Source: an archaeon
GTDB taxonomy: Archaea > Nanobdellota > Nanobdellia > SCGC-AAA011-G17 > PNOQ01
Reading direction: 5' to 3'
DNA length: 64,000 nucleotides
Assembly: GCA_018671245.1 (NCBI GenBank)
Contig: JABHIB010000002.1
Location: 141 to 64,140, forward strand
Part shown: piece after piece, positions 1 to 64,000 of the stretch
How the letters are laid out: every line of letters begins with the position of its first letter
Position numbering within the stretch: the stretch's first letter is position 1
Program-made: the position numbers and the translations under genes
Notes under the pieces: generated by a model
Databases searched by the model: none
What the model was told of the DNA's origin: nothing
Seen by the model: the letters and a program-made list of their open reading frames with translations, nothing else

Positions 1-2
1 GT

Positions 3-1598
3 GAAGTAAGTAATGGCGCTCCTATAAGTTTTGGTTCTACAAGTCAAACTCCATTTTGTGAAGATGGAATTTGTAATGGTGTAGAAAATTGTAATTCTTG
101 TGAACAGGATTGCGAAGTTTGTCAAGAGTGTGTTAATGATCAGTTAATAACTGGTTGGTGTGATTGTAATGGAACTAATTATCAAATAGGTTATTGTTGT
201 GAGGGAGTTTATCAAGTTGAGTTTTGTGGACAAACTCAGACAGAAGTGATAATTGATAATGATGATATAAATACTGATTCTAATGGTAATTGGTTATCTT
301 CAACACATTATCCTCTTTATTATGGTGATAACTATCTCTATTCTACTCCTGAATCTCAGGAAGGTTTGTGGTTTGAGTGGAGTACAGATAATTTATATCC
401 CGGATTGTATAATGTCCTTGTTTCATGGACAAATTCTCCAGGAAGGCCTTATGATGTTTCTTATGAAATTACTCATGCTGATGGTGTCGATTTAGTCGAG
501 AATGTAGATCATAGGGTCAGTGAAACTTTATGGAACCAGATTGGTCAATATAACTTTAGTAATGAAGGTTCTGTTAGGGTAATAAGTGGTTCTACAGGTC
601 CAAGTGAGGGTACTTGTGCTGATGCTGTCAAATTTTTTAAAGTTGATAACTCAGGCTGTACTTCGGATTCTCAGTGTACTGATTATGATATTTGTACTGA
701 TGATGTTTGTTCTAATGGAGTTTGTCAAAATAATAACAATGTTGCTCCTTGTGATGATAGTGATCTTTGTACTGAAAATGATGTTTGTTCTAATGGGATT
801 TGTGAGGGGACCTTGAAAGATTGTTCTGGAAATGATTTTGATGAGATTGCTAGTTGTAATGGTGTTCCTGATGGATTGAACTTTACATGGGATTATCTTG
901 CCGAGTTTGATTCTGTTTGTCAGACAGGAGTTTGTACAATTGGAGATAGTACATTGGAACATAGTTGCAACATTGAAATTTGCGGTGCTGAGTGTGAGAG
1001 TGATATTGGTTGTCAGGATACAAATCCTCTTACTGAAGATTTTTGTAATTCTAGTTGTGAATGTGAACATATATCTCAAGAAATTATATCTCAAACTATA
1101 ATAATTAAATCAGGTTGGAATGTTATTTCTGTTAATATATCAACTAATTTACCCTCTTCTGAATTAGAACCTCATTTAGTATTATCGTATGGTGAGAGAG
1201 GTTGGGAAAGAGTTTCTGAAGTTTTGGAACCTTTAAAGGCATATTATGTTTATTCTGTTTCTAGCGAGGATATTATTTATCCTTTTGAAGGAATTAGTTT
1301 AGGTTCAGAATATAAGTATGGTTTGATTGATATGGGCTGGAATTTATTTTCTGTTTCTATTCCTGGAACATTTAATGGATTATATCCTGAGTTTGATGAG
1401 ACTTTTGGATTATATGAAATTAACATTGTTGAAGGAGATTTTAGTTTTAATAGATTGAATGTTACTAATGATATTTTACAACCTGGCCATTATTATTGGA
1501 TTGATACAGGGAGTGAATTAGGGTCTCCATTAGGGTATCAGAGTGGGATAGTCGGGATCATTCTTGAAGTTATTAGATATTTTAAAAATATAATATAA
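3..1598 (+). CDS. 5'-truncated large secreted/surface protein with golvesin/Xly-CBD-like domain and Cys-rich repeats
   Basis: Frame is open from base 3, upstream of the listed GTG at 246. G-Y-V-V-W...WNQIGQYNF...ADAVKF is golvesin-like; CxDxDxCTxDxCxxGxC repeats; C-terminal amphipathic helix. Confidence 0.7.
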   Translation, partial: EVSNGAPISFGSTSQTPFCEDGICNGVENCNSCEQDCEVCQECVNDQLITGWCDCNGTNYQIGYCCEGVYQVEFCGQTQTEVIIDNDDINTDSNGNWLSSTHYPLYYGDNYLYSTPESQEGLWFEWSTDNLYPGLYNVLVSWTNSPGRPYDVSYEITHADGVDLVENVDHRVSETLWNQIGQYNFSNEGSVRVISGSTGPSEGTCADAVKFFKVDNSGCTSDSQCTDYDICTDDVCSNGVCQNNNNVAPCDDSDLCTENDVCSNGICEGTLKDCSGNDFDEIASCNGVPDGLNFTWDYLAEFDSVCQTGVCTIGDSTLEHSCNIEICGAECESDIGCQDTNPLTEDFCNSSCECEHISQEIISQTIIIKSGWNVISVNISTNLPSSELEPHLVLSYGERGWERVSEVLEPLKAYYVYSVSSEDIIYPFEGISLGSEYKYGLIDMGWNLFSVSIPGTFNGLYPEFDETFGLYEINIVEGDFSFNRLNVTNDILQPGHYYWIDTGSELGSPLGYQSGIVGIILEVIRYFKNII

Positions 1599-1635
1599 GA
1601 TAGTTTTAAATAGAAGTTTTTTCTTTTTTATCTTT

Positions 1636-2115
1636 ATGAAAACTATTTGTGTAACTGGTGCTGTTGGAACAGGTAAAACTGAGGTTTCTAAAAAATTGGC
1701 CAGACATTTGAAATTTGATTATTTAGATGTTACTAAATTAATAAAAAAAGAGAAAATAAGTTGTGGATATGATAAGGAAAATAAATGTGATATAATTGAT
1801 ACCAAAGAATTAAATAAAATTTTGATTAAAAAGATAAAGGAGTCAGAAGGATTAATTATCGATTCTCATATGAGTCATTATTTGCCAAAAAGAGTTGTTG
1901 ATCTTTGCATTGTTACTAAATGTGATATTGAGGTTTTAAATAAAAGATTAAAAAAGAGAAGATATTTAAAAGCAAAAATAAAATCTAATCTTGAGGCAGA
2001 GATATTTGATGTTTGTTTATTGGAAGTTAAAAAGAAAAAACACAATGTTTTAGTTATTGATACTAGTAAGGGTATAAAAATAAGGGAGATTATAAATTAT
2101 ATAAAAAATGCATGA
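1636..2115 (+). CDS. AK6/Fap7-type adenylate kinase
   Basis: P-loop GAVGTGKT, hhhDSH motif, RLKKRxY...NLEAEI. Confidence 0.85.
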   Translation: MKTICVTGAVGTGKTEVSKKLARHLKFDYLDVTKLIKKEKISCGYDKENKCDIIDTKELNKILIKKIKESEGLIIDSHMSHYLPKRVVDLCIVTKCDIEVLNKRLKKRRYLKAKIKSNLEAEIFDVCLLEVKKKKHNVLVIDTSKGIKIREIINYIKNA

Positions 2116-2845
2116 ACTTGTATATATTTTGGGAGCTACACTTTTTGTTAGTTTAATTTCGTTTGTTGGAGTTTTTACTCTTGCAATGAAGAAAAAGGAT
2201 CTAGAGAAATCAATATTATTGTTAGTTGCTCTTTCTGCAGGTGCTTTAATGGGTGGAGCTTTTCTACATTTGATTCCAGAGGCTGTTGAAAGTTCAGTTG
2301 GAGATAATGTATTTTTATTTGTATTGATAGGTTTTATAGCCTTCTTTTTTATTGAGAAAGTGCTTCATTGGAGACATTGCCACAAGGATCATTGCGAAGT
2401 ACATAGTTTTGCTTATATGAATATTTTTGGAGATGGAGTTCATAATTTTATTGATGGATTAATTATAGCTGTAAGTTTTATGATAGATGTTCAAGTAGGT
2501 ATTGTTTCAACAACTGCTATAATCTTACACGAAGTTCCGCAAGAAATTGGAGATTTCGGAGTTTTATTACACGGAGGATTTAGTAAGGTTAAGGCTCTTG
2601 TTTTAAATTTTATTTCTGCAGTTACTGCTATTGTAGGAGGAGTTGTAGGATATCTTCTGTCTGGGGTTGCTGAAACATTCACTTTAATTTTATTACCTTT
2701 TGCAGCTGGAGGATTTATTTATATAGCTGCTTCGGATTTAATTCCTGAGTTGAGACAGGAGAAAGACATCTGGAAGTCTTCGTTAATTTTTTTGGTTTTT
2801 TTGATAGGTATTTTCTTAATGTATGCAGTTAAGTTTTTAGAGTGA
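2108..2845 (+). CDS. ZIP family zinc/metal transporter
   Basis: Multi-TM; HNFIDG and HEVPQEIGD motifs; His-rich loop. Confidence 0.92.
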   Translation: MHELVYILGATLFVSLISFVGVFTLAMKKKDLEKSILLLVALSAGALMGGAFLHLIPEAVESSVGDNVFLFVLIGFIAFFFIEKVLHWRHCHKDHCEVHSFAYMNIFGDGVHNFIDGLIIAVSFMIDVQVGIVSTTAIILHEVPQEIGDFGVLLHGGFSKVKALVLNFISAVTAIVGGVVGYLLSGVAETFTLILLPFAAGGFIYIAASDLIPELRQEKDIWKSSLIFLVFLIGIFLMYAVKFLE

Positions 2846-2886
2846 TTTTAGTTAGTTTTTTAAATTAAAATTATTGTGTGTTAATT

Positions 2887-3414
2887 ATGAAACAATTTGT
2901 TTTTAAACAGGATATAGGATTTGAAAAACATCTCGGTATAGAAACTGAGAGGATTTCTATAATTGAACCTCCTGTTAAGAGTTTTCATAATATGGTTAAA
3001 AAAGCTAAAGGGCCAGTTATTATTTTGGGTGGTGATGAGAAAATCAATAGATTGGCTGTTGAGAATAAGAAAGTAAGTATTTTATTGAGTCCAGAAAGAA
3101 ATGATAGAAAAGATTCATTATTTATTAGGAGAAGTGGATTAAATCAAGTTCTTTGCAAATTGGCTGCGAAAAATAATGTTTCAGTAGGTTTTGATTTTAG
3201 TTCTGTGTTGAAAAGTTCTGAAAAAAAGCGAGCTAGGATAATTGGGAGAATGGCACAAAATGTTAAGTTGTGTAGGAAGTATAAAGTTGGAATAGTTGTT
3301 GCTAGTTTTGCTTCAAATAAATTTGAATTGAGAAGTAATGATTCTTTGAGATCTTTTTGTAAGGTCATTGGAATGGATACTAAACAAATAAAGTCGATTT
3401 TTGGAAAAATTTAA
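2887..3414 (+). CDS. rnp3: RNase P protein subunit Rpp30
   Basis: NRLAVEN...SGLNQVLCKLA...LCRKY...SFA pattern; lies near Rpp14 and psmA. Confidence 0.85.
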   Translation: MKQFVFKQDIGFEKHLGIETERISIIEPPVKSFHNMVKKAKGPVIILGGDEKINRLAVENKKVSILLSPERNDRKDSLFIRRSGLNQVLCKLAAKNNVSVGFDFSSVLKSSEKKRARIIGRMAQNVKLCRKYKVGIVVASFASNKFELRSNDSLRSFCKVIGMDTKQIKSIFGKI

Positions 3415-3451
3415 CGAAAGTTTTATAAAGATTTTACTCAATAAGTGGTAT

Positions 3452-4093
3452 ATGGAAGAAGAGGTACAAATAAATTTTGTTCGACCTATGTTGGTTCTTA
3501 AAATTAGGGAAACTTATAAGGCTCCTTATCATAAGAATAAATATATTTCTGTAAAAAAACCTGATGTTATGGATAAGTCTGGTTTTAAAAAATTGATTCA
3601 GGGATATACATCAAATTGGTCTAGCGGGATTTATGATTTACAATATTTACAATCTAAGCGAACTAAGATGTTTAATGAGATGTATGCTACTTTTGTTAGA
3701 TTCGATGTTAGAGATGGAAAAGTTGTAAAGTTTTGGAAGTTGTCGCCATATTCTAAAAAAGAATACCCTTGCTGGGAGTATTTCAGAGAGGGCCTAAGGA
3801 GAAGGAAGGAAATGAAAAAGAAAGCATTAAAGAAAAAAGCGGTGAAGAAAAAACCGGTTAAAAAGAAAGTAATTAAAAAAACAGCTGTAAAAAAGAAAGT
3901 GGTTAAGAAGAAGCTTGTTAAGAAACCAGTTGTTAAGAAAGTTATTAAGAAAAAACCGGCAAAAAAAACAGTTAAGAAAGTAGTAAAAAAAGCAGTAAAA
4001 AAGGCAGTTAAGAAAGTTGTTAAGAAGAAGCCTGTTAAGAAAAAGATTGCTAAGAAAAAAACTGTTAAGAAGAAGCCTGCTAAGAAAAAGTAA
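3452..4093 (+). CDS. hypothetical protein with histone H1-like Lys/Val/Ala/Pro-rich C-terminal tail
   Basis: About 90 aa of KKxVKK/KKPxKK repeats. ATG 3452 follows a TTTATAAA box at ~3422. Confidence 0.75.
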   Translation: MEEEVQINFVRPMLVLKIRETYKAPYHKNKYISVKKPDVMDKSGFKKLIQGYTSNWSSGIYDLQYLQSKRTKMFNEMYATFVRFDVRDGKVVKFWKLSPYSKKEYPCWEYFREGLRRRKEMKKKALKKKAVKKKPVKKKVIKKTAVKKKVVKKKLVKKPVVKKVIKKKPAKKTVKKVVKKAVKKAVKKVVKKKPVKKKIAKKKTVKKKPAKKK

Positions 4094-4110
4094 ATAACGA
4101 TCTTAAAATT

Positions 4111-4150
4111 GTGGTTTAGTTTTAAACCATTTTTATTTTTTTATTTTTTT
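4111..4150. terminator. possible terminator between convergent genes
   Basis: TGGTTTA-gttt-TAAACCA inverted repeat followed by a long T tract. Confidence 0.3.
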
Positions 4151-4158
4151 ATAAAAAA

Positions 4159-4560
4159 CTATTTGTTATATTTTTTTAGAAATTCTTGTTCATTATTAAA
4201 TTTTGGAAAATCTTTATGATGCCTTGGAGTAAGAAAACTTTCATCATCTTCATGTTTTATTCCACACCAATATATTTCACTCCTTCCTGCTATTTCTGTA
4301 GCATAGTTAAGTAATCCATTAGTGTATCCACAGTATGTGCAGTTAATTTTCTCAATTTTATTTAGATATCTTAGTTTCTTCCGGTCCATCTTTATATATT
4401 TTGATCTGTCAACTAAATCTAGATTACATAGTCTAAATCCTATATTGTGATAAAGCTCTAATGATATGTCCATTATCACTGCAGGAATAATAAAAGGATA
4501 TAAAACTAGTGCAGTCAAACTATGTTTCAATTTCATATTTTCTTTTAGCTTGTAATCCAT
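4159..4560 (-). CDS. conserved hypothetical protein with CxYC...WC motifs
   Basis: DRxKLxYLNxIEKINCxYCxYxNG...YWCxIKH pattern; N-terminal hydrophobic segment. Confidence 0.7.
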   Translation of the reverse strand: MDYKLKENMKLKHSLTALVLYPFIIPAVIMDISLELYHNIGFRLCNLDLVDRSKYIKMDRKKLRYLNKIEKINCTYCGYTNGLLNYATEIAGRSEIYWCGIKHEDDESFLTPRHHKDFPKFNNEQEFLKKYNK

Positions 4561-4724
4561 TTTATCTATAAATTATTCATATCATTTAAACTTTATTATT
4601 ATTTTTATCAAATTCTAGGTTTTTTGGTATGTATTAATTATAGAAAATTTTATAAAGTGATTTATTTTATGTTTCGTTGAATAGAGAGAAGCAAAACACG
4701 GCGACTTCTCGGGTATATAATAAT

Positions 4725-5075
4725 ATGAAACCCATGCTGCCAACACTAAAAGAAAAGAAAAGATACATTGTGTTTGAGATAATTTCAGATGAAAAGATAA
4801 GTAGTATATTAGCAAAAAAAACTATTAGTGATGATTGTTTGAAATTTCTTGGAGAATTAGGTGTATCTCGAAGTGGTTTGATGATCATAAGTGACCAATT
4901 TAAAGATAATATTGGAATAGTTAAGGCCAATAATAAGTATGTAGATGAAGTAAAAACAGCATTATCTTTAATAAAAAAGATCGATAACAAAAAAGTCATA
5001 GTAAACACAATAGGAGTATCTGGCACATTAAAAAAAGCAAAAATCAAATTTATTGAAAAAATGGAGGCAAAATAA
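4725..5075 (+). CDS. rnp2: RNase P protein subunit Rpp14/Pop5
   Basis: LPTLKEKKRYIVF...GVSGTLKKA; directly upstream of psmA; exact start uncertain. Confidence 0.9.
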   Translation: MKPMLPTLKEKKRYIVFEIISDEKISSILAKKTISDDCLKFLGELGVSRSGLMIISDQFKDNIGIVKANNKYVDEVKTALSLIKKIDNKKVIVNTIGVSGTLKKAKIKFIEKMEAK

Positions 5076-5078
5076 AAA

Positions 5079-5801
5079 ATGCAACAAGGTAACTCAGTAA
5101 CTCATCAAATGATGGGGTACGATAGGGCAAGTATGTTTAGTCCTGATGGAAGATTATTTCAGGTAGAATATGCTAAAAAGACAGTAAAACAAGGGACTGC
5201 AGTACTAGGAATGGTCTGTAGTGATGGTGTTCTTCTAGTAGCTGATAGAAGGGTTCTAGATAGATTGATAGTTTCTCAAACAGTTGAGAAAATATTTCAA
5301 GTAGATGATCATATTTCTGCTGCTGCTTGTGGTATAATGAGCGATGGTAGGATTCTTATTGAAAAATCTCAACTTTTAGCACAGCAACATAAGGTTACAT
5401 ATGATGAACCTATAGATGTTAGAAGTTTAGTTAAGGATATTTGTAATACAAAACAATCATTTACACAGTATGGTGGTGCAAGGCCTTTCGGTGTTTCACT
5501 TTTGTATGCTGGAATTGATGATAAACCTAGATTATTTATGTCTGATCCCACTGGTGTTCACTGGGAATACAGGGCAAATGCTATTGGTGAATATGAGGAT
5601 GAATTAAAAGAAATTCTACTTAAAGAGTATAAAGAAACTATGACTGTTGAAGAAGGATTGAAGTTAGGTGTTGGAGCATTGAAGAGTGTTTTAGGAAAAG
5701 AGTTCAGTGTTGAAAGACTTGATGGATCATATATAAAATCTAATGAAAAGAAATTTCATAGGATCACTAAAGAAGGCTTTAAGAAAATTTTGAGGAAATA
5801 A
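5079..5801 (+). CDS. psmA: proteasome alpha subunit
   Basis: GYDRASMFSPDGRLFQVEYA signature; RPFGVSLL. Confidence 0.97.
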   Translation: MQQGNSVTHQMMGYDRASMFSPDGRLFQVEYAKKTVKQGTAVLGMVCSDGVLLVADRRVLDRLIVSQTVEKIFQVDDHISAAACGIMSDGRILIEKSQLLAQQHKVTYDEPIDVRSLVKDICNTKQSFTQYGGARPFGVSLLYAGIDDKPRLFMSDPTGVHWEYRANAIGEYEDELKEILLKEYKETMTVEEGLKLGVGALKSVLGKEFSVERLDGSYIKSNEKKFHRITKEGFKKILRK

Positions 5802-5802
5802 A

Positions 5803-6504
5803 ATGACTAATATTGAAGATGCAGTAATTGCTAGGTTAAAAACGCACGGACAAAATTTTGAGATTCTTGTAGATTGTGAAAAAGCTATAGCGTATAAACA
5901 AGGAAATGCTGAATTAAGTGATGCACTTGTTTCTGATGCTATCTATAAAGATACCAAAAAAGGAGAGCAAGCATCTGAAAGTGATTTAAAAGAAATTTTT
6001 GGTAGTGAGGATGTTAACCAAATCTCTGAAAAAATAATCAAAGATGGTGAGATTCAACTTACTACAGAGTATAGAACAAAGTTAAGAGAGAGTAAGAAGA
6101 AAGAAGTGATTGATTTAATAGTCAGAAATGCTATGGATCCTAAAACTGGATTACCTCATCCTCCTCAAAGAATTGAGAATGCGATGAATGAAGCAGGAAT
6201 TAAGATTGATGAGTTTAAAAACGCTGAATCTCAAATAAAAGACATAGTTAAAGGCATGACTTCGGTTTTGCCTATTAGTTATGAATTGAAGAGAGTGGCT
6301 TTTACTGTTCCTGCAGAATTTACTGGGGCTAGTTATGCTGTTTTTAAAAGATATGGCACTATCCTCAAGGAAGATTGGCAAAATGATGGAAGTTTAGTTG
6401 TCCAAGTTGAAGTTCCAGCTGGATTACAAAATAAATTGTTTGATGACATTAATCATTTGACTCAAGGAAGAATTGAGTCACAAGTAATAGAAAAGAAAGA
6501 ATAA
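5803..6504 (+). CDS. ribosome maturation factor SBDS/Sdo1
   Basis: ARLKTHGQNFEILVD, PHPPQRIENAM; conserved synteny. Confidence 0.95.
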   Translation: MTNIEDAVIARLKTHGQNFEILVDCEKAIAYKQGNAELSDALVSDAIYKDTKKGEQASESDLKEIFGSEDVNQISEKIIKDGEIQLTTEYRTKLRESKKKEVIDLIVRNAMDPKTGLPHPPQRIENAMNEAGIKIDEFKNAESQIKDIVKGMTSVLPISYELKRVAFTVPAEFTGASYAVFKRYGTILKEDWQNDGSLVVQVEVPAGLQNKLFDDINHLTQGRIESQVIEKKE

Positions 6505-6509
6505 AAATT

Positions 6510-7211
6510 ATGGAGAAAAAAATGACGAGCAAATTATTATTTAAGGAAAGGGGCTTAGTTATACCGGGTCAAGAATTGGCTGCAGGTATGGACTATTTGC
6601 CTGGAGTTGGCACTCTTCGAAGTGGAGATAATATAGTGTCAACATCTGTTGGACTTGGAGACGTAAACGGAAAAGTTATTAGAGTAATTCCGTTAAAAGG
6701 AAAGTATATCCCTAAAGTTGGAGATACAGTAATAGGAAAAGTATCAGATATTCTGATTTCCGGATGGAGATTAAATATTGGTTGGGCTTTTTTAGCAGGT
6801 TTAAGACTTGCTGAAGCAAGCAGAGATTATATACCAAATGATGCTGATCTTTCTAGATATTTTAATGTTGGGGAATATGTTGTTTGTAAAATTACAAAAA
6901 TTTCAGGCACTAAATTTATTGATGTTACTGCAAAAGGTCCTGGTTTGAGAAAATTAGGTAAGGGCAGAGTCATAAGTTGTCAATCAACAAAAGTTCCTAG
7001 AATTATTGGAAAGCAAGGTAGTATGATTTCTACAATCAAAGAAGCTACTGGTTGCAATATAACTGTAGGACAAAATGGAATTGTTTGGATTTCAGGAGAA
7101 GATTCTAAGATGGAATTTTTAGTTGAAAAAGCAATTAGAAAGATAGAAAATGAATCACACAAATCTGGATTGACTGAAACAATTGGTCAGTTCTTAGAGG
7201 AGAATAAGTAA
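6510..7211 (+). CDS. rrp4: exosome RNA-binding protein Rrp4
   Basis: S1 + KH domains; YIPKVGDTVIG, VPRIIGKQGSMI. Confidence 0.95.
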   Translation: MEKKMTSKLLFKERGLVIPGQELAAGMDYLPGVGTLRSGDNIVSTSVGLGDVNGKVIRVIPLKGKYIPKVGDTVIGKVSDILISGWRLNIGWAFLAGLRLAEASRDYIPNDADLSRYFNVGEYVVCKITKISGTKFIDVTAKGPGLRKLGKGRVISCQSTKVPRIIGKQGSMISTIKEATGCNITVGQNGIVWISGEDSKMEFLVEKAIRKIENESHKSGLTETIGQFLEENK

Positions 7212-7212
7212 A

Positions 7213-7929
7213 ATGGCAAAGAAATTTCAAAGAAATGATAAAAGAAAAATAGATGAAATTAGGCCAATGGAAGCAAAAGTTGGAGTAGTTCCATCTGCTG
7301 AAGGAAGCGCTATGTTCAAAATGGGAAAGACTATAGCTATTGCTGCAGTTAGAGGACCTAGACAAGTTGTTCCTGCACACAAACAAAAGTCAGATAGGGG
7401 ATTATTAAGATGTACATATGATCTTATGAGCTTTTCAGTTAATGATAGGAAAAGACCTGGTCCAAGTAGAAGAAGTAGTGAGATATCTATGGTAATTGAG
7501 AATTCTTTGTTACCGGCTATGGATCTATCAAAACTGCCTTATACTTCTGTTGATTTATATGTTTATATAACTCAAGCAGATGCTGGAACAAGATGTGTTG
7601 GTATAAATGCAGCTTCTTTAGCACTTGCAGATGCTGGAATTCCTATGAAGGAATTGGTTTCTGCTGTTGCTGTTGGTAAAGTTGATGGAAATGTTATTCT
7701 TGATTTAGATAAGTTTGAAGAAGATCAAGGTGAGTTCCCAACTGATATTCCTATAGCAATGATGCCTAAAGTTGGAAAAATAACTCTTTTACAGTTAGAT
7801 GGAAAAGTTTCTCAAAAAGAATTGGATGAAGCTATGAAACTTGCTGAGAAGGGTTGTAAGGATGCACAAGAAGTTATGGAAGAAGCATTTCGTGTCAAAT
7901 ATGATTTGGATGGAGGGAAGAAAGAATGA
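7213..7929 (+). CDS. rrp41: exosome phosphorolytic subunit Rrp41
   Basis: RNase PH fold; ADAGTRC and DLDKFEED motifs. Confidence 0.95.
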   Translation: MAKKFQRNDKRKIDEIRPMEAKVGVVPSAEGSAMFKMGKTIAIAAVRGPRQVVPAHKQKSDRGLLRCTYDLMSFSVNDRKRPGPSRRSSEISMVIENSLLPAMDLSKLPYTSVDLYVYITQADAGTRCVGINAASLALADAGIPMKELVSAVAVGKVDGNVILDLDKFEEDQGEFPTDIPIAMMPKVGKITLLQLDGKVSQKELDEAMKLAEKGCKDAQEVMEEAFRVKYDLDGGKKE

Positions 7930-8696
7930 AAAGTTACATAAAATCTTTAATAGAAAATGGTCAGAGAGTTGATGGAAGAAAATTAACTGATGTTAGAGAT
8001 ATTGTCATAACAAATGATGTTTCTACTAAAGCTGAGGGTTCAGCTAGAGTTAAGTGGGGAGATACAGAAGTAATTGCTGGTGTTAAAATGTCAGTTGGTA
8101 CACCTTATGGTGATTCTCCTGATAAGGGAACTTTAATGGTTACTTCAGAACTTTTACCAATGGCAAATGAAGCTTTTTCAGCTGGTCCTCCTTCAATTGA
8201 GTCTATTGAATTAGCTAGAGTAATTGATAGAGGAATTAGAGAGTCTAATATGATAGATTTGAAAAAATTATGTATTAAAGAAGGAGAAGCTGTTTGGACA
8301 GTTTTTGTTGATTTATATATAATTAATGATGCTGGTAATATTCTAGATGCTGCTGCTTTGGCTGCTGTTTCTGCATTAAAGGATTCATTAATTCCTACAT
8401 TGGAAGAAGGTAATAAAGTTGATTACGATACTCCAACAAAGAATAAGTTGCCTTTGATTGAAGATAGAATACCTTTAACTTCAACTGTATTTAAGAGTGG
8501 AAATAAATTATTTGTTGATCCAGTTTTAGAAGAAACAAGTGAAGTTGATGCAAGAGTAACGATAGGAATCTCAGCAAGTGGAGATATCAATGCTATGCAA
8601 AAAGGTGGAGCAGGTTTTTTCACAATAGATGAAGTTAATGAAGCTGTAAAGATGGCTAAGGTTGTCACAGATTCGTTGAGGAAGATTTTAAAGTGA
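7926..8696 (+). CDS. rrp42: exosome subunit Rrp42
   Basis: RVDGRK...AEGSARV...ELARVIDRGIRES. Confidence 0.95.
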   Translation: MKSYIKSLIENGQRVDGRKLTDVRDIVITNDVSTKAEGSARVKWGDTEVIAGVKMSVGTPYGDSPDKGTLMVTSELLPMANEAFSAGPPSIESIELARVIDRGIRESNMIDLKKLCIKEGEAVWTVFVDLYIINDAGNILDAAALAAVSALKDSLIPTLEEGNKVDYDTPTKNKLPLIEDRIPLTSTVFKSGNKLFVDPVLEETSEVDARVTIGISASGDINAMQKGGAGFFTIDEVNEAVKMAKVVTDSLRKILK

Positions 8697-8884
8697 AACA
8701 CACAAAGTATGAAAAAGCAAGAATAATTGGTGCTAGGTCTCTGCAGTTAGCTGCAGGGGCACCAGTATTGATTAAATTGTCTAAAGCTGAATTGGAGTCT
8801 ATTAATTTTAGTACTGTTAAAATCGCAGAACTTGAGTATGAAAAGAAAGTCTTGCCAATTAGTATTAAAAGACAGTTAGCTTAA
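8693..8884 (+). CDS. rpoK: RNA polymerase subunit K (Rpo6)
   Basis: TKYEKARIIGARSLQL signature. Confidence 0.95.
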   Translation: MKHTKYEKARIIGARSLQLAAGAPVLIKLSKAELESINFSTVKIAELEYEKKVLPISIKRQLA

Positions 8885-8897
8885 TTCATTTTTAAAG

Positions 8898-9578
8898 ATG
8901 AAATACAAAATTGGTAATATCAACCCTATTGATTTTTCTTTTTTTATCGGAGGCATAGAGTTTTTTGCTTTGTTTTTAATGGGGCTTTTTATTTTCAATT
9001 TTGATATAATTATTAGTAATACTTTTTATGGATTTCCAATAGGTTTTTTTGGAACTTTTATGTTGTTAATTATTTTTAATTATTTTTGTAGTAAAACTAG
9101 ATATGGTCTTAGATTATCTTGCTGTAATGAGAAAAAACTTGTTAAGAAAGTAGAGCCTTGGTCTGCTTCTATTATTGGAGGAATATTCTTATTTATTTTA
9201 TTTGTTATTCAGAGTTATTACCCTTGGATTCCTAATTATGGATTTTATTATGGTAGAATTTTAATGGGATTTTTTGCAACTTTTGTTGCTGTTATCGCAG
9301 GTACTTTTCTATATAATTATAATCCCTTAAAATTTAGAATTTGGTTTGGAGATAAATTATTCATTCTAAATAAAGTTAGTGTTTTGAAGGTGGGTCTGTT
9401 TGTTTCTTTTATGGAGGCAATGATCTTGCCAATTATGTTTTTTTTTCTTTCCCATTCCCATTCTACTATTTTATATGCTTTTTCTGGATTTTTCGCAGGA
9501 GCGATTGCCGCATTTGTTAGCTCTTTATGTTATAATCGTTTTGCTGGAAAAAGGTTTCAGATTGAATTTAGTGTCTAA
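8898..9578 (+). CDS. multi-pass membrane protein with three DUF3566-like repeats
   Basis: Three units, each two TM helices ending in (F/Y)N followed by a short beta-like segment. Confidence 0.6.
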   Translation: MKYKIGNINPIDFSFFIGGIEFFALFLMGLFIFNFDIIISNTFYGFPIGFFGTFMLLIIFNYFCSKTRYGLRLSCCNEKKLVKKVEPWSASIIGGIFLFILFVIQSYYPWIPNYGFYYGRILMGFFATFVAVIAGTFLYNYNPLKFRIWFGDKLFILNKVSVLKVGLFVSFMEAMILPIMFFFLSHSHSTILYAFSGFFAGAIAAFVSSLCYNRFAGKRFQIEFSV

Positions 9579-9621
9579 ATCAACAAAATCTTTATAAGTA
9601 AATATTCTACTTGTTAATCTA

Positions 9622-10836
9622 ATGATTATTAAAAAGATTAAAGCTAAAAAAATAAAGAATTCTCGTGGTGAGGAAACCATTAAAGTTATTATCAAATCTG
9701 ATATCGGTAAGGGTGAGGGTTCAACTCCAAGTGGCGCTAGTAAGGGCGTACATGAAGTTGCTGCGTTTCCTGAAGCTGGTGTAGATTTTTGTGTTGATGC
9801 AATAAATAAAGAATTAAAAGATGGTCTAATTGGTCTTGAAATTAATTGTTTTTCAGATTTAAAAAAGATTGAAGATATAATTGATTTTAAAAAATATGGT
9901 GGAAATACTGTATTGGCTGTAGAGTATGCTGTGTTAAATTCATTTGATGCTGCTTGGGAAGTTTTAGATCAAAATGCTAAACAGGTTCCTAGGCCGATTG
10001 GAAATGTTATTGGAGGTGGCGCACATATTAAAGGTAATTCATCTCCAGATTTTCAAGAGTTTTTAGTATTTTCTTTAGATTGTAATTCTTTTAGTGATGC
10101 TGTGTTTGCTAATTTTAAGATACATGATCTTGTTAGAAAGAGAATGAAAAAACTTGATGAAAATTTTAATCGTGAAACAAGTGATGAAGGTGCATGGGTA
10201 GCAGATATTTCAAATTATCAGGCTCTTGAATTATTAAGGGGTGCAATTAAAGAAGTATCTAAGGAATTTGGGTTTACAATACATATTGGATTAGATGTTG
10301 CAGCTTCTAGTTTCTATAAAGATGGAAAATATCATTATCATAATTTTTCTGATGAACAAAAAATTAAAGTTTTAACGAGTGCTGAGCAAATAAAATTTAT
10401 TGGTGAGCTTATTGAAAAATATAATTTGAAATATGTTGAAGATGCTTTACACGAAGAGGATTTCGAAGGATTTGCTAAGCTTCGTAAAGAATATAGTAAT
10501 AATTGTATAATTGTTGGAGATGATCTAACTACTACTAACTCTACTAGATTGGATAAAGCTATTAAGAATAACTCTATAAGTGGAATTATTATCAAACCTA
10601 ATCAGATTGGCGGATTAATAGAAACTAAAAAAGTTGTTGATAAAGCGAAGGCTAACAAACTAATTTGTGCTATGAGTCACAGATCTGGAGAGACTAAAGA
10701 TAAGATTCTCGGACATCTTGCTGTAGGGTTTGGTACTCAGTTAATTAAGACTGGAATCTATGGTAGTGAGAGAGAAGTTAAGCTAAAAGAGATAAAATCT
10801 ATAGAGGGCCAAATTAAATTAAAAAAATATAAGTAG
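9622..10836 (+). CDS. eno: enolase
   Basis: PSGASKG, FQEF, GLDVAAS, GDDL, KPNQIG, SHRSGET, IKTG. Confidence 0.95.
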   Translation: MIIKKIKAKKIKNSRGEETIKVIIKSDIGKGEGSTPSGASKGVHEVAAFPEAGVDFCVDAINKELKDGLIGLEINCFSDLKKIEDIIDFKKYGGNTVLAVEYAVLNSFDAAWEVLDQNAKQVPRPIGNVIGGGAHIKGNSSPDFQEFLVFSLDCNSFSDAVFANFKIHDLVRKRMKKLDENFNRETSDEGAWVADISNYQALELLRGAIKEVSKEFGFTIHIGLDVAASSFYKDGKYHYHNFSDEQKIKVLTSAEQIKFIGELIEKYNLKYVEDALHEEDFEGFAKLRKEYSNNCIIVGDDLTTTNSTRLDKAIKNNSISGIIIKPNQIGGLIETKKVVDKAKANKLICAMSHRSGETKDKILGHLAVGFGTQLIKTGIYGSEREVKLKEIKSIEGQIKLKKYK

Positions 10837-10873
10837 AAAACTTTATATAGTCCTTTTTTTCTCGTTTCTTGAT

Positions 10874-11473
10874 ATGGCAGAAGAAAATTATATGGTTCCG
10901 TTGGATAAATATTTAGAAGCCGGAATACACATTGGAACAAAGACTAGAACTAATGCGATGTCTAAATTTATTTACAAAGTTAGATCTGATGGTTTGTCTG
11001 TTCTTAATGTTGAAGAGATCGATAATAGAATTAGAATTGCTTCTAAAATGATTAGTAATTATGAATCTGGTCAGATATTAGTTGCTTGTAGAAGAGAGAA
11101 TGGTTGGAAAGCTGCTAAGTTGTTTGGAAAATTAACTGGTGCAAATGTTTTCATTGGAAGATATCCACCTGGAACTTTAACAAATGTTGATTTGGAAGAT
11201 TTTGTTGAAGCTAAATTAATCATTTCTGTTGATCCAATACCTGATAAGAATGTTATTGATGATGCTAAGAGATTAGGTGTTCCTGTTATTGCGCTTTGTG
11301 ATACTAATAATGAAACTTCTTATATTGATTTAGTAGTTCCTTGTAATAATAAAGGTAAGAAAAGTTTAGGAATAATCTTCTGGATTTTTGCTAAAGAATT
11401 TTTGAAAGCTAAAGGGATTATAAAATCTGATGAAGATATATCAAAAACTATGGATGATTTTACAAGCATATAA
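10874..11473 (+). CDS. rps2: 30S ribosomal protein S2
   Basis: YLEAGIHIGT, GRYPPGTLTN, PCNNKG. Confidence 0.96.
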   Translation: MAEENYMVPLDKYLEAGIHIGTKTRTNAMSKFIYKVRSDGLSVLNVEEIDNRIRIASKMISNYESGQILVACRRENGWKAAKLFGKLTGANVFIGRYPPGTLTNVDLEDFVEAKLIISVDPIPDKNVIDDAKRLGVPVIALCDTNNETSYIDLVVPCNNKGKKSLGIIFWIFAKEFLKAKGIIKSDEDISKTMDDFTSI

Positions 11474-11517
11474 TTGAGTTTGCGTAGAAATTCCTTTTAT
11501 AATTAATTTTTATATTT

Positions 11518-11670
11518 TTATTCTTCTTCACTAGCCGATTCTTCTGTATATGATGAATTATAACCTGCCATAAAACCTTCTTCTTCTGAAGATATTTCGT
11601 CAGATTCTAACTTTTCTTCACATCCACCATCGCCATAGATTGTAGTATTTTCGAAAGTTTCTTCTTCCAT
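11518..11670 (-). CDS. small acidic protein (50 aa), absent from the ORF track
   Basis: Manual translation MEEETFENTTIYGDGGCEEKLESDEISSEEEGFMAGYNSSYTEESASEEE*. Confidence 0.65.
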   Translation of the reverse strand: MEEETFENTTIYGDGGCEEKLESDEISSEEEGFMAGYNSSYTEESASEEE

Positions 11671-11757
11671 ATTATTTGTAATATTGAGTTGTTTTTAAGC
11701 TTTTTGCATGTAAATAATAACCATAGTTTTATATAAATTTTTCAACTATCTTTTTTT

Positions 11758-12618
11758 ATGAGAGCGAGTGTATTTGATGGAAAATATTACAAGAGAAATT
11801 TTGAGGAATTAGATAATCAAATTCGCGAATCTTTCATTTCTGATTTTGGTCCAGGAGAGTTACCCATTAAAAGGGGTGAGGGCTTGGTCAACGGAATAAT
11901 AGTTCCTAACTCATTTTATTCAATTGCTGGACCTTGTTCTGCATGGGCATATAAGGGATTAGGAGAGGCTAGTTTTGCCGAAGTTTACGTTGTTGTAGGC
12001 ACAAATAGTTCTAGTTTTGGTAATATGATTTCTTCTGAAAATTGGTCTACTCCTTTTGGTAAGGTCTCTGTTGATGAAGGTTTTGGAAAGTTACTATTAA
12101 ATTCCCTTAGTTTTGTTCATGTGAATGATATTGCTCATAAAAAAGAGTTCAATATTGAAGTCCAGTTACCATTTTTACAGTTTGTTTCAAAAGATAAATT
12201 ACATGATCTTAAGGTGTTACCTTTAATCCTTAGTAAAGATTCTGATTATGAAAGATTGAGAGATATGGGTAGGATCATTGGAGAATCTGAGAGAAATATT
12301 TGTGTTATAGCTATATCAAATCTTTCACATCGTAAAAAATTTGATAGTCTTGATGTTGAAGTAGATGCTAGGCTTGCAGCAAAGCAGCTAGATAAGGGAG
12401 CTATTAGATTAATTGAAAATATGGATAGCAAAGGATTTTATGACTATGCTACTGGAAAGGGCCTTAGTTTTGATGGAATTGGCCCAATAGTTGTTGCTAT
12501 TGAAGCTTGTAAACTTCTTGGTAGCAGAAGTTCTAAGTTATTGAGGCATTATTCTTCAAGAGAAATTAATAATAATTTTGATGAAGTTATTAATTTTGGT
12601 AGTTTTATTTTTGAATGA
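11758..12618 (+). CDS. MEMO1/AmmeMemoRadiSam protein B family, degenerate metal site
   Basis: WSTPFG, IEVQLPFLQ, LLRHYSS; conserved position after rps2. Confidence 0.85.
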   Translation: MRASVFDGKYYKRNFEELDNQIRESFISDFGPGELPIKRGEGLVNGIIVPNSFYSIAGPCSAWAYKGLGEASFAEVYVVVGTNSSSFGNMISSENWSTPFGKVSVDEGFGKLLLNSLSFVHVNDIAHKKEFNIEVQLPFLQFVSKDKLHDLKVLPLILSKDSDYERLRDMGRIIGESERNICVIAISNLSHRKKFDSLDVEVDARLAAKQLDKGAIRLIENMDSKGFYDYATGKGLSFDGIGPIVVAIEACKLLGSRSSKLLRHYSSREINNNFDEVINFGSFIFE

Positions 12619-12655
12619 AAAGCTTTAAAAGAGATTTGGTTCTTGTTTAATTTCT

Positions 12656-13027
12656 ATGTTATTCGATATATTTAAAGATAATTTAATAATTGCAGATCGT
12701 GCCTTGTATAAAAAGAATGTTATGTTTAAGGTGAAGGGTTTAATGTTTACTAAACCTCTAAAGCATGGTGAGGCAATAATTCTTGAAGCTAAAGATGAGG
12801 GAATTCTCGAAACTACTTTACACATGCTATTTGTTTTTTATCCTATTGATATTCTATGGTTAGATAGTAAGAAAAAAATTGTTGATATAAAACGAGGGGT
12901 TCTTCCATTCAGACCCTGGATAGTTCCGAAAAATCCTGCTAAATTTGTTATTGAGCTGAAGTCTGGTTCGACAAAACCTCTCAAGATTGGCGATGTATTG
13001 GGGTTCAAACAGTCTAATAATTTTTAG
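12656..13027 (+). CDS. DUF192 family protein
   Basis: KGLMF...HMLFVFYPIDILWLD...FVIEL. Confidence 0.85.
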   Translation: MLFDIFKDNLIIADRALYKKNVMFKVKGLMFTKPLKHGEAIILEAKDEGILETTLHMLFVFYPIDILWLDSKKKIVDIKRGVLPFRPWIVPKNPAKFVIELKSGSTKPLKIGDVLGFKQSNNF

Positions 13028-13072
13028 ATATATAGAAAGTTATATAAACAAACTCCTTAAGTTTTAGGGTAT

Positions 13073-14413
13073 ATGAACGTAGAAATTATTGCACTTGGTG
13101 GTTATAGTGAAGTTGGAAAGAATATGACTGCTATAAAAGTGGGAGATGAAATTGTAGTTTTAGATTGTGGATTCTATTTACCTAGTCTTGTAGAGTTTCA
13201 AGAAGGCGGAGGAAATAAAAAATATTTGACTCCTAAAGGTTTACAAAAAATTGGTGCTATTCCTGATGATACATATTTAGAGAGTAACAAAGATAAAGTA
13301 AAAGCTTTTGTGGTTTCTCATGCTCACCTTGATCATGTTGGAGCTATACCTTATGTTGCAGGAAAATATAATGCGCCAGTTATTGCTACACCTTATACTA
13401 TTGAAGTTCTTCGAACTTTAGCAAGAGATGATGATGTAAAAATAAAGAATAAATTAATGCCAACAAAAACTGGTTCAATTATCAAAGTTTCAAAAAATAT
13501 TTCTATTGAATTAATAAATATGACTCACTCAACAATTGATGTTGCTTCTATAGCTGTTCACACACCTGAAGGAGTTATAGTATATACTAATGATTTTAAG
13601 TTTGATAATCATCCTGTAGTTGGTAAGAAACCTGATTATAAACGATTAAAAGAGCTTGGTGATGAAGGAAATGTTAGAGCTTTAATCTTAGATTCTTTGT
13701 ATTCTGCTAAGGGTATGAAAACTCCGTCTGAAAAAGTTGCTAGAGAGCTATTAAAAGATGTTATGCTTGGAGCTGAGAATAAAGGCCATGCAATTTTCAT
13801 AACTAGTTTTGCAAGCCATATGGCTAGATTGAAAAGTATGATCGATTTTGCTAAGAAGTTAGATAGGAAAGTTGTTTTCATGGGAAGATCACTTTCTAAA
13901 TATACTAAGGCTGCAGAAAATGTTGGTTTGGTTGATTATTCTAAGGATGCTAATATTCTTACTTATTCAAGACAGGTTCAGAAAATGCTTAAAACTATCG
14001 AGAAAAATAGGGATAAATATGTTGTTGTTTGTACAGGTAGCCAAGCAGAACCTAATGCTATTCTATCAAGAATTGGAAATAAGCAATTACCTTTTAATTT
14101 TGTTCATGATGATCATATAATTTTCTCTTGTAAAACTATTCCTGTTGAACCTAATATATCTAACAGAGAAAAACTTGAGAAACAGTTGACTAGTAGAGGT
14201 GTTAGAATTTTCAGAGATATTCATGTTTCTGGTCATGGTTCTATAGAAGATATGCGAGATATGATTGATATGGTAAAGCCGGAGATCATAATTCCTGGTC
14301 ATGGAGATTATAAAGTCGTAAGTAATATTGAGCAGTTGACTGATGTAATTGGTTATAAACCTGGGAAAAATTTGATATATTTAACTAATGGAAAATCTCT
14401 CAAGTTAAAATGA
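13073..14413 (+). CDS. rnj: ribonuclease J (beta-CASP)
   Basis: GGYSEVGKNMT, SHAHLDH, DFKFD, TGSQAEP, HVSGH. Confidence 0.93.
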   Translation: MNVEIIALGGYSEVGKNMTAIKVGDEIVVLDCGFYLPSLVEFQEGGGNKKYLTPKGLQKIGAIPDDTYLESNKDKVKAFVVSHAHLDHVGAIPYVAGKYNAPVIATPYTIEVLRTLARDDDVKIKNKLMPTKTGSIIKVSKNISIELINMTHSTIDVASIAVHTPEGVIVYTNDFKFDNHPVVGKKPDYKRLKELGDEGNVRALILDSLYSAKGMKTPSEKVARELLKDVMLGAENKGHAIFITSFASHMARLKSMIDFAKKLDRKVVFMGRSLSKYTKAAENVGLVDYSKDANILTYSRQVQKMLKTIEKNRDKYVVVCTGSQAEPNAILSRIGNKQLPFNFVHDDHIIFSCKTIPVEPNISNREKLEKQLTSRGVRIFRDIHVSGHGSIEDMRDMIDMVKPEIIIPGHGDYKVVSNIEQLTDVIGYKPGKNLIYLTNGKSLKLK

Positions 14414-14562
14414 AAAAAATATTAGCTAGTCTAGCCCTTTTAATTTTAATTGTTAATTTAGTCCTGATGGTTTTAGGTTATCTTGATGCTTTGGTTTTTT
14501 GGGGAGTTTTGGGAGTGGTTGCATTGTTTGCTTTCAAAGGACTGCACAGAATTAAGAAGTGA
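14410..14562 (+). CDS. small membrane protein (50 aa), absent from the ORF track
   Basis: ATGA overlap with rnj stop; MKKILASLALLILIVNLVLMVLGYLDALVFWGVLGVVALFAFKGLHRIKK. Confidence 0.6.
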   Translation: MKKILASLALLILIVNLVLMVLGYLDALVFWGVLGVVALFAFKGLHRIKK

Positions 14563-14776
14563 ATAAGTATGTAAAATTCATAAATTCATAAGTAATATAG
14601 TTAGTTGATTGTAGTGTCCTTTCAAGAATGTTTAAGTTCAGAATTTCTAATATATGATCTAGACTATAATTTAATCGGCGATTATTTTAGATATTTATTT
14701 TTTTTCAGTAAATTTTATATATAGGCAATCCTATATCTTAATATATAATTTCAAACTAAAAAGAGTGGGATAATAA

Positions 14777-15970
14777 ATGGGTAATAAAATAATACTTGGA
14801 ATTTTGGTTTTGGCCGTGATTATGATTTCTAGTTGTAGTCTCCAAATGAGCCCTGAAAGTAAAAGTTTGCAATTAAATGTTCCCGATATTAATCCAAATT
14901 ATTTTTCTAAAGATCTTAATGGAATTATTCATTGTGGTCATGCTAGAGTGGGTTCAACTGGTATTGTTAAGAGTATTATTTATACTGCTGTAGATAATAG
15001 TATGTTAAGGAATATGGATCCAGCTTTAGATGATTATACAGCTATTTGTACTTCTCATGTGACCGATATGTATAGTATGTTTGATGGTGCTGATGATTTT
15101 AATCAGAATATTAGTGATTGGGATGTTAGTAGGGTGACTAGTATGGGGAATATGTTTAATGGTGCTGATGATTTTAATCAACCTATTGGTGATTGGGATG
15201 TTCCAAATGTAACTGATATGCAGAGTATGTTTGCTGGTGCTGATGCTTTTAATCAACATATTGGCGATTGGGACGTTAGTAGTGTTACTAGTATGGATCG
15301 TATGTTTTCTGGTGCTGATGCCTTTAATCAGGATATTAGTGATTGGGACATTAGTAGTGTCACTAATATGGATGGTATGTTTTTGGGTGCTGAGGATTTT
15401 AATCAACCTATTGGCGATTGGAAGGTTAGTAGTGTTACTAGTATGTGGGGTATGTTTTGGGGTGCTGAGAATTTTAATCAACCTATAAAACATTGGAATG
15501 TTAGTAGCGTGACAGATATGCAATATATGTTTGCTGGTACTGATGCTTTTAATCAACCTATTGGTGATTGGGATGTTAGTAGTGTCATTAATATGAGGAA
15601 TATGTTTTTGAGTGCTGATGCTTTTAATCAACCTATTGGTGATTGGGACGTTAGTAGTGTCACTAATATGGACAGTATGTTTTATGATACTGGTGATTTT
15701 AATCAACCTATTGGTGATTGGGACGTTAGTAGTGTCACTAGTATGGATCGTATGTTTTTGGGTGCTGAGGATTTTAATCAACCTATTGGCGATTGGAAGG
15801 TTAGTAGTGTTACTAGTATGTGGGGTATGTTTTGGGGTGCTGAGAATTTTAATCAACCTATAAAACATTGGAATGTTGATAGCGTAGTTTTTTGTAATAA
15901 TTTTAGGTTAAGTTCCGCTTTAATCTGCCCGAATATTCCAGATTTACCAATTTTTTGCACAAACTGTTAA
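14777..15970 (+). CDS. BspA/DUF285 family repeat surface lipoprotein
   Basis: Lipobox-like ISSC; about 11 copies of a 25-aa repeat [23 protein letters not shown]. Confidence 0.9.
15055..15885 (+). repeat. 75-bp coding tandem repeat array (~11 units)
   Basis: TTTTAATCA(A/G) recurs every 75 bp; a 128-bp block is identical at 15375-15502 and 15750-15877. Confidence 0.9.
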
Positions 15971-16013
15971 TATTTTTAGTTAACTTTAATAGTTTCTTTT
16001 AATTCTCTTTTTT

Positions 16014-17192
16014 ATGAAGTTTGCACATTTGGCAGATTGCCACATAGGTGGTTGGTCTGATCTTAAATTAAAAGAGTTGAATATGAGGGTTTTTTCTAAA
16101 TCTATTCAAGAATGCATCAATAGGGAAGTAGATTTTGTTTTGATTGCAGGAGATTTATTCAATACTGCTTTGCCTAGTATTGATTTGATTAAAGAGACTA
16201 CTTTACATTTGAAAAAGTTGAAAGATAGTGAGATCCCTTGTTATATTATTCCTGGAAGTCATGATTATTCTCCTTCTGGTAAAACTATGCTTGATGTTTT
16301 TGAAAATGCAGGTTTAGTTGTTAATGTTGTAAAATTTTCTGAAGTTGATGATAAGGTAAATCTTAAGTTTTGTAGTGATAAAAAAACTGGTGTGAAAATT
16401 ACTGGTTTGTTTGGTAAGAAGGGCGGATTAGAAAAAGGTTATTATGAAGTATTGAATACTAAAAATTTAGAGGATGAACAAGGAAGAAAAATATTCATGT
16501 TTCACACAACTTTAACTGAATTTAAACCCGAACATTTAGCTATGATTTCTTCTGAACCTGCAGCTATTTTACCTAAGGGTTTTGATTATTATGCTGGAGG
16601 GCACCCTCATTATATATTTAATGAAGTTAAGGAACCTTATGGCAAGATAGTTTATCCTGGTGCCTTGTTCCCTAATAATTTCGGCGAATTAGAAAGATTT
16701 GAACATGGAGGATTTTGGATTAATGAATTTGTTGGTGAAGAGATTAATTCCGAATATGTCCCTATTAAATTAAAAGAAGTTAAAAAGTATCGTATTGATC
16801 TTAGTGGTAAGGATTCTAGTCAAGTAAAAGATTATATTTTAGAGAAGATAGAGAGTATTGATGATTGCATTGTTTTACTAAGGCTTGTTGGAACTTTAGA
16901 GTCTGGGAAATTGTCAGATATTGATTTTAAATCATTATTTGATTCCTTAAGTTCTGCATTTATAGTTTTGAAAAATACTTCTGAATTAAAAATAAAAGAA
17001 TTTGAAGAGTTAGATATTATAGATGAAGATAATGTTGAAGAAGAACTTGTTTCTAGACATGAAAAAGATGAAAATTTTGTTAATGGTCTAATTGATTCAC
17101 TAAATACTGAAAAAATGGATGGCGAGAAAAACTTTGATTTTGAAAGTAGGATATTGAATGATTGTTATAAGGTACTAAATTTAGAAAAATGA
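16014..17192 (+). CDS. mre11: DNA repair nuclease Mre11
   Basis: ADCHIG, AGDLFN, PGSHD, GGHPH phosphoesterase motifs; precedes rad50. Confidence 0.92.
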   Translation: MKFAHLADCHIGGWSDLKLKELNMRVFSKSIQECINREVDFVLIAGDLFNTALPSIDLIKETTLHLKKLKDSEIPCYIIPGSHDYSPSGKTMLDVFENAGLVVNVVKFSEVDDKVNLKFCSDKKTGVKITGLFGKKGGLEKGYYEVLNTKNLEDEQGRKIFMFHTTLTEFKPEHLAMISSEPAAILPKGFDYYAGGHPHYIFNEVKEPYGKIVYPGALFPNNFGELERFEHGGFWINEFVGEEINSEYVPIKLKEVKKYRIDLSGKDSSQVKDYILEKIESIDDCIVLLRLVGTLESGKLSDIDFKSLFDSLSSAFIVLKNTSELKIKEFEELDIIDEDNVEEELVSRHEKDENFVNGLIDSLNTEKMDGEKNFDFESRILNDCYKVLNLEK

Positions 17193-19252
17193 AGATAAAA
17201 AGTATTAGATTAAGAAATATACGGAGTTATGTTGATCAGAGAGTTGATTTTCCAAAAGGTAGCATCTTACTAAGTGGGAATATTGGTTCTGGTAAGACTT
17301 CTTTATTATTAGCTATTGATTTTGCATTATTTGGTTTGAGAAGAGGGAATTTATCTGGCTCTGGATTGCTAAGGAAAGGTGCTGAAGAAGGTTCTGTTGA
17401 ACTTGAGTTTGATATTTCTGATAAGAATATTTTGATAAAAAGAAATTTGAAGAAAACTATCAATGGTGTCAGTCAGAGTGCAGGTTATTATAGCGAGGAT
17501 GGATCATCTGAAGACCTTACACCTGTTGAGCTTAAACAGAAGATATTAACCCTATTTAATTATCCAAAAGAGTTTTTGACAAAGTCTAAATCCTTGATAT
17601 ATAATTATACTGTTTATACACCTCAGGAAGAGATGAAGGCTATTCTGCTTGCGGATTCTAAAGAACGATTAAATATACTAAGAAGAGTATTTGGTATTGA
17701 TAAATATAAATTAATTGTTGAGAATTCTAGGATATTAGTTTCTGATTTAAAAGGAAAAAAGAAAGAGTTTGAGATTAGAAGTTCTGATTTAGATAGTTTG
17801 GTTAGTGAAAAGAAAATTAAAGAATTAGAAATAAAAGATTTTGGTAGTTCTTTGGAGAAATTGAAGCAGTCTTTGAATAATGTTTCTGTCGAGATTGAGT
17901 CTAAAAAGAGAGAGTTGGAAGAGTTTGAAGAAAAGAGTAAGAGAAGGGATGGAGTCATGAAGAATCTTGATATTTTAAATAATATAATTGAGAGTCTTGC
18001 TGAAAATTTTAGTAAGAATAATAGTGAGATTAAAAAATTAAATGAGGATATAGATTCACTTGAGGAATCAATCGATGGGAAGAGTGTTGAAAATTCTGAA
18101 TCTCTAAAAAACGAAGTTCTTGAGATAGAAAATGAAATTAGAGTTTTAGAGTCTGAGAATAAACATATTGTTAGAAGTATTGGGGAGATAGAGTTCGGGA
18201 TAAAATCTTCTGAAAAAATAAAGAGTGAAATAGAAGTTATTGACGTTTGTCCTACTTGTAGACAAGAGGTTAGCGAAGCTCATAAGTGTAGTATTGATGA
18301 GAAAGAAGATGTAAATCTGAGGGATTTAAAGAGAAATTTAGAAGAACATAATAAGAAAGAAGATGAAAATGATAAACGTATGTTTGAGTTGAAAGAGAAG
18401 TTAGAAAGATTTAGAATTGTCCAGGGAGATTATAGTGTTTTAAAAATTAAACATGAAAATTTGTTAGAAAAAAGAGAGAGAGTTGCGAATCTAGTAGATG
18501 AAAAATCTCTAATGAAAAAAGAGATTGGTAGTTTTAATTCACAGAAAATTGATTTAAATAAGGTTATGGATAGTTTTCCAGATAACTTTGAAATATTTAA
18601 TAGTCTAAAAAGTAGTGTTGATGAATTATTGAAAAAGAAAAATGAATTGAGTTCCCAATATAGTTCTGTTGAAACTAGGTTTGGTATGCTTTCTGAACGA
18701 ATTGAGAATCTCTCTTCTGAGATTAGTAAAAAATTAGTGTATAGGGAGAGAGTGGTTAAATATTCCCAACTTGTAGATTATATTGAGAAAGAGTTCGTTC
18801 AGTTAATTCAAACTATTGAGAGATCGATGATGAAGAAGGTTCATTCTGATTTCGATGCTTTGTTTAAAACTTGGTTTGGGTCTCTGATCGAAAGCGAAGA
18901 TCTTGAATTAAGTTTAGATTATGAATTTAGTCCAATTATTAGTCAAAATGGGCATGATATTGATTATGGTCATCTAAGTGGTGGTGAAAGAACTGCGGCA
19001 GCTTTGGCATATAGGTTGGCTTTGAATCAAGTGATCAATACAATAATGTCTAGTATAAATACTAAAGATATTCTGATTTTAGATGAACCTACTGATGGTT
19101 TTTCATCTGAACAGGTTGATAAGCTTAGATTAGTTTTGGAAAGTTTAGATGTTGAGCAGACTATTATTGTTAGTCATGATCCTAAAATTGAGAGTTTTGT
19201 TGACGAAGTCATAAGATTTGAGAAGAAAGAGGGCGAGAGTTTCATTTGTTGA
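17189..19252 (+). CDS. rad50: DNA repair ATPase Rad50
   Basis: Walker A GNIGSGKT, zinc hook CPTC, LSGGE, LILDEPT, SHD; long coiled coil. Confidence 0.93.
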   Translation: MKIKSIRLRNIRSYVDQRVDFPKGSILLSGNIGSGKTSLLLAIDFALFGLRRGNLSGSGLLRKGAEEGSVELEFDISDKNILIKRNLKKTINGVSQSAGYYSEDGSSEDLTPVELKQKILTLFNYPKEFLTKSKSLIYNYTVYTPQEEMKAILLADSKERLNILRRVFGIDKYKLIVENSRILVSDLKGKKKEFEIRSSDLDSLVSEKKIKELEIKDFGSSLEKLKQSLNNVSVEIESKKRELEEFEEKSKRRDGVMKNLDILNNIIESLAENFSKNNSEIKKLNEDIDSLEESIDGKSVENSESLKNEVLEIENEIRVLESENKHIVRSIGEIEFGIKSSEKIKSEIEVIDVCPTCRQEVSEAHKCSIDEKEDVNLRDLKRNLEEHNKKEDENDKRMFELKEKLERFRIVQGDYSVLKIKHENLLEKRERVANLVDEKSLMKKEIGSFNSQKIDLNKVMDSFPDNFEIFNSLKSSVDELLKKKNELSSQYSSVETRFGMLSERIENLSSEISKKLVYRERVVKYSQLVDYIEKEFVQLIQTIERSMMKKVHSDFDALFKTWFGSLIESEDLELSLDYEFSPIISQNGHDIDYGHLSGGERTAAALAYRLALNQVINTIMSSINTKDILILDEPTDGFSSEQVDKLRLVLESLDVEQTIIVSHDPKIESFVDEVIRFEKKEGESFIC

Positions 19253-19292
19253 TGTTGGTTAAATTTATAAAACTGTAACAATTTATCTTATT

Positions 19293-19613
19293 ATGGTATT
19301 AAGTGATTTTATATTGGATATTGAAAGTAATAAGATGATTTCAAGTTTTATTGTTGGAGCTTATACAGGTCTTATTGGTGAAATCGCAGATTTGGATAGT
19401 TTGGTTAAGGATAAAAAATTTATATCTGATAGTTCTGAAGTAAATGTTGAGTTTTCAAAAAATGTTATTAGTGGAGTTGTAGGATTGGGACATATAGATT
19501 ATAGCGGCTCTTTAATTGGAGATTTTGGTGAATTATCTGTTTATGGTTTGTCTGCAAGATTAGGTTATAATTTTACAAGTAATTTGGTTAAGAAAATTAA
19601 AAATCATCAGTAA
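19293..19613 (+). CDS. hypothetical protein
   Basis: ORF with upstream TTTATAAA box. Confidence 0.55.
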   Translation: MVLSDFILDIESNKMISSFIVGAYTGLIGEIADLDSLVKDKKFISDSSEVNVEFSKNVISGVVGLGHIDYSGSLIGDFGELSVYGLSARLGYNFTSNLVKKIKNHQ

Positions 19614-19614
19614 A

Positions 19615-19647
19615 GTTTATATATTTTTCATCATTCTTAGTTTTAAA
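19615..19647 (+). promoter_or_regulatory. TATA-containing 33-bp element, near-identical copy at 30519-30551
   Basis: gtttatatatttttcatcattcttagttttaaa; 31/33 identical to the second copy. Confidence 0.5.
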
Positions 19648-19661
19648 TTTTGGGGATAAAA

Positions 19662-19832
19662 ATGAAAAAAATATTTACAATTATATTGGTCTTAGTTTTT
19701 TTGATGAGTTTTGGATTTGTTAGCTCTGGTGACGGCGATTTTATTAAAAAAGTTTATAGTTCTACTGCAAAAGAATTCAATGATTTTCGTGAAAGTGTTC
19801 CGTCTGTTTTGATAAGTTTTATAAATTGTTAA
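19662..19832 (+). CDS. small secreted hypothetical protein
   Basis: MKKIFTIILVLVFLMSFGFVSS signal peptide. Confidence 0.45.
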   Translation: MKKIFTIILVLVFLMSFGFVSSGDGDFIKKVYSSTAKEFNDFRESVPSVLISFINC

Positions 19833-19847
19833 TGGTTTAAGTTTATT

Positions 19848-21242
19848 ATGAAGGTTAAGTTGGAAATAGTGTTTTTAGGTATAATATTATTATTTGGATT
19901 ATTTATTAGGGTTTATAATCTGGGTGTGGCTCCTTTGTGGATTGATGAGAGTATTTCTTCAATTGCAGCTAAAGAAATATTGGAGAAGGGTGCTCCTGTT
20001 TTTGATTCCGGATTATTTTATTCAAGAGCTTTATTTTATCATTATTCTGAAGCATTCTTTTTATTGTTTGGAGTGAATGATTTTAATGCCAGGATTGCTT
20101 CAGTTATATTTGGATTGGCCACTATTCTGTTAGTTTTCTTCATTGGTCGCGAATATTCTAAAAGTGGCGGAGTTATTTCCGCATTATTTATGTCTGTATT
20201 TTATTTAGAAGTGTTTTTTTCTAGGCAAGCTAGATTTTATCAACTATTTCAATTAATGTTTTTCTTATCTTTGTATTTATTGTATAAATCTCGTAAGAAT
20301 AGTAAATTGTTGTATTATGCTCTGGGGGCTTTGTTGATTGCCATTGATACCCATACTGCAGGTCTTGTTTTAACTCCATTTTTTATTGGATTTATTCTTC
20401 TTTATCATAAACCTAAGTGGTTAGCTTCTATTCCTGGGGCACTTTTGTTAAGGGATTTTATTAGTGCTTTGAGAGTTAGTACTTCTGGGGTTGGAGAATC
20501 CTTACGTGGAGTTTATTTTGAGAGATATAGTTGGTATCTTAGAAATATTCATTATATGTTAGTATTGTTTGTGCCTGGAGTTATTTGGGGGTTCTTTAAA
20601 CAGAGATTGTTGACTCTGTTATTGGTTGTTCCTGCTTTGATATTATTATTTAGTTTATTATCTGTTAAAGTGTTCGCATTTAGATATATGTATTTTTCTA
20701 TTTTTATTTTAGTTCTTTATAGTTCTTTATTGATTTCTTTTCTTTATGAGAAGTATGGTAAGATTGTTTTGATTTCTTTAGTTGCTTTGGTCCTTTTACC
20801 TTCTAATTTATTTTTTCCTTTAGCTGGTTCTATCATCTTAGATCCTGTTTCTACTTCTTTTGATGATCCTTCTGCCCCTTATACTGATTATAAGAGTTTA
20901 GATGGTTCTTTAGTTAATGATTTAAGATCTGGTGTATTAGTTAGTTTATTTAGTTCTGATGTTGAATGGTATATCAAGAAACCAGATTATGTAATTCCTT
21001 TTTCTATGAGTGGTATGGGGAATGATAGTATTAGTTTGAATGGTGTTGATAGGTATAGTGGCGCTTTGATTTTAGATTATTCCTTTGTTTCTGGATATGT
21101 GATTGCGGACGGTTTTTCTGTTTCTAAGTTGAATTCTTTACAGAGGGAAGAATTTGATTTATTTGTTAATGGATGTGAATTAGTTGAGAATAATCAAGAT
21201 TTGAGAGTTTATTATTGTTCGGAAAGTTTAAAAAGTAAGTAA
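19848..21242 (+). CDS. GT-C superfamily glycosyltransferase (PMT_2/ArnT, GT39-like)
   Basis: RVYNL...LWIDE...ARIASVIFG...SRQARFY; multi-TM. Confidence 0.8.
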   Translation: MKVKLEIVFLGIILLFGLFIRVYNLGVAPLWIDESISSIAAKEILEKGAPVFDSGLFYSRALFYHYSEAFFLLFGVNDFNARIASVIFGLATILLVFFIGREYSKSGGVISALFMSVFYLEVFFSRQARFYQLFQLMFFLSLYLLYKSRKNSKLLYYALGALLIAIDTHTAGLVLTPFFIGFILLYHKPKWLASIPGALLLRDFISALRVSTSGVGESLRGVYFERYSWYLRNIHYMLVLFVPGVIWGFFKQRLLTLLLVVPALILLFSLLSVKVFAFRYMYFSIFILVLYSSLLISFLYEKYGKIVLISLVALVLLPSNLFFPLAGSIILDPVSTSFDDPSAPYTDYKSLDGSLVNDLRSGVLVSLFSSDVEWYIKKPDYVIPFSMSGMGNDSISLNGVDRYSGALILDYSFVSGYVIADGFSVSKLNSLQREEFDLFVNGCELVENNQDLRVYYCSESLKSK

Positions 21243-21263
21243 ATGCATTGAAGTTAGTTAAAA

Positions 21264-22328
21264 ATGGAAGAAAATAATAAAGAAAATATTGAACCAAAAA
21301 CATTATTATCTAAAATACTAATTTTCTTTGCTTTTGCGATTCCCATTGCAATTCTTTTGTTTGCATTTTACATTAATTATCTTCCTTTTGGATATTCCGA
21401 GAACTATGAATTAACAATTGATAGTGAAGGGATTATTTCCCCGCTTTCAAATGAAATTTATATTACAAATTCTATTGGGAGGAGAATATTGTCTTTGCCA
21501 GATGGAATAAATGGGCAAGTGAACCTTATTGTTGAACCTAAAGTAGTACTTAATAATGCAATTGTAAATATTTCAATTAATGGGGATGAAGGCGTTTATA
21601 TTGGCTCTTCCTTGAAAATGAATTTATCTGAACTAACTTGGGATTATGAATGGAAATTTAGTGAAGGAATTCCAGAATATTTAGAAGGAACGGCAGAGTA
21701 TAATGGAGAATTGGGCTGTGTTTATTTTGATGCTATAAAAGAACAAACATTATACTTACCAGGTTCCTCCAGGATGTTTGAATCTGGGCCAATGTCCATT
21801 TATGTTAAATGGATGCCTTCAAAGACAAGCGAATTTCTTGGAGATTATCAAAGATTAGTTGGACACTATAATTGGGAAATCTACCAAGGATTAGGGGAAA
21901 TTAAATTTAAAATTGGAAGGATGAATAATGTAACTGGAAGGTTCTATGAAATTAATTATCCCATAGGTGAAAAAATTTGGTTTGAAAGTGAACATGAATT
22001 ATTAGCAATTTATTGGCCCGATGTTTCTGATAATAATGGCCATATTGAATTATTTGTTGATAATAATTTTGTTGAAAGAATTGATTTTGGTGAAGATATA
22101 ATTTATACTGGGTATAATAGTGAAAATGATTTGGGTTTTGGTTGGAGTCCACATAGTTATGGGAAAAATCCTTTTTTTGATGGTTGCATTTATGAGGTAA
22201 AAATCATTAATAATAAAATAGAAGAAAAGAAATATATTGATTCTTTTAATTTCGATAGTTTTTTATTGGTAATTCCAATTGTTGGAAGGGGAAACCTTAG
22301 TTCAATAAATATCAGGATTTCACAATGA
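21264..22328 (+). CDS. membrane-anchored protein with LamG/ConA-like domain
   Basis: N-terminal TM; IELFVD...FFDGCIYEVKI LamG-like pattern. Confidence 0.55.
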   Translation: MEENNKENIEPKTLLSKILIFFAFAIPIAILLFAFYINYLPFGYSENYELTIDSEGIISPLSNEIYITNSIGRRILSLPDGINGQVNLIVEPKVVLNNAIVNISINGDEGVYIGSSLKMNLSELTWDYEWKFSEGIPEYLEGTAEYNGELGCVYFDAIKEQTLYLPGSSRMFESGPMSIYVKWMPSKTSEFLGDYQRLVGHYNWEIYQGLGEIKFKIGRMNNVTGRFYEINYPIGEKIWFESEHELLAIYWPDVSDNNGHIELFVDNNFVERIDFGEDIIYTGYNSENDLGFGWSPHSYGKNPFFDGCIYEVKIINNKIEEKKYIDSFNFDSFLLVIPIVGRGNLSSINIRISQ

Positions 22329-24475
22329 AACAAGGATTTTATTTAGTGGGGTTTCTTTTTTTTATTAATCTTTCAATAGCCTCTTTTATTTTACTTTTAT
22401 TAAATAATTTTACTTTGCTTAAAATCGATTTCTTATTAAATTCTAAATGGTTTTTTTCTATTGGAACTTTTTCGTTATTACTCTCTTTATTATTGAAGTA
22501 TAATTTTAATTTATTAAAACATAAAAAAAATAGATTTATAGAAAGTATTTTTTTAAGTTCCTCATATTATTTTTTATCTTTTTTAGTTATAATCATAATT
22601 AATCAATTTTTAAAATTAAATTTTTTAACTGGAAGGTTATTTTACTTCATAATTTTTGCAATCTTTTTTGGATTTTTGACTTTTTATAAAAATAGGGATT
22701 ATGTTGAAAAAAAAATTGAAGATGAACAGATTTCAAAAAAGAATAAGAAATTCTTTTATGCTTTTGGATTTATTTTATTTCTTTTTATTCAAATATATAA
22801 AATATATTCTACGGGGATCGGAACAGATGAGGGAAATTTCCTATACACCACAAAATTGCTTTTTGAAGAAAATTCATTATTTTTAGATTTCTGGTCTAGA
22901 GAGAGCCTTTCACTATTTTTCCTCGTTCCTTATTTTAAACTCATCTCCATTTCAATAATTAATCTGAGATATTTTGTTTTAATTTTACATATAATCTTCT
23001 TTTATTTATCTTATTTAATAGTAGAAAAAATTTATCCCAATAAAAAATGGAATCCTGGAATTCTGACTTTTATATTAATTGTTTTTACATTTAATGGGCC
23101 GCTTGACTTTTTCCAAGGAATTTTTTACCAATTTTCTTACCTCTTTTATTCGTTAATCACTTTTCTGATGCTTTTTTATTGGAAACATTCTTCTTACAAA
23201 AAATTATTTTTAATTGGGTTTATTATTGGGGCTGGAACACTCTTTTATAAAGGAGTTGAATTATTTATAGTAATAATACCCCTATTTATTTTAATGGGGA
23301 ACTCGCTAGATAAGAGGAGGGCCTATCTTGCCTTTTTTTGTTCATTTTTGATTCCATTAATTTTTTATTGGTTATACTATTCTATTTTCACAAATATTTT
23401 TCACATATATTCAATTATTTTAAAGGATGTGCTGCAAAAGTTTTTCATTATTGCTTTTAGTTATTTGGCATTATTTTATCTCAGTTCATTTACTAAAATA
23501 AAAAAAATTATTACCGAAATTAATTTGGTGATTATTTCAAATATATTCATTCTTTTAATAATTAGTTATCTTCTTTTTCAAGACTATCAGTTATTTTTTA
23601 ACAGTTTTTATTCTGGAGCGATTTTTCAATTTATGATAATTATTATTTGTTTGCAATCATTAAATCTTGCAATCTTGAAAAATAATATCTTCTTAAAAAT
23701 AATTTATCTCTTCATGAATCTTGGTATTTTAATATTTGGATTTGGAAGTAGGGGATTTTTTACAAATATTCCATTAAATTATCACATAATAATTTTTATT
23801 GCATTCTTAATATATACCTTATACCTTTTTATTCAAGGTTTTCAATTAAAATCTTCAAATTCTCAAATCAATATTCTTAAAATAGTAATCTTTGTTAATT
23901 TATTTTTTGCCATTTCACTAATTGGAGGATATTTGATGCCAACAAGATTTCAGTCTATTTTAGGAATATTTCAAATTTTAATTTTTGGATCAATTTTCAT
24001 AACTAAGAAAAAACATATCCTTCTTTTCTTTATTTTATTCTCTTTATTTTTTTCGTTTTTCTCTTCAATTAATTTGTCTAATGATCTTACATATTATGAT
24101 CGGCAAACATTTCAAGAAACTGTAAATTACTTAAATTCTAAACCTAATGTGGATATCTTTTCTGCAGATACCTCTATTTTATCTGAGATAGGCCATAATT
24201 CAATAATTTTATTCCATTCTCCCTTCCATTTCAGAGAGGAAAAAGATATTTATTTCTATGAAGGAATTGAAAAAAAATATTTTAATAAAGATATTTCTCT
24301 TTCAAAAAAAGAAATATTGTCCAAATTAAAATCTGAAAAACCAGAGATTATTTTTGGATCCTGGAGGGCTACATTTAGGTTATTTGAAGATATTGAATGG
24401 AGGGAATTTTTAGAAGAGAATTATCAAGAAGAAAAAAAGATTGGAAGAATAACAATTTATAGACTTATTTCTTAA
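22325..24475 (+). CDS. large polytopic membrane protein, probable GT-C glycosyltransferase
   Basis: Many TM helices; loop DE motif (GTDEG); in a glycosylation cluster. Confidence 0.6.
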   Translation: MKQGFYLVGFLFFINLSIASFILLLLNNFTLLKIDFLLNSKWFFSIGTFSLLLSLLLKYNFNLLKHKKNRFIESIFLSSSYYFLSFLVIIIINQFLKLNFLTGRLFYFIIFAIFFGFLTFYKNRDYVEKKIEDEQISKKNKKFFYAFGFILFLFIQIYKIYSTGIGTDEGNFLYTTKLLFEENSLFLDFWSRESLSLFFLVPYFKLISISIINLRYFVLILHIIFFYLSYLIVEKIYPNKKWNPGILTFILIVFTFNGPLDFFQGIFYQFSYLFYSLITFLMLFYWKHSSYKKLFLIGFIIGAGTLFYKGVELFIVIIPLFILMGNSLDKRRAYLAFFCSFLIPLIFYWLYYSIFTNIFHIYSIILKDVLQKFFIIAFSYLALFYLSSFTKIKKIITEINLVIISNIFILLIISYLLFQDYQLFFNSFYSGAIFQFMIIIICLQSLNLAILKNNIFLKIIYLFMNLGILIFGFGSRGFFTNIPLNYHIIIFIAFLIYTLYLFIQGFQLKSSNSQINILKIVIFVNLFFAISLIGGYLMPTRFQSILGIFQILIFGSIFITKKKHILLFFILFSLFFSFFSSINLSNDLTYYDRQTFQETVNYLNSKPNVDIFSADTSILSEIGHNSIILFHSPFHFREEKDIYFYEGIEKKYFNKDISLSKKEILSKLKSEKPEIIFGSWRATFRLFEDIEWREFLEENYQEEKKIGRITIYRLIS

Positions 24476-25382
24476 TCTTTAAATAAATGTACCCTATTAT
24501 CCCTAAAATTATTGAAGGGATTAATATTAATAAATGATAAAATAAAATTTTTGGTAAAATTTTATCATAAGTGAATCCAAATAAAACTAAAAAATAGGTC
24601 CAACCTGCCTCAAAGATTCCAAAATTTCCAATTGTTTGGATTGGAAAAAGTCCAACTAAAAGAAGAGTTAAAGAAATAAATACTATTTTAATAAAAGATA
24701 AATCAATTTCTAAAAGAATGAATACTATATATGTTAAAAATATTCTTGATAACCAATAAATAAAAGAGAAAATGATTATTATTAAGAGTGTTTTTTTAGA
24801 AAGATCCCTAAAAGAGCCTATTCCCTTTTCTAAGAAATTAATTATTCTTTTCATTTTATTGTTTTTGAATTTTGTTCTTATTTTAATAACTGCCCAACAT
24901 AATATAAAAAATATGAGAAGGGAGATTGTAAAAAGAATCGAAATTTTCCCAATGAGATTATTTTGGTTTTTTATCCCAATAAAAAAACTTGAAACTAAAA
25001 ATAGAGTATAAACTACTAGATAATCAATAAATCTTAAACCCATTAATCCAACTGAGGTTTTTGAATAGGGCATTTTGAAATATTTTCTAAATCCTTGAAT
25101 ATATGAGAATTCTCCTGTCCTAAGGGGAAGTATACTTAACATCAAATTTGAGAAAGATAATAAACAAAATAATTTTGAACAAATTTTTATAGAGTAGATA
25201 AGTGAATATCTTATAGTATTTATTAATTTAATTATCATGAACATTAATAATGAAATAAATAATATTAAACTATTTTTTTCACTAAATAAATCAAGAAGGT
25301 TATAATTAATTTCTTTAAATAAACAAAATAAAATTCCAAAAGTCAGGATGACTGAAATAACTAATTTTAATATTTTTTTCAT
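24465..25382 (-). CDS. UPF0104/lysylphosphatidylglycerol synthase TM (flippase-like) protein
   Basis: LPLRTGEF, RFIDY, GNFGIFEAG motifs. Confidence 0.8.
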   Translation of the reverse strand: MKKILKLVISVILTFGILFCLFKEINYNLLDLFSEKNSLILFISLLMFMIIKLINTIRYSLIYSIKICSKLFCLLSFSNLMLSILPLRTGEFSYIQGFRKYFKMPYSKTSVGLMGLRFIDYLVVYTLFLVSSFFIGIKNQNNLIGKISILFTISLLIFFILCWAVIKIRTKFKNNKMKRIINFLEKGIGSFRDLSKKTLLIIIIFSFIYWLSRIFLTYIVFILLEIDLSFIKIVFISLTLLLVGLFPIQTIGNFGIFEAGWTYFLVLFGFTYDKILPKILFYHLLILIPSIILGIIGYIYLKIKK

Positions 25383-26416
25383 TTTTCTACATTCTCCCTA
25401 TTAAAGTTTTTAAACCAATATTCTATTTCTTCATTTGAAACTTTTTTCGACAATTGAATTTTAATTCTCTTAATTAACATTCTTGGGATTAAAAATATAA
25501 ACGAAAAGTGTGCCTTAATTAAAACCTCTATCAATCCGGCAAATCCTATATTTCCTCTTAATTTTTTTATAGAAGAATTATTTCCTTTCTTTGCGTATTC
25601 AATCTTTAATTTAACATTTGAAAAAAGAAATTTTGCAAATTTCCAAGAAGAGAAATTCTTGAATGCTGTTAAAAGAGTATTTCTTTCTGAATAATATGCT
25701 TTAAATTTAGATGCAGATCCTCCTGTTATGGAGTGTAAATGGATCAACTTTGCATTTACAGACAAATAAGATTTCCACCCCAATAATCTCCCCCTAAATC
25801 CTAAATCCAAATCTTCAGCATAAGCAAAATATCTTTCATCAAAAAATTCTTTATCTCTCCTATAAATCTCTTCAAGCATCTCTCTCTTGTATAATGGTGC
25901 AACTCCTCCCGGGACAAAAATTTCTTTGTCGGAATTCAAATTAACCTCCTTGTCTTTTTTTCCAAAACCAATTGATATCCCTCCTGGCTTATTTAGCTGT
26001 AAGGGGCCCTCCAAGCTTAGGCCCGCATTTTGTATTTCCCCTGTTTTAAAATATGCTTTACTGGAAACCATTCCAATTTTTTTACCTCTGTCTGCGGTTT
26101 TGATTAACTCTTTTAACCAATTTTTATCAACAATGGTATCATTATTTAAGCAAACTATATATTTCGTTTTATTATCTTTTAATGATTTTTTTATGCCCTC
26201 GTTCATCCCTTTCGCGAATCCTTTATTTTTATCTAATTGGAAAATGTTTGATTTTGGAAAGTTCTTTTTAACATGGGCTATAGAATTATCTGTAGATCCA
26301 TTATCTATAAAATAAACTTCAAAATTTTTATATGTTTGATTATAAACTGAATTTAAACAATCTTTAATGAGGCCCTTTCCATTCCAATTAAGGATTATTA
26401 TTGAAGCTTTTTTCAT
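25379..26416 (-). CDS. GT2 family glycosyltransferase
   Basis: IILNWNG, IDNGSTD, LNND, FAYAEDLDL; start ATG 26416 after a GAAGGAG RBS. Confidence 0.9.
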   Translation of the reverse strand: MKKASIIILNWNGKGLIKDCLNSVYNQTYKNFEVYFIDNGSTDNSIAHVKKNFPKSNIFQLDKNKGFAKGMNEGIKKSLKDNKTKYIVCLNNDTIVDKNWLKELIKTADRGKKIGMVSSKAYFKTGEIQNAGLSLEGPLQLNKPGGISIGFGKKDKEVNLNSDKEIFVPGGVAPLYKREMLEEIYRRDKEFFDERYFAYAEDLDLGFRGRLLGWKSYLSVNAKLIHLHSITGGSASKFKAYYSERNTLLTAFKNFSSWKFAKFLFSNVKLKIEYAKKGNNSSIKKLRGNIGFAGLIEVLIKAHFSFIFLIPRMLIKRIKIQLSKKVSNEEIEYWFKNFNRENVEK

Positions 26417-26426
26417 CTCATCTCCT

Positions 26427-26684
26427 TCAAATATATATTTCTTGCATTTTTTTACTTTTGTTGTCAGTAGCTTGACCATAATTTTTGTTTATATCTATTA
26501 TTTTTACTTTTGAAAGTTTTTTAAGTTCTTTTAGAGAATTATCGGATGAACCATCATTAACATATATAATTTTATAGGTTCCTGAAAGTTGATTCATTAC
26601 TTGTTTAATTTCTTTATCGAGAATTTTCATATTATCTTCCCCTTCATATATTGGAATGCCAACTGAATATTTTACCATTTTCAT
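26427..26684 (-). pseudogene. truncated duplicate of the 5' end of the GT2 gene at 27781-28722
   Basis: First ~73 codons are near-identical to that gene (MKMVKYSV...NYGQAT), then the sequence diverges. Confidence 0.85.
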
Positions 26685-26691
26685 TTTATTT
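26465..26691. repeat. ~227-bp direct repeat, copy 1 (copy 2 at 28503-28729)
   Basis: Ungapped alignment at offset 2038, roughly 90% identity by eye. Confidence 0.9.
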
Positions 26692-27784
26692 CATTTAAAT
26701 ATTTTTTAACAATTTTTTCATATCTAAAATTTAATTTATATCTTTTCCTTGAGTTTTTCATAAATTTGGTTAATAATTTTTCATTTTCTAATAATATTTT
26801 TAATTTATTTTTAATTTCTTCAATATTTTCTCTTTTAACTAAAAATCCAACGTCTTTTGATACTGTTTCCTTGCAGGCAGTAATATCTGAGGACAAGATT
26901 GCACAACCGCAACTCATGCCTTCAATAAAAACAATTCCTTGACTTTCTCTTTCGGATAAAAGTGAAAAAATTTTTGATTTGTTTAATAGATTTGAAAATT
27001 TTTGGCCTTTATTATTTATCCATCCAGTAAAAATAATATTTTTATTTTTATTTGCAATTTTTAATAATTCTTTCTTATATGGCCCATCTCCTACGATGTA
27101 GAGTTTCCAATTTTTTGGATCTAATTCATTAAATCCTTGAATTAAATATTGATAACCCTTTCTTTTTAAAAGCCTCCCAGAACTTAAAATGATATTTTCT
27201 TTTTTGATTGATCTGTTCAAATAATCCTCCGATCCATTTGGAATGGTTATAATATTATATCTCCCAATTTCTTTTTTTATTAGATTTGCTAAGTAACCAG
27301 AAGGAGTTGTTAAAAATTTTGATTCCTTGCAAATATTATTTAATATTGGGCCAGTGAATTTATGAAGTATTTTAAACCTATCTGGGTTATAATTTGGCAC
27401 ATCACTTCCATGGGCAGTTATAATATAGGGGATTTTAAATTTCTTTTTAACCCATAAAGCAACAATTCCAGTTGGAATAATAAAGTGGCAGTGACAAATA
27501 TCATACCTATTATCTTTCAAATGTTTTTTTAAGAATTTTTTAGCAGAGATTATGTAAGTTAATTGTTCCCAAGGATGACATATCTCTTTTTTAGAACGTA
27601 AACATTTGACTCTATGGATATTAATCCCTTCTTTTACTTCAAAATGGGGTAAATCTTTGTAACCCATTGTCACAACATCTACCTTATGACCTAATTTTAC
27701 ATATCCTTTAGAAATTTCATATGAAACGGGTGAAGCTCCTCCTCCAAGGGGAGGAAATTCATAATTTAAAACCAATATTCTCAT
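26681..27784 (-). CDS. GT4 family glycosyltransferase
   Basis: YEFPPLGGG, TAHGSDVP, GRLLKRKG, ESQGIVFIEGM. Confidence 0.92.
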   Translation of the reverse strand: MRILVLNYEFPPLGGGASPVSYEISKGYVKLGHKVDVVTMGYKDLPHFEVKEGINIHRVKCLRSKKEICHPWEQLTYIISAKKFLKKHLKDNRYDICHCHFIIPTGIVALWVKKKFKIPYIITAHGSDVPNYNPDRFKILHKFTGPILNNICKESKFLTTPSGYLANLIKKEIGRYNIITIPNGSEDYLNRSIKKENIILSSGRLLKRKGYQYLIQGFNELDPKNWKLYIVGDGPYKKELLKIANKNKNIIFTGWINNKGQKFSNLLNKSKIFSLLSERESQGIVFIEGMSCGCAILSSDITACKETVSKDVGFLVKRENIEEIKNKLKILLENEKLLTKFMKNSRKRYKLNFRYEKIVKKYLNEIK

Positions 27785-28722
27785 TTCCCTATAACTTCCC
27801 TGATATAATATCTTTTTTCATAAGGTGAACTATTTAACTTTATTTTTATCAATATATTTAGTATCATTCCAAATCCAAAAGATAATAGTGCCATCATCAT
27901 AAAGAAAAATCCTAAGAAGAACCATCCATTTCTATTTAAACTTAAACCTTCAAATATTCTTTGATAAAGTGACCATAAGAAAGATAGTCCTCCAACAAAA
28001 AAGGCTCCAATACTAAAATATCCGAATATATGCAGGGGCCGTTGAGAATATTTTTGCATAAACCAAATATACACCAAATCAATTAAACCTCTAACTGCTT
28101 TAGAATAACCATATTTAGTTTCCCCATATTTTCTAGCATGATGATTGACCACTTCTTCACCTATCTTAAATCCTTTCCATTTTAATAACGCTAGAATATA
28201 TCTATGCATCTCTCCTTGCAAATCTAAAGCTTTTATTGCCGTTCTTCTATAAACTCTCAGAGTACATCCAGTATCATGAACTTGATCTTTAATTATTATT
28301 TTTCTAAGAAGTCTTCCGATTCTAGTTAGTACTTTAATTCCAGGGGCATCTTTTCTTTTCTTTCTCCACCCCGCAACTACATCCAATTTATCTTTTTCTA
28401 ATCTTTTTAGTAATTTTGGGATATCTTTTGGATCGTTTTGTAAGTCTCCATCTAAAGAAATAACAATTTCACCAGTACTTGATTTAAATCCTGCGTCCAT
28501 TGCAGTAGCTTGACCATAATTTTTGTTCAGATCTATTGTTTTCACTTTTGAAAGTTTCTTAAGTTCTTTTAGAGAATTATCAGATGAACCATCATTAACA
28601 TATATAATTTCATATGTTCCTGAAAGTTGATTCATTACTTGTTTAATTTCTTTATCGAGAATTTTTATATTATCTTCCTCTTCATATATTGGGATGACAA
28701 CTGAATATTTTACCATTTTCAT
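27781..28722 (-). CDS. GT2 family polyprenol-phosphate glycosyltransferase (DPM1/ArnC-like)
   Basis: VNDGSSD, LDGDLQNDP, DTGCTLR; two C-terminal TM helices. Confidence 0.92.
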   Translation of the reverse strand: MKMVKYSVVIPIYEEEDNIKILDKEIKQVMNQLSGTYEIIYVNDGSSDNSLKELKKLSKVKTIDLNKNYGQATAMDAGFKSSTGEIVISLDGDLQNDPKDIPKLLKRLEKDKLDVVAGWRKKRKDAPGIKVLTRIGRLLRKIIIKDQVHDTGCTLRVYRRTAIKALDLQGEMHRYILALLKWKGFKIGEEVVNHHARKYGETKYGYSKAVRGLIDLVYIWFMQKYSQRPLHIFGYFSIGAFFVGGLSFLWSLYQRIFEGLSLNRNGWFFLGFFFMMMALLSFGFGMILNILIKIKLNSSPYEKRYYIREVIGK

Positions 28723-28729
28723 TTTATTT
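28503..28729. repeat. ~227-bp direct repeat, copy 2
   Basis: Matches 26465-26691. Confidence 0.9.
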
Positions 28730-28862
28730 TAACCCTCTCAAGTATTTAAGCTTTAATAAATAATTGAAAACCAAACCTTTATAAACCTTTCTAAACTCCT
28801 CACTTCCGAGTAATAACAAAATAAAAAACAATTAGATTTATATATAGAAAACAAACTACAAA

Positions 28863-30113
28863 ATGGCAATGAATAGCAATAAACACAAGATTTCAAGCAT
28901 ATTGTTTACGACTTTAATAATTTTCACATTAGTATTAATGGGCCCAGCGTCTGCTATTACTATTAATATAGGGGAACCTAATGATGCAAATCAAGGTGAA
29001 GATGTACAATTTCAAGTAAGTGTTGATTTAGACACGCCCGATATGTATTTGCCGATTGCCTATACAACTTTAATTTTCACAAATCCAGATAATACTCAAT
29101 TCGAGTGTAGAGTATATAATGATGGATCAACTAATTGCGATAATATTGAGGTAATAGTAACATCTAATTTAACTTATGGACAAGGTATTCAATATGGTTA
29201 TGGCTATGGTTATGGTTATGGGTATGAATACACTCATTTCGGATATGGTTATGGCTATGGTTATGCTGGTGAAAACGGGCAAATGACTTATGATGTAACT
29301 TTACATTTAGAAAGTGATTCCCAAATTGGAGATTATGCTGTAAGGGCAGAAACCTATGTTGCTAGTGAAGATTCAATTAATTCTGAATACTCTCCTTGCG
29401 AAATTATGTTGGGGATGTACAGAACACATTATGTTTTAATTAATCAAGAAGGATCATATTATGATCCTGAATTAGATTTAAATGAAGATGGAACAATTGA
29501 TTTATCTGATATAGTTGTTTTTGCAACTAATTATTCTGGAGATGCAGAATTGTTTGGAAGATTCCAAGAGTTTATGAGATTTAATGGTGATCAAACTTTT
29601 AATCCTGCTTTGGATCTGAATGGTGATGGGATAATCAATTTATCTGATATTGTTTTATTTGCTAGTAATCAAGAAGAATCTTGGTGTGCAGTACAATTGG
29701 ATTTAATAGATGAAGGTGTTGAAAGGACCTATGTTTCAGATGAAGTAGAATTTACAGTTTCAAGTGTGCCTGTTGAACAATCTCAAACTGGAAATTATGG
29801 TGGTGGGAGAAGTTCAGGCGGTAATAATCAACCTGTGGCTGATGTAGAGCCTGTTGAAGAACAAAATGCTGAAGAACAAAATGCTGAAGATTACAATAAT
29901 CCAGAAACTTCAACTGGTGATAAATTAGAAACTTCAACTGGTGACGAGAATATAGGATTTTTTAGTGGATTTTTTAGTGCTATAACTGGTGCAGTAGTTG
30001 GTGCAGGTGAATCACTAGGTCTTGGAGAAACAATGTATTATTTGTTTGCTCTATTTTTGTTAGGGATGATAGTTGTTGGAATAGCAAGAAGATTCAGAAA
30101 AAAATCTGAATAA
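28863..30113 (+). CDS. secreted, membrane-anchored surface protein with GY repeats and two dockerin/EF-hand-like loops
   Basis: Signal peptide; GYGYGYGYGY; DLNEDGTIDLSD and DLNGDGIINLSD; ITGAVV then C-terminal TM with a basic tail. Confidence 0.75.
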   Translation: MAMNSNKHKISSILFTTLIIFTLVLMGPASAITINIGEPNDANQGEDVQFQVSVDLDTPDMYLPIAYTTLIFTNPDNTQFECRVYNDGSTNCDNIEVIVTSNLTYGQGIQYGYGYGYGYGYEYTHFGYGYGYGYAGENGQMTYDVTLHLESDSQIGDYAVRAETYVASEDSINSEYSPCEIMLGMYRTHYVLINQEGSYYDPELDLNEDGTIDLSDIVVFATNYSGDAELFGRFQEFMRFNGDQTFNPALDLNGDGIINLSDIVLFASNQEESWCAVQLDLIDEGVERTYVSDEVEFTVSSVPVEQSQTGNYGGGRSSGGNNQPVADVEPVEEQNAEEQNAEDYNNPETSTGDKLETSTGDENIGFFSGFFSAITGAVVGAGESLGLGETMYYLFALFLLGMIVVGIARRFRKKSE

Positions 30114-30249
30114 TTTTTTTCTTTTTAATTAAGTATTAGATTCTATATATAGATAATTTTGACACCACTTCTTATATTACTCTCTTTTATTATGATGTTT
30201 TTGTTTTCCGCCTATATTAGAATAACCTCCTTGTCCTGTTTCTAAACTT

Positions 30250-30467
30250 ATGTTGCGATTTATCCTTTTTTCAATTTTCCATATAATTCCATTAATGAAA
30301 GTTTTTCAGAAATTTCAATTAACATCTTTGTTTTTGATGATAGTGAAATAGATAGTATTTGGTTTAATATTACAAAGGGTTTGCAATTATATGAATGACA
30401 GGTTTATGCAAATTTATCCGAAATCTCTAATTATGAGTCCTGGCTAGGATTGTCAGGTTTAGTATGA
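30250..30467 (+). pseudogene. possible decayed remnant of an Ig-like surface-protein gene
   Basis: Frame reads ISINIFVFDDSEIDSIWFNIT...YE*QVYAN, with TGA where TGG (Trp) would be expected. Confidence 0.3.
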
Positions 30468-30518
30468 GAAATGATGGACTTTCCATTTCCTTTTTAGAGT
30501 TTAGGGGAATTTCCAAAG

Positions 30519-30551
30519 GTTTATATATTTTTTATTATTCTTAGTTTTAAA
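30519..30551 (+). promoter_or_regulatory. TATA-containing 33-bp element immediately before ATG 30552
   Basis: gtttatatattttttattattcttagttttaaa; 31/33 identical to 19615-19647. Confidence 0.55.
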
Positions 30552-31100
30552 ATGGAAACTCTTGATGAAAGACTAACTGCAGTCAAATATGGTATAAGGG
30601 AAAGGTTACAAGATAAAGAAATGGTAATGTCTGAGTATTGGGAAACTACTTATAATCTTCTTTTGAATGAGGGTATTGTTGAAGCGCCTTATAGTGCTGT
30701 AGATACAATGACTATTAGTACAAGAATAGGTAGTGGCATGATTGATAATCTTGGCCTTAAGGAGTGTAGAGGAATTTATGGTAGATATGTTTGTAGATCT
30801 GATGTTAAATTATCTGAAGCTGCACAGAATGATGTTGAGGCACTGTCTGAGTTTAAGAGTAGTTTGAGAGATTATCTTGCTGCAGTATTTGATTCAAACT
30901 CATTTACGAGATCCGAGTATGATACTTTAGTTAGAGATTATGTTGAAAGTAGTGCTGATATATACGATTTCCGTGCTAAGTCTGAACTTACTGGAATTAT
31001 GTTAGCAAGTATGGAATCTTGTTTTGATATTGAGGAAGATGGCCCTAGAATTGGGAGATATAATATTAAATTATTAGAAGAATCTATGAAGAGAATTTAA
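30552..31100 (+). CDS. hypothetical protein
   Basis: 182-aa ORF with its own TATA box. Confidence 0.65.
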   Translation: METLDERLTAVKYGIRERLQDKEMVMSEYWETTYNLLLNEGIVEAPYSAVDTMTISTRIGSGMIDNLGLKECRGIYGRYVCRSDVKLSEAAQNDVEALSEFKSSLRDYLAAVFDSNSFTRSEYDTLVRDYVESSADIYDFRAKSELTGIMLASMESCFDIEEDGPRIGRYNIKLLEESMKRI

Positions 31101-31257
31101 ATAATTCTCTAACTTTCTTTTTTTATAAATTTCTTCCAGAAATATAGGTTATTATTGTATTTATGAAATTTCAAACTAATAATTTTTATGTCAAGGTTCA
31201 GAATAATTTTAATTCTCGAATAAATAAATTTATAATTAAGAGAGTATTTCTTTTTTT

Positions 31258-31827
31258 ATGGTAAAAATCTTAACTTTTGATGAATTGAACTCTTCTGAGA
31301 TAATTAAAAGAATGAAAGAAGGAGATATTTTTATTTATCCAACTGATACAATCTATGGAATTGGATGTAATGCCTTGAATCAAAAGAGTGTTGATAAGAT
31401 TCGTAAATTGAAAAAAAGGGGAGGAGATAAGCCATTTTCTGTCATAGCGCCGACAAAAAAGTGGATTGAAACTAATCTAGAAGTAGAGAATAAGAATTAT
31501 ATAAAGAAATTGCCAGGTCCTTTCACTTTTTTGTTAAAAATTAAAGCTAGATCTATTGCTAAAAAGATTAATCCTGGTTTTGATATAATCGGGCTGAGAA
31601 TACCAGACCATCCGTTCAGTAATCTTGTAAAACGGGCAAAAATTCCATTTATTACTACAAGTGTTAATTTATCTTCTAAACTGCCTATAAGGGATACTAA
31701 TAAGATTCCTAAAAGTATCTTAAAACATGTTGATTTTGTTATTGATGATGGTTATCTTCATAGATATCCTTCAACAATTATCGATCTGACTGGCAAGATG
31801 CCAAAAATCATAAAAAGAAGAATGTGA
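31258..31827 (+). CDS. tsaC: L-threonylcarbamoyl-AMP synthase (short TsaC/YrdC type)
   Basis: YPTDTIYGIGC, KKR..KP, PGPFT, GLRIP, TSVNLS. Confidence 0.9.
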   Translation: MVKILTFDELNSSEIIKRMKEGDIFIYPTDTIYGIGCNALNQKSVDKIRKLKKRGGDKPFSVIAPTKKWIETNLEVENKNYIKKLPGPFTFLLKIKARSIAKKINPGFDIIGLRIPDHPFSNLVKRAKIPFITTSVNLSSKLPIRDTNKIPKSILKHVDFVIDDGYLHRYPSTIIDLTGKMPKIIKRRM

Positions 31828-31871
31828 TTATACAAAGGTTTATATATTTTTTAAGATTCCCTATTTATGTA

Positions 31872-33275
31872 ATGGTTATTACTAACAAATTATTGGTCGG
31901 AATATTTGTATTTTGTATATTTTTGTGTAGTACAGTTTATGCGGGAAATTCAATTTTAGTCGCTGAGGAAGAAGTGAAAGAGGTTGTCTTTGCTGGGGAA
32001 ACAGCGGTGTTTAAACTGTCTATATCTAATAGTCAGGATTTTGATGATTCTTTCAGATTTTCAATTTTAAATATTGATTGGGAATTTGAAACCGATCCAT
32101 TTGTGTTGAGTGTCGATTCAGAAGATATTGAAGTGGTTGAAATGAGATTTTCACCGTCTTCAAAATTAGGTCCTGGAAAACATGGAGTTACGGTTTTAAT
32201 ATATTCTTTATCTGATGAGACTGTATTTACTGAGCATATATTTGATATTAGAGTTATAGATTTTTATGATGTGATTAGTACAACTCTTGAATTACCAAAT
32301 GATATTAATCCTCAAAAACAACTTGTTATAAAAGCAATTTTAGAAAATAATTATGATGAACATCTTGAAGATTTGACTTTTAAATTAGAGAGTGATTTTT
32401 TTCAGGATGAAATTAATTTTAGTTTAGCTGCTTATGAAACTCAGGTTAGTGAGTTTTCAGTTGATTTTGAAGGAGATGTTGAAGAAGGAGTTTATGATAT
32501 AGTTTTGAAGATTTATAATGGTGAAGATTTGCTTTTGGAAAACACTGTAGAAATGCTTGTTGGATATTATCCTGATGTTGATGAGACTAGATCTCCGGAA
32601 TCGGGATTTTTGTTGAATAGAATTTTGGTTACAAAAACTAATCATGGCACTTCAACTAGTCATGAACTTTATACTAAAAGATTTTCATTTTTTGAGAGGT
32701 TATTCACAAGTACTGACCCTCAACCTGATCAATTATTTAGTGAAGGAGGATATTATACTCTGCAATGGGAGTTTGATTTATCTCCTGGAGATACAAGGCA
32801 GATATTTATAGAAACAAATTATAGATTTTTTGCCATTCTAGTTAGTGTATTATTAATTTTATTATATTTCTTTTATAATTATTTTAAACGAGATGTATCT
32901 TTAACTAAAAAAGTTGTTACTGTTAAGCATTCTCAAGAGGGAATATCTACTATGAACATTTTATTGGTTTTGAAAAATAAGACTAATAAGACTTTAAAAA
33001 ATCTTAAAGTCATGGATAACCTTGTCAATGTCGCTGGAGAGCCAACGAACTTTGGAACAATAAGTCCATCTGTTGTTAAGAGGGGACATTCTGGGGCTAG
33101 AATGATGTGGAATATTGAAAGTCTTGAAAAAGGTGCAGAAGTTATAATTTCTTATCAAGCAAAATGTAAGGTTCAAGTAATAGGCCACCTAAATATACCT
33201 ACTGCTGTAGCTAAATATATTAAAAATGGCAGGCCTATAGTAGTTAAGTCTAACAAAGTAAAATTATTTTCATAG
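31872..33275 (+). CDS. conserved secreted/membrane protein with Ig-like domains
   Basis: Signal peptide, acidic beta-rich domains, internal TM, basic cytoplasmic domain. Confidence 0.65.
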   Translation: MVITNKLLVGIFVFCIFLCSTVYAGNSILVAEEEVKEVVFAGETAVFKLSISNSQDFDDSFRFSILNIDWEFETDPFVLSVDSEDIEVVEMRFSPSSKLGPGKHGVTVLIYSLSDETVFTEHIFDIRVIDFYDVISTTLELPNDINPQKQLVIKAILENNYDEHLEDLTFKLESDFFQDEINFSLAAYETQVSEFSVDFEGDVEEGVYDIVLKIYNGEDLLLENTVEMLVGYYPDVDETRSPESGFLLNRILVTKTNHGTSTSHELYTKRFSFFERLFTSTDPQPDQLFSEGGYYTLQWEFDLSPGDTRQIFIETNYRFFAILVSVLLILLYFFYNYFKRDVSLTKKVVTVKHSQEGISTMNILLVLKNKTNKTLKNLKVMDNLVNVAGEPTNFGTISPSVVKRGHSGARMMWNIESLEKGAEVIISYQAKCKVQVIGHLNIPTAVAKYIKNGRPIVVKSNKVKLFS

Positions 33276-33294
33276 TATCTTGAGGTAATTAAAA

Positions 33295-34755
33295 ATGGTT
33301 GAGAAAAAAAAGAAATCACCAAAAGTTGAGACATATATAATTACTTCTGCTCAGGCATCCTATTATGAAAACAAAGATGGGGATGTAGTCCCTTATGGTG
33401 GCGGACCTATCAAGGGTAAACCTCATAAAAAATTTCTTAGAGGATTGGAAGTTTGTGCAGATGAGTTGGATGCTGAATTGGTCATTGCTCCGATTGCTGG
33501 TAAGTCAAGCTTAGAAAATATTCTTCACGAAGATCTTGCTGGTTCTACAAATCTATTTGAAGGGACTAATTTATGGTTAAATAAAAATATTCAACTAAGA
33601 GATATTGTTGTTCCTCCTCAAAATGTTGATCCTACAACTGGGAAGGCTAGTCTGATTAGTAAATATAATTCATCTTTGATTATTCCTCATTCCAAACAGA
33701 GATTCTTACCAGTTCCTGTTTTCAATTCGGATTTACCTAGATATTTATTTACTACAGGTTCTGTAACTTTGCCAAATTATAATACTAAAAATCACAAGGG
33801 AGATACTGCTGAAAGAAATCACGTATTCGGTGGAATGGTAGTAGAAGTTATTGATGATACTTTTTTCAATGTTAGAAATCTCAGGGCCTTAAAGAATGGT
33901 AAATTTGCTGATCTTGGTCAGGTTTATAATGGTGATAGTGTTCCTAAAAATATAGGAGTTGATACACTTGTACTTGGTGATATTCACTGGGGTGATCATG
34001 ATGAAGAGACTAGACAAGCAAATTATGAGATGATTGATTTTTTCAAACCTAAGAGGATATTTTTACATGATTTTTTTAATGGACATAGTATAAATCATCA
34101 CGAAAGAAATAATTTTTTGAAGAAAGTTAGAGAGTATGATAGAGATAGACTTTTTTTAGAAGATGAATTTGAGGGATGTTATAATGAACTATGCAATATT
34201 TCTAAAGCTGCTGGAAGTAGAACTGAGATTAATGTAGTTTCATCAAATCATCATGCGTTTCTTCCTAGATATGTAAATAGTGATGCTTGGAGGAAGAGTG
34301 ATTTATGGAATGCAGAGATTGGATCATATTTATTTGCCCAGGGTGTTGCTCAAGGAAGTGATGAAAAAGAAATTGATGATTCTTCATTTTTGATTGAAGA
34401 GGGATTAAAAAGACATGGCAAAATTCCTTCTAATGTTGAAATTTTGAGATTAAAAGATAATTATAGGAGACATGGTTATCAATTAGCTAGTCATGGTGAT
34501 AAAGGTGGCCATGGGTCTCGGGGTGGAAGTGCAAAATCTAGATCTGTTACAGGTGGCGGAAAGAGTATTACTGGACACAGTCACTGTATGGAGATTTTCG
34601 GAGATACTTATGTTGTAGGAACCTCTAGTCAATTAGATCTTCCTTATACTGCTGGCGGAGGATCTGCTTGGATTGCTGCGAATGCTGTCTTATACCAAAA
34701 TGGTAGTGTGCAGATGTTACCGATAATTAAGGGTAAGTGGAAAGCTAAAAGGTAA
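33295..34755 (+). CDS. phage T5 A1-like metallophosphoesterase/nuclease
   Basis: YIITSAQ, PHKKFL, TTGSVTLPNY, LGDIH, HDF..HSINHH, SNH, HGDKGGHGSRG, TGHSH, LDLPY...SAW are colinear with the recalled T5 A1 sequence. Confidence 0.8.
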   Translation: MVEKKKKSPKVETYIITSAQASYYENKDGDVVPYGGGPIKGKPHKKFLRGLEVCADELDAELVIAPIAGKSSLENILHEDLAGSTNLFEGTNLWLNKNIQLRDIVVPPQNVDPTTGKASLISKYNSSLIIPHSKQRFLPVPVFNSDLPRYLFTTGSVTLPNYNTKNHKGDTAERNHVFGGMVVEVIDDTFFNVRNLRALKNGKFADLGQVYNGDSVPKNIGVDTLVLGDIHWGDHDEETRQANYEMIDFFKPKRIFLHDFFNGHSINHHERNNFLKKVREYDRDRLFLEDEFEGCYNELCNISKAAGSRTEINVVSSNHHAFLPRYVNSDAWRKSDLWNAEIGSYLFAQGVAQGSDEKEIDDSSFLIEEGLKRHGKIPSNVEILRLKDNYRRHGYQLASHGDKGGHGSRGGSAKSRSVTGGGKSITGHSHCMEIFGDTYVVGTSSQLDLPYTAGGGSAWIAANAVLYQNGSVQMLPIIKGKWKAKR

Positions 34756-34797
34756 TTAGAAAGCTTTTTAATTTCTTCTCAGTTTCTTATTTTTACA

Positions 34798-35127
34798 ATG
34801 AGACTAGATACAATACTTGAATACTCTGATAGTAAGTTTTATGAGATTGGAGATAGTATAAAATTGGGAGATGATCTGTTTGAAGTCTATGGTATTATGG
34901 ATATGGGCTCTGAATATCTTTATCATCTTTTTCCAAAGTTTGAGAGAGACGAATTAACTGATAACTTGATTAGTAATGGTTATTTAGATGATGTTGCTGA
35001 TGTTTATGTAAATGCGTTTGAGAAGTTTCCTGTATTAGAAGATAACTTATTTAGTAAGGAAAGAAATGAATATATAGATATAAATCTTGGTCAGCTTAGC
35101 AGAATCTATGGATTAGATAATCGTTAA
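34798..35127 (+). CDS. acidic hypothetical protein
   Basis: 109-aa ORF with a TATA-like element upstream. Confidence 0.55.
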   Translation: MRLDTILEYSDSKFYEIGDSIKLGDDLFEVYGIMDMGSEYLYHLFPKFERDELTDNLISNGYLDDVADVYVNAFEKFPVLEDNLFSKERNEYIDINLGQLSRIYGLDNR

Positions 35128-35160
35128 TTTTATAAATCTTCATAGGGTTTATTTTTTTAT

Positions 35161-35282
35161 CCCTCCATAGCTCAATGGCAGAGCGTTCGGCTGTAGATAC
35201 TGTTTGATTATGTCGTATGACTAAAGATGATTAATAGTTAGCCGTCACCGAAAGGTTCCCAGTTCAAATCTGGGTGGGGGGA
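35161..35282 (+). tRNA. tRNA-Tyr(GTA) with 50-nt intron at 37/38 (35197-35246)
   Basis: Acceptor CCCTCCA/TGGGGGG (C1:G72, A73), D arm GCTC/GAGC, anticodon stem TTCGG/CCGAA, T arm CCCAG-TTCAAAT-CTGGG. Confidence 0.92.
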
Positions 35283-35355
35283 TTTTAGTTAGTTTTTGTT
35301 CTTAAGGATTAACAATAATTTTATAAATTGGTTATAGTTGTATAGATTTGTTAAA

Positions 35356-35772
35356 ATGAAAAAAGAGATTTTAAATAAAGCAATTTTAGTACTTGGAATA
35401 ATTTTAGTAGTTCTTTTTTTGTTTAAATTAGATCTTGGAGAAGGAAACATGGAATTAAAAATAGAAGTTATTCAAGAAGGTAGTGGAGATCAAGAAGTAA
35501 AATCTGGAGATAGTATAAGTGTTCATTATACTGGTACACTAGAAAATGGTAAGAAGTTTGACTCAAGTGTTGATAGAGGTCAGCCATTTGATTTTACTAT
35601 TGGAAAAGGAATGGTTATCCAAGGGTGGGAGCAAGGTTTACTTGGTATGAAGGTTGGAGAAAAGAGAAAGTTGACAATACCTTCCACAATGGGATACGGA
35701 GATAGAGATATGGGTTCTATACCTCCTAATTCAGTTTTATTATTTGATGTAGAACTGATTTCCATTAATTAA
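35356..35772 (+). CDS. FKBP-type peptidyl-prolyl isomerase
   Basis: [35 protein letters not shown]; possible N-terminal anchor, or alternative start at 35449. Confidence 0.93.
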
Positions 35773-35848
35773 AAAATATTATAATCTTTTTTCTTATTTT
35801 TTTATCAATTAAGTAAGTTTTATTAATACACTAAACTGGTTTATTACT

Positions 35849-36397
35849 ATGAATCATGAAGAACTAGGGGATTTGGATGAAGAAGATTCGTTTCTAAAAA
35901 AGATTTCTGTTATAGTTATTGGAGTATTTATGATTCTTTTATTGCTATCTTATTTTTTAACCACTCCTGCCGTGAGGAATGTTATTATTGGTATGGTTGA
36001 AAGTTCTAATCTTGAAGATGATTACTCTATGGATATAGGAGGGGGAAATAAATTAATTTTTATTAATAGTTCGTATATTGAGCTTTTGAATTTATACGAT
36101 TCAAATTTGGATGTAGAAATTAAGGCTTGTTTGTTTGGAGAGATAATTGGTGGTGATTATTTTATTTCCGAGGTTGTTCAGCCAGTAATTTATTCTCAAT
36201 CTTATGATCGAGTTGTTTCTGCACCTTGTTCAAATATTAGTCTTGTTAGTTTGCATAGTCATCCTCATATGCATTGTGCACCTTCTCAACAAGATCTTGA
36301 AAGTTTCTCAAAATTGAAAGAAACCAATCCAGACATTTTGATGATAATCATGTGTGAAGAAGATAGATTTAATGTTTATACTAATGTTCATAGTTAA
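35849..36397 (+). CDS. membrane-anchored JAB/JAMM (MPN+) domain protein
   Basis: N-terminal TM; E (VEIKACLFG) plus H-S-H-x7-S-x2-D (HSHPHMHCAPSQQD). Confidence 0.7.
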   Translation: MNHEELGDLDEEDSFLKKISVIVIGVFMILLLLSYFLTTPAVRNVIIGMVESSNLEDDYSMDIGGGNKLIFINSSYIELLNLYDSNLDVEIKACLFGEIIGGDYFISEVVQPVIYSQSYDRVVSAPCSNISLVSLHSHPHMHCAPSQQDLESFSKLKETNPDILMIIMCEEDRFNVYTNVHS

Positions 36398-36409
36398 GTT
36401 TAAATAGTA

Positions 36410-36715
36410 ATGAATATGATTGAGATTATGGTTAAGAGAACTAAGTTGAGCAACGGTAAGGCTAAAACTAGTATGATTCTTGGAATATCTAGTATTATTT
36501 TATCTATGATTCCAATCCTTGGATTGTTATCTGGAATTTTTGCAATTGTATTTTATGTAAAATCTAGATCTTTGATTATAAAAGATTCTCATAAGTATGG
36601 TGGTGGAAAATTATCGCTTGCAGGACTTATAACTGGAATTGTAGGGATAGTTTTCAGTTTGCTGATTTTCATTTATGCTACTATCGTAGCTATCCTATTA
36701 GCTGTAACTCAATAA
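36410..36715 (+). CDS. DUF4190-like membrane protein
   Basis: GKAKTSMILGISS...GGKLSLAGLITGIVG; two TM. Confidence 0.7.
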   Translation: MNMIEIMVKRTKLSNGKAKTSMILGISSIILSMIPILGLLSGIFAIVFYVKSRSLIIKDSHKYGGGKLSLAGLITGIVGIVFSLLIFIYATIVAILLAVTQ

Positions 36716-36868
36716 TTACTACTGTTCTTTTTTAAATGGGTTTTTAAATAAAAACAAAACCTTTATATAGTGGATAATTGCGCTAAATACAACAGGCAGG
36801 TACCCTCTTTCAAAATGAATCTAAATTTTCAAAATATCACAAATTTTATTTCGTTTAGATTGAGCTAT

Positions 36869-36943
36869 GCCCTGGTAGTGTAGTTCGGTTTATCACCTGG
36901 CCCTGTCGAGGCCATAACCCGGGTTCGAATCCCGGTCAGGGCG
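36869..36943 (+). tRNA. tRNA-Asp(GTC)
   Basis: GCCCTGG/TCAGGGC acceptor, TGGCC-CTGTCGA-GGCCA anticodon arm, CCGGG-TTCGAAT-CCCGG. Confidence 0.96.
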
Positions 36944-36958
36944 TCCTGTTAACATCAT

Positions 36959-37032
<74 letters not shown>

Positions 37033-37049
37033 CTTTAAACTTATATAAA

Positions 37050-37292
37050 ATGGCAGAAAAATTCGATATATCAAAACATATACTTGTACCTAAACATACA
37101 AAGTTAAATGATGACGAGAAAAAAGAGATTCTTGAGCAATTAAATATTGATGAAACAAAATTGCCTAAGATATTCTTAAAAGATCCAGCAGTAAAGAATC
37201 TAGATGTTGTTCCTGGGGATATTATAAAAATTATTAGAAAAAGTCCTACTAATTTAGAAAGTATTTTTTATAGGGTGGTAATAAATGGTTAA
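37050..37292 (+). CDS. rpoH: RNA polymerase subunit H (Rpo5)
   Basis: HILVPKH...LPKI...DP...IIRKSPT...YRVV; real start ATG 37050. Confidence 0.96.
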   Translation: MAEKFDISKHILVPKHTKLNDDEKKEILEQLNIDETKLPKIFLKDPAVKNLDVVPGDIIKIIRKSPTNLESIFYRVVING

Positions 37293-38769
37293 AAATTATA
37301 AAAAACTGATTGGAAATTATTTTGATAAACATTCATTTGTTGAATCAAACATTAAGTCTTTTGATTATTTTCTAGATAAAAGATTACAAGCTCTTGTTGA
37401 TGATGTTGGAGAGATAGTCCCAACTATTATTCCTCAAGAAGTTGAGAATTTTATGATTAAACTTGGTAAAATCTCTATTGGTAAACCTGAGATTACCGAG
37501 GCTGATGGTTCAAAAAGAGATATTTATCCTACTGAAACTAGGTTAAGAAAACTTACTTACGCTGCACCAATAACTTTGAAAGTTAGCTCAGTTATTAATG
37601 GTGTGACAAATGAATCTTTTGATGCATATCTTGGAAAAATGCCAATTATGATTAAGTCAAAACACTGCCACTTATATGGCCTTAAGAAAGAAGAACTTAT
37701 TGAGAAAGGAGAGGATTCAAATGATCGTGGTGGATATTTTATTTTAAATGGTAATGAAAGAGTTTTAATTATGGTTGAAGATCTTGCTTCAAATAAATTC
37801 TTTGTTAAGAAAACTAAAATAGGTCCAAGTAAGTTTGTTGGAAAATTATTTTCTCAAAAAAGTAGTTATCGTATTCCTCACACTATTGAGCAAATGAAAG
37901 ATGGAATATTGTATATCAGTTTTACTAGATTCAAGAGAGTTCCTATAATACCTTTGATCAAAGCACTTGGTGTTGTTAGCGATCAAGAAATAATGGAGTC
38001 TATCTCTAAAGATGATTCATTTGATGATGTATTGATGAATTTATATGATTCTATCGATATTAAATCTCAAGAAGAAGCTCTAGATTTTGTTGCTAAAAAA
38101 GTAGGAATTACTCAAAAAGAAGTTAGAGTTGAAAGAGTGAGAGAGTATCTTGATAAATATTTATTACCTCATGTTGGTGTTGATTCAAAAGACAGAAAAC
38201 TAAAAGCTTACAATCTTTGTAAATTGATAAAGCGATTCTTATTAGTTTCTAAGGGGAAGATGAATTCTCCTGATCAAGACCATTACATGAACAAGAGATT
38301 AAAACTTAGTGGAGATTTATTAGAAGATCTTTTCAGAATTAATGTTCGTTCTTTGGTTCAAGATATATTATATAATTTCCAAAGACTGGTTAAGAGGGGG
38401 AAGTTTACTTCATTGAAGATAATTATTCGTGAACAGTTATTGAGTTCTAGAATTCATAGTGCTATGGCAACTGGTTCATGGGTAGGTGGAAGATCAGGTA
38501 TAAGTCAGAATATGCAAAGAACAAATGGTATTGACACTGTTTCACATTTACAAAGAGTTGTTAGTTTGTTAACTGCTACTCAAGAAAACTTCGATGCTAG
38601 GGCTTTGCATAGTACTCATTGGGGAAGATTGTGTCCTGTTGAGACTCCTGAAGGTTCACCTATTGGTTTAAGGAAAAATTTGTCTATGCTTGCAAATATT
38701 ACTAGAATTGAACCAAACGAAGCAAAATTGAAAGAGAAATTGAAGGAGGTAGGATTGAAATCACTTTAA
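37285..38769 (+). CDS. rpoB2: RNA polymerase subunit B'' (Rpo2N)
   Basis: GGYFILNGNERV, HWGRLCPVETPEG. Confidence 0.96.
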   Translation: MVKNYKKLIGNYFDKHSFVESNIKSFDYFLDKRLQALVDDVGEIVPTIIPQEVENFMIKLGKISIGKPEITEADGSKRDIYPTETRLRKLTYAAPITLKVSSVINGVTNESFDAYLGKMPIMIKSKHCHLYGLKKEELIEKGEDSNDRGGYFILNGNERVLIMVEDLASNKFFVKKTKIGPSKFVGKLFSQKSSYRIPHTIEQMKDGILYISFTRFKRVPIIPLIKALGVVSDQEIMESISKDDSFDDVLMNLYDSIDIKSQEEALDFVAKKVGITQKEVRVERVREYLDKYLLPHVGVDSKDRKLKAYNLCKLIKRFLLVSKGKMNSPDQDHYMNKRLKLSGDLLEDLFRINVRSLVQDILYNFQRLVKRGKFTSLKIIIREQLLSSRIHSAMATGSWVGGRSGISQNMQRTNGIDTVSHLQRVVSLLTATQENFDARALHSTHWGRLCPVETPEGSPIGLRKNLSMLANITRIEPNEAKLKEKLKEVGLKSL

Positions 38770-38770
38770 A

Positions 38771-40573
38771 ATGGCAGATGTATATTTAGATGAAATATTT
38801 GTAGGATTTGTTGATGATCATAATAAATTCATTACAGAAGTTAAACAGTTAAGAAGAGAGAGTAAGGTTTCTAAAGTATTAAACTTACATTATGACGAGG
38901 GTGCTAATGAAATCATAATTGAAACAACTAGAGGTAGACTTAGAAGGCCTTTGATAATTGTTGAAAATGGTAAACCTAAATTAAATAATGATCATGTTGA
39001 AGATCTTGATTCTGGAAAGATATCTTGGAAAGATTTAATTGATGATGGGGTAATCGAATATGTTGATGCTTGTGAAGAAGAAGATTGTTTTGTTGCTATC
39101 CAAGAAGAGGATTTAACTACAAAACACACACATCTTGAGATAAGTCCTATAACTATTCTTGGTGTTTGTACATCTCTTGTACCTTATTCAAATTTTGGAA
39201 GTTCATCAAGATTGATAAGAGGTTCTAAGATTCAGAAACAATCAATGGGATTATATTCTACTAATTTTTTAAATAGACTTGATACTGATGCTAATTTGCT
39301 TCACTATCCTCAGAAACCTATTGTAAAAACATTTATGCATGATGTTTTTAATTATGATAAAAATCCTTCTGGACAGAATTTTGTTATTGCTGTTATGAGT
39401 TATGACGGATATAACATGGAGGATGCACTTATTGTTAATAAAGGAAGTATTGATAGAGGTTTAGCTAGATCTACTTTCTTCAAACCTTATAACTTAGAAG
39501 AATTAAGATATTCAGGTGGTTTAAGAGATGAAGTTGGTATCCCTGATAAGGAAGTTAAAGGTTACAAATCAGAAGAAGATTATAGATTCCTTGAATTAGA
39601 TGGTATAGCTCATACTGGTGCTAAAGTTGATGCAGATGATATTATTATCGGTAGATCAAGTCCTCCTAGATTCCTTTCAGGATTAGAAGAATTTAGTGTT
39701 GCTGCAAATGTTAGAAGGGAGAGTTCTATTAGTCTTGGAGAAGGAGCAAACGGTATTGTTGATATGACTCTTTTAACAGAGAGTGGTTCAGGAAACAGGA
39801 TGATCCAAACTAGATTGAGACAACCTAAAACTCCTGAAATTGGTGATAAATTTGCATCCAGACATGGACAGAAAGGTATTATTGGTATGATGTATCCTCA
39901 TGAGGACATGCCGTTTACTGAGTCTGGAATTATTCCTGATATAATTTTCTCTCCACACAGTCTTCCTGGAAGAATGACAGTTTCTCACATGATTGAGATT
40001 TTGGCTGGAAAAGTTGGAGCACTAAATGGTGAGTATATTGATGCTACTAGTTTCGATACACCTTCAGAGGATAGACTTAGGACAACTCTGTCTGAGCTTG
40101 GATTTAGAGAGAACGGTACAGAGGTAATGTATAACGGTTTGACAGGTCAAAGATTCAAGGCGAGAATATTCGTTGGAAATATATATTATTTAAGACTTAA
40201 ACATTTAGCAGACAAGAAATTACATGCTAGAGCTGCAGGTAGAATTCAATTATTAACAAGACAACCTGTTGAAGGAAGAGCTATGGGTGGAGGATTGAGA
40301 CTTGGAGAGATGGAGAAAGATTGTTTAGTTGCACATGGTGCATCTCTATTATTGAAAGAAAGGTTCGATTCAGATAAGACTAAGCTTTATGTGTGTGAAG
40401 ATTGTGAAATGGTTGCTATTTTTGACAACTATAGAAATAAATCTTATTGTCCGCGTTGTGGAAATGCCGCAAAGGTAAGTCCTGTTGAGATGAGTTATGC
40501 ATTCAAACTTTTATTGGATGAGTTAAAATCTATGGGAATTTTCCCTAGTTTGAAATTGGGGGATAAATTTTGA
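38771..40573 (+). CDS. rpoB1: RNA polymerase subunit B' (Rpo2C)
   Basis: GYNMEDA, GDKFASRHGQKG, GGLRLGEMEKD. Confidence 0.96.
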   Translation: MADVYLDEIFVGFVDDHNKFITEVKQLRRESKVSKVLNLHYDEGANEIIIETTRGRLRRPLIIVENGKPKLNNDHVEDLDSGKISWKDLIDDGVIEYVDACEEEDCFVAIQEEDLTTKHTHLEISPITILGVCTSLVPYSNFGSSSRLIRGSKIQKQSMGLYSTNFLNRLDTDANLLHYPQKPIVKTFMHDVFNYDKNPSGQNFVIAVMSYDGYNMEDALIVNKGSIDRGLARSTFFKPYNLEELRYSGGLRDEVGIPDKEVKGYKSEEDYRFLELDGIAHTGAKVDADDIIIGRSSPPRFLSGLEEFSVAANVRRESSISLGEGANGIVDMTLLTESGSGNRMIQTRLRQPKTPEIGDKFASRHGQKGIIGMMYPHEDMPFTESGIIPDIIFSPHSLPGRMTVSHMIEILAGKVGALNGEYIDATSFDTPSEDRLRTTLSELGFRENGTEVMYNGLTGQRFKARIFVGNIYYLRLKHLADKKLHARAAGRIQLLTRQPVEGRAMGGGLRLGEMEKDCLVAHGASLLLKERFDSDKTKLYVCEDCEMVAIFDNYRNKSYCPRCGNAAKVSPVEMSYAFKLLLDELKSMGIFPSLKLGDKF

Positions 40574-40575
40574 AA

Positions 40576-43170
40576 ATGGTCGAATCTATAACTAATAAAA
40601 TTAAATCAATTAAATTTAGTCTGCTTTCTCCTAGTGAGATTAAGAAGATGTCTGTCGCGAAAATAGTTACTCCTGAATTGTATGATAGGGAAGGTTATCC
40701 TGTTGATGGAGGATTAATGGACATTAGACTTGGTGTTATTGATCCAGGTTTGAGATGTAAAACTTGTGGACAGAAATTGAGAGAGTGTATTGGACACTTT
40801 GGACATGTTGATTTTGCTAGACCTGTAATTCATATAAGTTTTATAGATAAAGTTCTTGCATTCTTGAGAACTTCATGTAAAGATTGTGGAAGAGTTTTGG
40901 CAACAGAAGAAAAAATTCGAAAACAATATGATGAATTGGAAAGAGTTTCTAAGGAAAAAACTGTCAAAGATAGAGAGATTGCTATTAGAAAATTTGTAAA
41001 TTCTCTTAAATTGATTACTAAATGTCCTCATTGTAATGTTAAACAAGAGAAAGTAACTATAGATAAACCTACAACTATTTTTGGTGATGGTAAAAGATTA
41101 AGTCCTATTGAGATTAGATCAAGATTGGAAAAAATTAATGATGAGGATCTAGAATTATATGGGATTAATGCTAAGTCTGCTAGACCTGAATGGATGGTTT
41201 TGACTATATTGCCTGTATCTCCAGTAACTATTAGGCCAAGTATAACTTTGCAGAGTGGTGAGAGAAGTGAGGACGATATAACTCATAAGGTTGGAGATAT
41301 AGTTAGAATAAATCAGAGATTATTTGAAAATATAAATGCTGGTGCGCCAGAAGTTATTATAGAAGATCTTTGGGATTTGTTACAGTACCACGTTACAACC
41401 TTATTTAATAATGCTGTAACTCAAGTTCCTGTTGCAAGGCATAGATCTGGTCAGCCTTTGAAAACTCTAACACAAAGAATTAAGAGTAAAGAGGGTAGAT
41501 TTAGACATAATCTTGCTGGAAAGAGAGTTAATTATTCTTCTAGGGCAGTTATTAGTCCTGATCCAAAAATTAAGTTTAATGAAGTTGGAATTCCTCAATC
41601 TGTAGCTATGACTTTGACTGTTCCTGAACAAGTTACTGAATGGAACTTAGATTGGTTAAAAAAATTAGTTGAGAATGGTCCAACTAAATATCCAGGAGCA
41701 AATTATGTTATTAGCCCTGATGGAAAGAAAAAGAAAGTTACTGTGGAATCTATTGAATTATTATTAGAAGAGCTTGAACAAGGATATGTTGTTGAGAGAC
41801 ATCTTCTTGATGGAGATATATCTATCTTTAACAGGCAACCAAGTCTTCACAGAATGAGCATAATGGGTCACATAATTAAATTATTACCTGGAAAGAGTTT
41901 CAGATTAAATCCTTCTGTTTGTTCACCTTATGGTGCGGATTTCGATGGAGATGAGATGAACCTTCATATTCCTCAGACTCCAGAAGCAAGGGCAGAAGCT
42001 ATGATATTACTTAATGTAGAGAATAATATCATAAGTCCTAAGAATGGATTTAATGTTGTTGGTTCTATTGCTGATGCTATAACTGGGAATTATCTTCTTA
42101 CAAAGAAGATCAAACTTCCTAAGGATGAGGCAATACATCTATTAGTATCTATAGGAATATATGATTCTGAGAAATTTTCCGGATTTGGAGATGAAGTTAG
42201 TGGAAAAGAAATATTCAGTACATTATTACCTGATGATTTAAATTTCGTAGGTTATTCTAAGGAGTATTCTGAAGATAATCCTGATGATGCTTATGTTGTT
42301 AAAATAAAAGATGGAAAATTAATTGGTGGAATTATTGATAAAGCTACAATTGGCGAAGATAATGGTAGTTTAGTTAGAACTATTTATTCTAAGTACGATA
42401 ATAGTGTAGCTTTAAACATAATTAATAATATGTCAAAGTTAGGTTTAATGGTATTATTACGTCACGGATTTACAACATCTATCTCTGATACTGATCTTCC
42501 AGAAAAAATAAGAAATAGAAATACTGTTTTATTAAAAGCTGCAAATTCTGAAGTTGAGAAATTGATTAAAGATTTTTACGCAGGTAAAATTGAAGCAATT
42601 CCTGGTAATAGTGTAGAAGATACATTAGAATTAAAGATTGTAGAGATTTTGAATAAAGTAAGAAACAAAATTGGTAAACAGGTTTCTGATTCAATTAAAG
42701 AAAACTCCACAGTTATCATGGCAAATTCCGGAGCACAAGGTAATTTCCTTAATATAGCTCAGATGTCTGCATGTGTTGGACAGCAATCTATGAAGGGTAA
42801 AAGGGTAGTTGGTGGATATGATGGTAGAACTCTTTCAGTATTTAATAAAGGAGATCTTAGTCCTTCATCTAGAGGATTTATTCAGCAAGGATATAGGCAA
42901 GGTATGAGTCCAACTGAATACTTTTTCGGAGCTATGACTGGTAGAGATGGTCTGATGGATACTGCTCTTAGAACACCAAAGTCCGGATATTTATATAGGA
43001 GACTAGCGAATGCCTTACAAGATATTAAGGTAGAATATGATAATACTGTTCGTGATGCTTATGGGAATATTATCCAATTTAAGTATGGTGAAGATGGTAT
43101 AGATATCTCAAAAAGTGACGGTGGAACTATAAATGTTAATAAAATAATTAAGGAGATTAGAGGTAAATAA
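40576..43170 (+). CDS. rpoA1: RNA polymerase subunit A' (Rpo1N)
   Basis: Catalytic [17 protein letters not shown], zinc-binding Cys motifs. Confidence 0.97.
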
Positions 43171-43171
43171 A

Positions 43172-44335
43172 ATGGCTGATGTATATAAAAAATATGAAGA
43201 TTTTATCTCTCCTAAATTATTAGAAGAAATAAAAACTAAAGTTGAAGTAGAAAAATTGAGTTCTGCAGAGATTACTAAAGTTCTAGATAGAGTTGCAGAA
43301 GAATTTGAAAACTCCTTAGTTGAGCCTGGTGAGTCTGTTGGTCTTGTAACTGCTGAATCAATCGGAGAGTCCGGTACTCAGATGACGCTGGATGTATTCC
43401 ACTTTGCTGGAGTTGCAGAACTTCAGGTTACTATGGGATTGCCAAGATTGATAGAGATTTTTGATGCTCGTTTGAACCCAAAAACTCCTGAGATGGAAGT
43501 TAGACTTAAATCTAAATATACTAAAGATGAAAAAACAATAAGAAGAGTTGCAAGTTATTTGAAAGAGATAACTTTGGAAGATATAAGTTCAGAATTCTCT
43601 TTAAATCTTGTTAAGGGAAGTATCGAGGTAGTTTTGGATCTTGAGAAAATAAAGGCTTTTGGATTTGAGATTAAAGATATAGTTAGTAAATTGATTGAGG
43701 AATTAAAAGATGTCAATGTTAAAGAATCAAAAGGTATACTTATGTTAGAATCTATATCTGGTGATTTAGAATTATCTCAATTATATAAATTAAAAGAAAA
43801 GGTTAGAGAAGTAGTTCTTAGAGGAATTCCAGGAATTACACAAGTCATGCCAGTGAAAAGAAATAATAAATTTGTTGTTTCTTGTGGTGGTTCTAATGTG
43901 AGTAAAGTATTAGAAATGGAAGAAGTTGATGCAAAATATGTTACATCAAATAATCTTTTCGAAATAGCTTCTTCTCTTGGTATCGAGGCTGCAAGACAGA
44001 CAATAATTAACGAGGCTTTAGCAGTTATTGAAAATCAGGGTCTTGATGTTGATGTAAGACATATCTTACTATTAGCTGAATTAATGACTACTACTGGAAA
44101 AATAAAAGGTATAACTCGTGGTGGAATAGCTGGAGAGAAAGAAAGTGTTTTGGCAAGAGCAAGTTTCGAGATGCCAATGAAGCACCTTGTTGATGCTAGC
44201 GTCAGAGGAGAGTCTGATGAACTTAGAAGTGTAATTGAAAATGTAATTGTAAATCAACCTGTTCCAAATGGAACTGGATTACCTGTTCTTGTTTCTAAAG
44301 AACATAAAAAAGTTAAGAAGGAGAATAAAAAATGA
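43172..44335 (+). CDS. rpoA2: RNA polymerase subunit A'' (Rpo1C)
   Basis: [26 protein letters not shown]. Confidence 0.96.
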
Positions 44336-44589
44336 GTTTAGCAAATTTAAGACCTGCACTTGAAGAGAAAAAGGTGGTTTTTGGAACTGAACGAGCTTTG
44401 AAGGCATTAAAGTCTGAGAAAGTTGAAGAGTTATTCATTTCAAAAAATTGCCCTATCGATTTGAAAGAAAGGTTAATAAAATATGCAAAGATTAAAGAGG
44501 TTCTTGTTACAGAACTTAAAGAATCCAATGATGAACTTGGTGCTTTATGTAAAAAACCTTTTTCTGTTAATGTTTGTTATATTATATAA
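44332..44589 (+). CDS. rpl30e: 50S ribosomal protein L30e
   Basis: L7Ae/L30e fold; [10 protein letters not shown]; synteny. Confidence 0.88.
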
Positions 44590-44591
44590 AA

Positions 44592-45002
44592 ATGGGTACA
44601 TACGATAAAAGAATAATTGACTATATCAATCTGTTTGAGAATATCACAAGATCGAGTGTTAGAGATTGTTTTTTTCAAAATGACATCCTCGTGTTTGTTG
44701 TAACTGAAGGACAGGCAAGTAAGGCTATTGGGAAAAATGGTAGAAATGTCATAAAGTTTGCGAGGCTGATTAATAAACGATTAAAAGTAATAGAATACCA
44801 TTCAGATCCTTTAAAATTCATGAGAAATCTTATAGCTCCTATAAAACCAAAAGATATAAAATTGGAAGATAAAACTTTAGAAGTGTTCGTTGAAAACACA
44901 AAAGACAAAGGTTTATTAATAGGAAGAGATAAAAGGAATTTAGAAAATTTTAAAAAGGTAATGAAAAGTTACTTCAAGGTAGAAAATATCAAAATAAGAT
45001 AA
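44592..45002 (+). CDS. nusA: archaeal NusA
   Basis: KH domains; AIGKNG, LIGRD; synteny. Confidence 0.92.
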
Positions 45003-45004
45003 AA

Positions 45005-45442
45005 ATGGCAAAAAAAAGCAAGGGATTAAATTCAGCAAAAAAACTCATGAGTAGAAGAGTTCAGTTTAGATGGAAAGATAGCTACTTCACTCGAAGAGCT
45101 CTTGGTTTGAAAAAAAAGTCAGATCCTATGAAGGGAAGTTCTCAAGGTTCAGCTATTGTATTAGAAAAAGTACAAATTGAAGCTAAGCAGCCAAACTCCG
45201 CCCTTAGAAAATGTGTAAAATGCCAATTAGTTAAAACTGGAAAGAAAATAACTGCTTTTGTTCCAGGAGATAATGCAATTAAATTCATAGATGAGCACGA
45301 TAGTGTTATGGTAGAGTGTTTAGGTGGAGCTAAAGGTAGATCCAAAGGAGATTTATCAGGTATTAGGTTCCAAGTTATCAAAGTTAATGATCAAAGTTTA
45401 AATGCTCTTGTTAAAGGAAAAATAGAGAAAGGTAGAAGATGA
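45005..45442 (+). CDS. rps12: 30S ribosomal protein S12
   Basis: [19 protein letters not shown]. Confidence 0.97.
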
Positions 45443-46038
45443 TAAAATTATTCGGTGAGTGGGATACTAGTAATATTAAAGTTGAAGAGGCTGCTTTAGT
45501 CCCTTATATTGATTTAAAACCTTTAATGGTTCCTAGAACTTGTGGAAGAAGTGCACAAGGTAGTAGGGTTTGGGGAACAAAGATACATATAGTTGAGAGA
45601 TTAATAAATAAATTAATGGTTCCTGGGCACAGAGGTAAGAAACACAAAATAAGTTCTGGACATTGTGCAGGTAAGGCTACAAAATCTTATAATATCGTTT
45701 ATAAAACATTCAAATTAATTGAAAAAAGTTTAGGTAAAAACCCTGTTGAGGTTTTTGTTAAGGCTGTTGAAAATTCTGCTCCAAGAGAAGAAGTTATCTC
45801 TATCGAGTATGGTGGAGCTAGATATACAAAAGCTGTTGAAGTTGCTCCTCAGAGAAGAGTAGATCTTGTTCTTAAATTAATGGCACAAGGTGCATATGCA
45901 AAAGCTTTCAATTCTAAAGTTGATGTTGAGAGAACTCTTGCAAATGAGATTATTGCTGCTTATAAGATGGATGTTCAAGCGAGCGGAGCATTGAGTAAGA
46001 AACTAGATCTTGAAAGACAATCAGATGCATCTAGATAA
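45439..46038 (+). CDS. rps7: 30S ribosomal protein S7
   Basis: [24 protein letters not shown]. Confidence 0.96.
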
Positions 46039-46070
46039 TCTTATATACTTTTTATTTCTTATTTAGTTTT

Positions 46071-46256
46071 ATGGCAGAAAAATTTTTCAAAACACTACCT
46101 ATTGATTTTAAGTTCGATATTCCCTTGAATGAAAAAGATATTGAATATCAAAGGGCGAAATTGATGTTAGAGATTTTTAAAGAGTTAGAAAAACGTAGTG
46201 AGGATCATCCTGATGATTGTCCTTGGTGTAAAAAAGATTATGAGAAAAATCATTAA
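46071..46256 (+). CDS. small hypothetical protein with HxxxCxxC motif
   Basis: HPDDCPWC; upstream TATA. Confidence 0.55.
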   Translation: MAEKFFKTLPIDFKFDIPLNEKDIEYQRAKLMLEIFKELEKRSEDHPDDCPWCKKDYEKNH

Positions 46257-46289
46257 GTTTATAAATGACTTTTTTTAATTGTTGATAAA

Positions 46290-46772
46290 ATGGATAATGA
46301 ACTAACTGTTGAATTTGAAAATAAATTTAAATTATTCAAAAATGATGTAGGATTGAAATCTAGTTTTAAGAAATTAGATGGAGCCTTTTTATTGAAAGAT
46401 TCTATTCTAGAAGAAGGTTTTGTCGGAGAGGATGTATCTCGTACTTTATCTAGAAGAATAGTTGATGTTTACACATATTGGGCGAATAACATACATGGTT
46501 TAATCTTACCAAATCCTGGTTCAATCATAAGTATAACTCAGCATGATATGTTTGATGAATCTGAAAGAAATGAGATGAGTATTCTTTTAAACAAAATGCT
46601 TGCGTTGACTAGCAGAAATTCAGTTCTATCTCTAACAAGAGATAAAAAAGAAGAAGCAAAATTCATTGATGATTCTTTGAAATTCTGGACTAAAGAACTT
46701 TCTCCAAAGATGAAAGTCATATATAATAAGATTAGTGTGTCTTGGGAAAAGAAAGCTAATCAAAAATACTAA
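46290..46772 (+). CDS. hypothetical protein
   Basis: 160-aa ORF, TTTATAAA upstream. Confidence 0.65.
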   Translation: MDNELTVEFENKFKLFKNDVGLKSSFKKLDGAFLLKDSILEEGFVGEDVSRTLSRRIVDVYTYWANNIHGLILPNPGSIISITQHDMFDESERNEMSILLNKMLALTSRNSVLSLTRDKKEEAKFIDDSLKFWTKELSPKMKVIYNKISVSWEKKANQKY

Positions 46773-46809
46773 AAGAAACGTTTTTAAATCTTTTATTTAA
46801 GATATTAAT

Positions 46810-47766
46810 ATGATATGTTTAGGTATTGAATCTACTGCACACACTTTTGGTGTAGGTATTGTAAATGAAAAGAAAGTTCTAGCTAATGTTAAGGAATCTT
46901 ATACTACTGAATCTGGTGGAATGAATCCAATTGAGGTTTCTAGAGCTCATGAAAAAATTTACAAAAAGGTTATTGATCTTGCCCTTTCTGAAGCAAATCT
47001 TTTGCTTAGTGATATTGATATTGTTTCATATTCTAGGGGTCCAGGCTTTGGCACTTGTTTGAAAGTTGCTATGAAAGCTGTTGAAGAGATTGGTAAGCCT
47101 TTTGTTGGTGTCAATCACTGTGTTTCTCATTTAGAAGTCGGAAAATTTGCAACGAAGGCTAAAGATCCTGTTTTATTATATGCTTCTGGAGCTAACACTC
47201 AAGTTATAGCATATGAGGGCAAAAAATACCGCGTTTTTGGAGAGACTTTGGATATGGGTGTTGGGAACTTTATTGATTCTTTTGCACGCTATATGGGGCT
47301 AGGATTCCCTGGTGGGCCAAAAATTTCCATACTCTCTGAGGAATCTGATAAAGAATTCATTAAATTGCCATATGTTGTTAAGGGAATGGATGTTTCTTTC
47401 AGTGGACTATTAACAAATCTTAAACAAAAATATGATTCTAGAAATTATAAGAAAGGTAATCTTGCTTATTCTATGCAAGAGACTACTTTTGCAATGTTAT
47501 TAGAGGTTGCTGAGCGAGCTATGGCGCATTGTGATAAAAAGGAGCTTTTGCTTGGCGGAGGTGTGGCGTGTAATAAACGACTACAAGAGATGGCTAAGAA
47601 AATGTGCGAAGAACGAGGTGCGAAGTGTTTTATCCCACCCAATGAGTTAATGTTAGATAACGGTGCGATGATTGCTGTCAGCGGACTTTATCATTATAAG
47701 AAAGGTAGAAAAGAAAAATTAGAAATCAGACCTTATGAAAGGACTGATGATGTTAAAGTTGATTAA
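46810..47766 (+). CDS. kae1: tRNA t6A threonylcarbamoyltransferase Kae1/TsaD
   Basis: GIESTAHT, VNHCVSH, SGANTQ, GETLD, DNGAMIA. Confidence 0.96.
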   Translation: MICLGIESTAHTFGVGIVNEKKVLANVKESYTTESGGMNPIEVSRAHEKIYKKVIDLALSEANLLLSDIDIVSYSRGPGFGTCLKVAMKAVEEIGKPFVGVNHCVSHLEVGKFATKAKDPVLLYASGANTQVIAYEGKKYRVFGETLDMGVGNFIDSFARYMGLGFPGGPKISILSEESDKEFIKLPYVVKGMDVSFSGLLTNLKQKYDSRNYKKGNLAYSMQETTFAMLLEVAERAMAHCDKKELLLGGGVACNKRLQEMAKKMCEERGAKCFIPPNELMLDNGAMIAVSGLYHYKKGRKEKLEIRPYERTDDVKVD

Positions 47767-48353
47767 TTATGTACAGCCAAACCTGTTAGATATTTTGCTA
47801 ATCCACTTTTTGGTTTTGGAACTCCGAGAATTGTATCTATAAATATTGATCCTTCTCCACCACCATAATTATATACTGCATATCTGTCTGAGCTCATTTC
47901 ATTGAATGAAACATCGAAAGTGTACCATTTAAATTCATTTGTTAGCGAACCTTCTCCAACCTTTCTTGTTGGTCCCCAGATTTCAAAACTGGAATCTGAT
48001 CCATCATTTTTCATATAAAGTGATAGTATCACTATTTTTTTTTCGAAATCTAGATGTAAAAAGTGATCTTCTCCTTCTCCAGGAATTGAAGTAGGATTTA
48101 GTAATATGTAAGAATTATCTTTATCTAATAGTTCTTTTGATGCGGAAGAAATCACATCATGTTCATTTGTTTTTAATAATGCTGCAGCCATTGGCGATAT
48201 TGCTTCATCAACATCATCTATATCGAAACCTTCGCTTACTGCTTTTCCTGTTATTGAGCTGTATTGGTATTCTTCTAATACTGCTCCTAACCCTATTGAG
48301 AAGCTTATTAAGATTATTAATACCATCATGTAGTTAGTTTTATGGATTTTCAT
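47763..48353 (-). CDS. secreted hypothetical protein
   Basis: N-terminal hydrophobic helix; ITGKAV and C-terminal LTGLAV motifs. Confidence 0.6.
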   Translation of the reverse strand: MKIHKTNYMMVLIILISFSIGLGAVLEEYQYSSITGKAVSEGFDIDDVDEAISPMAAALLKTNEHDVISSASKELLDKDNSYILLNPTSIPGEGEDHFLHLDFEKKIVILSLYMKNDGSDSSFEIWGPTRKVGEGSLTNEFKWYTFDVSFNEMSSDRYAVYNYGGGEGSIFIDTILGVPKPKSGLAKYLTGLAVHN

Positions 48354-48362
48354 TTTTATTAG

Positions 48363-49436
48363 TTAAAATAACCTTTTAATAAAATTGATTATTGTATTAA
48401 AAAGGTTTTCTCTTTTTTCATCTTGTTCAAGTGTAACTTTTCCTGTTATTTCTTGTCCTATTGGGGCTTTTGTTTCTGGTGATAGTTCTAATACACCTAA
48501 TTTTATGTTATCTTCGTTGTTTTTGTCTTCCTCATTTATTATTTCTAGCGAGTATTCTAAATCTGATGTAATGCATTGTCCTGTTAGATCGACTTCAATT
48601 ATTTCTCCAGGTTGTAGTACATAATCTACATTCAAAGTTTCTTCTATCCCATTTGATGTGAAATTTAATTTAAAATCTGTTGATTTTGTTCCAACGTTTT
48701 TTATTTCTGTTTTTATTTGACAGTTGTTTTCCTTTACTGATAGTATTTTTAGATCTGCTTGTAATTTTTCTGATTCATTCATCGTTTCTTCAATTATGCA
48801 TGCTCCATCTTCACAACCATTTGGGCATACATGCCATGCACTATCACAACTATCAGTTTTTCCACAGCTGAATTCCATAACCAGAGTTTTATCTGCACTA
48901 CAATAGTCTGTAGGATATGCATTGTTCATGAATTTGCCTCTATCATCCTTACAGGTACCTTTTTTGAAGTAGTTTATGTTATTGTCTATAAAGTCTGAAC
49001 AAGAAGGCATGTGATTTATTGATTTTGTACTACTACCACCGCTACTAGAACTAGTTGATTGTTTTGAAGTTTCTGCTACGGATTCTTCTTCAGGTTCTAC
49101 TGATTCTTCTTTTGTAGGTTCTACTATTTCTTCTTTTGTAGTGATTTCTTTATCAATTGTTTCTACAATTTCTAGTTTTTTTGAAGGTTCTTCTTTCGGT
49201 TTTTCAACTATTTCTTTAGCTTCAACTTTCTTGGGTTCTGGAGGACTTAGAGGTTCTTTAGATTCAGAGATTGCTTCAGTAGCTTTTTCCGCTACTTCTA
49301 GAATTGCCATTCCTGTAATCGAGAAACCCTTGAAAAAGTCTTCAACATCTTCAAAAAAATTTGAGATAGAGTAAGCTGATGCTATTGGCATTAGTAAAAC
49401 TGCTAAAAATATTATTGCTGTCACTCTCTTTTTCAT
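48363..49436 (-). CDS. secreted protein with Glu-rich linker, Cys-rich module and CARDB-like domain
   Basis: Signal peptide; KGTC...DYC...EFSC...CPNGCEDGAC; ADLKI...IKNVG; ITGMAI and ITGKVT. Confidence 0.65.
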   Translation of the reverse strand: MKKRVTAIIFLAVLLMPIASAYSISNFFEDVEDFFKGFSITGMAILEVAEKATEAISESKEPLSPPEPKKVEAKEIVEKPKEEPSKKLEIVETIDKEITTKEEIVEPTKEESVEPEEESVAETSKQSTSSSSGGSSTKSINHMPSCSDFIDNNINYFKKGTCKDDRGKFMNNAYPTDYCSADKTLVMEFSCGKTDSCDSAWHVCPNGCEDGACIIEETMNESEKLQADLKILSVKENNCQIKTEIKNVGTKSTDFKLNFTSNGIEETLNVDYVLQPGEIIEVDLTGQCITSDLEYSLEIINEEDKNNEDNIKLGVLELSPETKAPIGQEITGKVTLEQDEKRENLFNTIINFIKRLF

Positions 49437-49472
49437 TAGCTTAAAATTACTTTGTTAAATATATAAGTTTTT

Positions 49473-50249
49473 CTATATTCTTTTGAGAATAAACTTAGGT
49501 GTTACAAATTCACTACCAATAATACCTTGAACCTTTGTTTTTTCTGATAGGTTTGCTTCTAATACTGGATTTGTTTCAGAAATTTTAGTTTTTGATTTTT
49601 TTGCAAATACTTTTATCATATTATTTATTTCTTTTGTCGTTTCGAATGTTAAATTAGTCTTTAATCCTTCTTCGAATTCTGTATCTACTAAAATCTGTTT
49701 ATTCGGACCGTTACAGTATATTGTTTTTATTTTTTGATCCATTAGTAATGGATCGATTTTTCCAAATACTTTATTTTTAGGAGAGTATTTTATCCTATAA
49801 ATTCCTTCTTCACTAACTTCTTCCTTCTTGTGTAGTGGAGTTATGTTTTCTTTGTAAGGATTTATTTTCTTTTTAATTATAGGTAATTCTGATTTTTTTA
49901 GTTTTGATTCTAAAACTGGTAGTGTTTTTATTGGTTTCTTTGCTAAGAAGTCTGGCATTTTTGTTGGTGTTTTTACAGGTAGTGTTGTAGTTCGTTGAGG
50001 ATAGAGGGGCAACCTTTCCAATCTTCTTATTGTTGGTTTTATTTCAGGAGCCTTATCTTTCTTTATGTCTTCTATTTTTACATGTCTTAATTGTCTTGGT
50101 CCTGCAGCATCTGCTAATGCTATCAAATATCTTTTTAGAAATATTGCTTTTGGATCACGAATTTTATCAATTTCTTTTGATACTTCTACAAATAACTTTT
50201 TAGCATCTTTTGCCGATTCATCGTGTATAAAAGAAATTTCTTTTTCCAT
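49473..50249 (-). CDS. protein with the N-terminal domain of a VirB11/FlaI/TadA secretion ATPase but no ATPase domain
   Basis: FGKIDPLLMDQKIKTIYCNGP...KTNLTF...ISETNPVLEANL...FILKR, then stop; no Walker A. Confidence 0.65.
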   Translation of the reverse strand: MEKEISFIHDESAKDAKKLFVEVSKEIDKIRDPKAIFLKRYLIALADAAGPRQLRHVKIEDIKKDKAPEIKPTIRRLERLPLYPQRTTTLPVKTPTKMPDFLAKKPIKTLPVLESKLKKSELPIIKKKINPYKENITPLHKKEEVSEEGIYRIKYSPKNKVFGKIDPLLMDQKIKTIYCNGPNKQILVDTEFEEGLKTNLTFETTKEINNMIKVFAKKSKTKISETNPVLEANLSEKTKVQGIIGSEFVTPKFILKRI

Positions 50250-50621
50250 TTAAATTTTAGGTAATGGTTTTGGAGTAAATCCTGTCGGTTCGTATGCAGT
50301 TCTACCTCTCACATATTTCTCGAGTAAAACTAAACCTTTTGCAAGATCTTTATTTTCATCTACCAACTCTCCTATTCTTGATGTTAGTTCTCCAATACGT
50401 TTGTCAGATAGTTCAACTTTACCAACATTTTTACTTGCTTCTTCGAATAATCCGACTAGCGTACTTATTCTTTTATTCAAATCATTGTTTGAGTTAACTA
50501 TATCTATAGAAATTTTTTGAAGTGTAAGAGTATTCTCAATTAATTTATCAATTTTATTATCTTGTTTTGTTGATGTTTTTTTTGGAGTTGCTTTTTTTTT
50601 AGTTTTCTTTTTAACAGGCAT
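50250..50621 (-). CDS. coiled-coil hypothetical protein
   Basis: LIENTLTLQK...LFEEASK...NKDLAKGLVLLE. Confidence 0.65.
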   Translation of the reverse strand: MPVKKKTKKKATPKKTSTKQDNKIDKLIENTLTLQKISIDIVNSNNDLNKRISTLVGLFEEASKNVGKVELSDKRIGELTSRIGELVDENKDLAKGLVLLEKYVRGRTAYEPTGFTPKPLPKI

Positions 50622-50680
50622 AATAATCGACCTCTTTAGTTTAATAAGTATAATTTAAAGAAGGAGGTATAAAAAGGTTT

Positions 50681-51607
50681 CTACTTTTTATTCTCTGAAA
50701 CTTTGCTTTTCAATTTTTCTTCTAGGCCCAATTCTTTTATTAGTTCTTTGTACCTATTTCTAATTGTAACTTCTGTAACTCCTGCTACGTCCGCTACTTC
50801 ACGTTGAGTTCTTTTCTCATTATTAATTAATGCCGCTACGTAAAGTGCTGCTGCTGCGATTCCAGTTGGTCCACGACCAGAAGTTAATTCTTGTTCTTGA
50901 GCTTGTTCTAATATTTCAACTGCTTTACTCTGTGTTTCTGCATTTAATTTTAGAGCTGAAGAGAATCTTGGTAAATAGTCTACAGGATTACTTGGTAGGA
51001 TTCTTATTCCTAATTCTCTTGTAATGAATCTGTAAGTTCTTCCTATTTCTTTTTTATCAATTCCAGAAGCTATTGCTAGTTCATCTAGTGTTCTCGGAAC
51101 TTCATGACGTCTACATGCTGCATATAATGCTCCTGCAACAACAGATTCCATTGATCTTCCTCTAACTAATCCTCTTTGAACTGCATTTCTGTAAATTTCA
51201 GAACTATCTTCAATTACTGAATGTGGTAATTTTAAGTATGAGCTAACTCTTTTTAATTCTGCAAGAGCTAATTTAAGATTTCTTTCAATGGCTGTAGAAA
51301 TTCTTTGTTGCCATTTTTGAAGTCTCATGTATTTATCTTTAGATTTTCCACCAAGCCTATAAATGTCTGCATCTGTACCTATGCTTGTTCCTAAACCTTG
51401 GTCGAATTTTGTAACAGTTATTGGAGCTCCAGTTCTTCTTCTTTTACCTGCTTGATCAGAATCAAATTCTCTCCATTCTTGGCCCATATCTATCATTTTT
51501 TCTTCGATAACTAGACCACAATCTCTACAGATAACTTCTCCACGTTCTTCCTTAACAATTAGATTTATGCTTGCGCAATCTGGACATTTTTTTATGTATG
51601 ATGTCAT
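50681..51607 (-). CDS. tfb: transcription initiation factor IIB
   Basis: Zn ribbon CPDC..CRDCG, GQEWREF, RGRS, GVTEVTIRNRYKEL. Confidence 0.97.
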   Translation of the reverse strand: MTSYIKKCPDCASINLIVKEERGEVICRDCGLVIEEKMIDMGQEWREFDSDQAGKRRRTGAPITVTKFDQGLGTSIGTDADIYRLGGKSKDKYMRLQKWQQRISTAIERNLKLALAELKRVSSYLKLPHSVIEDSSEIYRNAVQRGLVRGRSMESVVAGALYAACRRHEVPRTLDELAIASGIDKKEIGRTYRFITRELGIRILPSNPVDYLPRFSSALKLNAETQSKAVEILEQAQEQELTSGRGPTGIAAAALYVAALINNEKRTQREVADVAGVTEVTIRNRYKELIKELGLEEKLKSKVSENKK

Positions 51608-51832
51608 ATATTTTTCACCACCAGTAAAAGGTACTGATATGTTTTATAAGGTTTTCTCTCAAAATTGATTTATAAAGCTTTCTATTTGTGTAAAATTAGT
51701 TATTTTCATCTATTAAATATTTTATCTTTGAAACTAGATTTTTTCGGTTTTCTTCAGGAGTTCGAATTATCAAGATGATCCTATCTATTGTATAAATTAC
51801 ATCTATATCATATTCTTCATTCTGAAAATGTT

Positions 51833-52249
51833 TTATTTATCGTGATCTATTTTCTTTTTATTGCTTTCTTTCGGGGTGATTGTTGAATGTCCGCTAACTA
51901 GATTTGTTATTGATTTTCTCCAGATGAATACTACAATCATTGTGATTGTTAAATATATCATTGCTTGCGGTGCAAAATAAGATGATTTATTTGTGTCTTC
52001 AAGTATTGGTGGAATTATATATATGATCTCGTCAAGTATCATTCCTATTACGATTGCAAATGGATAAAATATTTTCTTGTGAAATTCGTAGTTTATAATC
52101 GTTAAAATTACTAATGCTATAATCCCTGTATATATGTGGTGATAAGAATCTGCATATATCCAACTATCTGTCGGAATTAATAATAAAGATAGTCTAGTTA
52201 TAAGAACAGTTAAAATAATAATTAAAAAAAATTTATTTTCTCTTTTCAT
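51833..52249 (-). CDS. membrane hypothetical protein
   Basis: Four TM; HHIYTG, GMILDE. Confidence 0.65.
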   Translation of the reverse strand: MKRENKFFLIIILTVLITRLSLLLIPTDSWIYADSYHHIYTGIIALVILTIINYEFHKKIFYPFAIVIGMILDEIIYIIPPILEDTNKSSYFAPQAMIYLTITMIVVFIWRKSITNLVSGHSTITPKESNKKKIDHDK

Positions 52250-52280
52250 AAATATTAAACAAAGTTAAGAATTTATAAAA

Positions 52281-52664
52281 TTATTCTTTGATAAGAACTG
52301 CATTTATACTTCCTTCTTGTCCAGGTCTAGAAGTTATTCTTGCCTTACCTTTTGTTGTTTCAACTATAGCACCTTTAGTTAGGATATTTCTTCTAACATA
52401 GTGTCTATTAGCATCACTTTCAATAACACTTTCTATTTTTATCTTAGAGAATTTTTTTGTTTTTTGATCATAAAGATTGACAGTATCTGCAACCAGTAAT
52501 ATCTCTTTCTTCTTACCAGACATTGTTCTTAGAGATCTTCTTTTTTTCTCTCCAACCTTTGTTAATGTTGGTTGTCTACCTAGTTCATACTGTTTTTTCT
52601 TTTTAAGAGGAATGTATCTGCTACCAGATGCTTTCTTCTTTGAACGATCTTGTGAGATTGCCAT
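52281..52664 (-). CDS. rps8e: 30S ribosomal protein S8e
   Basis: YELGR, RRNILTKGA, TSRPGQEG. Confidence 0.96.
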   Translation of the reverse strand: MAISQDRSKKKASGSRYIPLKKKKQYELGRQPTLTKVGEKKRRSLRTMSGKKKEILLVADTVNLYDQKTKKFSKIKIESVIESDANRHYVRRNILTKGAIVETTKGKARITSRPGQEGSINAVLIKE

Positions 52665-52779
52665 GTTGTTTTTGAGTATATTGTCTATTTAAAAAGTTTT
52701 CTACAATTCTTTTTTCCGATAGTTTTTTAAATGAGTAGATAGTGTTTTGATTTAAATTTAACTTGGGGGTTATATAACA

Positions 52780-53004
52780 ATGGTAACAGACAGACCTTTT
52801 GATGCATTAAACGATGCAAAAGACAAAAGAGCAATATTAGAATTAAAAAACGGAAAGCAATTGGTTGGAACACTTAAAGCGTTTGATCAACATATAAACT
52901 TGGTTTTAGAAGACACAGAAGAAAGAGTAAATGGCGAAGCAACTAGAAAGTTAGGGACTGTTTTCGTTAGAGGCGACACAATTATATTAATTTCTGCGGA
53001 GTAA
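52780..53004 (+). CDS. Sm-like archaeal protein (SmAP/LSm)
   Basis: RPFDAL, GTLKAFDQHINLVL, VRGD; upstream of L37e. Confidence 0.95.
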   Translation: MVTDRPFDALNDAKDKRAILELKNGKQLVGTLKAFDQHINLVLEDTEERVNGEATRKLGTVFVRGDTIILISAE

Positions 53005-53008
53005 GAAA

Positions 53009-53197
53009 ATGACAAAAGGAACACCATCTATGGGAAAAAAGTCTGGTAAGAAGAACTTTATGAGATGTAGAAGGTGTGGAAAACCCGCATACCATTTAAG
53101 GAAAAAAAGATGTTCTAGCTGTGGATTTGGTAACAGTGCAAAATTAAGATTCTTTAATTGGATGAAAAATAGTAAAAAGAAGAGTTGTAAAAAATAA
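53009..53197 (+). CDS. rpl37e: 50S ribosomal protein L37e
   Basis: MTKGTPSMGK, CRRCG...CSSCGF. Confidence 0.96.
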   Translation: MTKGTPSMGKKSGKKNFMRCRRCGKPAYHLRKKRCSSCGFGNSAKLRFFNWMKNSKKKSCKK

Positions 53198-53210
53198 AAT
53201 ATTATCTTTT

Positions 53211-53798
53211 TTAAAACGGTAAGATTCTAAAAGATAGTAATAAAAGTATTAGTGCAACTGCTGTTGTTATACTGTATATTTTCTTATCCCATCTAAGGAT
53301 TTTTGATCCATCTAGATTTCCGAATGGAATCATATTAAATAATGCTAACCATGAATTGATTAGCAAACCATATTTTGATAGCATTGGAAGTATTGAAAGA
53401 TTTAGTAGTAATAAAAAGAATAGTGCTATAATTATATTTGTTATAGGTCCTGCTAGACTTATTTTCCCATTTCTTTCTCTATTAATAACTCCTCTAATCA
53501 TTACTGCTCCTGGTGCTGCAAATACAAAACCAAAAAAGCTCATGAATATTGCTAGAATTAACATCTTGTCAAATGCTCTGAATTCCGCATAACAGTGATA
53601 TCTTTGTGCAACATATTTGTGCGCTATTTCGTGAGCTAGAAATCCTAAACCTACCGTTAATGCTGATACTATGACCATAGTTAGTAAATTTGGACTGAAG
53701 ATCCCAGAAATGCCTCCAGATAGAACTATTCCAAATGCTAAAGATATTGCTACCCATGCTTTGAATAAATGTTCACGCTCTATTTTGCTGAATTTCAT
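53211..53798 (-). CDS. site-2 protease (M50) family membrane metalloprotease
   Basis: HEIAH, AGPITN, FNMIPFGNLDG. Confidence 0.92.
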   Translation of the reverse strand: MKFSKIEREHLFKAWVAISLAFGIVLSGGISGIFSPNLLTMVIVSALTVGLGFLAHEIAHKYVAQRYHCYAEFRAFDKMLILAIFMSFFGFVFAAPGAVMIRGVINRERNGKISLAGPITNIIIALFFLLLLNLSILPMLSKYGLLINSWLALFNMIPFGNLDGSKILRWDKKIYSITTAVALILLLLSFRILPF

Positions 53799-53817
53799 GG
53801 TGTAATTCTCGAATGAC

Positions 53818-53834
53818 AAACTTTATAAAGGTTT
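53818..53834. promoter_or_regulatory. palindromic TATA box between divergent leaderless genes
   Basis: CTTTATAAAG is a perfect palindrome; ATGs lie 21-22 nt away on each side. Confidence 0.55.
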
Positions 53835-53851
53835 AGCTGGAACGAATTGTT

Positions 53852-54187
53852 ATGGAAGGACTAAAAAAATTATTGGTTAGCGGATGTTTAGCAGGAAGTC
53901 TTTGTTTAGCTGGACCTACAGAAGCAAATAAATACAGTGCACCTGATAGTGTTAGTGTTGAGTCTAGTTTAGTTGATAGTACCTGTGTTGATCATCCTGA
54001 TTTTTGTAGTTTCTTTGATTACAACAGAATTTCTTATGATGTTAATTATGATCCTTCTCTTGAACAATTTGAGGAAGCTGGAATGATAATGAATAGTGAA
54101 TTAGTAAAAAAGCTTAATGATGATTTTGAATTAATCCTCGAATCTAATCCTGGCAAGGTAAGTGTTGGGCTAAGGTATAAATTCTAA
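53852..54187 (+). CDS. secreted hypothetical protein
   Basis: Signal-like N-terminus; ends VSVGLRYKF. Confidence 0.55.
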   Translation: MEGLKKLLVSGCLAGSLCLAGPTEANKYSAPDSVSVESSLVDSTCVDHPDFCSFFDYNRISYDVNYDPSLEQFEEAGMIMNSELVKKLNDDFELILESNPGKVSVGLRYKF

Positions 54188-54239
54188 TTTTTTTTAAATA
54201 ACAAAAATTTTATAAAGGGCTTAGTAGTTCTTTTTTCTT

Positions 54240-56399
54240 ATGGCAGACATATCTATTGAAAAAATGAGAAAAGTGGCAGAGGATCCTAAATTTATCAGGA
54301 ACATTGCTATTGCGGCGCATATCGATCACGGTAAAACAACTTTTTCTGATAATTTATTGGCTGGTGCTGGTATGCTTTCAGAAGATTTAGCTGGTTCTCA
54401 AAGAGCTTTAGATTTTCATGATGATGAGACAGAAAGAGGTATTACTATTGATTCTGCTAATGTTAGTATGATTCACAAAGTTAGTGATAAAGATTATTTA
54501 ATTAATTTAATTGATACTCCTGGACATGTTGATTTTGGAGGAGATGTTACTAGGGCTATGAGAGCTGTTGATGGTGCAGTTGTTTTATGTTGTGCTGTTG
54601 AAGGGATCATGCCTCAGACTGAAACTGTTTTGAAACAAGCTCTTAAGGAGATGGTTCGACCGGTTTTGTTCATTAATAAAGTTGATAGACTGATAAAAGA
54701 AGTAAAGTTAACTCCTGAAGCTATGCAGGAAAAATTTATGCAAATAGTTACAGACATTAATAAATTCATTTTCAATTATGCACCTGAAGAATTTAAAGAA
54801 AAATGGCAGGTTAGTATAAATGATGGTAGTGTTGCATTTGGTTCAGCATTCCATAATTGGGGAATTAGTGTTCCTTACATGAAAAAACATAACATTTCAT
54901 TTAAAGATATTATTACTGCTTATGATGATGATAATCATAAGGAATTAGCAAAGAAAGCTCCAATACACGAAGTGGTATTAGATATGACTGTAGAGCATCA
55001 CAATAATCCTATGATAGCTCAAGCTTATCGTATTCCAAAAATCTGGCATGGAGATAAAGATTCAGAATTAGGAAAATCGTTAATTAATTGTGACCCTAAT
55101 GGTCCGGTTGCTTTTGTTGTAACTAAAGTTGTTGTGGATAAACATGCTGGAGAGATTGCAGCAGGTCGTTTATTTTCTGGAACTTTGAAACAAGGAGATA
55201 GTGTATATCTTAATGCTGGAAAGAAACAGGTTAGATTACAGCAAGTTTCTGTTTACAAGGGTGCACAAAGAACTGCATTAGAATCAATTCCTGCAGGAAA
55301 TATTGTAGGGTTAGTTGGATTGAAAGATACGTTTGCTGGAGAGACTATTTCTTCAGAACCTATAGAACCATTCGAGGCTATTAAACACATTTTTGAACCG
55401 GTTATTACTAAATCTATCGAGCCAAAAAGGGCTGCAGACTTACCTAAACTTATTGAAGTTCTGAAGCAAGTTGCTAAAGAAGATCCGAGTATTCAAGTTA
55501 ATATTAATGAAGATACTGGTGAGAATTTAATGAGTGGAATGGGAGAATTACACTTAGAAATTATTGAAAATAGAATTAAAACTGAGAAGAATATGGATGT
55601 TATCACCTCTCCTCCAATTGTTTCTTACAGAGAAACAGTTAATAGAGAGAGTCAGATTATGGAAGGAAAAAGTCCTAACAAACATAATAAATTCTTCATA
55701 TCTGTTGAACCTCTATCTGATGATATATATGGTGCAATAAAATCTGGTGATTTACCAGAATTAAGAATTAAGAAAAAGCATACTGATATTGTTGAAAAAC
55801 TTGTTGATCTTGGAGTTGCTTCTAAAGAAGCTAAGAAGTGGAGAGAGTTGTACAAGGGAAACGCATTAGTTGATAATACAAGAGGTATTGTTTACATCAA
55901 TGAAGTTATTGAGATGATTATGGATGCTTTTGAGCAAGTTATTGATGCGGGCCCTCTAGCAAGAGAGAACTGCGGTAAAATGCTTGTTAGAATAAATGAT
56001 ATGAAACTTCACGAGGATACTATTCACAGAGGTCCTGCCCAGGTTTATCCTGCTATTCGTGAGTCCATAAAGGGTGCGATGGAAAACGGTGGATCTTTCT
56101 TATTAGAACCTATTCAAGAGATTCAAATTGAGAGTCCTGCAGATTATCTTGGTGATTTATCTGCTTTAGTTCAGAATAAGCGTGGTCAGTTGATTAATGT
56201 TGATCAAAAAGGTGAACACATCACTGTTAAGGCTAAATTACCTGTTGGTGAAATGTTTGGATTAGCTTCAGATTTAAGATCAGCAACATCCGGTAAGGGA
56301 AGTTACTTTATTGTAGATCAGAGCTTTGAGAAATTACCAGCTAACTTACAACCTAAGATTGTGACTCAAATAAGAGAGAGAAAAGGTTTAAGGGTTTAA
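54240..56399 (+). CDS. fusA: translation elongation factor aEF-2
   Basis: AHIDHGKTT, RGITI, DTPGHVDF, NKVD, diphthamide loop HEDTIHRGPAQ. Confidence 0.97.
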   Translation: MADISIEKMRKVAEDPKFIRNIAIAAHIDHGKTTFSDNLLAGAGMLSEDLAGSQRALDFHDDETERGITIDSANVSMIHKVSDKDYLINLIDTPGHVDFGGDVTRAMRAVDGAVVLCCAVEGIMPQTETVLKQALKEMVRPVLFINKVDRLIKEVKLTPEAMQEKFMQIVTDINKFIFNYAPEEFKEKWQVSINDGSVAFGSAFHNWGISVPYMKKHNISFKDIITAYDDDNHKELAKKAPIHEVVLDMTVEHHNNPMIAQAYRIPKIWHGDKDSELGKSLINCDPNGPVAFVVTKVVVDKHAGEIAAGRLFSGTLKQGDSVYLNAGKKQVRLQQVSVYKGAQRTALESIPAGNIVGLVGLKDTFAGETISSEPIEPFEAIKHIFEPVITKSIEPKRAADLPKLIEVLKQVAKEDPSIQVNINEDTGENLMSGMGELHLEIIENRIKTEKNMDVITSPPIVSYRETVNRESQIMEGKSPNKHNKFFISVEPLSDDIYGAIKSGDLPELRIKKKHTDIVEKLVDLGVASKEAKKWRELYKGNALVDNTRGIVYINEVIEMIMDAFEQVIDAGPLARENCGKMLVRINDMKLHEDTIHRGPAQVYPAIRESIKGAMENGGSFLLEPIQEIQIESPADYLGDLSALVQNKRGQLINVDQKGEHITVKAKLPVGEMFGLASDLRSATSGKGSYFIVDQSFEKLPANLQPKIVTQIRERKGLRV

Positions 56400-56402
56400 T
56401 TT

Positions 56403-56813
56403 TTAGAGCAGAACTGCCAGCATTACAATAGCGCCGAATATAATACCTGCGAAAACTTGTAGTGTTGTATGTCCTTCTCTTTTTAATTGTTCTACCAGAG
56501 TCTCGTTAGGATATAATTTTTTGAATATTTTCTTTTGTTTTTCAACTTCTAATCTAACTCCTAAGGAATCTCTTATTACTATTGCACTGAAAGCTATAGT
56601 TACTAAAGTTAACATAGAAAGTTTTTCTGTCAATAACATCGCCGTACTTAGTGCCGATACGAATGAGGAGTGTGAACTAGGCATTCCACCATCAACAAAT
56701 AGTTGAGATAGGGATAGTTTTCTTGTTTTAATTATTTCTGTAATTGTTTTTATTGTTTGAGGGATAAATGTTGCTAAAATTAATCCTATGAATATCTTGT
56801 AAAATATTTCCAT
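56403..56813 (-). CDS. divergent PAP2 (DUF212) family protein
   Basis: GGMPSSHS, DSLGVR, GHTTLQVFAG. Confidence 0.9.
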   Translation of the reverse strand: MEIFYKIFIGLILATFIPQTIKTITEIIKTRKLSLSQLFVDGGMPSSHSSFVSALSTAMLLTEKLSMLTLVTIAFSAIVIRDSLGVRLEVEKQKKIFKKLYPNETLVEQLKREGHTTLQVFAGIIFGAIVMLAVLL

Positions 56814-56882
56814 ATTGATAAATTAATAATTCGATTTATAAGTTTATTCGTGATTATTATTTTTTTGACTGTTTTCGTAGAA

Positions 56883-56890
56883 TTTATAAG
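56883..56890 (+). promoter_or_regulatory. TATA box of the 56912-62250 operon
   Basis: TTTATAAG 21 nt before ATG 56912, the same spacing as other leaderless genes here. Confidence 0.5.
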
Positions 56891-56911
56891 ATTATCTTAC
56901 TTTCTTAATTT

Positions 56912-57910
56912 ATGGAAAAACTTCAAACTCAAGTGTATAATGATCTGATGGAGGATCCAATATCTAAATTATTAATTGATTATTATGTGAATGTTCAAGT
57001 AAATGGAGTTAATAGTTCGGAACTTCCTAGATTTAGTGAAATATCTTCTAAAAATAATAAAAGTTGTGGGATATCTATTAATAATATATTTATGTTAAGA
57101 TCTATTAAGGCTATGAGAGATATAATTGGAGGAGATACAATCTCTTATCAAGATGTTTGTTATCCTTATGAGGATTTGCCTTATGATTCTACTTGGACTT
57201 CTCTCTCCAGACTAGAAGAATGGTTTATGTCTGATCAGGGAACTTATGAACAAGGAGTTTCTGGAAAAGACGGAATTTTGTTTGCATTTGATTCTTGGAT
57301 AAATGGAAAGGATGAGCTTATTGAAGTTAATGATAGTGCAAGAATTTATCATAATAAACTTGTAGGGGGAGAACCTAGGTCTGAATTTATGACACTAATG
57401 TTGAATTTATTCAGATATGATATGAAATCAACTTTATCTGAATTAGTTCATTCAAAGGGTGTCGGATCAGGGACTACTTCACAAGTATCGGAAATGGCCT
57501 TTGGTGCAATGTTAGCTGGTCCAACTATAAATGCTAGAACTTATAGATTAAGGAATACTAAGATTTCTCAAACTCTTGATGTTGGACATTTCATGGTTTA
57601 TAATGTTGGTCTCACAGAAAAGCTAGTCGATGAGATGGTGTCTGAAAATTTTGATTTTAATGCTATTTATGATCCAAAAAATAGAGTTGTTGATATTGTA
57701 GAAGATTGGAAAATTTGTTTTGATAAAGTTAGAAACCACTGTAATTCATTATATAGATCTCCTCGAGATTTGTTAGATTTATCAAGAACTTTGATTTATG
57801 CAGAACAAAAAGATGGTGAAAAAATTATAAGATGTAATTTCAAACCAGTTTCGCCAGAATATGATGAAAATATTACTTCTTATCTAGGAGTTACTCAGAA
57901 TGGGAAATAA
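56912..57910 (+). CDS. uncharacterised protein, first gene of a putative biosynthetic operon
   Basis: 332 aa soluble; overlaps next gene; GVGSGT Gly-rich loop; no family recognised. Confidence 0.7.
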   Translation: MEKLQTQVYNDLMEDPISKLLIDYYVNVQVNGVNSSELPRFSEISSKNNKSCGISINNIFMLRSIKAMRDIIGGDTISYQDVCYPYEDLPYDSTWTSLSRLEEWFMSDQGTYEQGVSGKDGILFAFDSWINGKDELIEVNDSARIYHNKLVGGEPRSEFMTLMLNLFRYDMKSTLSELVHSKGVGSGTTSQVSEMAFGAMLAGPTINARTYRLRNTKISQTLDVGHFMVYNVGLTEKLVDEMVSENFDFNAIYDPKNRVVDIVEDWKICFDKVRNHCNSLYRSPRDLLDLSRTLIYAEQKDGEKIIRCNFKPVSPEYDENITSYLGVTQNGK

Positions 57911-59018
57911 TAGAATATTAAATACATTAGATGATGCAAAAAGACTAAGTGCTGAATATAATATACCTCTAACTGATATTATTTTGATAGGATTAAATAT
58001 CGAAGGGGCTTATGATTCATCAATTGTTTCAGATAGGATGAGATTCAATATGGTCCCAGATAATAGTGGAGGAAATGAGTTTTATTTCGCATTAACTAAT
58101 ACTAAAGATTCGAGATGGAAGATTAATGGTGGTGAACTTTCATTTAATGGTGAAAGGATAGGAAAAGTAGGAAATACTGAAGAAGATACTTGCGATAATA
58201 CTTATTGGAGAAGATTTATTTCTTTAGGTGGAAAAAATTGTGGAACTGAATTGACTATAAATTCAAATTCTAGAAGTTTTTGTTCTGGTTGTGAATTCTG
58301 TGGCACATATAATCTTAGTCCAGAGGATCAAGATGAAAAAGATTTATCTAATCCTGATAAATTAAGAAGAAAATTGGATAATATCTTGTTAGAGAATGAT
58401 ATTGTAGATTTATCTAACTTGCATGAAATTGGAGTCGTAACTGGATGTTTTCCTAATGAAAATTTAACCTTACAACATCTTAATATGTTACATGATGTTT
58501 TGAGAGGAGATTATGATTTTTCTGGCGAATTGAAATATGTTGGTTCACAGATACAGTCTAGGGAGGCTTTAGAAAATTTAGTATCTCACGGACCGACTGG
58601 AATCTCTCAAACTGTTGAATGTTTTGAAAGGAGAGATATATTATTGCAACCAAAAAAACAATTGTCTTTAGATTTTGCAAGGGAAATACTTGATAATGCT
58701 AAAGATTTAGGAATTAATACAACTTTATTATATATTATGGGACTTGATAAGTTATCTACTTTTGAAAATGAGATGAAATTATTTGTTCCATATCTAACTA
58801 AAATGCCAGTTATTAATACCTTGCAAGAATATGTTGAGGGGCAGAGTGATTTAAGAGTTCCAGAAGCAAGATCTATGGAATATTATTTAAAAGCTAGAAA
58901 GATAATGGAAGAAATCTGTGAACCTTTAGGTTTTAAACCTAATGTGTGGGAAAATTATAGAGGGCTATGGTTTACTGAATATTCTAAGGAGGGGTTAGAA
59001 AATGTCATCAGAATTTAA
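57900..59018 (+). CDS. radical SAM-like protein with atypical CX2CX2C motif
   Basis: SFCSGCEFCG; VVTG, TVECFER, YIMGLD TIM-barrel-like segments. Confidence 0.7.
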   Translation: MGNNRILNTLDDAKRLSAEYNIPLTDIILIGLNIEGAYDSSIVSDRMRFNMVPDNSGGNEFYFALTNTKDSRWKINGGELSFNGERIGKVGNTEEDTCDNTYWRRFISLGGKNCGTELTINSNSRSFCSGCEFCGTYNLSPEDQDEKDLSNPDKLRRKLDNILLENDIVDLSNLHEIGVVTGCFPNENLTLQHLNMLHDVLRGDYDFSGELKYVGSQIQSREALENLVSHGPTGISQTVECFERRDILLQPKKQLSLDFAREILDNAKDLGINTTLLYIMGLDKLSTFENEMKLFVPYLTKMPVINTLQEYVEGQSDLRVPEARSMEYYLKARKIMEEICEPLGFKPNVWENYRGLWFTEYSKEGLENVIRI

Positions 59019-60216
59019 TAGTTTATCAATTTCTGGCCATGATCCTTCTGATGAAGTCCATAAAAGTCTTAAGAAAAATGGAGTGAATTTTGCAACAGGA
59101 TTACCTTGTGGAATATTAAGATATTTTATGCATAATCTTACAAATGATTCAGAGATATTACATATGCCAGGATTAAATGAACCTGAAACAATTGGTATTG
59201 CAACAGGAGCATGGCTTGCTGGAAAAACTCCTGCAATTTATATGCAAAATTCTGGAATGTTGAAATCTGTGAATGACATTGCAGGATTAATGATGGCTAG
59301 TAAGGCACCTTCAATAATTCTTGCAACTTATAGAGGATGTTCTGGAGATAATGCTACTCAACATCAGATCACTGGTAGCATTACAAAACCTACTCTTGAT
59401 GCATTAGGGTTGGAGTATCATGAATTAAGCGATGACAATATTTCAGGTACGATTGATGATTGTTTCAATTTTATGGATGAAAGTGGATTTCCTGCAGTGT
59501 TATTAGTTAAAAGAGGGTGGTCTAATACAGAGGTTTTGAAAGATGTTTCTTTATATGCTGAAGAATTGAGAGATGAACTTAATTATCCTGTTGATCCTAC
59601 TCTTGCAGTAGATAATGCCCTTTCAAAAATTATAGATTATAGAGATGGTAATATCCTTGATAGGGATAGATCTCTTGATTCAATGTTTGAAGTTATAGGG
59701 AGAGATTCTGCAGTTTTTTCGTCTACTGGAATTATGAGTAGGTATATTTTTGAGAATTTTGATAGTCCGAATCAATTTTATAATTGTGGTGGTTTTGGTC
59801 AGACCTCAGTTATAGGGTCAGGATTTGCAGCGTCTAGAAAAGATGTGAATACTATTGCTATTGATGGAGATTCAAGTTTACTTACTAATTTTGGCGCATT
59901 AGTCACTAATGGTAATCTGGGAACTTCAAATTTTACTCACATTGTTGTCGATAATGCAGCATATGGTTCATGTTCAGAAGAAAAATCATTATCATTATCT
60001 GCCAATATCCCTCTGGTTGCTGCTATTCAAGATTATAAGAATGTGTTTCTTGTAGATTCTGCAGTTGGCATTCAAAAATCAATAGAATTGAGTTCGAACT
60101 TTAATGGACCAAATTTAATATATCTTAATATTAAGTTGGGTGGACCTAGGAATCCAAAACGACCGTTAGATATGGACATTACTGCGAGGAGATTTAAAGA
60201 GTATTTCTCACAATAG
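59002..60216 (+). CDS. fused ThDP-dependent phosphonopyruvate/sulfopyruvate decarboxylase family enzyme (Ppd/ComDE)
   Basis: FATGLPC, NE..IGIATGAWLAG, YMQNSG, YRG...QH, STG, DGDSS...DN ThDP motif. Confidence 0.88.
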   Translation: MSSEFNSLSISGHDPSDEVHKSLKKNGVNFATGLPCGILRYFMHNLTNDSEILHMPGLNEPETIGIATGAWLAGKTPAIYMQNSGMLKSVNDIAGLMMASKAPSIILATYRGCSGDNATQHQITGSITKPTLDALGLEYHELSDDNISGTIDDCFNFMDESGFPAVLLVKRGWSNTEVLKDVSLYAEELRDELNYPVDPTLAVDNALSKIIDYRDGNILDRDRSLDSMFEVIGRDSAVFSSTGIMSRYIFENFDSPNQFYNCGGFGQTSVIGSGFAASRKDVNTIAIDGDSSLLTNFGALVTNGNLGTSNFTHIVVDNAAYGSCSEEKSLSLSANIPLVAAIQDYKNVFLVDSAVGIQKSIELSSNFNGPNLIYLNIKLGGPRNPKRPLDMDITARRFKEYFSQ

Positions 60217-60229
60217 GGTTTTATTGAAA

Positions 60230-60967
60230 ATGGAAACACTACAAAAAAATTATTCTGCAATAATCTCTGATGCTGGAGATATTTTATTTAGTACTGTTAA
60301 AGGCCTTAAGAGAAAACAGGAAGTTATAGAGTATTTATCACATAGGTTTGATTCGAAAATTCCTATTGATGAATCAGTAAAAAATTTTAAATATTATAAT
60401 GACCTTGCTCAAACTAGTTTTGAGTTGTGGGAATCAATATTCTTATTTTCTAAATATGAACTTGGAGAACAGATTGGATATGGAGATTGTAAACAACTTG
60501 AAGATTATATTGGTGCTCCAAATATAAAATTATTTGATGGAGTTGTAGATACCTTAGAAAAATTAGACTATCTAGGTTTGCCTTTTATTATTTTGACTAA
60601 TGGTCCTAAATCTGGCAGATTCTATGATAGTTGTTTAGATGAAGTAATAAAAAGTGAATTAATTGAAAAAAAAGAGTTTGATAAATGGTCTTATAATTAT
60701 GGTGATTATATTTTTGCCCAGATATCTTCAAAGGATCTTGGTGTGAGAAAGCCTGATGAAATTATGTTTCAGACAGCATTTAATCTGGTTGATTCAACTG
60801 ATTCTCCGAGAAATATTCTTTATGTTGCACACACAAAATCCGAGATTAATGGTGCCTTAAATTTTGGATTTGATGTTGTAAATTGTGGCCCCGAAAACCT
60901 GGATGTCTCTCGAGATAATTTATATGAAATAAATAGATTTTCTGAATTATTAGGAATAATCACATGA
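60230..60967 (+). CDS. HAD superfamily hydrolase
   Basis: Motif I ISDAGDILF, LFDGV..TL, LTNG, KPDEIMF, YVAH..EINGA. Confidence 0.8.
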   Translation: METLQKNYSAIISDAGDILFSTVKGLKRKQEVIEYLSHRFDSKIPIDESVKNFKYYNDLAQTSFELWESIFLFSKYELGEQIGYGDCKQLEDYIGAPNIKLFDGVVDTLEKLDYLGLPFIILTNGPKSGRFYDSCLDEVIKSELIEKKEFDKWSYNYGDYIFAQISSKDLGVRKPDEIMFQTAFNLVDSTDSPRNILYVAHTKSEINGALNFGFDVVNCGPENLDVSRDNLYEINRFSELLGIIT

Positions 60968-62250
60968 AAGTTGCATTAATTAACCCTAAACAGATGGATA
61001 CAATAAATGGGAGATATCCTCATTTGGGTATTGGTAGTTTAGCTTCAATTTTGGAGAAAAATAATATTGAGGTCAAAATATGGGATATGCCAGTTTCCGA
61101 ACTTAATGAAGAAGATATAAGTAATATGTTACAAGATTATGATCCCGAGATTGTTGGAATTACTAGTAATTCTTTTACATTTCTTGAAGCAAAAAAGCTT
61201 GCAGGCCTTTCAAAATCAATCAATCCGGATGTTTTAACGATTGTTGGAGGGCCACACATATCTATTTATCCTGTTGAAACTTTAGTAAATAATGAATTTG
61301 ATATCGCAATACCCGGAGAGGCAGAGATTTCATTCCTTAATGTAGTTCAAACTCTACAAAACAATAAAAAATTAGAAGATATTAGAGGAGTAGTTTATAG
61401 AAACGGATCACAAATAATTAAGAATTCTCCAGAAAAATTGATAAGTAATTTAGATAATTTACCTCTTCCTGCAAGGCATCTTATGCCTAATGATAGTTAT
61501 TTTTCTCCAATTGCTCACAATGATAATTATAGTATTGTTACTACAGTTAGAGGTTGTCCTTTCAAATGTTTTTATTGTTCTTCGAATAATGGCAAATCAT
61601 TTAGAATGAGAAGCCCATCAAATGTTGTTGATGAAATTGAGTTTTTGATAAATGAGTACGATACAGAATATATTCAGTTTTATGATGATTCTTTCTCTTT
61701 TAATAAAAATAGAGTGAGAGAAATATGTCGTCAAATTAAAGAGAGAGATTTAGAATTTAAATGGGATGTTAGAACTAGAGTTGATATGGTCGATGCCAAG
61801 ATATTAGAGGATATGGAGGATGCAGGATGTAAAAGAATACGATATGGTATGGAATCTGGAGATCAAAGAATTTTAGATATTATGAGAAAGGGAATTACTC
61901 TTGAACAAATTAATAATGCAGTAGATTTAACAAAAGAAGTTGGAGGCATGGAGATTCTTGCGTATTTTATGATTGGAACTCCGGGAGAGACTCTTGAATC
62001 AATAGATAAAACGATAAGTTTGGCACAAAATCTTTCTGTTGACCATGTTCGTTTCAATATCACTACTGCTTATCCTGGGACTGATATGTATAAGTTTGGT
62101 TTAGAAAGTGGTTATTTTGATCAGGATTATTGGTTGCAGTATGCTAGAGGCGAATTAGACTATATTCCTGATTTGATTTTCGAAACCGAAGAATATAATC
62201 GAAATGATCTTGAAAAAATAATTAAACATGCAAAAGAAGTTTGTTCATAG
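60964..62250 (+). CDS. cobalamin-binding radical SAM protein (class B methylase-like)
   Basis: PHLG, IVGGPH, GEAE, RGCPFKCFYC, YDDSF, GMESG, FMIGTPGET. Confidence 0.93.
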   Translation: MKVALINPKQMDTINGRYPHLGIGSLASILEKNNIEVKIWDMPVSELNEEDISNMLQDYDPEIVGITSNSFTFLEAKKLAGLSKSINPDVLTIVGGPHISIYPVETLVNNEFDIAIPGEAEISFLNVVQTLQNNKKLEDIRGVVYRNGSQIIKNSPEKLISNLDNLPLPARHLMPNDSYFSPIAHNDNYSIVTTVRGCPFKCFYCSSNNGKSFRMRSPSNVVDEIEFLINEYDTEYIQFYDDSFSFNKNRVREICRQIKERDLEFKWDVRTRVDMVDAKILEDMEDAGCKRIRYGMESGDQRILDIMRKGITLEQINNAVDLTKEVGGMEILAYFMIGTPGETLESIDKTISLAQNLSVDHVRFNITTAYPGTDMYKFGLESGYFDQDYWLQYARGELDYIPDLIFETEEYNRNDLEKIIKHAKEVCS

Positions 62251-62351
62251 ATAGTTTTAAATATATTTAAAATTAATTCTATTATGCCTTAATTAATAGA
62301 AGGAAATATAGAGCATAGTAGTAAGTTTGTAAATTAAAAGGAGGTTTGAAT

Positions 62352-62558
62352 ATGATAGAAGCGATATTATTTTATTCATGTTTGGTTGATAGTTTGATTG
62401 CTAATGTATTAGCTTGGACTAATCAAAAATGGTATAAAAAAAGATATAAAAAAATGTCGAAGTATCTTCCTATGACTAAAAGTTGGTGTTTTGTGTATCT
62501 AGCTTTTGTATTATGGGTTGGATTTTCGTTACTAAGGCTTAATATTTTGCCTTGGTAG
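62352..62558 (+). CDS. small membrane protein
   Basis: Two TM; LVDSLIAN...WY...LP.TK.W...Y. Confidence 0.6.
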   Translation: MIEAILFYSCLVDSLIANVLAWTNQKWYKKRYKKMSKYLPMTKSWCFVYLAFVLWVGFSLLRLNILPW

Positions 62559-62614
62559 TCCCATTTTTTTGAAATAGTAAGCTTTTTATAGGCATATTTT
62601 GTGATTTTATTAAA

Positions 62615-62860
62615 ATGTTATATGAAAAATTATTCCTATATAGTGAAGATGGGCCAAAAATTGGTATTAATAGAGATTTGCCAAGATTGAAGTTTGATCA
62701 TCATTTCAAAAATGTTGAGATTGAACCTATAAAACCTATAGTGATTGAACCGTTTAAGGCACCTATTGAGTATGAGCCTGTAAATCCTATAGAACTAGAA
62801 CCTTCCAAGCCTTTTGAAGTGGAACCTGTTATTCCAGAGTATCAACCTTTCAAAGAATAG
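62615..62860 (+). CDS. small Pro/Glu repeat protein
   Basis: About five repeats of xExEPxxP; 3' end overlaps metK. Confidence 0.5.
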
Positions 62861-63987
62861 TTAGAAATTTTTTTTATCTTTTCCCAAGGAAGTTCCTGAT
62901 TTGAAAAGTGTCCGTAAGCTGCAGTTTTTTTGTAGATTGGTTTTTTTAGATCGAATTGAGAGATTATTTCTGCAGGTTTTAATCTAAAATTTTCCTTAAT
63001 TAATTCTATCAATTCATCCTCAGATAGTTCTGATGTTCCGAAAGAGTCTACGAATATACTAACTGGTTCTGCAACTCCTATTGCATAGCTTATTCCTACT
63101 TCACATTTTTTACATATTTTATTTGCTACCAAACTTTTTGCTATGTGTCTTGTTGCGTATGCTCCACTCCGATCTACTTTTGAAGGGTCTTTTCCCGAAA
63201 ATGCTCCGCCTCCGTGCCTACCTATTCCTCCATAAGTGTCTACTATTATTTTTCTTCCTGTGACTCCTGCGTCACCTTCTGGTCCACCTATAATGAATTT
63301 TCCTGTAGGATTTACTAAGAATTTTGTGTTTTCATCTATATACTTTTTGCAAACAGGTTTTATTATATGTTCAATTACGTCTTCTTTTAGAGCTTCATAT
63401 TCAATTTCTTCATCGTGTTGAGTTGATATGATTATTGTGTCTACTCTTTTTGGTTTGCTATGATCGTATTCTACAGAAACTTGAGCTTTTCCGTCAGGTC
63501 TTAAGTAGGGAATTGTATTGTTTTTTCTTAGCTCTGATAGTTTCTTTGTTAGTTTGTGTGCTAAATATATTGATAGGGGCATTAATTCTTCTGTTTCGTC
63601 CGTTGCATAACCATACATCATCCCTTGATCTCCAGCTCCCTGTTCTTTGTGAAGTCCTTCTCCTTCAGTCACACCTTGTGAGATGTCTGGGCTTTGTTGT
63701 TCTATTATGGTTGTTATTTTACAACTATCTGCATCTATTCCGTATTTTAATTTTGTGTAACCTATATCTCTTAGTGTAGTTCTAGCAATGTCTTCTATGT
63801 TTAGATTTGCTTTAGTAGTTAGTTCTCCAGCTATTACAAGATTGTTGCTTTTTACTAGGCATTCTATTGCCACTCTCGAATTAGGATCTTGACTTAAACA
63901 TTCGTCTAGAATTGCGTCTGAGATTTGGTCACAGATTTTATCTGGGTGTCCCTCTGTAACTGATTCTGAAGTGATTAATTTTTTCAT
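62842..63987 (-). CDS. metK: S-adenosylmethionine synthetase, bacterial/eukaryotic type
   Basis: [41 protein letters not shown]. Confidence 0.97.
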
Positions 63988-64000
63988 AGAGAGAGGGTTG

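Follow-up and report, generated by a model that had tools for sequence, protein, structure and literature searches.

A short chromosomal homologue of phage T5 A1 in a DPANN archaeon, a candidate enzyme for the breakdown and salvage of intracellular DNA

The A1-like gene and its chromosomal setting

The gene considered here is an open reading frame of 486 amino acids, read from the sequence of the window (the whole 64,000-nucleotide stretch of DNA analysed) at 33295..34755 on the + strand, and the reading frame itself, phrog_1745, BLASTP against T5 A1, an AF2 model and dN/dS mark it as a member of the T5 A1 family in its short, cellular version. A GAGGT ribosome-binding site (33282..33286, +) can be read in the sequence 8 nt 5' of the ATG, as had been claimed from the sequence alone. 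Directly upstream lies a gene for a 483-aa membrane protein of unknown family (31824..33275, +), which keeps its place in three related loci (L002, L003 and L007) and had no match in Pfam, PHROG or PADLOC; given that its stop is at 33275, the A1-like gene is probably co-transcribed with it. Directly downstream, an acidic orphan frame of 109 residues (34798..35127, +; pI 4.2) is found at the same position in the genus (L002, L003, L007), with homologues in 4 clusters only, all of close kin, a dN/dS of 0.25 against the relative L016 and no match in Pfam, PHROG or PADLOC. This frame may form one operon with the A1-like gene, its membership of the system being uncertain. A tRNA follows at 35161-35282 (Rfam 54.5 bits), starting 405 nt past the A1-like stop, in agreement with the tRNA-Tyr noted earlier at about 400 bp; its anticodon was read by eye as GTA (Tyr), and it contains an intron of ~50 nt and was missed by ARAGORN.

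The wider neighbours of the gene are Sua5, FKBP, tRNAs and the RNA polymerase operon, and Pfam and PHROGs detected no integrase or phage structural gene within ~13 kb on either side. Host markers identified by Pfam on the window are archaeal and DPANN-like (split RpoB, RpoA'/A'', RpoH), the closest named relative of the host is a Candidatus Woesearchaeota MAG, and the gene is single-copy in this 0.6-Mb archaeal genome (615,516 bp, 93% complete). The window stretch is present in 20 marine or seawater DNA sequencing runs, with no RNA run among them, and presence in DNA runs carries no information on expression of the A1-like gene.

That the family is mostly viral could invite the view that an integrated virus left the gene behind, or that a viral contig was misbinned with the archaeon. 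This view is extremely improbable and is already contradicted: ribosomal proteins, tRNAs, Mre11-Rad50 and the RNA polymerase operon are encoded on the contig that bears the gene, phage and integrase genes are missing nearby, GC is 0.315-0.318 in two 2-kb intervals over the gene against 0.29-0.34 in most of the window, synteny around the gene is conserved within the genus (L002, L003, L007), and dN/dS is 0.056 in comparison with a 95%-identical relative (L016), a value on the strength of which the gene is considered to be maintained by selection. The single copy, the housekeeping neighbours and the lack of phage genes for about 13 kb each side likewise uphold the proposal of the sequence-only reading that this is a stand-alone gene in a DPANN chromosome.

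Homology to phage T5 A1

T5 A1 (T5.004, 556 aa; reference CDS L013:1709-3376:-) is a pre-early protein, and the archaeal product is homologous to it over the whole two-domain core. BLASTP aligned the two at 29% identity over 465 columns (E 4e-42; query 43-484 against T5 109-556), and phrog_1745, annotated as 'DNA transfer protein', matched with an E of 1.7e-87 over profile positions 99-541 of 542, so that the homology and colinearity put forward in the sequence-only reading are both borne out. Phage records matching the A1-like protein number 1124, 918 of which cover >=80% of the query. Members of the same family at 25-37% identity include Cellulophaga phi13:1 gp063, Flavobacterium elemoA, Caulobacter BL47 gp190, Sphingobium Lacusarx gp063 and Rhizobium RHEph09 gp18, together with uncultivated viral contigs.

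All calcineurin-like and N-half motifs quoted in the sequence-only reading were located in the translation. The N-terminal half contains IITSAQ (15-20), PHKKFL (43-48), TTGSVTLPNY (153-162) and AERNHVFGGMVVE (172-184), which correspond to the motifs IITSAQ, PHKxFL, TGxxTLxNY and AxxxHxFGxxVVE held in common with T5 A1; the C-terminal half contains GDIH (228-231), HD (258-259), SNH (317-319), HG (400-401) and GHSH (427-430), and MPE motifs I-V are likewise shared, the complete set (D-x-H, (H)D, (S/G)NH, H, GHxH) being present and aligned with T5. In 120 relatives H231, D259, N318, H319, H400 and H430 are invariant, and D229, H258 and H428 are conserved in >=90%. When 6 phage or viral sequences were aligned with the protein by MAFFT, the N-terminal core proved conserved, IITSAQ falling opposite T5 'FIITSIQN', and the N-terminal domain is conserved in 38 cellular sequences too.

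The archaeal protein differs from T5 A1 in lacking an N-terminal extension of ~90 residues, as had been anticipated: in the MAFFT alignment the phage proteins carry ~75-100 additional N-terminal residues, whereas the A1-like protein begins 11 residues ahead of the first core strand. In some viral clusters this extension carries HTH_23 (16% of members) or HTH_8 (11%). Since some viral copies are short as well (L126, at 438 aa, and L134), its absence is, judging from these comparisons, a trait of a subgroup and not a family requirement. A clade-specific insertion of ~18 residues occupies positions 22-41 of the A1-like protein. The setting also differs from that of T5, as the archaeal gene is located in a core cellular chromosome with no A2 or dmp neighbours and its product cannot join two-step DNA injection. 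Pfam returned no match to the protein at E<=1, its Metallophos model included, NCBIfam returned none, and a phmmer search of PDB sequences gave chance-level matches only (E ~0.5).

Predicted structure

The whole AF2 model has a pLDDT of 95.1 and superposes on BFVD models of viral A1-like proteins with TM 0.85-0.86. In Foldseek against the PDB it yielded weak MPE matches only, the best with E 2.2e-4 (Vps29), and separate domain models compared with VIA-align were needed for the fold assignment. According to these models, two MPE folds follow one another along the chain, of which the N-terminal is degenerate and the C-terminal catalytic.

The N-terminal degenerate MPE-like domain (residues ~7-208; 33313..33918, +; domain model pLDDT 91.5) has no D-x-H metal motif, IITSAQ occupying that place, and because this motif is missing we infer that the domain is non-catalytic. 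VIA-align placed it closest to Vps29 (5w8m_A, Z 10.1, 156 residues aligned, rmsd 3.5), followed by MJ0936 (1s3l_A, Z 8.9) and YfcE (Z 8.7), and Foldseek also retrieved Vps29 (E 1.4e-5). In the model the domain resembles Vps29 further in appearing to be without a full metal site. The likeness to Vps29, YfcE and MJ0936 is one of fold only, at 6-11% identity, and the A1-like domain differs in being fused to a catalytic MPE domain.

The C-terminal catalytic MPE domain (residues ~220-484; 33952..34746, +) carries D229/H231, H258/D259, N318/H319, H400 and H428/H430. Its best VIA-align matches are the PolD DP1 exonuclease (5ihe_A, Z 13.8, 203 residues aligned, rmsd 3.1, 16% identity), SbcD (7dog_B, Z 12.5, 14% identity), polymerase B-subunits (Z about 12) and Mre11 (3qg5_C, Z 11.5, 12% identity), and DP1 and SbcD/Mre11 share with it both the fold and the two-metal motif set. 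It is set apart from SbcD and Mre11 by a locus with neighbours that are not SMC-like and no Rad50/SbcC partner, and by its escape from sequence models, and from PolD DP1 and the B-subunits by an N-terminal domain of MPE fold instead of an OB fold or capping domain, with no DP2 partner at the locus.

Members of the MPE superfamily serve a wide range of functions, and enzymes that are not nucleases come near the nuclease scores of this domain (LpxH Z 11.8, YfcE Z 11.5; LpxH, YfcE, Rv0805 and GpdQ all within Z 9-12). These scores, together with the failure of the Pfam Metallophos model to recognize the domain, would fit a phosphoesterase that is not a DNase and acts on a small molecule or RNA (a nucleotide, a cyclic nucleotide, 2',3'-cyclic or 3'-phosphate ends), in which case the DNA loss caused by T5 A1 would be indirect. 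In the accessible text of papers on T5, in-vitro nuclease activity of A1 goes unreported, and the authors keep the alternative that A1 'activates a host nuclease' (10.64898/2026.04.02.716235 among these papers). A substrate other than DNA is nonetheless very unlikely, given that nucleases are the top structural neighbours of the C-terminal domain, that phage copies are found in DNA and nucleotide metabolism modules, and that T5 A1, according to a preprint, is both required and enough for DNA to be degraded in vivo and alone suffices for loss of the E. coli chromosome (10.64898/2026.04.02.716235). Within the family, T5 A1 is the only member for which degradation of cellular DNA is shown in vivo. 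It is from this necessity and sufficiency in vivo that, by analogy, we infer a DNase activity of the A1-like protein.

Neighbourhoods of related loci

Housekeeping neighbours were present in 15/15 representative A1-like loci scanned, and at some loci genes of nucleotide metabolism adjoin the A1-like gene: the gene directly 5' of it is DUF4406 at 4 CPR loci and GMP reductase/IMPDH at 3 DPANN loci. A small gene, present in 6 loci, overlaps the A1-like gene in 5 of them; its nearest named ESM clusters are DUF4406/NDT (score 0.90, a lead only), hhalign of its family against DUF4406 gave a probability of 0.13 on tiny alignments, and a PDB profile search with the family, also based on a tiny alignment, gave 0 matches. 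Neither this family nor DUF4406 was found in the window genome, and the window's own A1-like locus has no nucleotide-processing neighbour. Among viral copies, the short form L126 is placed between ThyA, RNR and dNMP kinase, dmp adjoins A1 in T5, Vibrio phage Pontus and Rhizobium phage RHEph09, and two phages have A1-like genes with DNA methyltransferases on their flanks. Unlike the archaeal gene in its chromosome, phage and viral-contig copies belong to viral modules for replication or nucleotide metabolism.

The resemblance of the C-terminal domain to DP1, SbcD, polymerase B-subunits and Mre11 could also point to an end-processing nuclease acting on the cell's own DNA in repair or replication, in the manner of Mre11/SbcD or of the proofreading exonuclease PolD DP1, and some neighbourhoods are compatible with such a role, as a stand-alone LigD 3'-phosphoesterase gene is located <=6 kb from the A1-like gene in 12/43 loci, and ERCC4, LigT, RecR and RNA ligase are neighbours in one locus each. 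However, the LigD-type gene may be a bystander, since it belongs to one conserved synteny block (enolase-S2 etc.), and the N-terminal domain is MPE-like where DP1 and the B-subunits have an OB fold. Moreover, the A1-like gene is absent from most relatives, unlike core repair genes, and the genome already possesses a Mre11-Rad50 operon (window 16014-19252) and four other MPE proteins, making a role in repair or replication quite unlikely. The narrower suggestion that A1 replaces Mre11 was rejected, as Mre11-Rad50 is present in the genome.

With regard to nucleotide supply, no de novo pyrimidine or purine marker (OMP decarboxylase, AIRS domain) was found in the 93%-complete genome, and RNR and ThyX are present. 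Among relatives, RNR (PF02867) occurs in 33/41 and NRDD in 7/41, irrespective of A1 carriage; the idea that A1 and ribonucleotide reductase are complementary was rejected on the ground that RNR occurs with or without A1, and since RNR is found in these 33/41 relatives regardless of A1, nothing suggests that A1 stands in for dNTP synthesis.

Selection, distribution and phylogeny

The A1-like gene occurs in 4/4 genomes of the genus, in 13/24 others of the family and in 20/401 genomes of the phylum, and in 1/401 CPR genomes, that one being the source of the query. All named cellular copies, from Woese-/Pacearchaeota and a few CPR bacteria, form one clade that nests among virus-rich clades in trees whose root is provisional, being placed at the midpoint, and the wider family is ~90% viral in ESM Atlas clusters. 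The placement of cellular against viral copies comes from a 194-row tree, where 12/12 phage and viral-contig sequences fall outside the DPANN/CPR clade, and from a 75-row tree, where the cultured-phage sequences do so too. Scanning IMG/VR with a DPANN-clade alignment, a search limited by its patterns, retrieved 5 distant loci with full-length matches at 27-29% identity; a 7-sequence alignment retrieved 80 viral loci, among which L150/L151 came closest to the window protein at 37% identity. The context of L150/L151 consists of glycosyltransferases and a CCA-adding enzyme at a GC of 0.27, and may be cellular rather than viral. The description of the gene as a domesticated viral nuclease stands as far as a selected, chromosomal gene is concerned (dN/dS 0.056), and the viral origin that it also asserted is plausible from midpoint-rooted trees and from the mostly viral make-up of the family. 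The same trees indicate that the cellular clade has passed to CPR bacteria at least twice.

Patchiness (20/401) and at least two cross-domain transfers to CPR are also what might be expected of a conflict gene, that is, a nuclease directed against invading viral or plasmid DNA, or against host-cell DNA through a cell-cell connection, for which nutrition would be secondary. The known role of the family, in the available text on T5, is that of a viral weapon against cellular DNA, and the methyltransferases beside A1-like genes in two phages hint at discrimination by DNA modification. In addition, in 36 non-independent pairs from 9 loci at a conserved chromosomal site, A1 identity does not follow that of its two flanking genes (Spearman 0.15 with S2 and -0.02 with enolase, against 0.54 between S2 and enolase), a pattern that looks like allele replacement. 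Nevertheless, the purifying selection on the gene is strong, its neighbours are housekeeping genes rather than defence islands, the window locus has neither a partner sensor nor a methylase, not one of 41 copies showed an export signal, and PADLOC (PADLOC-DB 2.0, a library of systems known in 2023) gave 0 matches at E<=0.01 for the gene and three neighbours. Taken with these observations, a primary role in conflict appears rather unlikely.

Proposed function and significance

The reading preferred here, to which about an even chance is given, is that of a cytoplasmic two-domain enzyme of the T5 A1 family, long resident in DPANN, that would degrade intracellular non-chromosomal DNA for salvage. 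In such an enzyme, the degenerate MPE-like N-terminal domain would be followed by a two-metal MPE domain that has its full catalytic set and is of the type found in the nucleases DP1, SbcD and Mre11, with the HTH-like extension of the phage proteins absent, and it would belong to a clade of chromosomal copies apparently long resident in Woese-/Pacearchaeota-type DPANN, with at least two passages to CPR bacteria. No signal peptide or membrane (hydrophobic) segment was found in any of the 41 cellular copies, and for this reason the enzyme would act on DNA already inside the cell. Its substrate would be intracellular DNA other than the protected chromosome, either imported from the host or environment or invading, the cell's own DNA being somehow spared from a cytoplasmic DNase, and the nucleotides set free would supply the salvage pathways of an organism apparently unable to make them de novo. 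Support for scavenging is indirect and consists of the lack of de novo nucleotide markers and the nucleotide-processing neighbours at some related loci. In this regard, import and degradation of host DNA for nucleotides by episymbionts has been proposed for a CPR bacterium, in the part of that report available (10.1101/2020.11.10.374967). Being patchy (20/401 in the phylum, 13/24 in the family), A1 cannot be the way in which these archaea salvage nucleotides in general.

A more far-reaching scenario, put forward tentatively and judged somewhat unlikely, is that a DPANN ancestor captured from a phage the enzyme that demolishes the host chromosome and shed its N-terminal DNA-targeting extension, leaving the core of a 'DNA-eating' module that is laterally traded among ultrasmall episymbionts of both domains. 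Alleles would then have been exchanged at a fixed chromosomal site, at least two passages to CPR bacteria would have taken place, and some lineages would couple A1 to an NDT/DUF4406-like deoxynucleotide-processing enzyme, turning host or foreign DNA into building blocks.

In its available text, the T5 preprint treats A1 as characteristic of a single phage family and 'predominantly associated' with it (10.64898/2026.04.02.716235), and no description of archaeal, DPANN or CPR A1 homologues was found in the main texts searched. Here the A1 core is encoded in the chromosomes of ultrasmall archaea, where it has long resided under selection, and CPR bacteria, in the other domain, have it too. If the protein is a DNase, it offers a concrete candidate for a step that is usually only assumed, the breakdown of acquired DNA by nucleotide-auxotrophic episymbionts, and would illustrate how cells can put a viral weapon to use. 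As a natural minimal A1, the short cellular form may be easier to purify and could help to settle whether A1-family proteins themselves are nucleases, while the predicted tandem of a pseudo-MPE and an active MPE domain provides a structural frame for mutagenesis.

Family assignment and predicted architecture

Sequence, motifs and predicted fold all place the open reading frame at 33295..34755 (plus strand, 486 aa) in the T5 A1 family. Searches of the protein against Pfam and NCBIfam returned no match, while its best PHROG was phrog_1745, whose name 'DNA transfer protein' is the one applied to T5 A1 (E 1.7e-87; residues 42-483 against positions 99-541 of a 542-position profile), and not an unrelated phosphoesterase; a metallophosphoesterase (MPE) PHROG gave a second, weak match. 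Every motif listed in the sequence-only reading was found and aligned, and the colinearity with T5 A1 that it proposed, minus roughly 90 N-terminal residues, was borne out by direct comparison with the annotated T5 A1 CDS (29% identity over 465 columns, E 4e-42; query 43-484, T5 109-556). By tblastn, the protein matched 1124 of 50,697 phage records, with at least 80% of the query spanned in 918 of these, all below 60% identity to the window protein; among the best 40 of the 1124 records identity was 24-33%, and 24-30% for those spanning most of the query. A MAFFT alignment pairs IITSAQ of the archaeal protein with 'FIITSIQN' of T5, and reveals an N-terminus that is longer by about 75-100 residues in phage proteins, as well as an insertion of about 18 residues (positions 22-41) in the archaeal clade. 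Six residues (H231, D259, N318, H319, H400 and H430) do not vary across 120 aligned sequences, and three more (D229, H258 and H428) are kept in at least 90%. Within the T5 A1 family, the window protein is distinguished by the absence of the N-terminal extension, by the clade-specific insertion and by its encoding in a cellular chromosome. Full-text literature searches turned up no account of A1 homologues from archaea or CPR; the archaeal protein is a member of a known family in a short, cellular chromosomal form.

An AlphaFold2 model built from the 120-sequence alignment (pLDDT 95.1, pTM 0.94) matched predicted viral structures of A1-like proteins over its full length (E 7e-43, TM 0.86), including that from Pseudomonas phage pf16 (E 5e-40, TM 0.85). 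In comparison with solved structures, residues 220-484 form an MPE domain, whose best match is the PolD DP1 proofreading exonuclease (5ihe_A; 203 residues superposed at rmsd 3.1, Z 13.8). Next in order are SbcD, polymerase B-subunits and Mre11, with Z scores of 12.5, about 12 and 11.5. The N-terminal 220 residues, modelled separately (pLDDT 91.5), resemble Vps29 (Z 10.1 over 156 residues; Foldseek E 1.4e-5), MJ0936 (Z 8.9) and YfcE (Z 8.7), and IITSAQ occupies the position of the first metal motif in this domain. Given this MPE-type fold with IITSAQ in the place of the first metal motif, the A1 core consists, as modelled, of two domains in tandem, the first MPE-like but degenerate and the second an active MPE. 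None of the 41 cellular copies scanned contains a hydrophobic segment or signal peptide, and for this reason the protein should, judging from its sequence, be cytoplasmic.

The structural neighbours of the catalytic domain would fit a DNA repair nuclease. By family, the window protein belongs with neither Mre11/SbcD nor DP1, although its catalytic domain shares their fold. A repair role is improbable, since the gene is dispensable and the genome has its own Mre11-Rad50 operon at 16014-19252 (plus strand), in which a gene for an Mre11-like MPE (392 aa) overlaps the start of one for a Rad50-like SMC/AAA_23 ATPase (687 aa). Matches of the catalytic domain to non-nuclease MPEs come close behind those to nucleases (LpxH, Z 11.8; YfcE, Z 11.5), and a phosphoesterase that does not act as a DNase is considered very unlikely.

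Genomic context and selection

GAGGT at 33282-33286 (plus strand), read from the sequence, lies 8 nt ahead of the gene's ATG, and 19 nt separate the gene from the stop codon of the preceding ORF. Upstream are Sua5/YrdC (31258-31827) and, between it and the A1-like gene, the gene of a membrane protein (483 aa) that fits no known family; downstream comes an acidic orphan ORF of 109 aa (pI 4.2), followed by tRNA-Tyr, FKBP, a JAB-like protein, tRNA-Asp and tRNA-Lys; further neighbours are RpoH, a split RpoB, RpoA'/A'', NusA, S12 and S7. The ribosome-binding site and the tRNA-Tyr some 400 bp downstream, both put forward in the sequence-only reading, are real: tRNA-Tyr(GUA) lies 405 nt away at 35161-35282 (plus strand; Rfam 54.5 bits), with an anticodon and, 3' of the anticodon loop, an intron of about 50 nt, both identified by eye, and was missed by a default ARAGORN run. 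The listed TTG start of the RpoH ORF (36975-37292) falls inside tRNA-Lys (36959-37033), and its true start is probably an internal ATG ('MAEKFDISKH') about 25 codons further on.

The gene was also described as stand-alone, and PHROG searches over 11 neighbouring ORFs detected no phage structural, integrase or replication genes. It is single-copy in a genome of 615,516 bp (15 contigs, 93% complete), and the two 2-kb segments that cover it have a GC content of 0.315-0.318, inside the range (0.29-0.34) into which most of the window falls. Compared with the nearest named relative, a Candidatus Woesearchaeota MAG encoding a 95% identical protein, there are 111.5 synonymous and 31.5 non-synonymous differences (dN/dS 0.056), the corresponding values being 0.094 for the upstream gene and 0.25 for the 109-aa ORF, which is confined to the genus. 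The A1-like gene is a chromosomal gene under selection. A prophage scrap or binning error was rejected on the basis of this dN/dS, the matching GC, the archaeal neighbours and the lack of phage genes among the 11 ORFs searched.

Distribution and phylogeny

A profile of 16 close relatives, searched against a library of 1.84 billion proteins, retrieved 2193 clusters (50% identity) at E<=1e-3 and 1406 at E<=1e-30, which divide into a short form (about 440-480 aa) and a long one (520-680 aa). Neighbouring ESM Atlas clusters are about 90% viral, one being named 'T5 A1 family protein', and in some long clusters a minority of members carry HTH domains. The gene is present in 16 of 41 close relatives, the window's own genome included (genus, 4/4; rest of the family, 13/24; other families of the order, 2/16, one genome each), in 20 of 401 high-quality genomes drawn from the phylum as a whole, and in 1 of 401 genomes sampled from the phylum of a Falkowbacteria carrier, namely the carrier itself. 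Scanning 185,579 species genomes with two peptide patterns typical of the DPANN/CPR clade, a narrower reach than the family's full cellular range, yielded 42 loci. Thirty-five are labelled Woese-, Pace-, Nanoarchaeota or 'archaeon'. Of the seven with bacterial labels, two read 'Gammaproteobacteria' and the others Falkow-, Buchanan- or Portnoybacteria; RecR, L21 and FtsX are present at one of the two 'Gammaproteobacteria' loci, and the A1 genes of both group with those of CPR.

All named cellular copies form one clade with a support of 99 (FastTree, 194 sequences; IQ-TREE, 75 sequences, a quick LG+G4 run), all cultured-phage sequences fall outside it and bacterial copies constitute two separate groups nested among archaeal ones in both trees, which are midpoint-rooted only and are compatible with virus-cell transfer in either direction. 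The 65-66% identity between Falkowbacteria proteins and the window protein argues, at the sequence level, for transfer between domains. Among sequences classed as 'viral', the one most similar to the window protein (466 aa, 37% identity) is encoded on IMG/VR contigs L150 and L151 (32.6 and 82.9 kb). Its surroundings, with a GC of 0.27, hold glycosyltransferases, a CCA-adding enzyme and large proteins of unknown type, and may be of cellular (DPANN/CPR-like) and not viral origin.

Neighbourhoods and allele exchange

Over 43 loci, the flanks comprise several unrelated housekeeping contexts (TFIIB-S8e-LSm; exosome-RpoK-enolase-S2; Cdc6; ThrRS; and, in CPR, BacA/YceG/L10). Some recurrent neighbours may bear on function: a stand-alone LigD 3'-phosphoesterase occurs within 6 kb in 12 of the 43, though as part of one conserved synteny block, GMP reductase/IMPDH lies directly 5' of the gene in three loci, and DUF4406, presumably a member of the nucleoside 2-deoxyribosyltransferase-like group, is directly upstream and divergent in four CPR loci. 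A family of 138-150 aa ('YFAHPxNxY...ENPNQ...FEDG...SxEETRKRVY') adjoins the gene in five loci with overlaps of 4-47 nt and is one gene off in a sixth (L047:7391-7834, L028:4374-4823, L030:6505-6918, L026:5565-5993, L027:4816-5229 and L054:5144-5998, by locus). It has no Pfam and no PDB sequence matches; by ESM features, the named clusters most similar to it are those of DUF4406 and nucleoside deoxyribosyltransferase (NDT; score 0.90), hhalign against DUF4406 gave a probability of 0.13 with very thin alignments, and an NDT/DUF4406-like identity is a lead only. Viral copies lie beside dmp (T5, Vibrio Pontus, Rhizobium RHEph09), beside RNR and HU (a Cellulophaga phage), or in the order ThyA-RNR-UvsX-HNH-[A1]-dNMP kinase-RuvC (viral contig L126). 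DNA methyltransferase genes flank those of Caulobacter phage BL47 (L063) and Sphingobium phage Lacusarx (L065), which may be a clue to self-DNA protection in A1-bearing genomes.

At the enolase-S2 site, A1 identity is uncoupled from flank identity (Spearman 0.15 for S2 and -0.02 for enolase, against 0.54 between flanks; 36 non-independent pairs from a small sample of nine loci, L019, L026-L028, L030, L039, L047, L054 and L056); the pair L028/L047, for instance, shares 80% identity in S2 but 41% in A1. This uncoupling suggests allele replacement of A1 at a fixed chromosomal site. Such a decoupled allele history, together with the patchy distribution and cross-domain transfer, would suit a gene of conflict or defence, a possibility that is held to be doubtful; PADLOC gave no match, and the context is one of housekeeping genes.

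Possible function

The whole catalytic core of A1 is retained in the archaeal protein, and the preferred reading, a cytoplasmic metal-dependent DNase, is given an even chance. Two sources describe in-vitro nuclease activity of T5 A1 as not reported and retain the alternative that it activates a host nuclease (10.64898/2026.04.02.716235; 10.1101/866236). The genome (93% complete) contains RNR and ThyX; because OMP decarboxylase and a PurM/PurL-type AIRS domain were not found in it, the archaeon must import nucleotides or their precursors. A DNase of this kind could degrade DNA acquired from a host or from the surroundings and so supply nucleotides, as already proposed for a CPR predator (10.1101/2020.11.10.374967). 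Against a general salvage role, the gene is missing from most relatives, its presence shows no complementarity with RNR, and no nucleotide-processing partner was found at the window's own A1-like locus. The acidic 109-aa ORF downstream is, by position only, a candidate inhibitor.

Other features of the window

A very strong match to DUF285 ('Mycoplasma protein'; 454 bits, four repeats) is present in this DPANN archaeon at 14777-15970 (plus strand). Encoded at 28863-30113 (plus strand) is a 416-aa protein that is hydrophobic at its N-terminus, ends in a hydrophobic anchor and contains long (GY)n runs as well as two dockerin-like 'DLNxDGxIxLSDIVxFA' repeats; neither Pfam nor PHROGs matched it, and it may be a surface or adhesion protein. 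Between 22000 and 28800, GC falls to 0.23-0.27, the GC skew changes sign and a minus-strand cluster encodes glycosyltransferases and an LPG-synthase-like membrane protein, a region that may represent a cell-surface glycosylation island.

Follow-up and report, generated by a model that had tools for sequence, protein, structure and literature searches.

The window, that is, the whole 64,000-nucleotide stretch of archaeal DNA analysed here, contains a cluster of five genes (g1 to g5; Table 1) that includes a putative decarboxylase of the Ppd/ComDE family. The genome (615,516 bases, 93.16% complete) gave no match to PEP mutase (PepM), whose motif the original prediction had likewise not seen in this stretch. 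The occurrence of a movable gene set for a radical SAM enzyme (rSAM) and a ThDP enzyme in a small marine archaeon points to a small-molecule pathway distinct from the phosphonate and coenzyme M routes. In the open reading frame listing, g1 to g5 are all on the forward strand and overlap or nearly abut one another from position 56912 to 62250, with overlaps of 11, 17 and 4 nt and a single gap of 7 nt (g3/g4). Independent seawater assemblies bridge the locus: contigs of 4071 and 3490 nt from run X7 correspond to positions 55552-59622 (1 mismatch) and 59755-63244 (0 mismatches), respectively, and contigs from run X8 span the PAP2-g1, g2-g3-g4, g4-g5 and g5-downstream junctions. The tight coupling proposed earlier is confirmed by both lines of evidence, and the gene arrangement is not an assembly artefact.

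Table 1. Features at and next to the five-gene cluster (positions in the window)
Feature	Positions	Strand	Description
TTTATAA	56883-56889	+	Possible archaeal TATA box, 22 nt 5' of the g1 ATG
g1	56912-57910	+	332 aa; overlaps g2 by 11 nt
g2	57900-59018	+	372 aa; radical SAM enzyme
g3	59002-60216	+	404 aa; fused alpha/beta ThDP decarboxylase, Ppd/ComDE family
g4	60224-60967	+	247 aa; HAD-superfamily hydrolase
g5	60964-62250	+	428 aa; cobalamin-binding (class B) radical SAM enzyme
70-aa ORF	62346-62558	+	Hydrophobic; cassette membership doubtful
81-aa ORF	62615-62860	+	Pro/Glu-rich; cassette membership doubtful
metK	62842-63987	-	TIGR01034, 576.9 bits; bacterial-type SAM synthetase; convergent neighbour

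A ThDP enzyme gene was found beside the g2-type rSAM gene in 65 of 71 loci, in archaea and several bacterial phyla; 32 of these partners are Ppd-like (16 fused, 16 split) and 33 are phosphoketolase-like. Most of the six loci without a ThDP gene call end at contig ends, and two show Ppd-like fragments. By tblastn, 33 of the 70 genome loci have g2 next to g3; these two genes are the conserved core. The co-occurrence anticipated in the original prediction was also observed for larger parts of the cluster: g1 to g4 are together in L092 and G024 (g1 of the latter is cut by the contig start), and a 312-kb metagenome contig, L093, carries all five genes in the order g5-g1-g2-g3-g4. The cassette lies at differing core-gene sites in G000, G024 and L093, and is rare within the phylum, where 6 of 401 genomes have it. 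No published description of an rSAM/ThDP cassette was found in literature searches, consistent with the earlier suggestion of an undescribed pathway. We consider it very probable that a dedicated pathway built on this pair is real. The conservation of g1 and g5 in close kin only would suit chance neighbours or genes with separate housekeeping roles; however, given the overlapping reading frames, the breadth of the rSAM/ThDP linkage and the recurrence of the same five genes in a different order, such an absence of a common pathway is extremely unlikely.

The g2 product is assigned to an unnamed radical SAM family. It scored only 16.5 bits against Radical_SAM (cut-off 29.5), and its cluster motif is C128-x-G-C131-x-F-C134, with CxGCxFC invariant in 57 of 57 homologues. 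Its predicted model (pLDDT 91) has a full radical SAM barrel preceded by an N-terminal helical/beta domain. A sequence search of the PDB yielded no relative of g2; the solved folds nearest to the model were MqnE (Z 15.3), LIAS (15.3), HydG (14.5), ThiH (14.2), PylB (14.1), NosL (14.1) and BioB (13.7). In the predicted model these matches are tied, and they name no subfamily; the grouping with MqnE, ThiH, HydG, NosL, PylB and BioB is suggestive of an rSAM acting on small molecules. The likeness to MqnE, ThiH/HydG/NosL, PylB and BioB/LipA extends over about 230-245 residues and includes a cluster loop at the start of the barrel. However, sequence identity to these full-barrel small-molecule enzymes is only 9-15%, CxxCxxC replaces the CxxxCxxC motif, the N-terminal domain (about 125 residues) is peculiar to g2, and the auxiliary-cluster cysteine triad is missing, C98 and C183 being the only further conserved cysteines. 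Arg or Lys occupies 7 of the 24 invariant columns, which is suggestive of an anionic substrate.

The g3 product matched TPP_enzyme_C (32.3 bits) and, over its full length, TIGR03297 (200.1 bits against a cut-off of 312.5; E 5e-59), and its halves matched the ComD and ComE models with 90.1 and 89.4 bits (cut-offs 148 and 221.5). By curated cut-offs, it is predicted to be neither Ppd nor ComDE. This agrees in part with the original prediction of an enzyme mixing a ComD-like PC with Ppd-like features, but the PC is not specific to ComD, GLPCG being present also in the true Ppd RhiE and in the PepM-linked Ppd of G046. In sister genomes, the PepM-linked Ppds scored 334-504 bits with TIGR03297 (4 of 4 above the cut-off), whereas the rSAM-linked enzymes scored 200-282 bits (4 of 4 below), and the tree places the two groups apart (SH-aLRT support 100). 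The g3 enzyme falls in a third clade of the family, rSAM-linked and PepM-free. Its ThDP motif, GDS...DN, is followed by an AYGSCSEE signature; DN.AY.SC(S/T/G)(E/G)E was present in all 15 fused sequences with a correctly read motif window and in every one of the 14 split beta subunits. Compared with Ppd, Fom2 and AepY (RhiEF structure 9IZ3), g3 has the same ThDP fold and domain order, matches RhiE and RhiF with E values of 1.7e-19 and 6.1e-14, and retains both the Glu that binds the cofactor and the GD(S/G)...DN motif. On the other hand, SC(S/T)EE in the rSAM-linked enzymes stands at the site of GGQPT in the PepM-linked ones, RGC.GE.A.QH replaces the RGEP..DEPQH of Ppd, the inter-domain linker is longer, and the partner is a radical SAM enzyme. 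The Ppd-like enzyme of CPR bacteria is split in two, as is ComDE; however, the host of g3 is not a methanogen, and ComA and ComC (Ldh_2) were not found in the genome.

PepM was found in none of the 12 genomes with the rSAM/Ppd-like pair (this genome and 11 others). In related genomes without the rSAM-type g3, it directly adjoins another kind of Ppd (4 of 4). Judged from gene content, the product is not expected to arise via the PepM phosphonate route or the ComA/ComC coenzyme M route. In a PepM-independent variant, the rSAM would create a 3-substituted pyruvate by forming its C-P, C-S or C-As bond; decarboxylation by the Ppd-like enzyme and methylation by the B12 enzyme would come next. The passages on the Ppd/ComDE family in PMC11350588 give only two known activities, on phosphono- and sulfopyruvate, as such a route would have it. 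The rSAM also occupies the place of PepM in the true clusters of sister genomes, the c9 methyltransferase of other DPANN loci has MduS, TehB and ArsM-type proteins as its best NCBIfam matches (70 bits or less, far below cut-offs), and g5 is weakly similar to P-methylases, with about 146 bits where the cut-offs are 575-600. This route is nevertheless improbable: g3 has SCSEE after the ThDP motif where true Ppds have GGQPT, a phosphoketolase-like enzyme, for which such chemistry has no use, is the partner in half of the rSAM family, the phosphonate tailoring genes (AEP transaminase, cytidylyltransferase) are absent, g2 matched no arsenic-related rSAM model, and the methyltransferase matches are generic. 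The C-P, C-S or C-As product suggested originally thus found no support, and the bacterial variants, with DegT aminotransferase, glycosyltransferase, ABC exporters and LysR regulators, are more indicative of chemistry of the sugar or nucleoside type.

The combination of Ppd with a B12 methylase had been read as Fom2/Fom3 logic. As in fosfomycin biosynthesis (Fom1 PepM, Fom2 Ppd, Fom3), one operon contains both a decarboxylase of the Ppd family and a radical SAM enzyme of class B, but PepM and cytidylyltransferase are missing from the cassette, and the B12 enzyme is tied to the rSAM/ThDP core only in G000 and L093. Besides the window, it was found at none of the 70 genome loci and 1 of the 19 metagenome loci; the other loci have mostly class I methyltransferases, if any. 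The analogy is therefore weak, because the B12 enzyme is a lineage-specific add-on with a tailoring role. The g5 protein (B12-binding 70.4 bits, Radical_SAM 85.7 bits) is the sole open reading frame with a B12-binding domain in the genome, and its orthologue in L093, directly upstream of g1, is 57% identical. Although it is below every P- or C-methylase cut-off (best match HpnJ, 198 bits against 577.6), g5 is a probable methylase. For g1, which is also lineage-specific, there was no Pfam, NCBIfam or PADLOC match; only 2 relatives were found among 5.8 billion clusters and 7 representatives among 1.84 billion, and g1 adjoins g2 wherever found (L019, L092, L093, L100 and G024). Its model has a pLDDT of 58.8 and a best fold match of Z 4.7. 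Since g1 and g5 are absent from most loci, they say little on the core chemistry. The g4 protein scored 21.3 bits against HAD (cut-off 26.4), and its orthologue in G024 is above the cut-off (33.1). Its gene is conserved after g3 in 7 of the 71 clustered loci, a count that includes the window, and also at additional metagenome loci. Its motif I, SDAGDILF, does not have the canonical DxD of HAD phosphatases, so that a role of g4 as a phosphatase is uncertain.

We propose that the genes are a movable accessory unit, complete in itself, that produces a small anionic metabolite, with g2 and g3 as the core. The g2 enzyme would fill the role of PEP mutase, converting a PEP/pyruvate-type precursor, or a phosphorylated sugar or nucleoside, by radical chemistry into a 3-substituted 2-oxo acid; the genome has PEP synthase. 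Addition of a carbon radical to an enolpyruvyl group is the chemistry of MqnE and NikJ/PolH, and a phosphatase follows PolH. The g3 enzyme would then decarboxylate the 2-oxo acid to an aldehyde, pulling the reaction forward, g4 may take off phosphate or a similar good leaving group, g5 could methylate an unactivated atom with scavenged cobalamin, and g1 may be an accessory protein. That the rSAM acts before the decarboxylase is a possibility to which we give slightly less than an even chance, and the full sequence from g2 through g3 and g4 to g5 is proposed only tentatively, although we prefer it to the alternatives. Within this scheme, a C-C bonded product of sugar or nucleoside type is modestly favoured over a C-heteroatom product.

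Two observations count against the rSAM-first order. In sister rSAM clades, the ThDP partner alternates between Ppd-like and phosphoketolase-like enzymes while the rSAM and the c5 methyltransferase stay, and in CPR bacteria the decarboxylase and methyltransferase genes precede the rSAM gene. The partner swap would be explained more simply if the ThDP enzyme acted first, since one common C2 unit could come from different precursors: the Ppd-like enzyme would act as decarboxylase on an anionic 3-substituted pyruvate, a ketose phosphate would be cleaved by the phosphoketolase-like enzyme, and both would arrive at one ThDP-bound C2 unit (equivalent to glycolaldehyde or acetyl) or at one aldehyde. 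The rSAM would couple or rearrange this unit, and methylation and dephosphorylation would follow; the end product might be, for instance, an antimetabolite comparable to 7-deoxysedoheptulose, either a deoxy sugar or a higher-carbon one. The HAD or PHP hydrolases in 37 of 71 loci and the aminotransferase, glycosyltransferase and exporter genes of the bacterial variants are consistent with this order. As a precedent, PMC8102628 and 10.1101/2020.12.30.424818 report the addition of C2 by a ThDP enzyme to a deoxy-sugar that comes from 5-deoxyadenosine. However, no 2-hydroxyacid dehydrogenase able to supply (phospho)hydroxypyruvate was seen in the genome, and the window shows no obvious enzyme for making an acceptor. 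Transketolases decarboxylate hydroxypyruvate, and the partner swap is not decisive because a phosphoketolase-like enzyme could, in the same style, also decarboxylate a 2-oxo acid. We consider the ThDP-first order rather unlikely.

A further explanation is that the cassette is an anti-virus defence effector, in which a cyclic-nucleotide synthase would control the formation of a modified nucleotide in a viperin-like manner. A PanS-like minimal diadenylate cyclase (E 5.7e-23 to 37jy_A) is encoded just 5' of the rSAM in 6 of 71 loci, and a GGDEF/Cas10-palm protein just upstream of it in 7 of 71; all but one of these 13 loci are bacterial by record title. This resembles the Panoptoo/Panoptes systems, which combine a synthase (PanS minimal DAC or mCpol) with an S2TM-beta effector. 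Furthermore, UvrD/GajB-like helicase, PHP and GrpB proteins follow the rSAM in bacterial loci, L093 has a GGDEF gene about 4.5 kb upstream of its g5 gene, the model of g1 has weak fold matches to DAC domains (Z 3.1-4.2), and the distribution is patchy and crosses domains. However, neither S2TM-beta nor another known effector was found, the window is without a recognisable synthase, and the neighbours of the cassette in it are housekeeping genes. PADLOC gave no match for g1-g4, no relative was found in viral contigs, and comparison of the g1 and mDAC families gave a probability of 0.2%. The main text of the Panoptoo/Panoptes papers (10.64898/2026.08.10.743927, 10.64898/2026.08.10.743972) contains no occurrence of 'radical SAM'. 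LysR regulators, exporters and sugar-tailoring genes suit biosynthesis better, and a defence function is very improbable.

With regard to cofactors, ThiC, TPK and CobS were not found in the genome, and scavenging of ThDP and cobalamin, from a host in the original prediction, is therefore plausible. The single TATA box proposed for the operon does have a candidate in TTTATAA, but this is weak evidence of a g1 promoter because the DNA is AT-rich (31% G+C). A sigma-70-type scan, not built for archaea, detected sites no more often than in shuffled sequence and did not detect an intrinsic terminator. Neither small ORF downstream had a family match, and tblastn did not detect the 70-aa ORF at any of the 19 metagenome loci, L093 included. 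The metK gene, noted earlier as converging 0.6 kb downstream, indeed lies 592 nt past the g5 stop. It lies outside the cassette, and its link to the cluster looks coincidental, metK being found within 10 kb at one of the 70 genome loci and at none of the 19 metagenome loci.

Five co-directional ORFs were recovered at the locus, as the original prediction of a tightly coupled five-gene set had it, encoding an orphan protein (g1), a radical SAM (rSAM) enzyme (g2), a fused ThDP enzyme (g3), an HAD hydrolase (g4) and a B12 rSAM enzyme (g5). Neighbouring genes overlap by 11, 17 and 4 nt, and the single gap measures 7 nt. The cassette has aEF-2 and a divergent PAP2-family gene on its 5' side; two small ORFs lie between g5 and the convergent metK gene. 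The genome has 615,516 bases on 15 contigs, of which the window is C11, at a completeness of 93.16%, and the names of its relatives include Woesearchaeota and Nanoarchaeota.

Coordinates of the cassette genes and of metK in the window
Gene	Position	Strand	Basis
g1	56912-57910	+	ORF call
g2	57900-59018	+	ORF call
g3	59002-60216	+	ORF call
g4	60224-60967	+	ORF call
g5	60964-62250	+	ORF call
metK (SAM synthetase)	62842-63987	-	TIGR01034 576.9 bits

Marine and seawater metagenomes contain the stretch, with 20 runs of 16 studies listed; six of these runs are possible sources of the DNA, and none is an RNA run. The assembly was checked against contigs of four listed runs that are not flagged as possible sources. 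In one seawater run (X7), contigs of 4071 nt (55552-59622) and 3490 nt (59755-63244) had 1 and 0 mismatches, respectively, and contigs of a second independent run (X8) span the junctions left over by the first. Since the junctions are bridged in this way, the gene order is not an artefact of binning or assembly.

A close g3 was found in one genome alone (G024) among 61 relatives, with 68% identity, and synteny there runs from g1, which the start of the contig truncates, through g2 and g3 to g4. Among the 19 loci of the metagenome scan, L092 holds g1 to g4, and L093, on a 312-kb contig, holds all five genes on one strand (g5 57%, g1 53%, g2 72%, g3 67%, g4 39%), with the B12 enzyme at the opposite end of the set. 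The cassette of L093 is preceded by three genes (483, 194 and 646 aa), whose homologues in our genome are on contig C14, where they adjoin ppsA and a Pol-beta NTase gene, the same two genes that come after g4 in G024. Thus, the cassette is found at different places among core genes and its order is rearranged, which speaks for one unit of five genes and leaves the neighbours, including metK, outside it. The cassette is a movable five-gene unit in this lineage. The emphasis originally placed on metK holds for position, as the gene does converge 592 nt (stop to stop) past g5, but not for linkage, since a metK inside 10 kb was seen in just one of the 70 genome loci and in none of the 19 metagenome loci.

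The three upstream genes of L093 and the Pol-beta-type NTase were considered as cassette members and rejected, because the first gene is core (31 of 31 relatives) and the homologues are on another contig of our genome. The set on that contig (locus L111, 6797-10613) consists of three co-directional genes of 489, 169 and 614 aa, the last with a xylose-isomerase-like TIM barrel, and is a core operon of the order. The metK product belongs to the bacterial MetK type; the rest of the genome has an archaeal look, with aEF-2 present and L10e found among its relatives.

We scanned one genome per species and found 70 loci with a g2 relative, in DPANN archaea, CPR/Patescibacteria, Bacilli, Clostridia, Christensenella, Sellimonas intestinalis, Treponema lecithinolyticum and a Butyricimonas. 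The ORFs of these loci and of the window (71 loci in all) were clustered, and the cluster representatives were annotated. A ThDP enzyme gene stands beside the rSAM gene in 65 of the 71 loci, and is fused and Ppd-like in 16, split into alpha and beta subunits in 16, and phosphoketolase-like in 33 (664 aa; 411 bits on NF003616, cut-off 777). Six loci are without such a gene; two of them (L026 and L068) show Ppd-like fragments in tblastn, and most end at contig edges. Class I methyltransferases are present in 34 loci, and 37 have a hydrolase of the HAD or PHP kind. Our results show that a new rSAM family and a ThDP enzyme are obligately paired at the genetic level, and a chance juxtaposition of these genes is scarcely credible. 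The anticipated co-occurrence elsewhere was observed, for the rSAM and a ThDP enzyme in 65 loci (the window counted) and for the whole five-gene set in L093. Within the phylum, the g2-type rSAM is rare (6 of 401 sampled genomes). The pathway had also been called undescribed, and a full-text literature search, with supplements and subscription journals outside its reach, yielded no account of the rSAM/ThDP pairing. Organisms with the pair include DPANN archaea and CPR bacteria as well as gut Firmicutes and an oral Treponema, with the phosphoketolase-like substitute in half of the cases.

The motif of g2, C128-x-G-C131-x-F133-C134, is invariant in 57 homologous sequences, and its last Cys is preceded by an aromatic residue. 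Canonical rSAM spacing is CxxxCxxC, and the CxxCxxC of g2 is one residue shorter. The predicted structure (pLDDT 91.1) has its own N-terminal domain followed by a full (beta/alpha) rSAM barrel, and resembles LipA (Foldseek E 2e-7). Its best solved matches by VIA are tied, with Z 15.3 for both MqnE and LIAS, 14.5 for HydG, 14.2 for ThiH, 14.1 for PylB and NosL, and 13.7 for BioB. On Pfam PF04055, g2 scored 16.5 bits, below the gathering score of 29.5; the same family is assigned to some g2 homologues in precomputed Pfam annotation. No PDB chain related by sequence was found, and the NCBIfam match to PRK06267 reached 19.7 bits. Judging from the motif and the modelled barrel, and with the Pfam score falling short, g2 belongs to the radical SAM superfamily. 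Its family is unnamed (the source labels are 'hypothetical protein' or 'radical SAM protein'), and no relatives were found in viral contigs. Seven of its 24 invariant columns are Arg or Lys, a pattern compatible with an anionic substrate. The predicted complex of g2 and g3 had a score of 0.00, which counts neither way on binding. Atlas data hint that rSAM clusters related to g2 have their highest frequency in Actinomycetota and that an ATP-grasp fusion exists.

The fused alpha/beta enzyme g3 is of the family of phosphonopyruvate decarboxylase (Ppd) and sulfopyruvate decarboxylase (ComDE), and was under every curated cut-off, with 200.1 bits on the Ppd equivalog TIGR03297 (cut-off 312.5), 90.1 bits on ComD TIGR03845 (147.95) and 89.4 bits on ComE TIGR03846 (221.5). 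On TIGR03297, three other rSAM-linked orthologues scored 261.9, 267.3 and 281.7 bits, and the PEP mutase (PepM)-linked Ppds of four related genomes 334.3-504.1 bits. The alignments show the ThDP motif GDS-x26-DN and the invariant cofactor-activating Glu (E60) in g3. As far as profile scores tell, g3 is outside both characterised activities of the family. In a tree of 15 rSAM-linked and 4 PepM-linked enzymes, in which the row of L014 is long and was flagged by the tree program, the branch dividing the two groups had an SH-aLRT of 100. The signature after the ThDP motif, DN.AY.SC(S/T/G)(E/G)E, is present in all 15 correctly read fused rSAM-linked sequences (17 were printed; one truncated sequence and one with the regex window elsewhere were left out) and in 14 of 14 split beta subunits, and PepM-linked Ppds have DN.S.DS.GGQPT at the same place. 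Thus, the rSAM-linked enzymes form a third Ppd/ComDE clade, in which the region after the ThDP motif is altered. In the available portions of two papers (PMC11350588; PMC12141560), sulfo- and phosphonopyruvate decarboxylases are the only activities named for the family. Two jobs are known for the family so far, and the third clade is tied instead to an unnamed rSAM family.

As predicted, no PEP mutase (TIGR02320) was found in our genome (93% complete), and a search of the same genome for comA (PF02679) and comC/Ldh_2 (PF02615) also gave no match. TIGR02320 was likewise without a match in five DPANN and five CPR genomes with the pair and in G024, making 0 of 12 genomes. The control worked, as a PepM above the cut-off directly adjoins Ppd in three genomes (G030, G007 and G050), and in a fourth (G046) a PepM-like stretch of 247 bits, inside an 814-aa ORF, is also beside a Ppd. 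The cassette is therefore distinct from the phosphonate (PepM) and coenzyme M pathways. A carbon-heteroatom product, the idea of the original prediction, is improbable. Sister DPANN genomes carry true phosphonate clusters (L017, L015, L016 and L014), with PepM beside a Ppd above the cut-off. In one of them (L017, G030:C1:110000-126000), a PsrA-like iron alcohol dehydrogenase adjoins Ppd, and there are four B12-rSAM-like stretches inside 16 kb.

The HAD-fold hydrolase g4 scored 21.3 bits on Pfam Hydrolase (cut-off 26.4), and its orthologue in G024 33.1 bits. Motif I of canonical HAD phosphatases is DxD, with a nucleophile and an acid/base Asp; in g4 and seven orthologues it is SDAG(D/E)(I/V)LF, and g4 itself has SDAGDILF, not DxD. 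The HAD family of other loci (c2) has FD(I/V/Y)G(G/N)T, so that both module-linked HAD families are without the second Asp, which may indicate a substrate with a good leaving group. The last gene product, g5, exceeded the cut-offs of PF02310 (N-terminal B12-binding domain, 70.4 bits) and PF04055 (85.7 bits), and by these domains is assigned to class B (cobalamin-binding) radical SAM enzymes. It is outside the named subfamilies, as all 25 models listed for it were under their cut-offs (HpnJ was the best, with 198.3 bits vs 577.6; PhpK had 146.1 vs 600). TPP_enzyme_C matches two ORFs in the genome, of which one is g3 and the other is on contig C1. CobS, ThiC and thiamine pyrophosphokinase, with one marker looked for per pathway, were not found in the 93%-complete genome, a result that fits uptake of both ThDP and cobalamin. 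Because g5 is the sole ORF with a B12-binding domain and CobS was not found, cobalamin is seemingly imported for one enzyme.

No family match was obtained for g1 in Pfam, NCBIfam or PADLOC, nor a match in a profile search of PDB, and its relatives number 2 among 5.8 billion clusters and 7 representatives among 1.84 billion. The Atlas model (pLDDT 0.31) gave no usable match, and a wide fold search with the g1 model (AlphaFold pLDDT 58.8) found nothing at Z >= 5, with DAC domains appearing five times at Z 3.1-4.2. We rate the cassette as assembled from new subfamilies, with all proteins save g1 in known superfamilies.

In six other loci (L030, L034, L039, L041, L042 and L056), the gene directly 5' of the rSAM gene encodes a protein of about 150 aa that matches PanS, the minimal diadenylate cyclase of Panoptoo (37jy_A, E 5.7e-23). 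Seven other loci have a GGDEF/Cas10-palm protein (about 220 aa) in its place, and a 210-aa GGDEF gene is about 4.5 kb upstream of g5 in L093. Profile comparison of the g1 and PanS-like families gave a probability of 0.2%, and any DAC kinship of g1 is conjectural. With such neighbours, the module might be thought of as a defence effector; PADLOC 2.0 defence models gave no match for g1 to g4, and the match of g5 was limited to the candidate model PDC-M51A (55.7 bits). We consider a role in defence quite improbable. Ophion (rSAM, PHP, PRTase) was rejected as the same system, being, in the part of the source available (10.1101/2025.09.30.679545), a different system, related to viperin.

The remaining neighbours vary with the lineage. 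In DPANN loci, the rSAM and decarboxylase genes are followed by those for an HAD, a methyltransferase (c9) and a protein that shows a Cys-His-Asp pattern. In CPR loci, a split decarboxylase and a c5 methyltransferase come before the rSAM and a further methyltransferase after it. Phosphoketolase-type bacterial loci add PHP phosphoesterases, GrpB, a YjjG/REG-2-like HAD, a macrolide-type glycosyltransferase, a DegT aminotransferase, a carrier-protein domain, a dNK/TMPK-like kinase, a metallophosphoesterase, ABC exporters and LysR regulators, with a UvrD-like helicase in nine loci. Taken together, these genes suggest an exported product and phosphorylated intermediates of sugar or nucleoside type. 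In nine loci (L020, L025, L027, L028, L035, L036, L038, L042 and L045), a protein of about 200 aa (c11) has no Pfam match, and its profile found nothing in PDB. Its invariant C, H and D (GSCSxKH ... H ... DATWD) presumably resemble those of transglutaminase-like Cys-His-Asp enzymes.

The order of reactions that we favour, which we infer tentatively and hold at somewhat below even chances, is g2, g3, g4 and then g5. The rSAM g2 would stand in PepM's role and convert a precursor, either phosphorylated or of the PEP/pyruvate type, into a 3-substituted 2-oxo acid, g3 would decarboxylate this acid, g4 would take off phosphate or another good leaving group, and g5 would methylate an unactivated atom. 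PEP synthase is present in the genome, and no 2-hydroxyacid dehydrogenase able to supply (phospho)hydroxypyruvate was found there. The main rival, that the ThDP enzyme comes first and supplies a common C2 unit, touches on the rSAM tree (65 rows; rows of less than 300 aa were left out). Partner type was strongly clustered on this tree (7 changes vs 28.7 in shuffles), and three phosphoketolase-type Clostridia loci are sister to the split-Ppd-like CPR clade (SH-aLRT 100), both keeping the c5 methyltransferase. As the partner types differ in sister clades, the ThDP enzymes were swapped at least once. A first step by the ThDP enzyme is the simplest account of this swap, and we regard it as rather unlikely overall. 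The rSAM could also be a second, PepM-independent maker of the C-P (or C-As/C-S) bond in a 3-substituted pyruvate, which the Ppd-like partner would then decarboxylate; this proposal is very doubtful. To our knowledge, every survey of phosphonate potential counts pepM, and if the proposal were true, phosphonate-like compounds of DPANN and CPR would have been missed by all pepM-based surveys.

The rSAM and ThDP enzymes are a compact, testable pair, and the reaction once solved would extend the rSAM enzymes by a new activity and the Ppd-type enzymes by a new class of substrate. In the organisms with the pair, the genomes are of such small size that any accessory pathway likely matters for host-associated life, and the reaction could reveal a metabolite that passes between episymbionts and their hosts.

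Elsewhere in the window, positions 22000-28000 have a G+C of 0.23-0.27 and an inverted GC skew, and large ORFs change strand there, which may mark an island or a switch of strand. Tandem genes for tRNA-Asp(GTC) and tRNA-Lys(TTT) are at 36868-37033.
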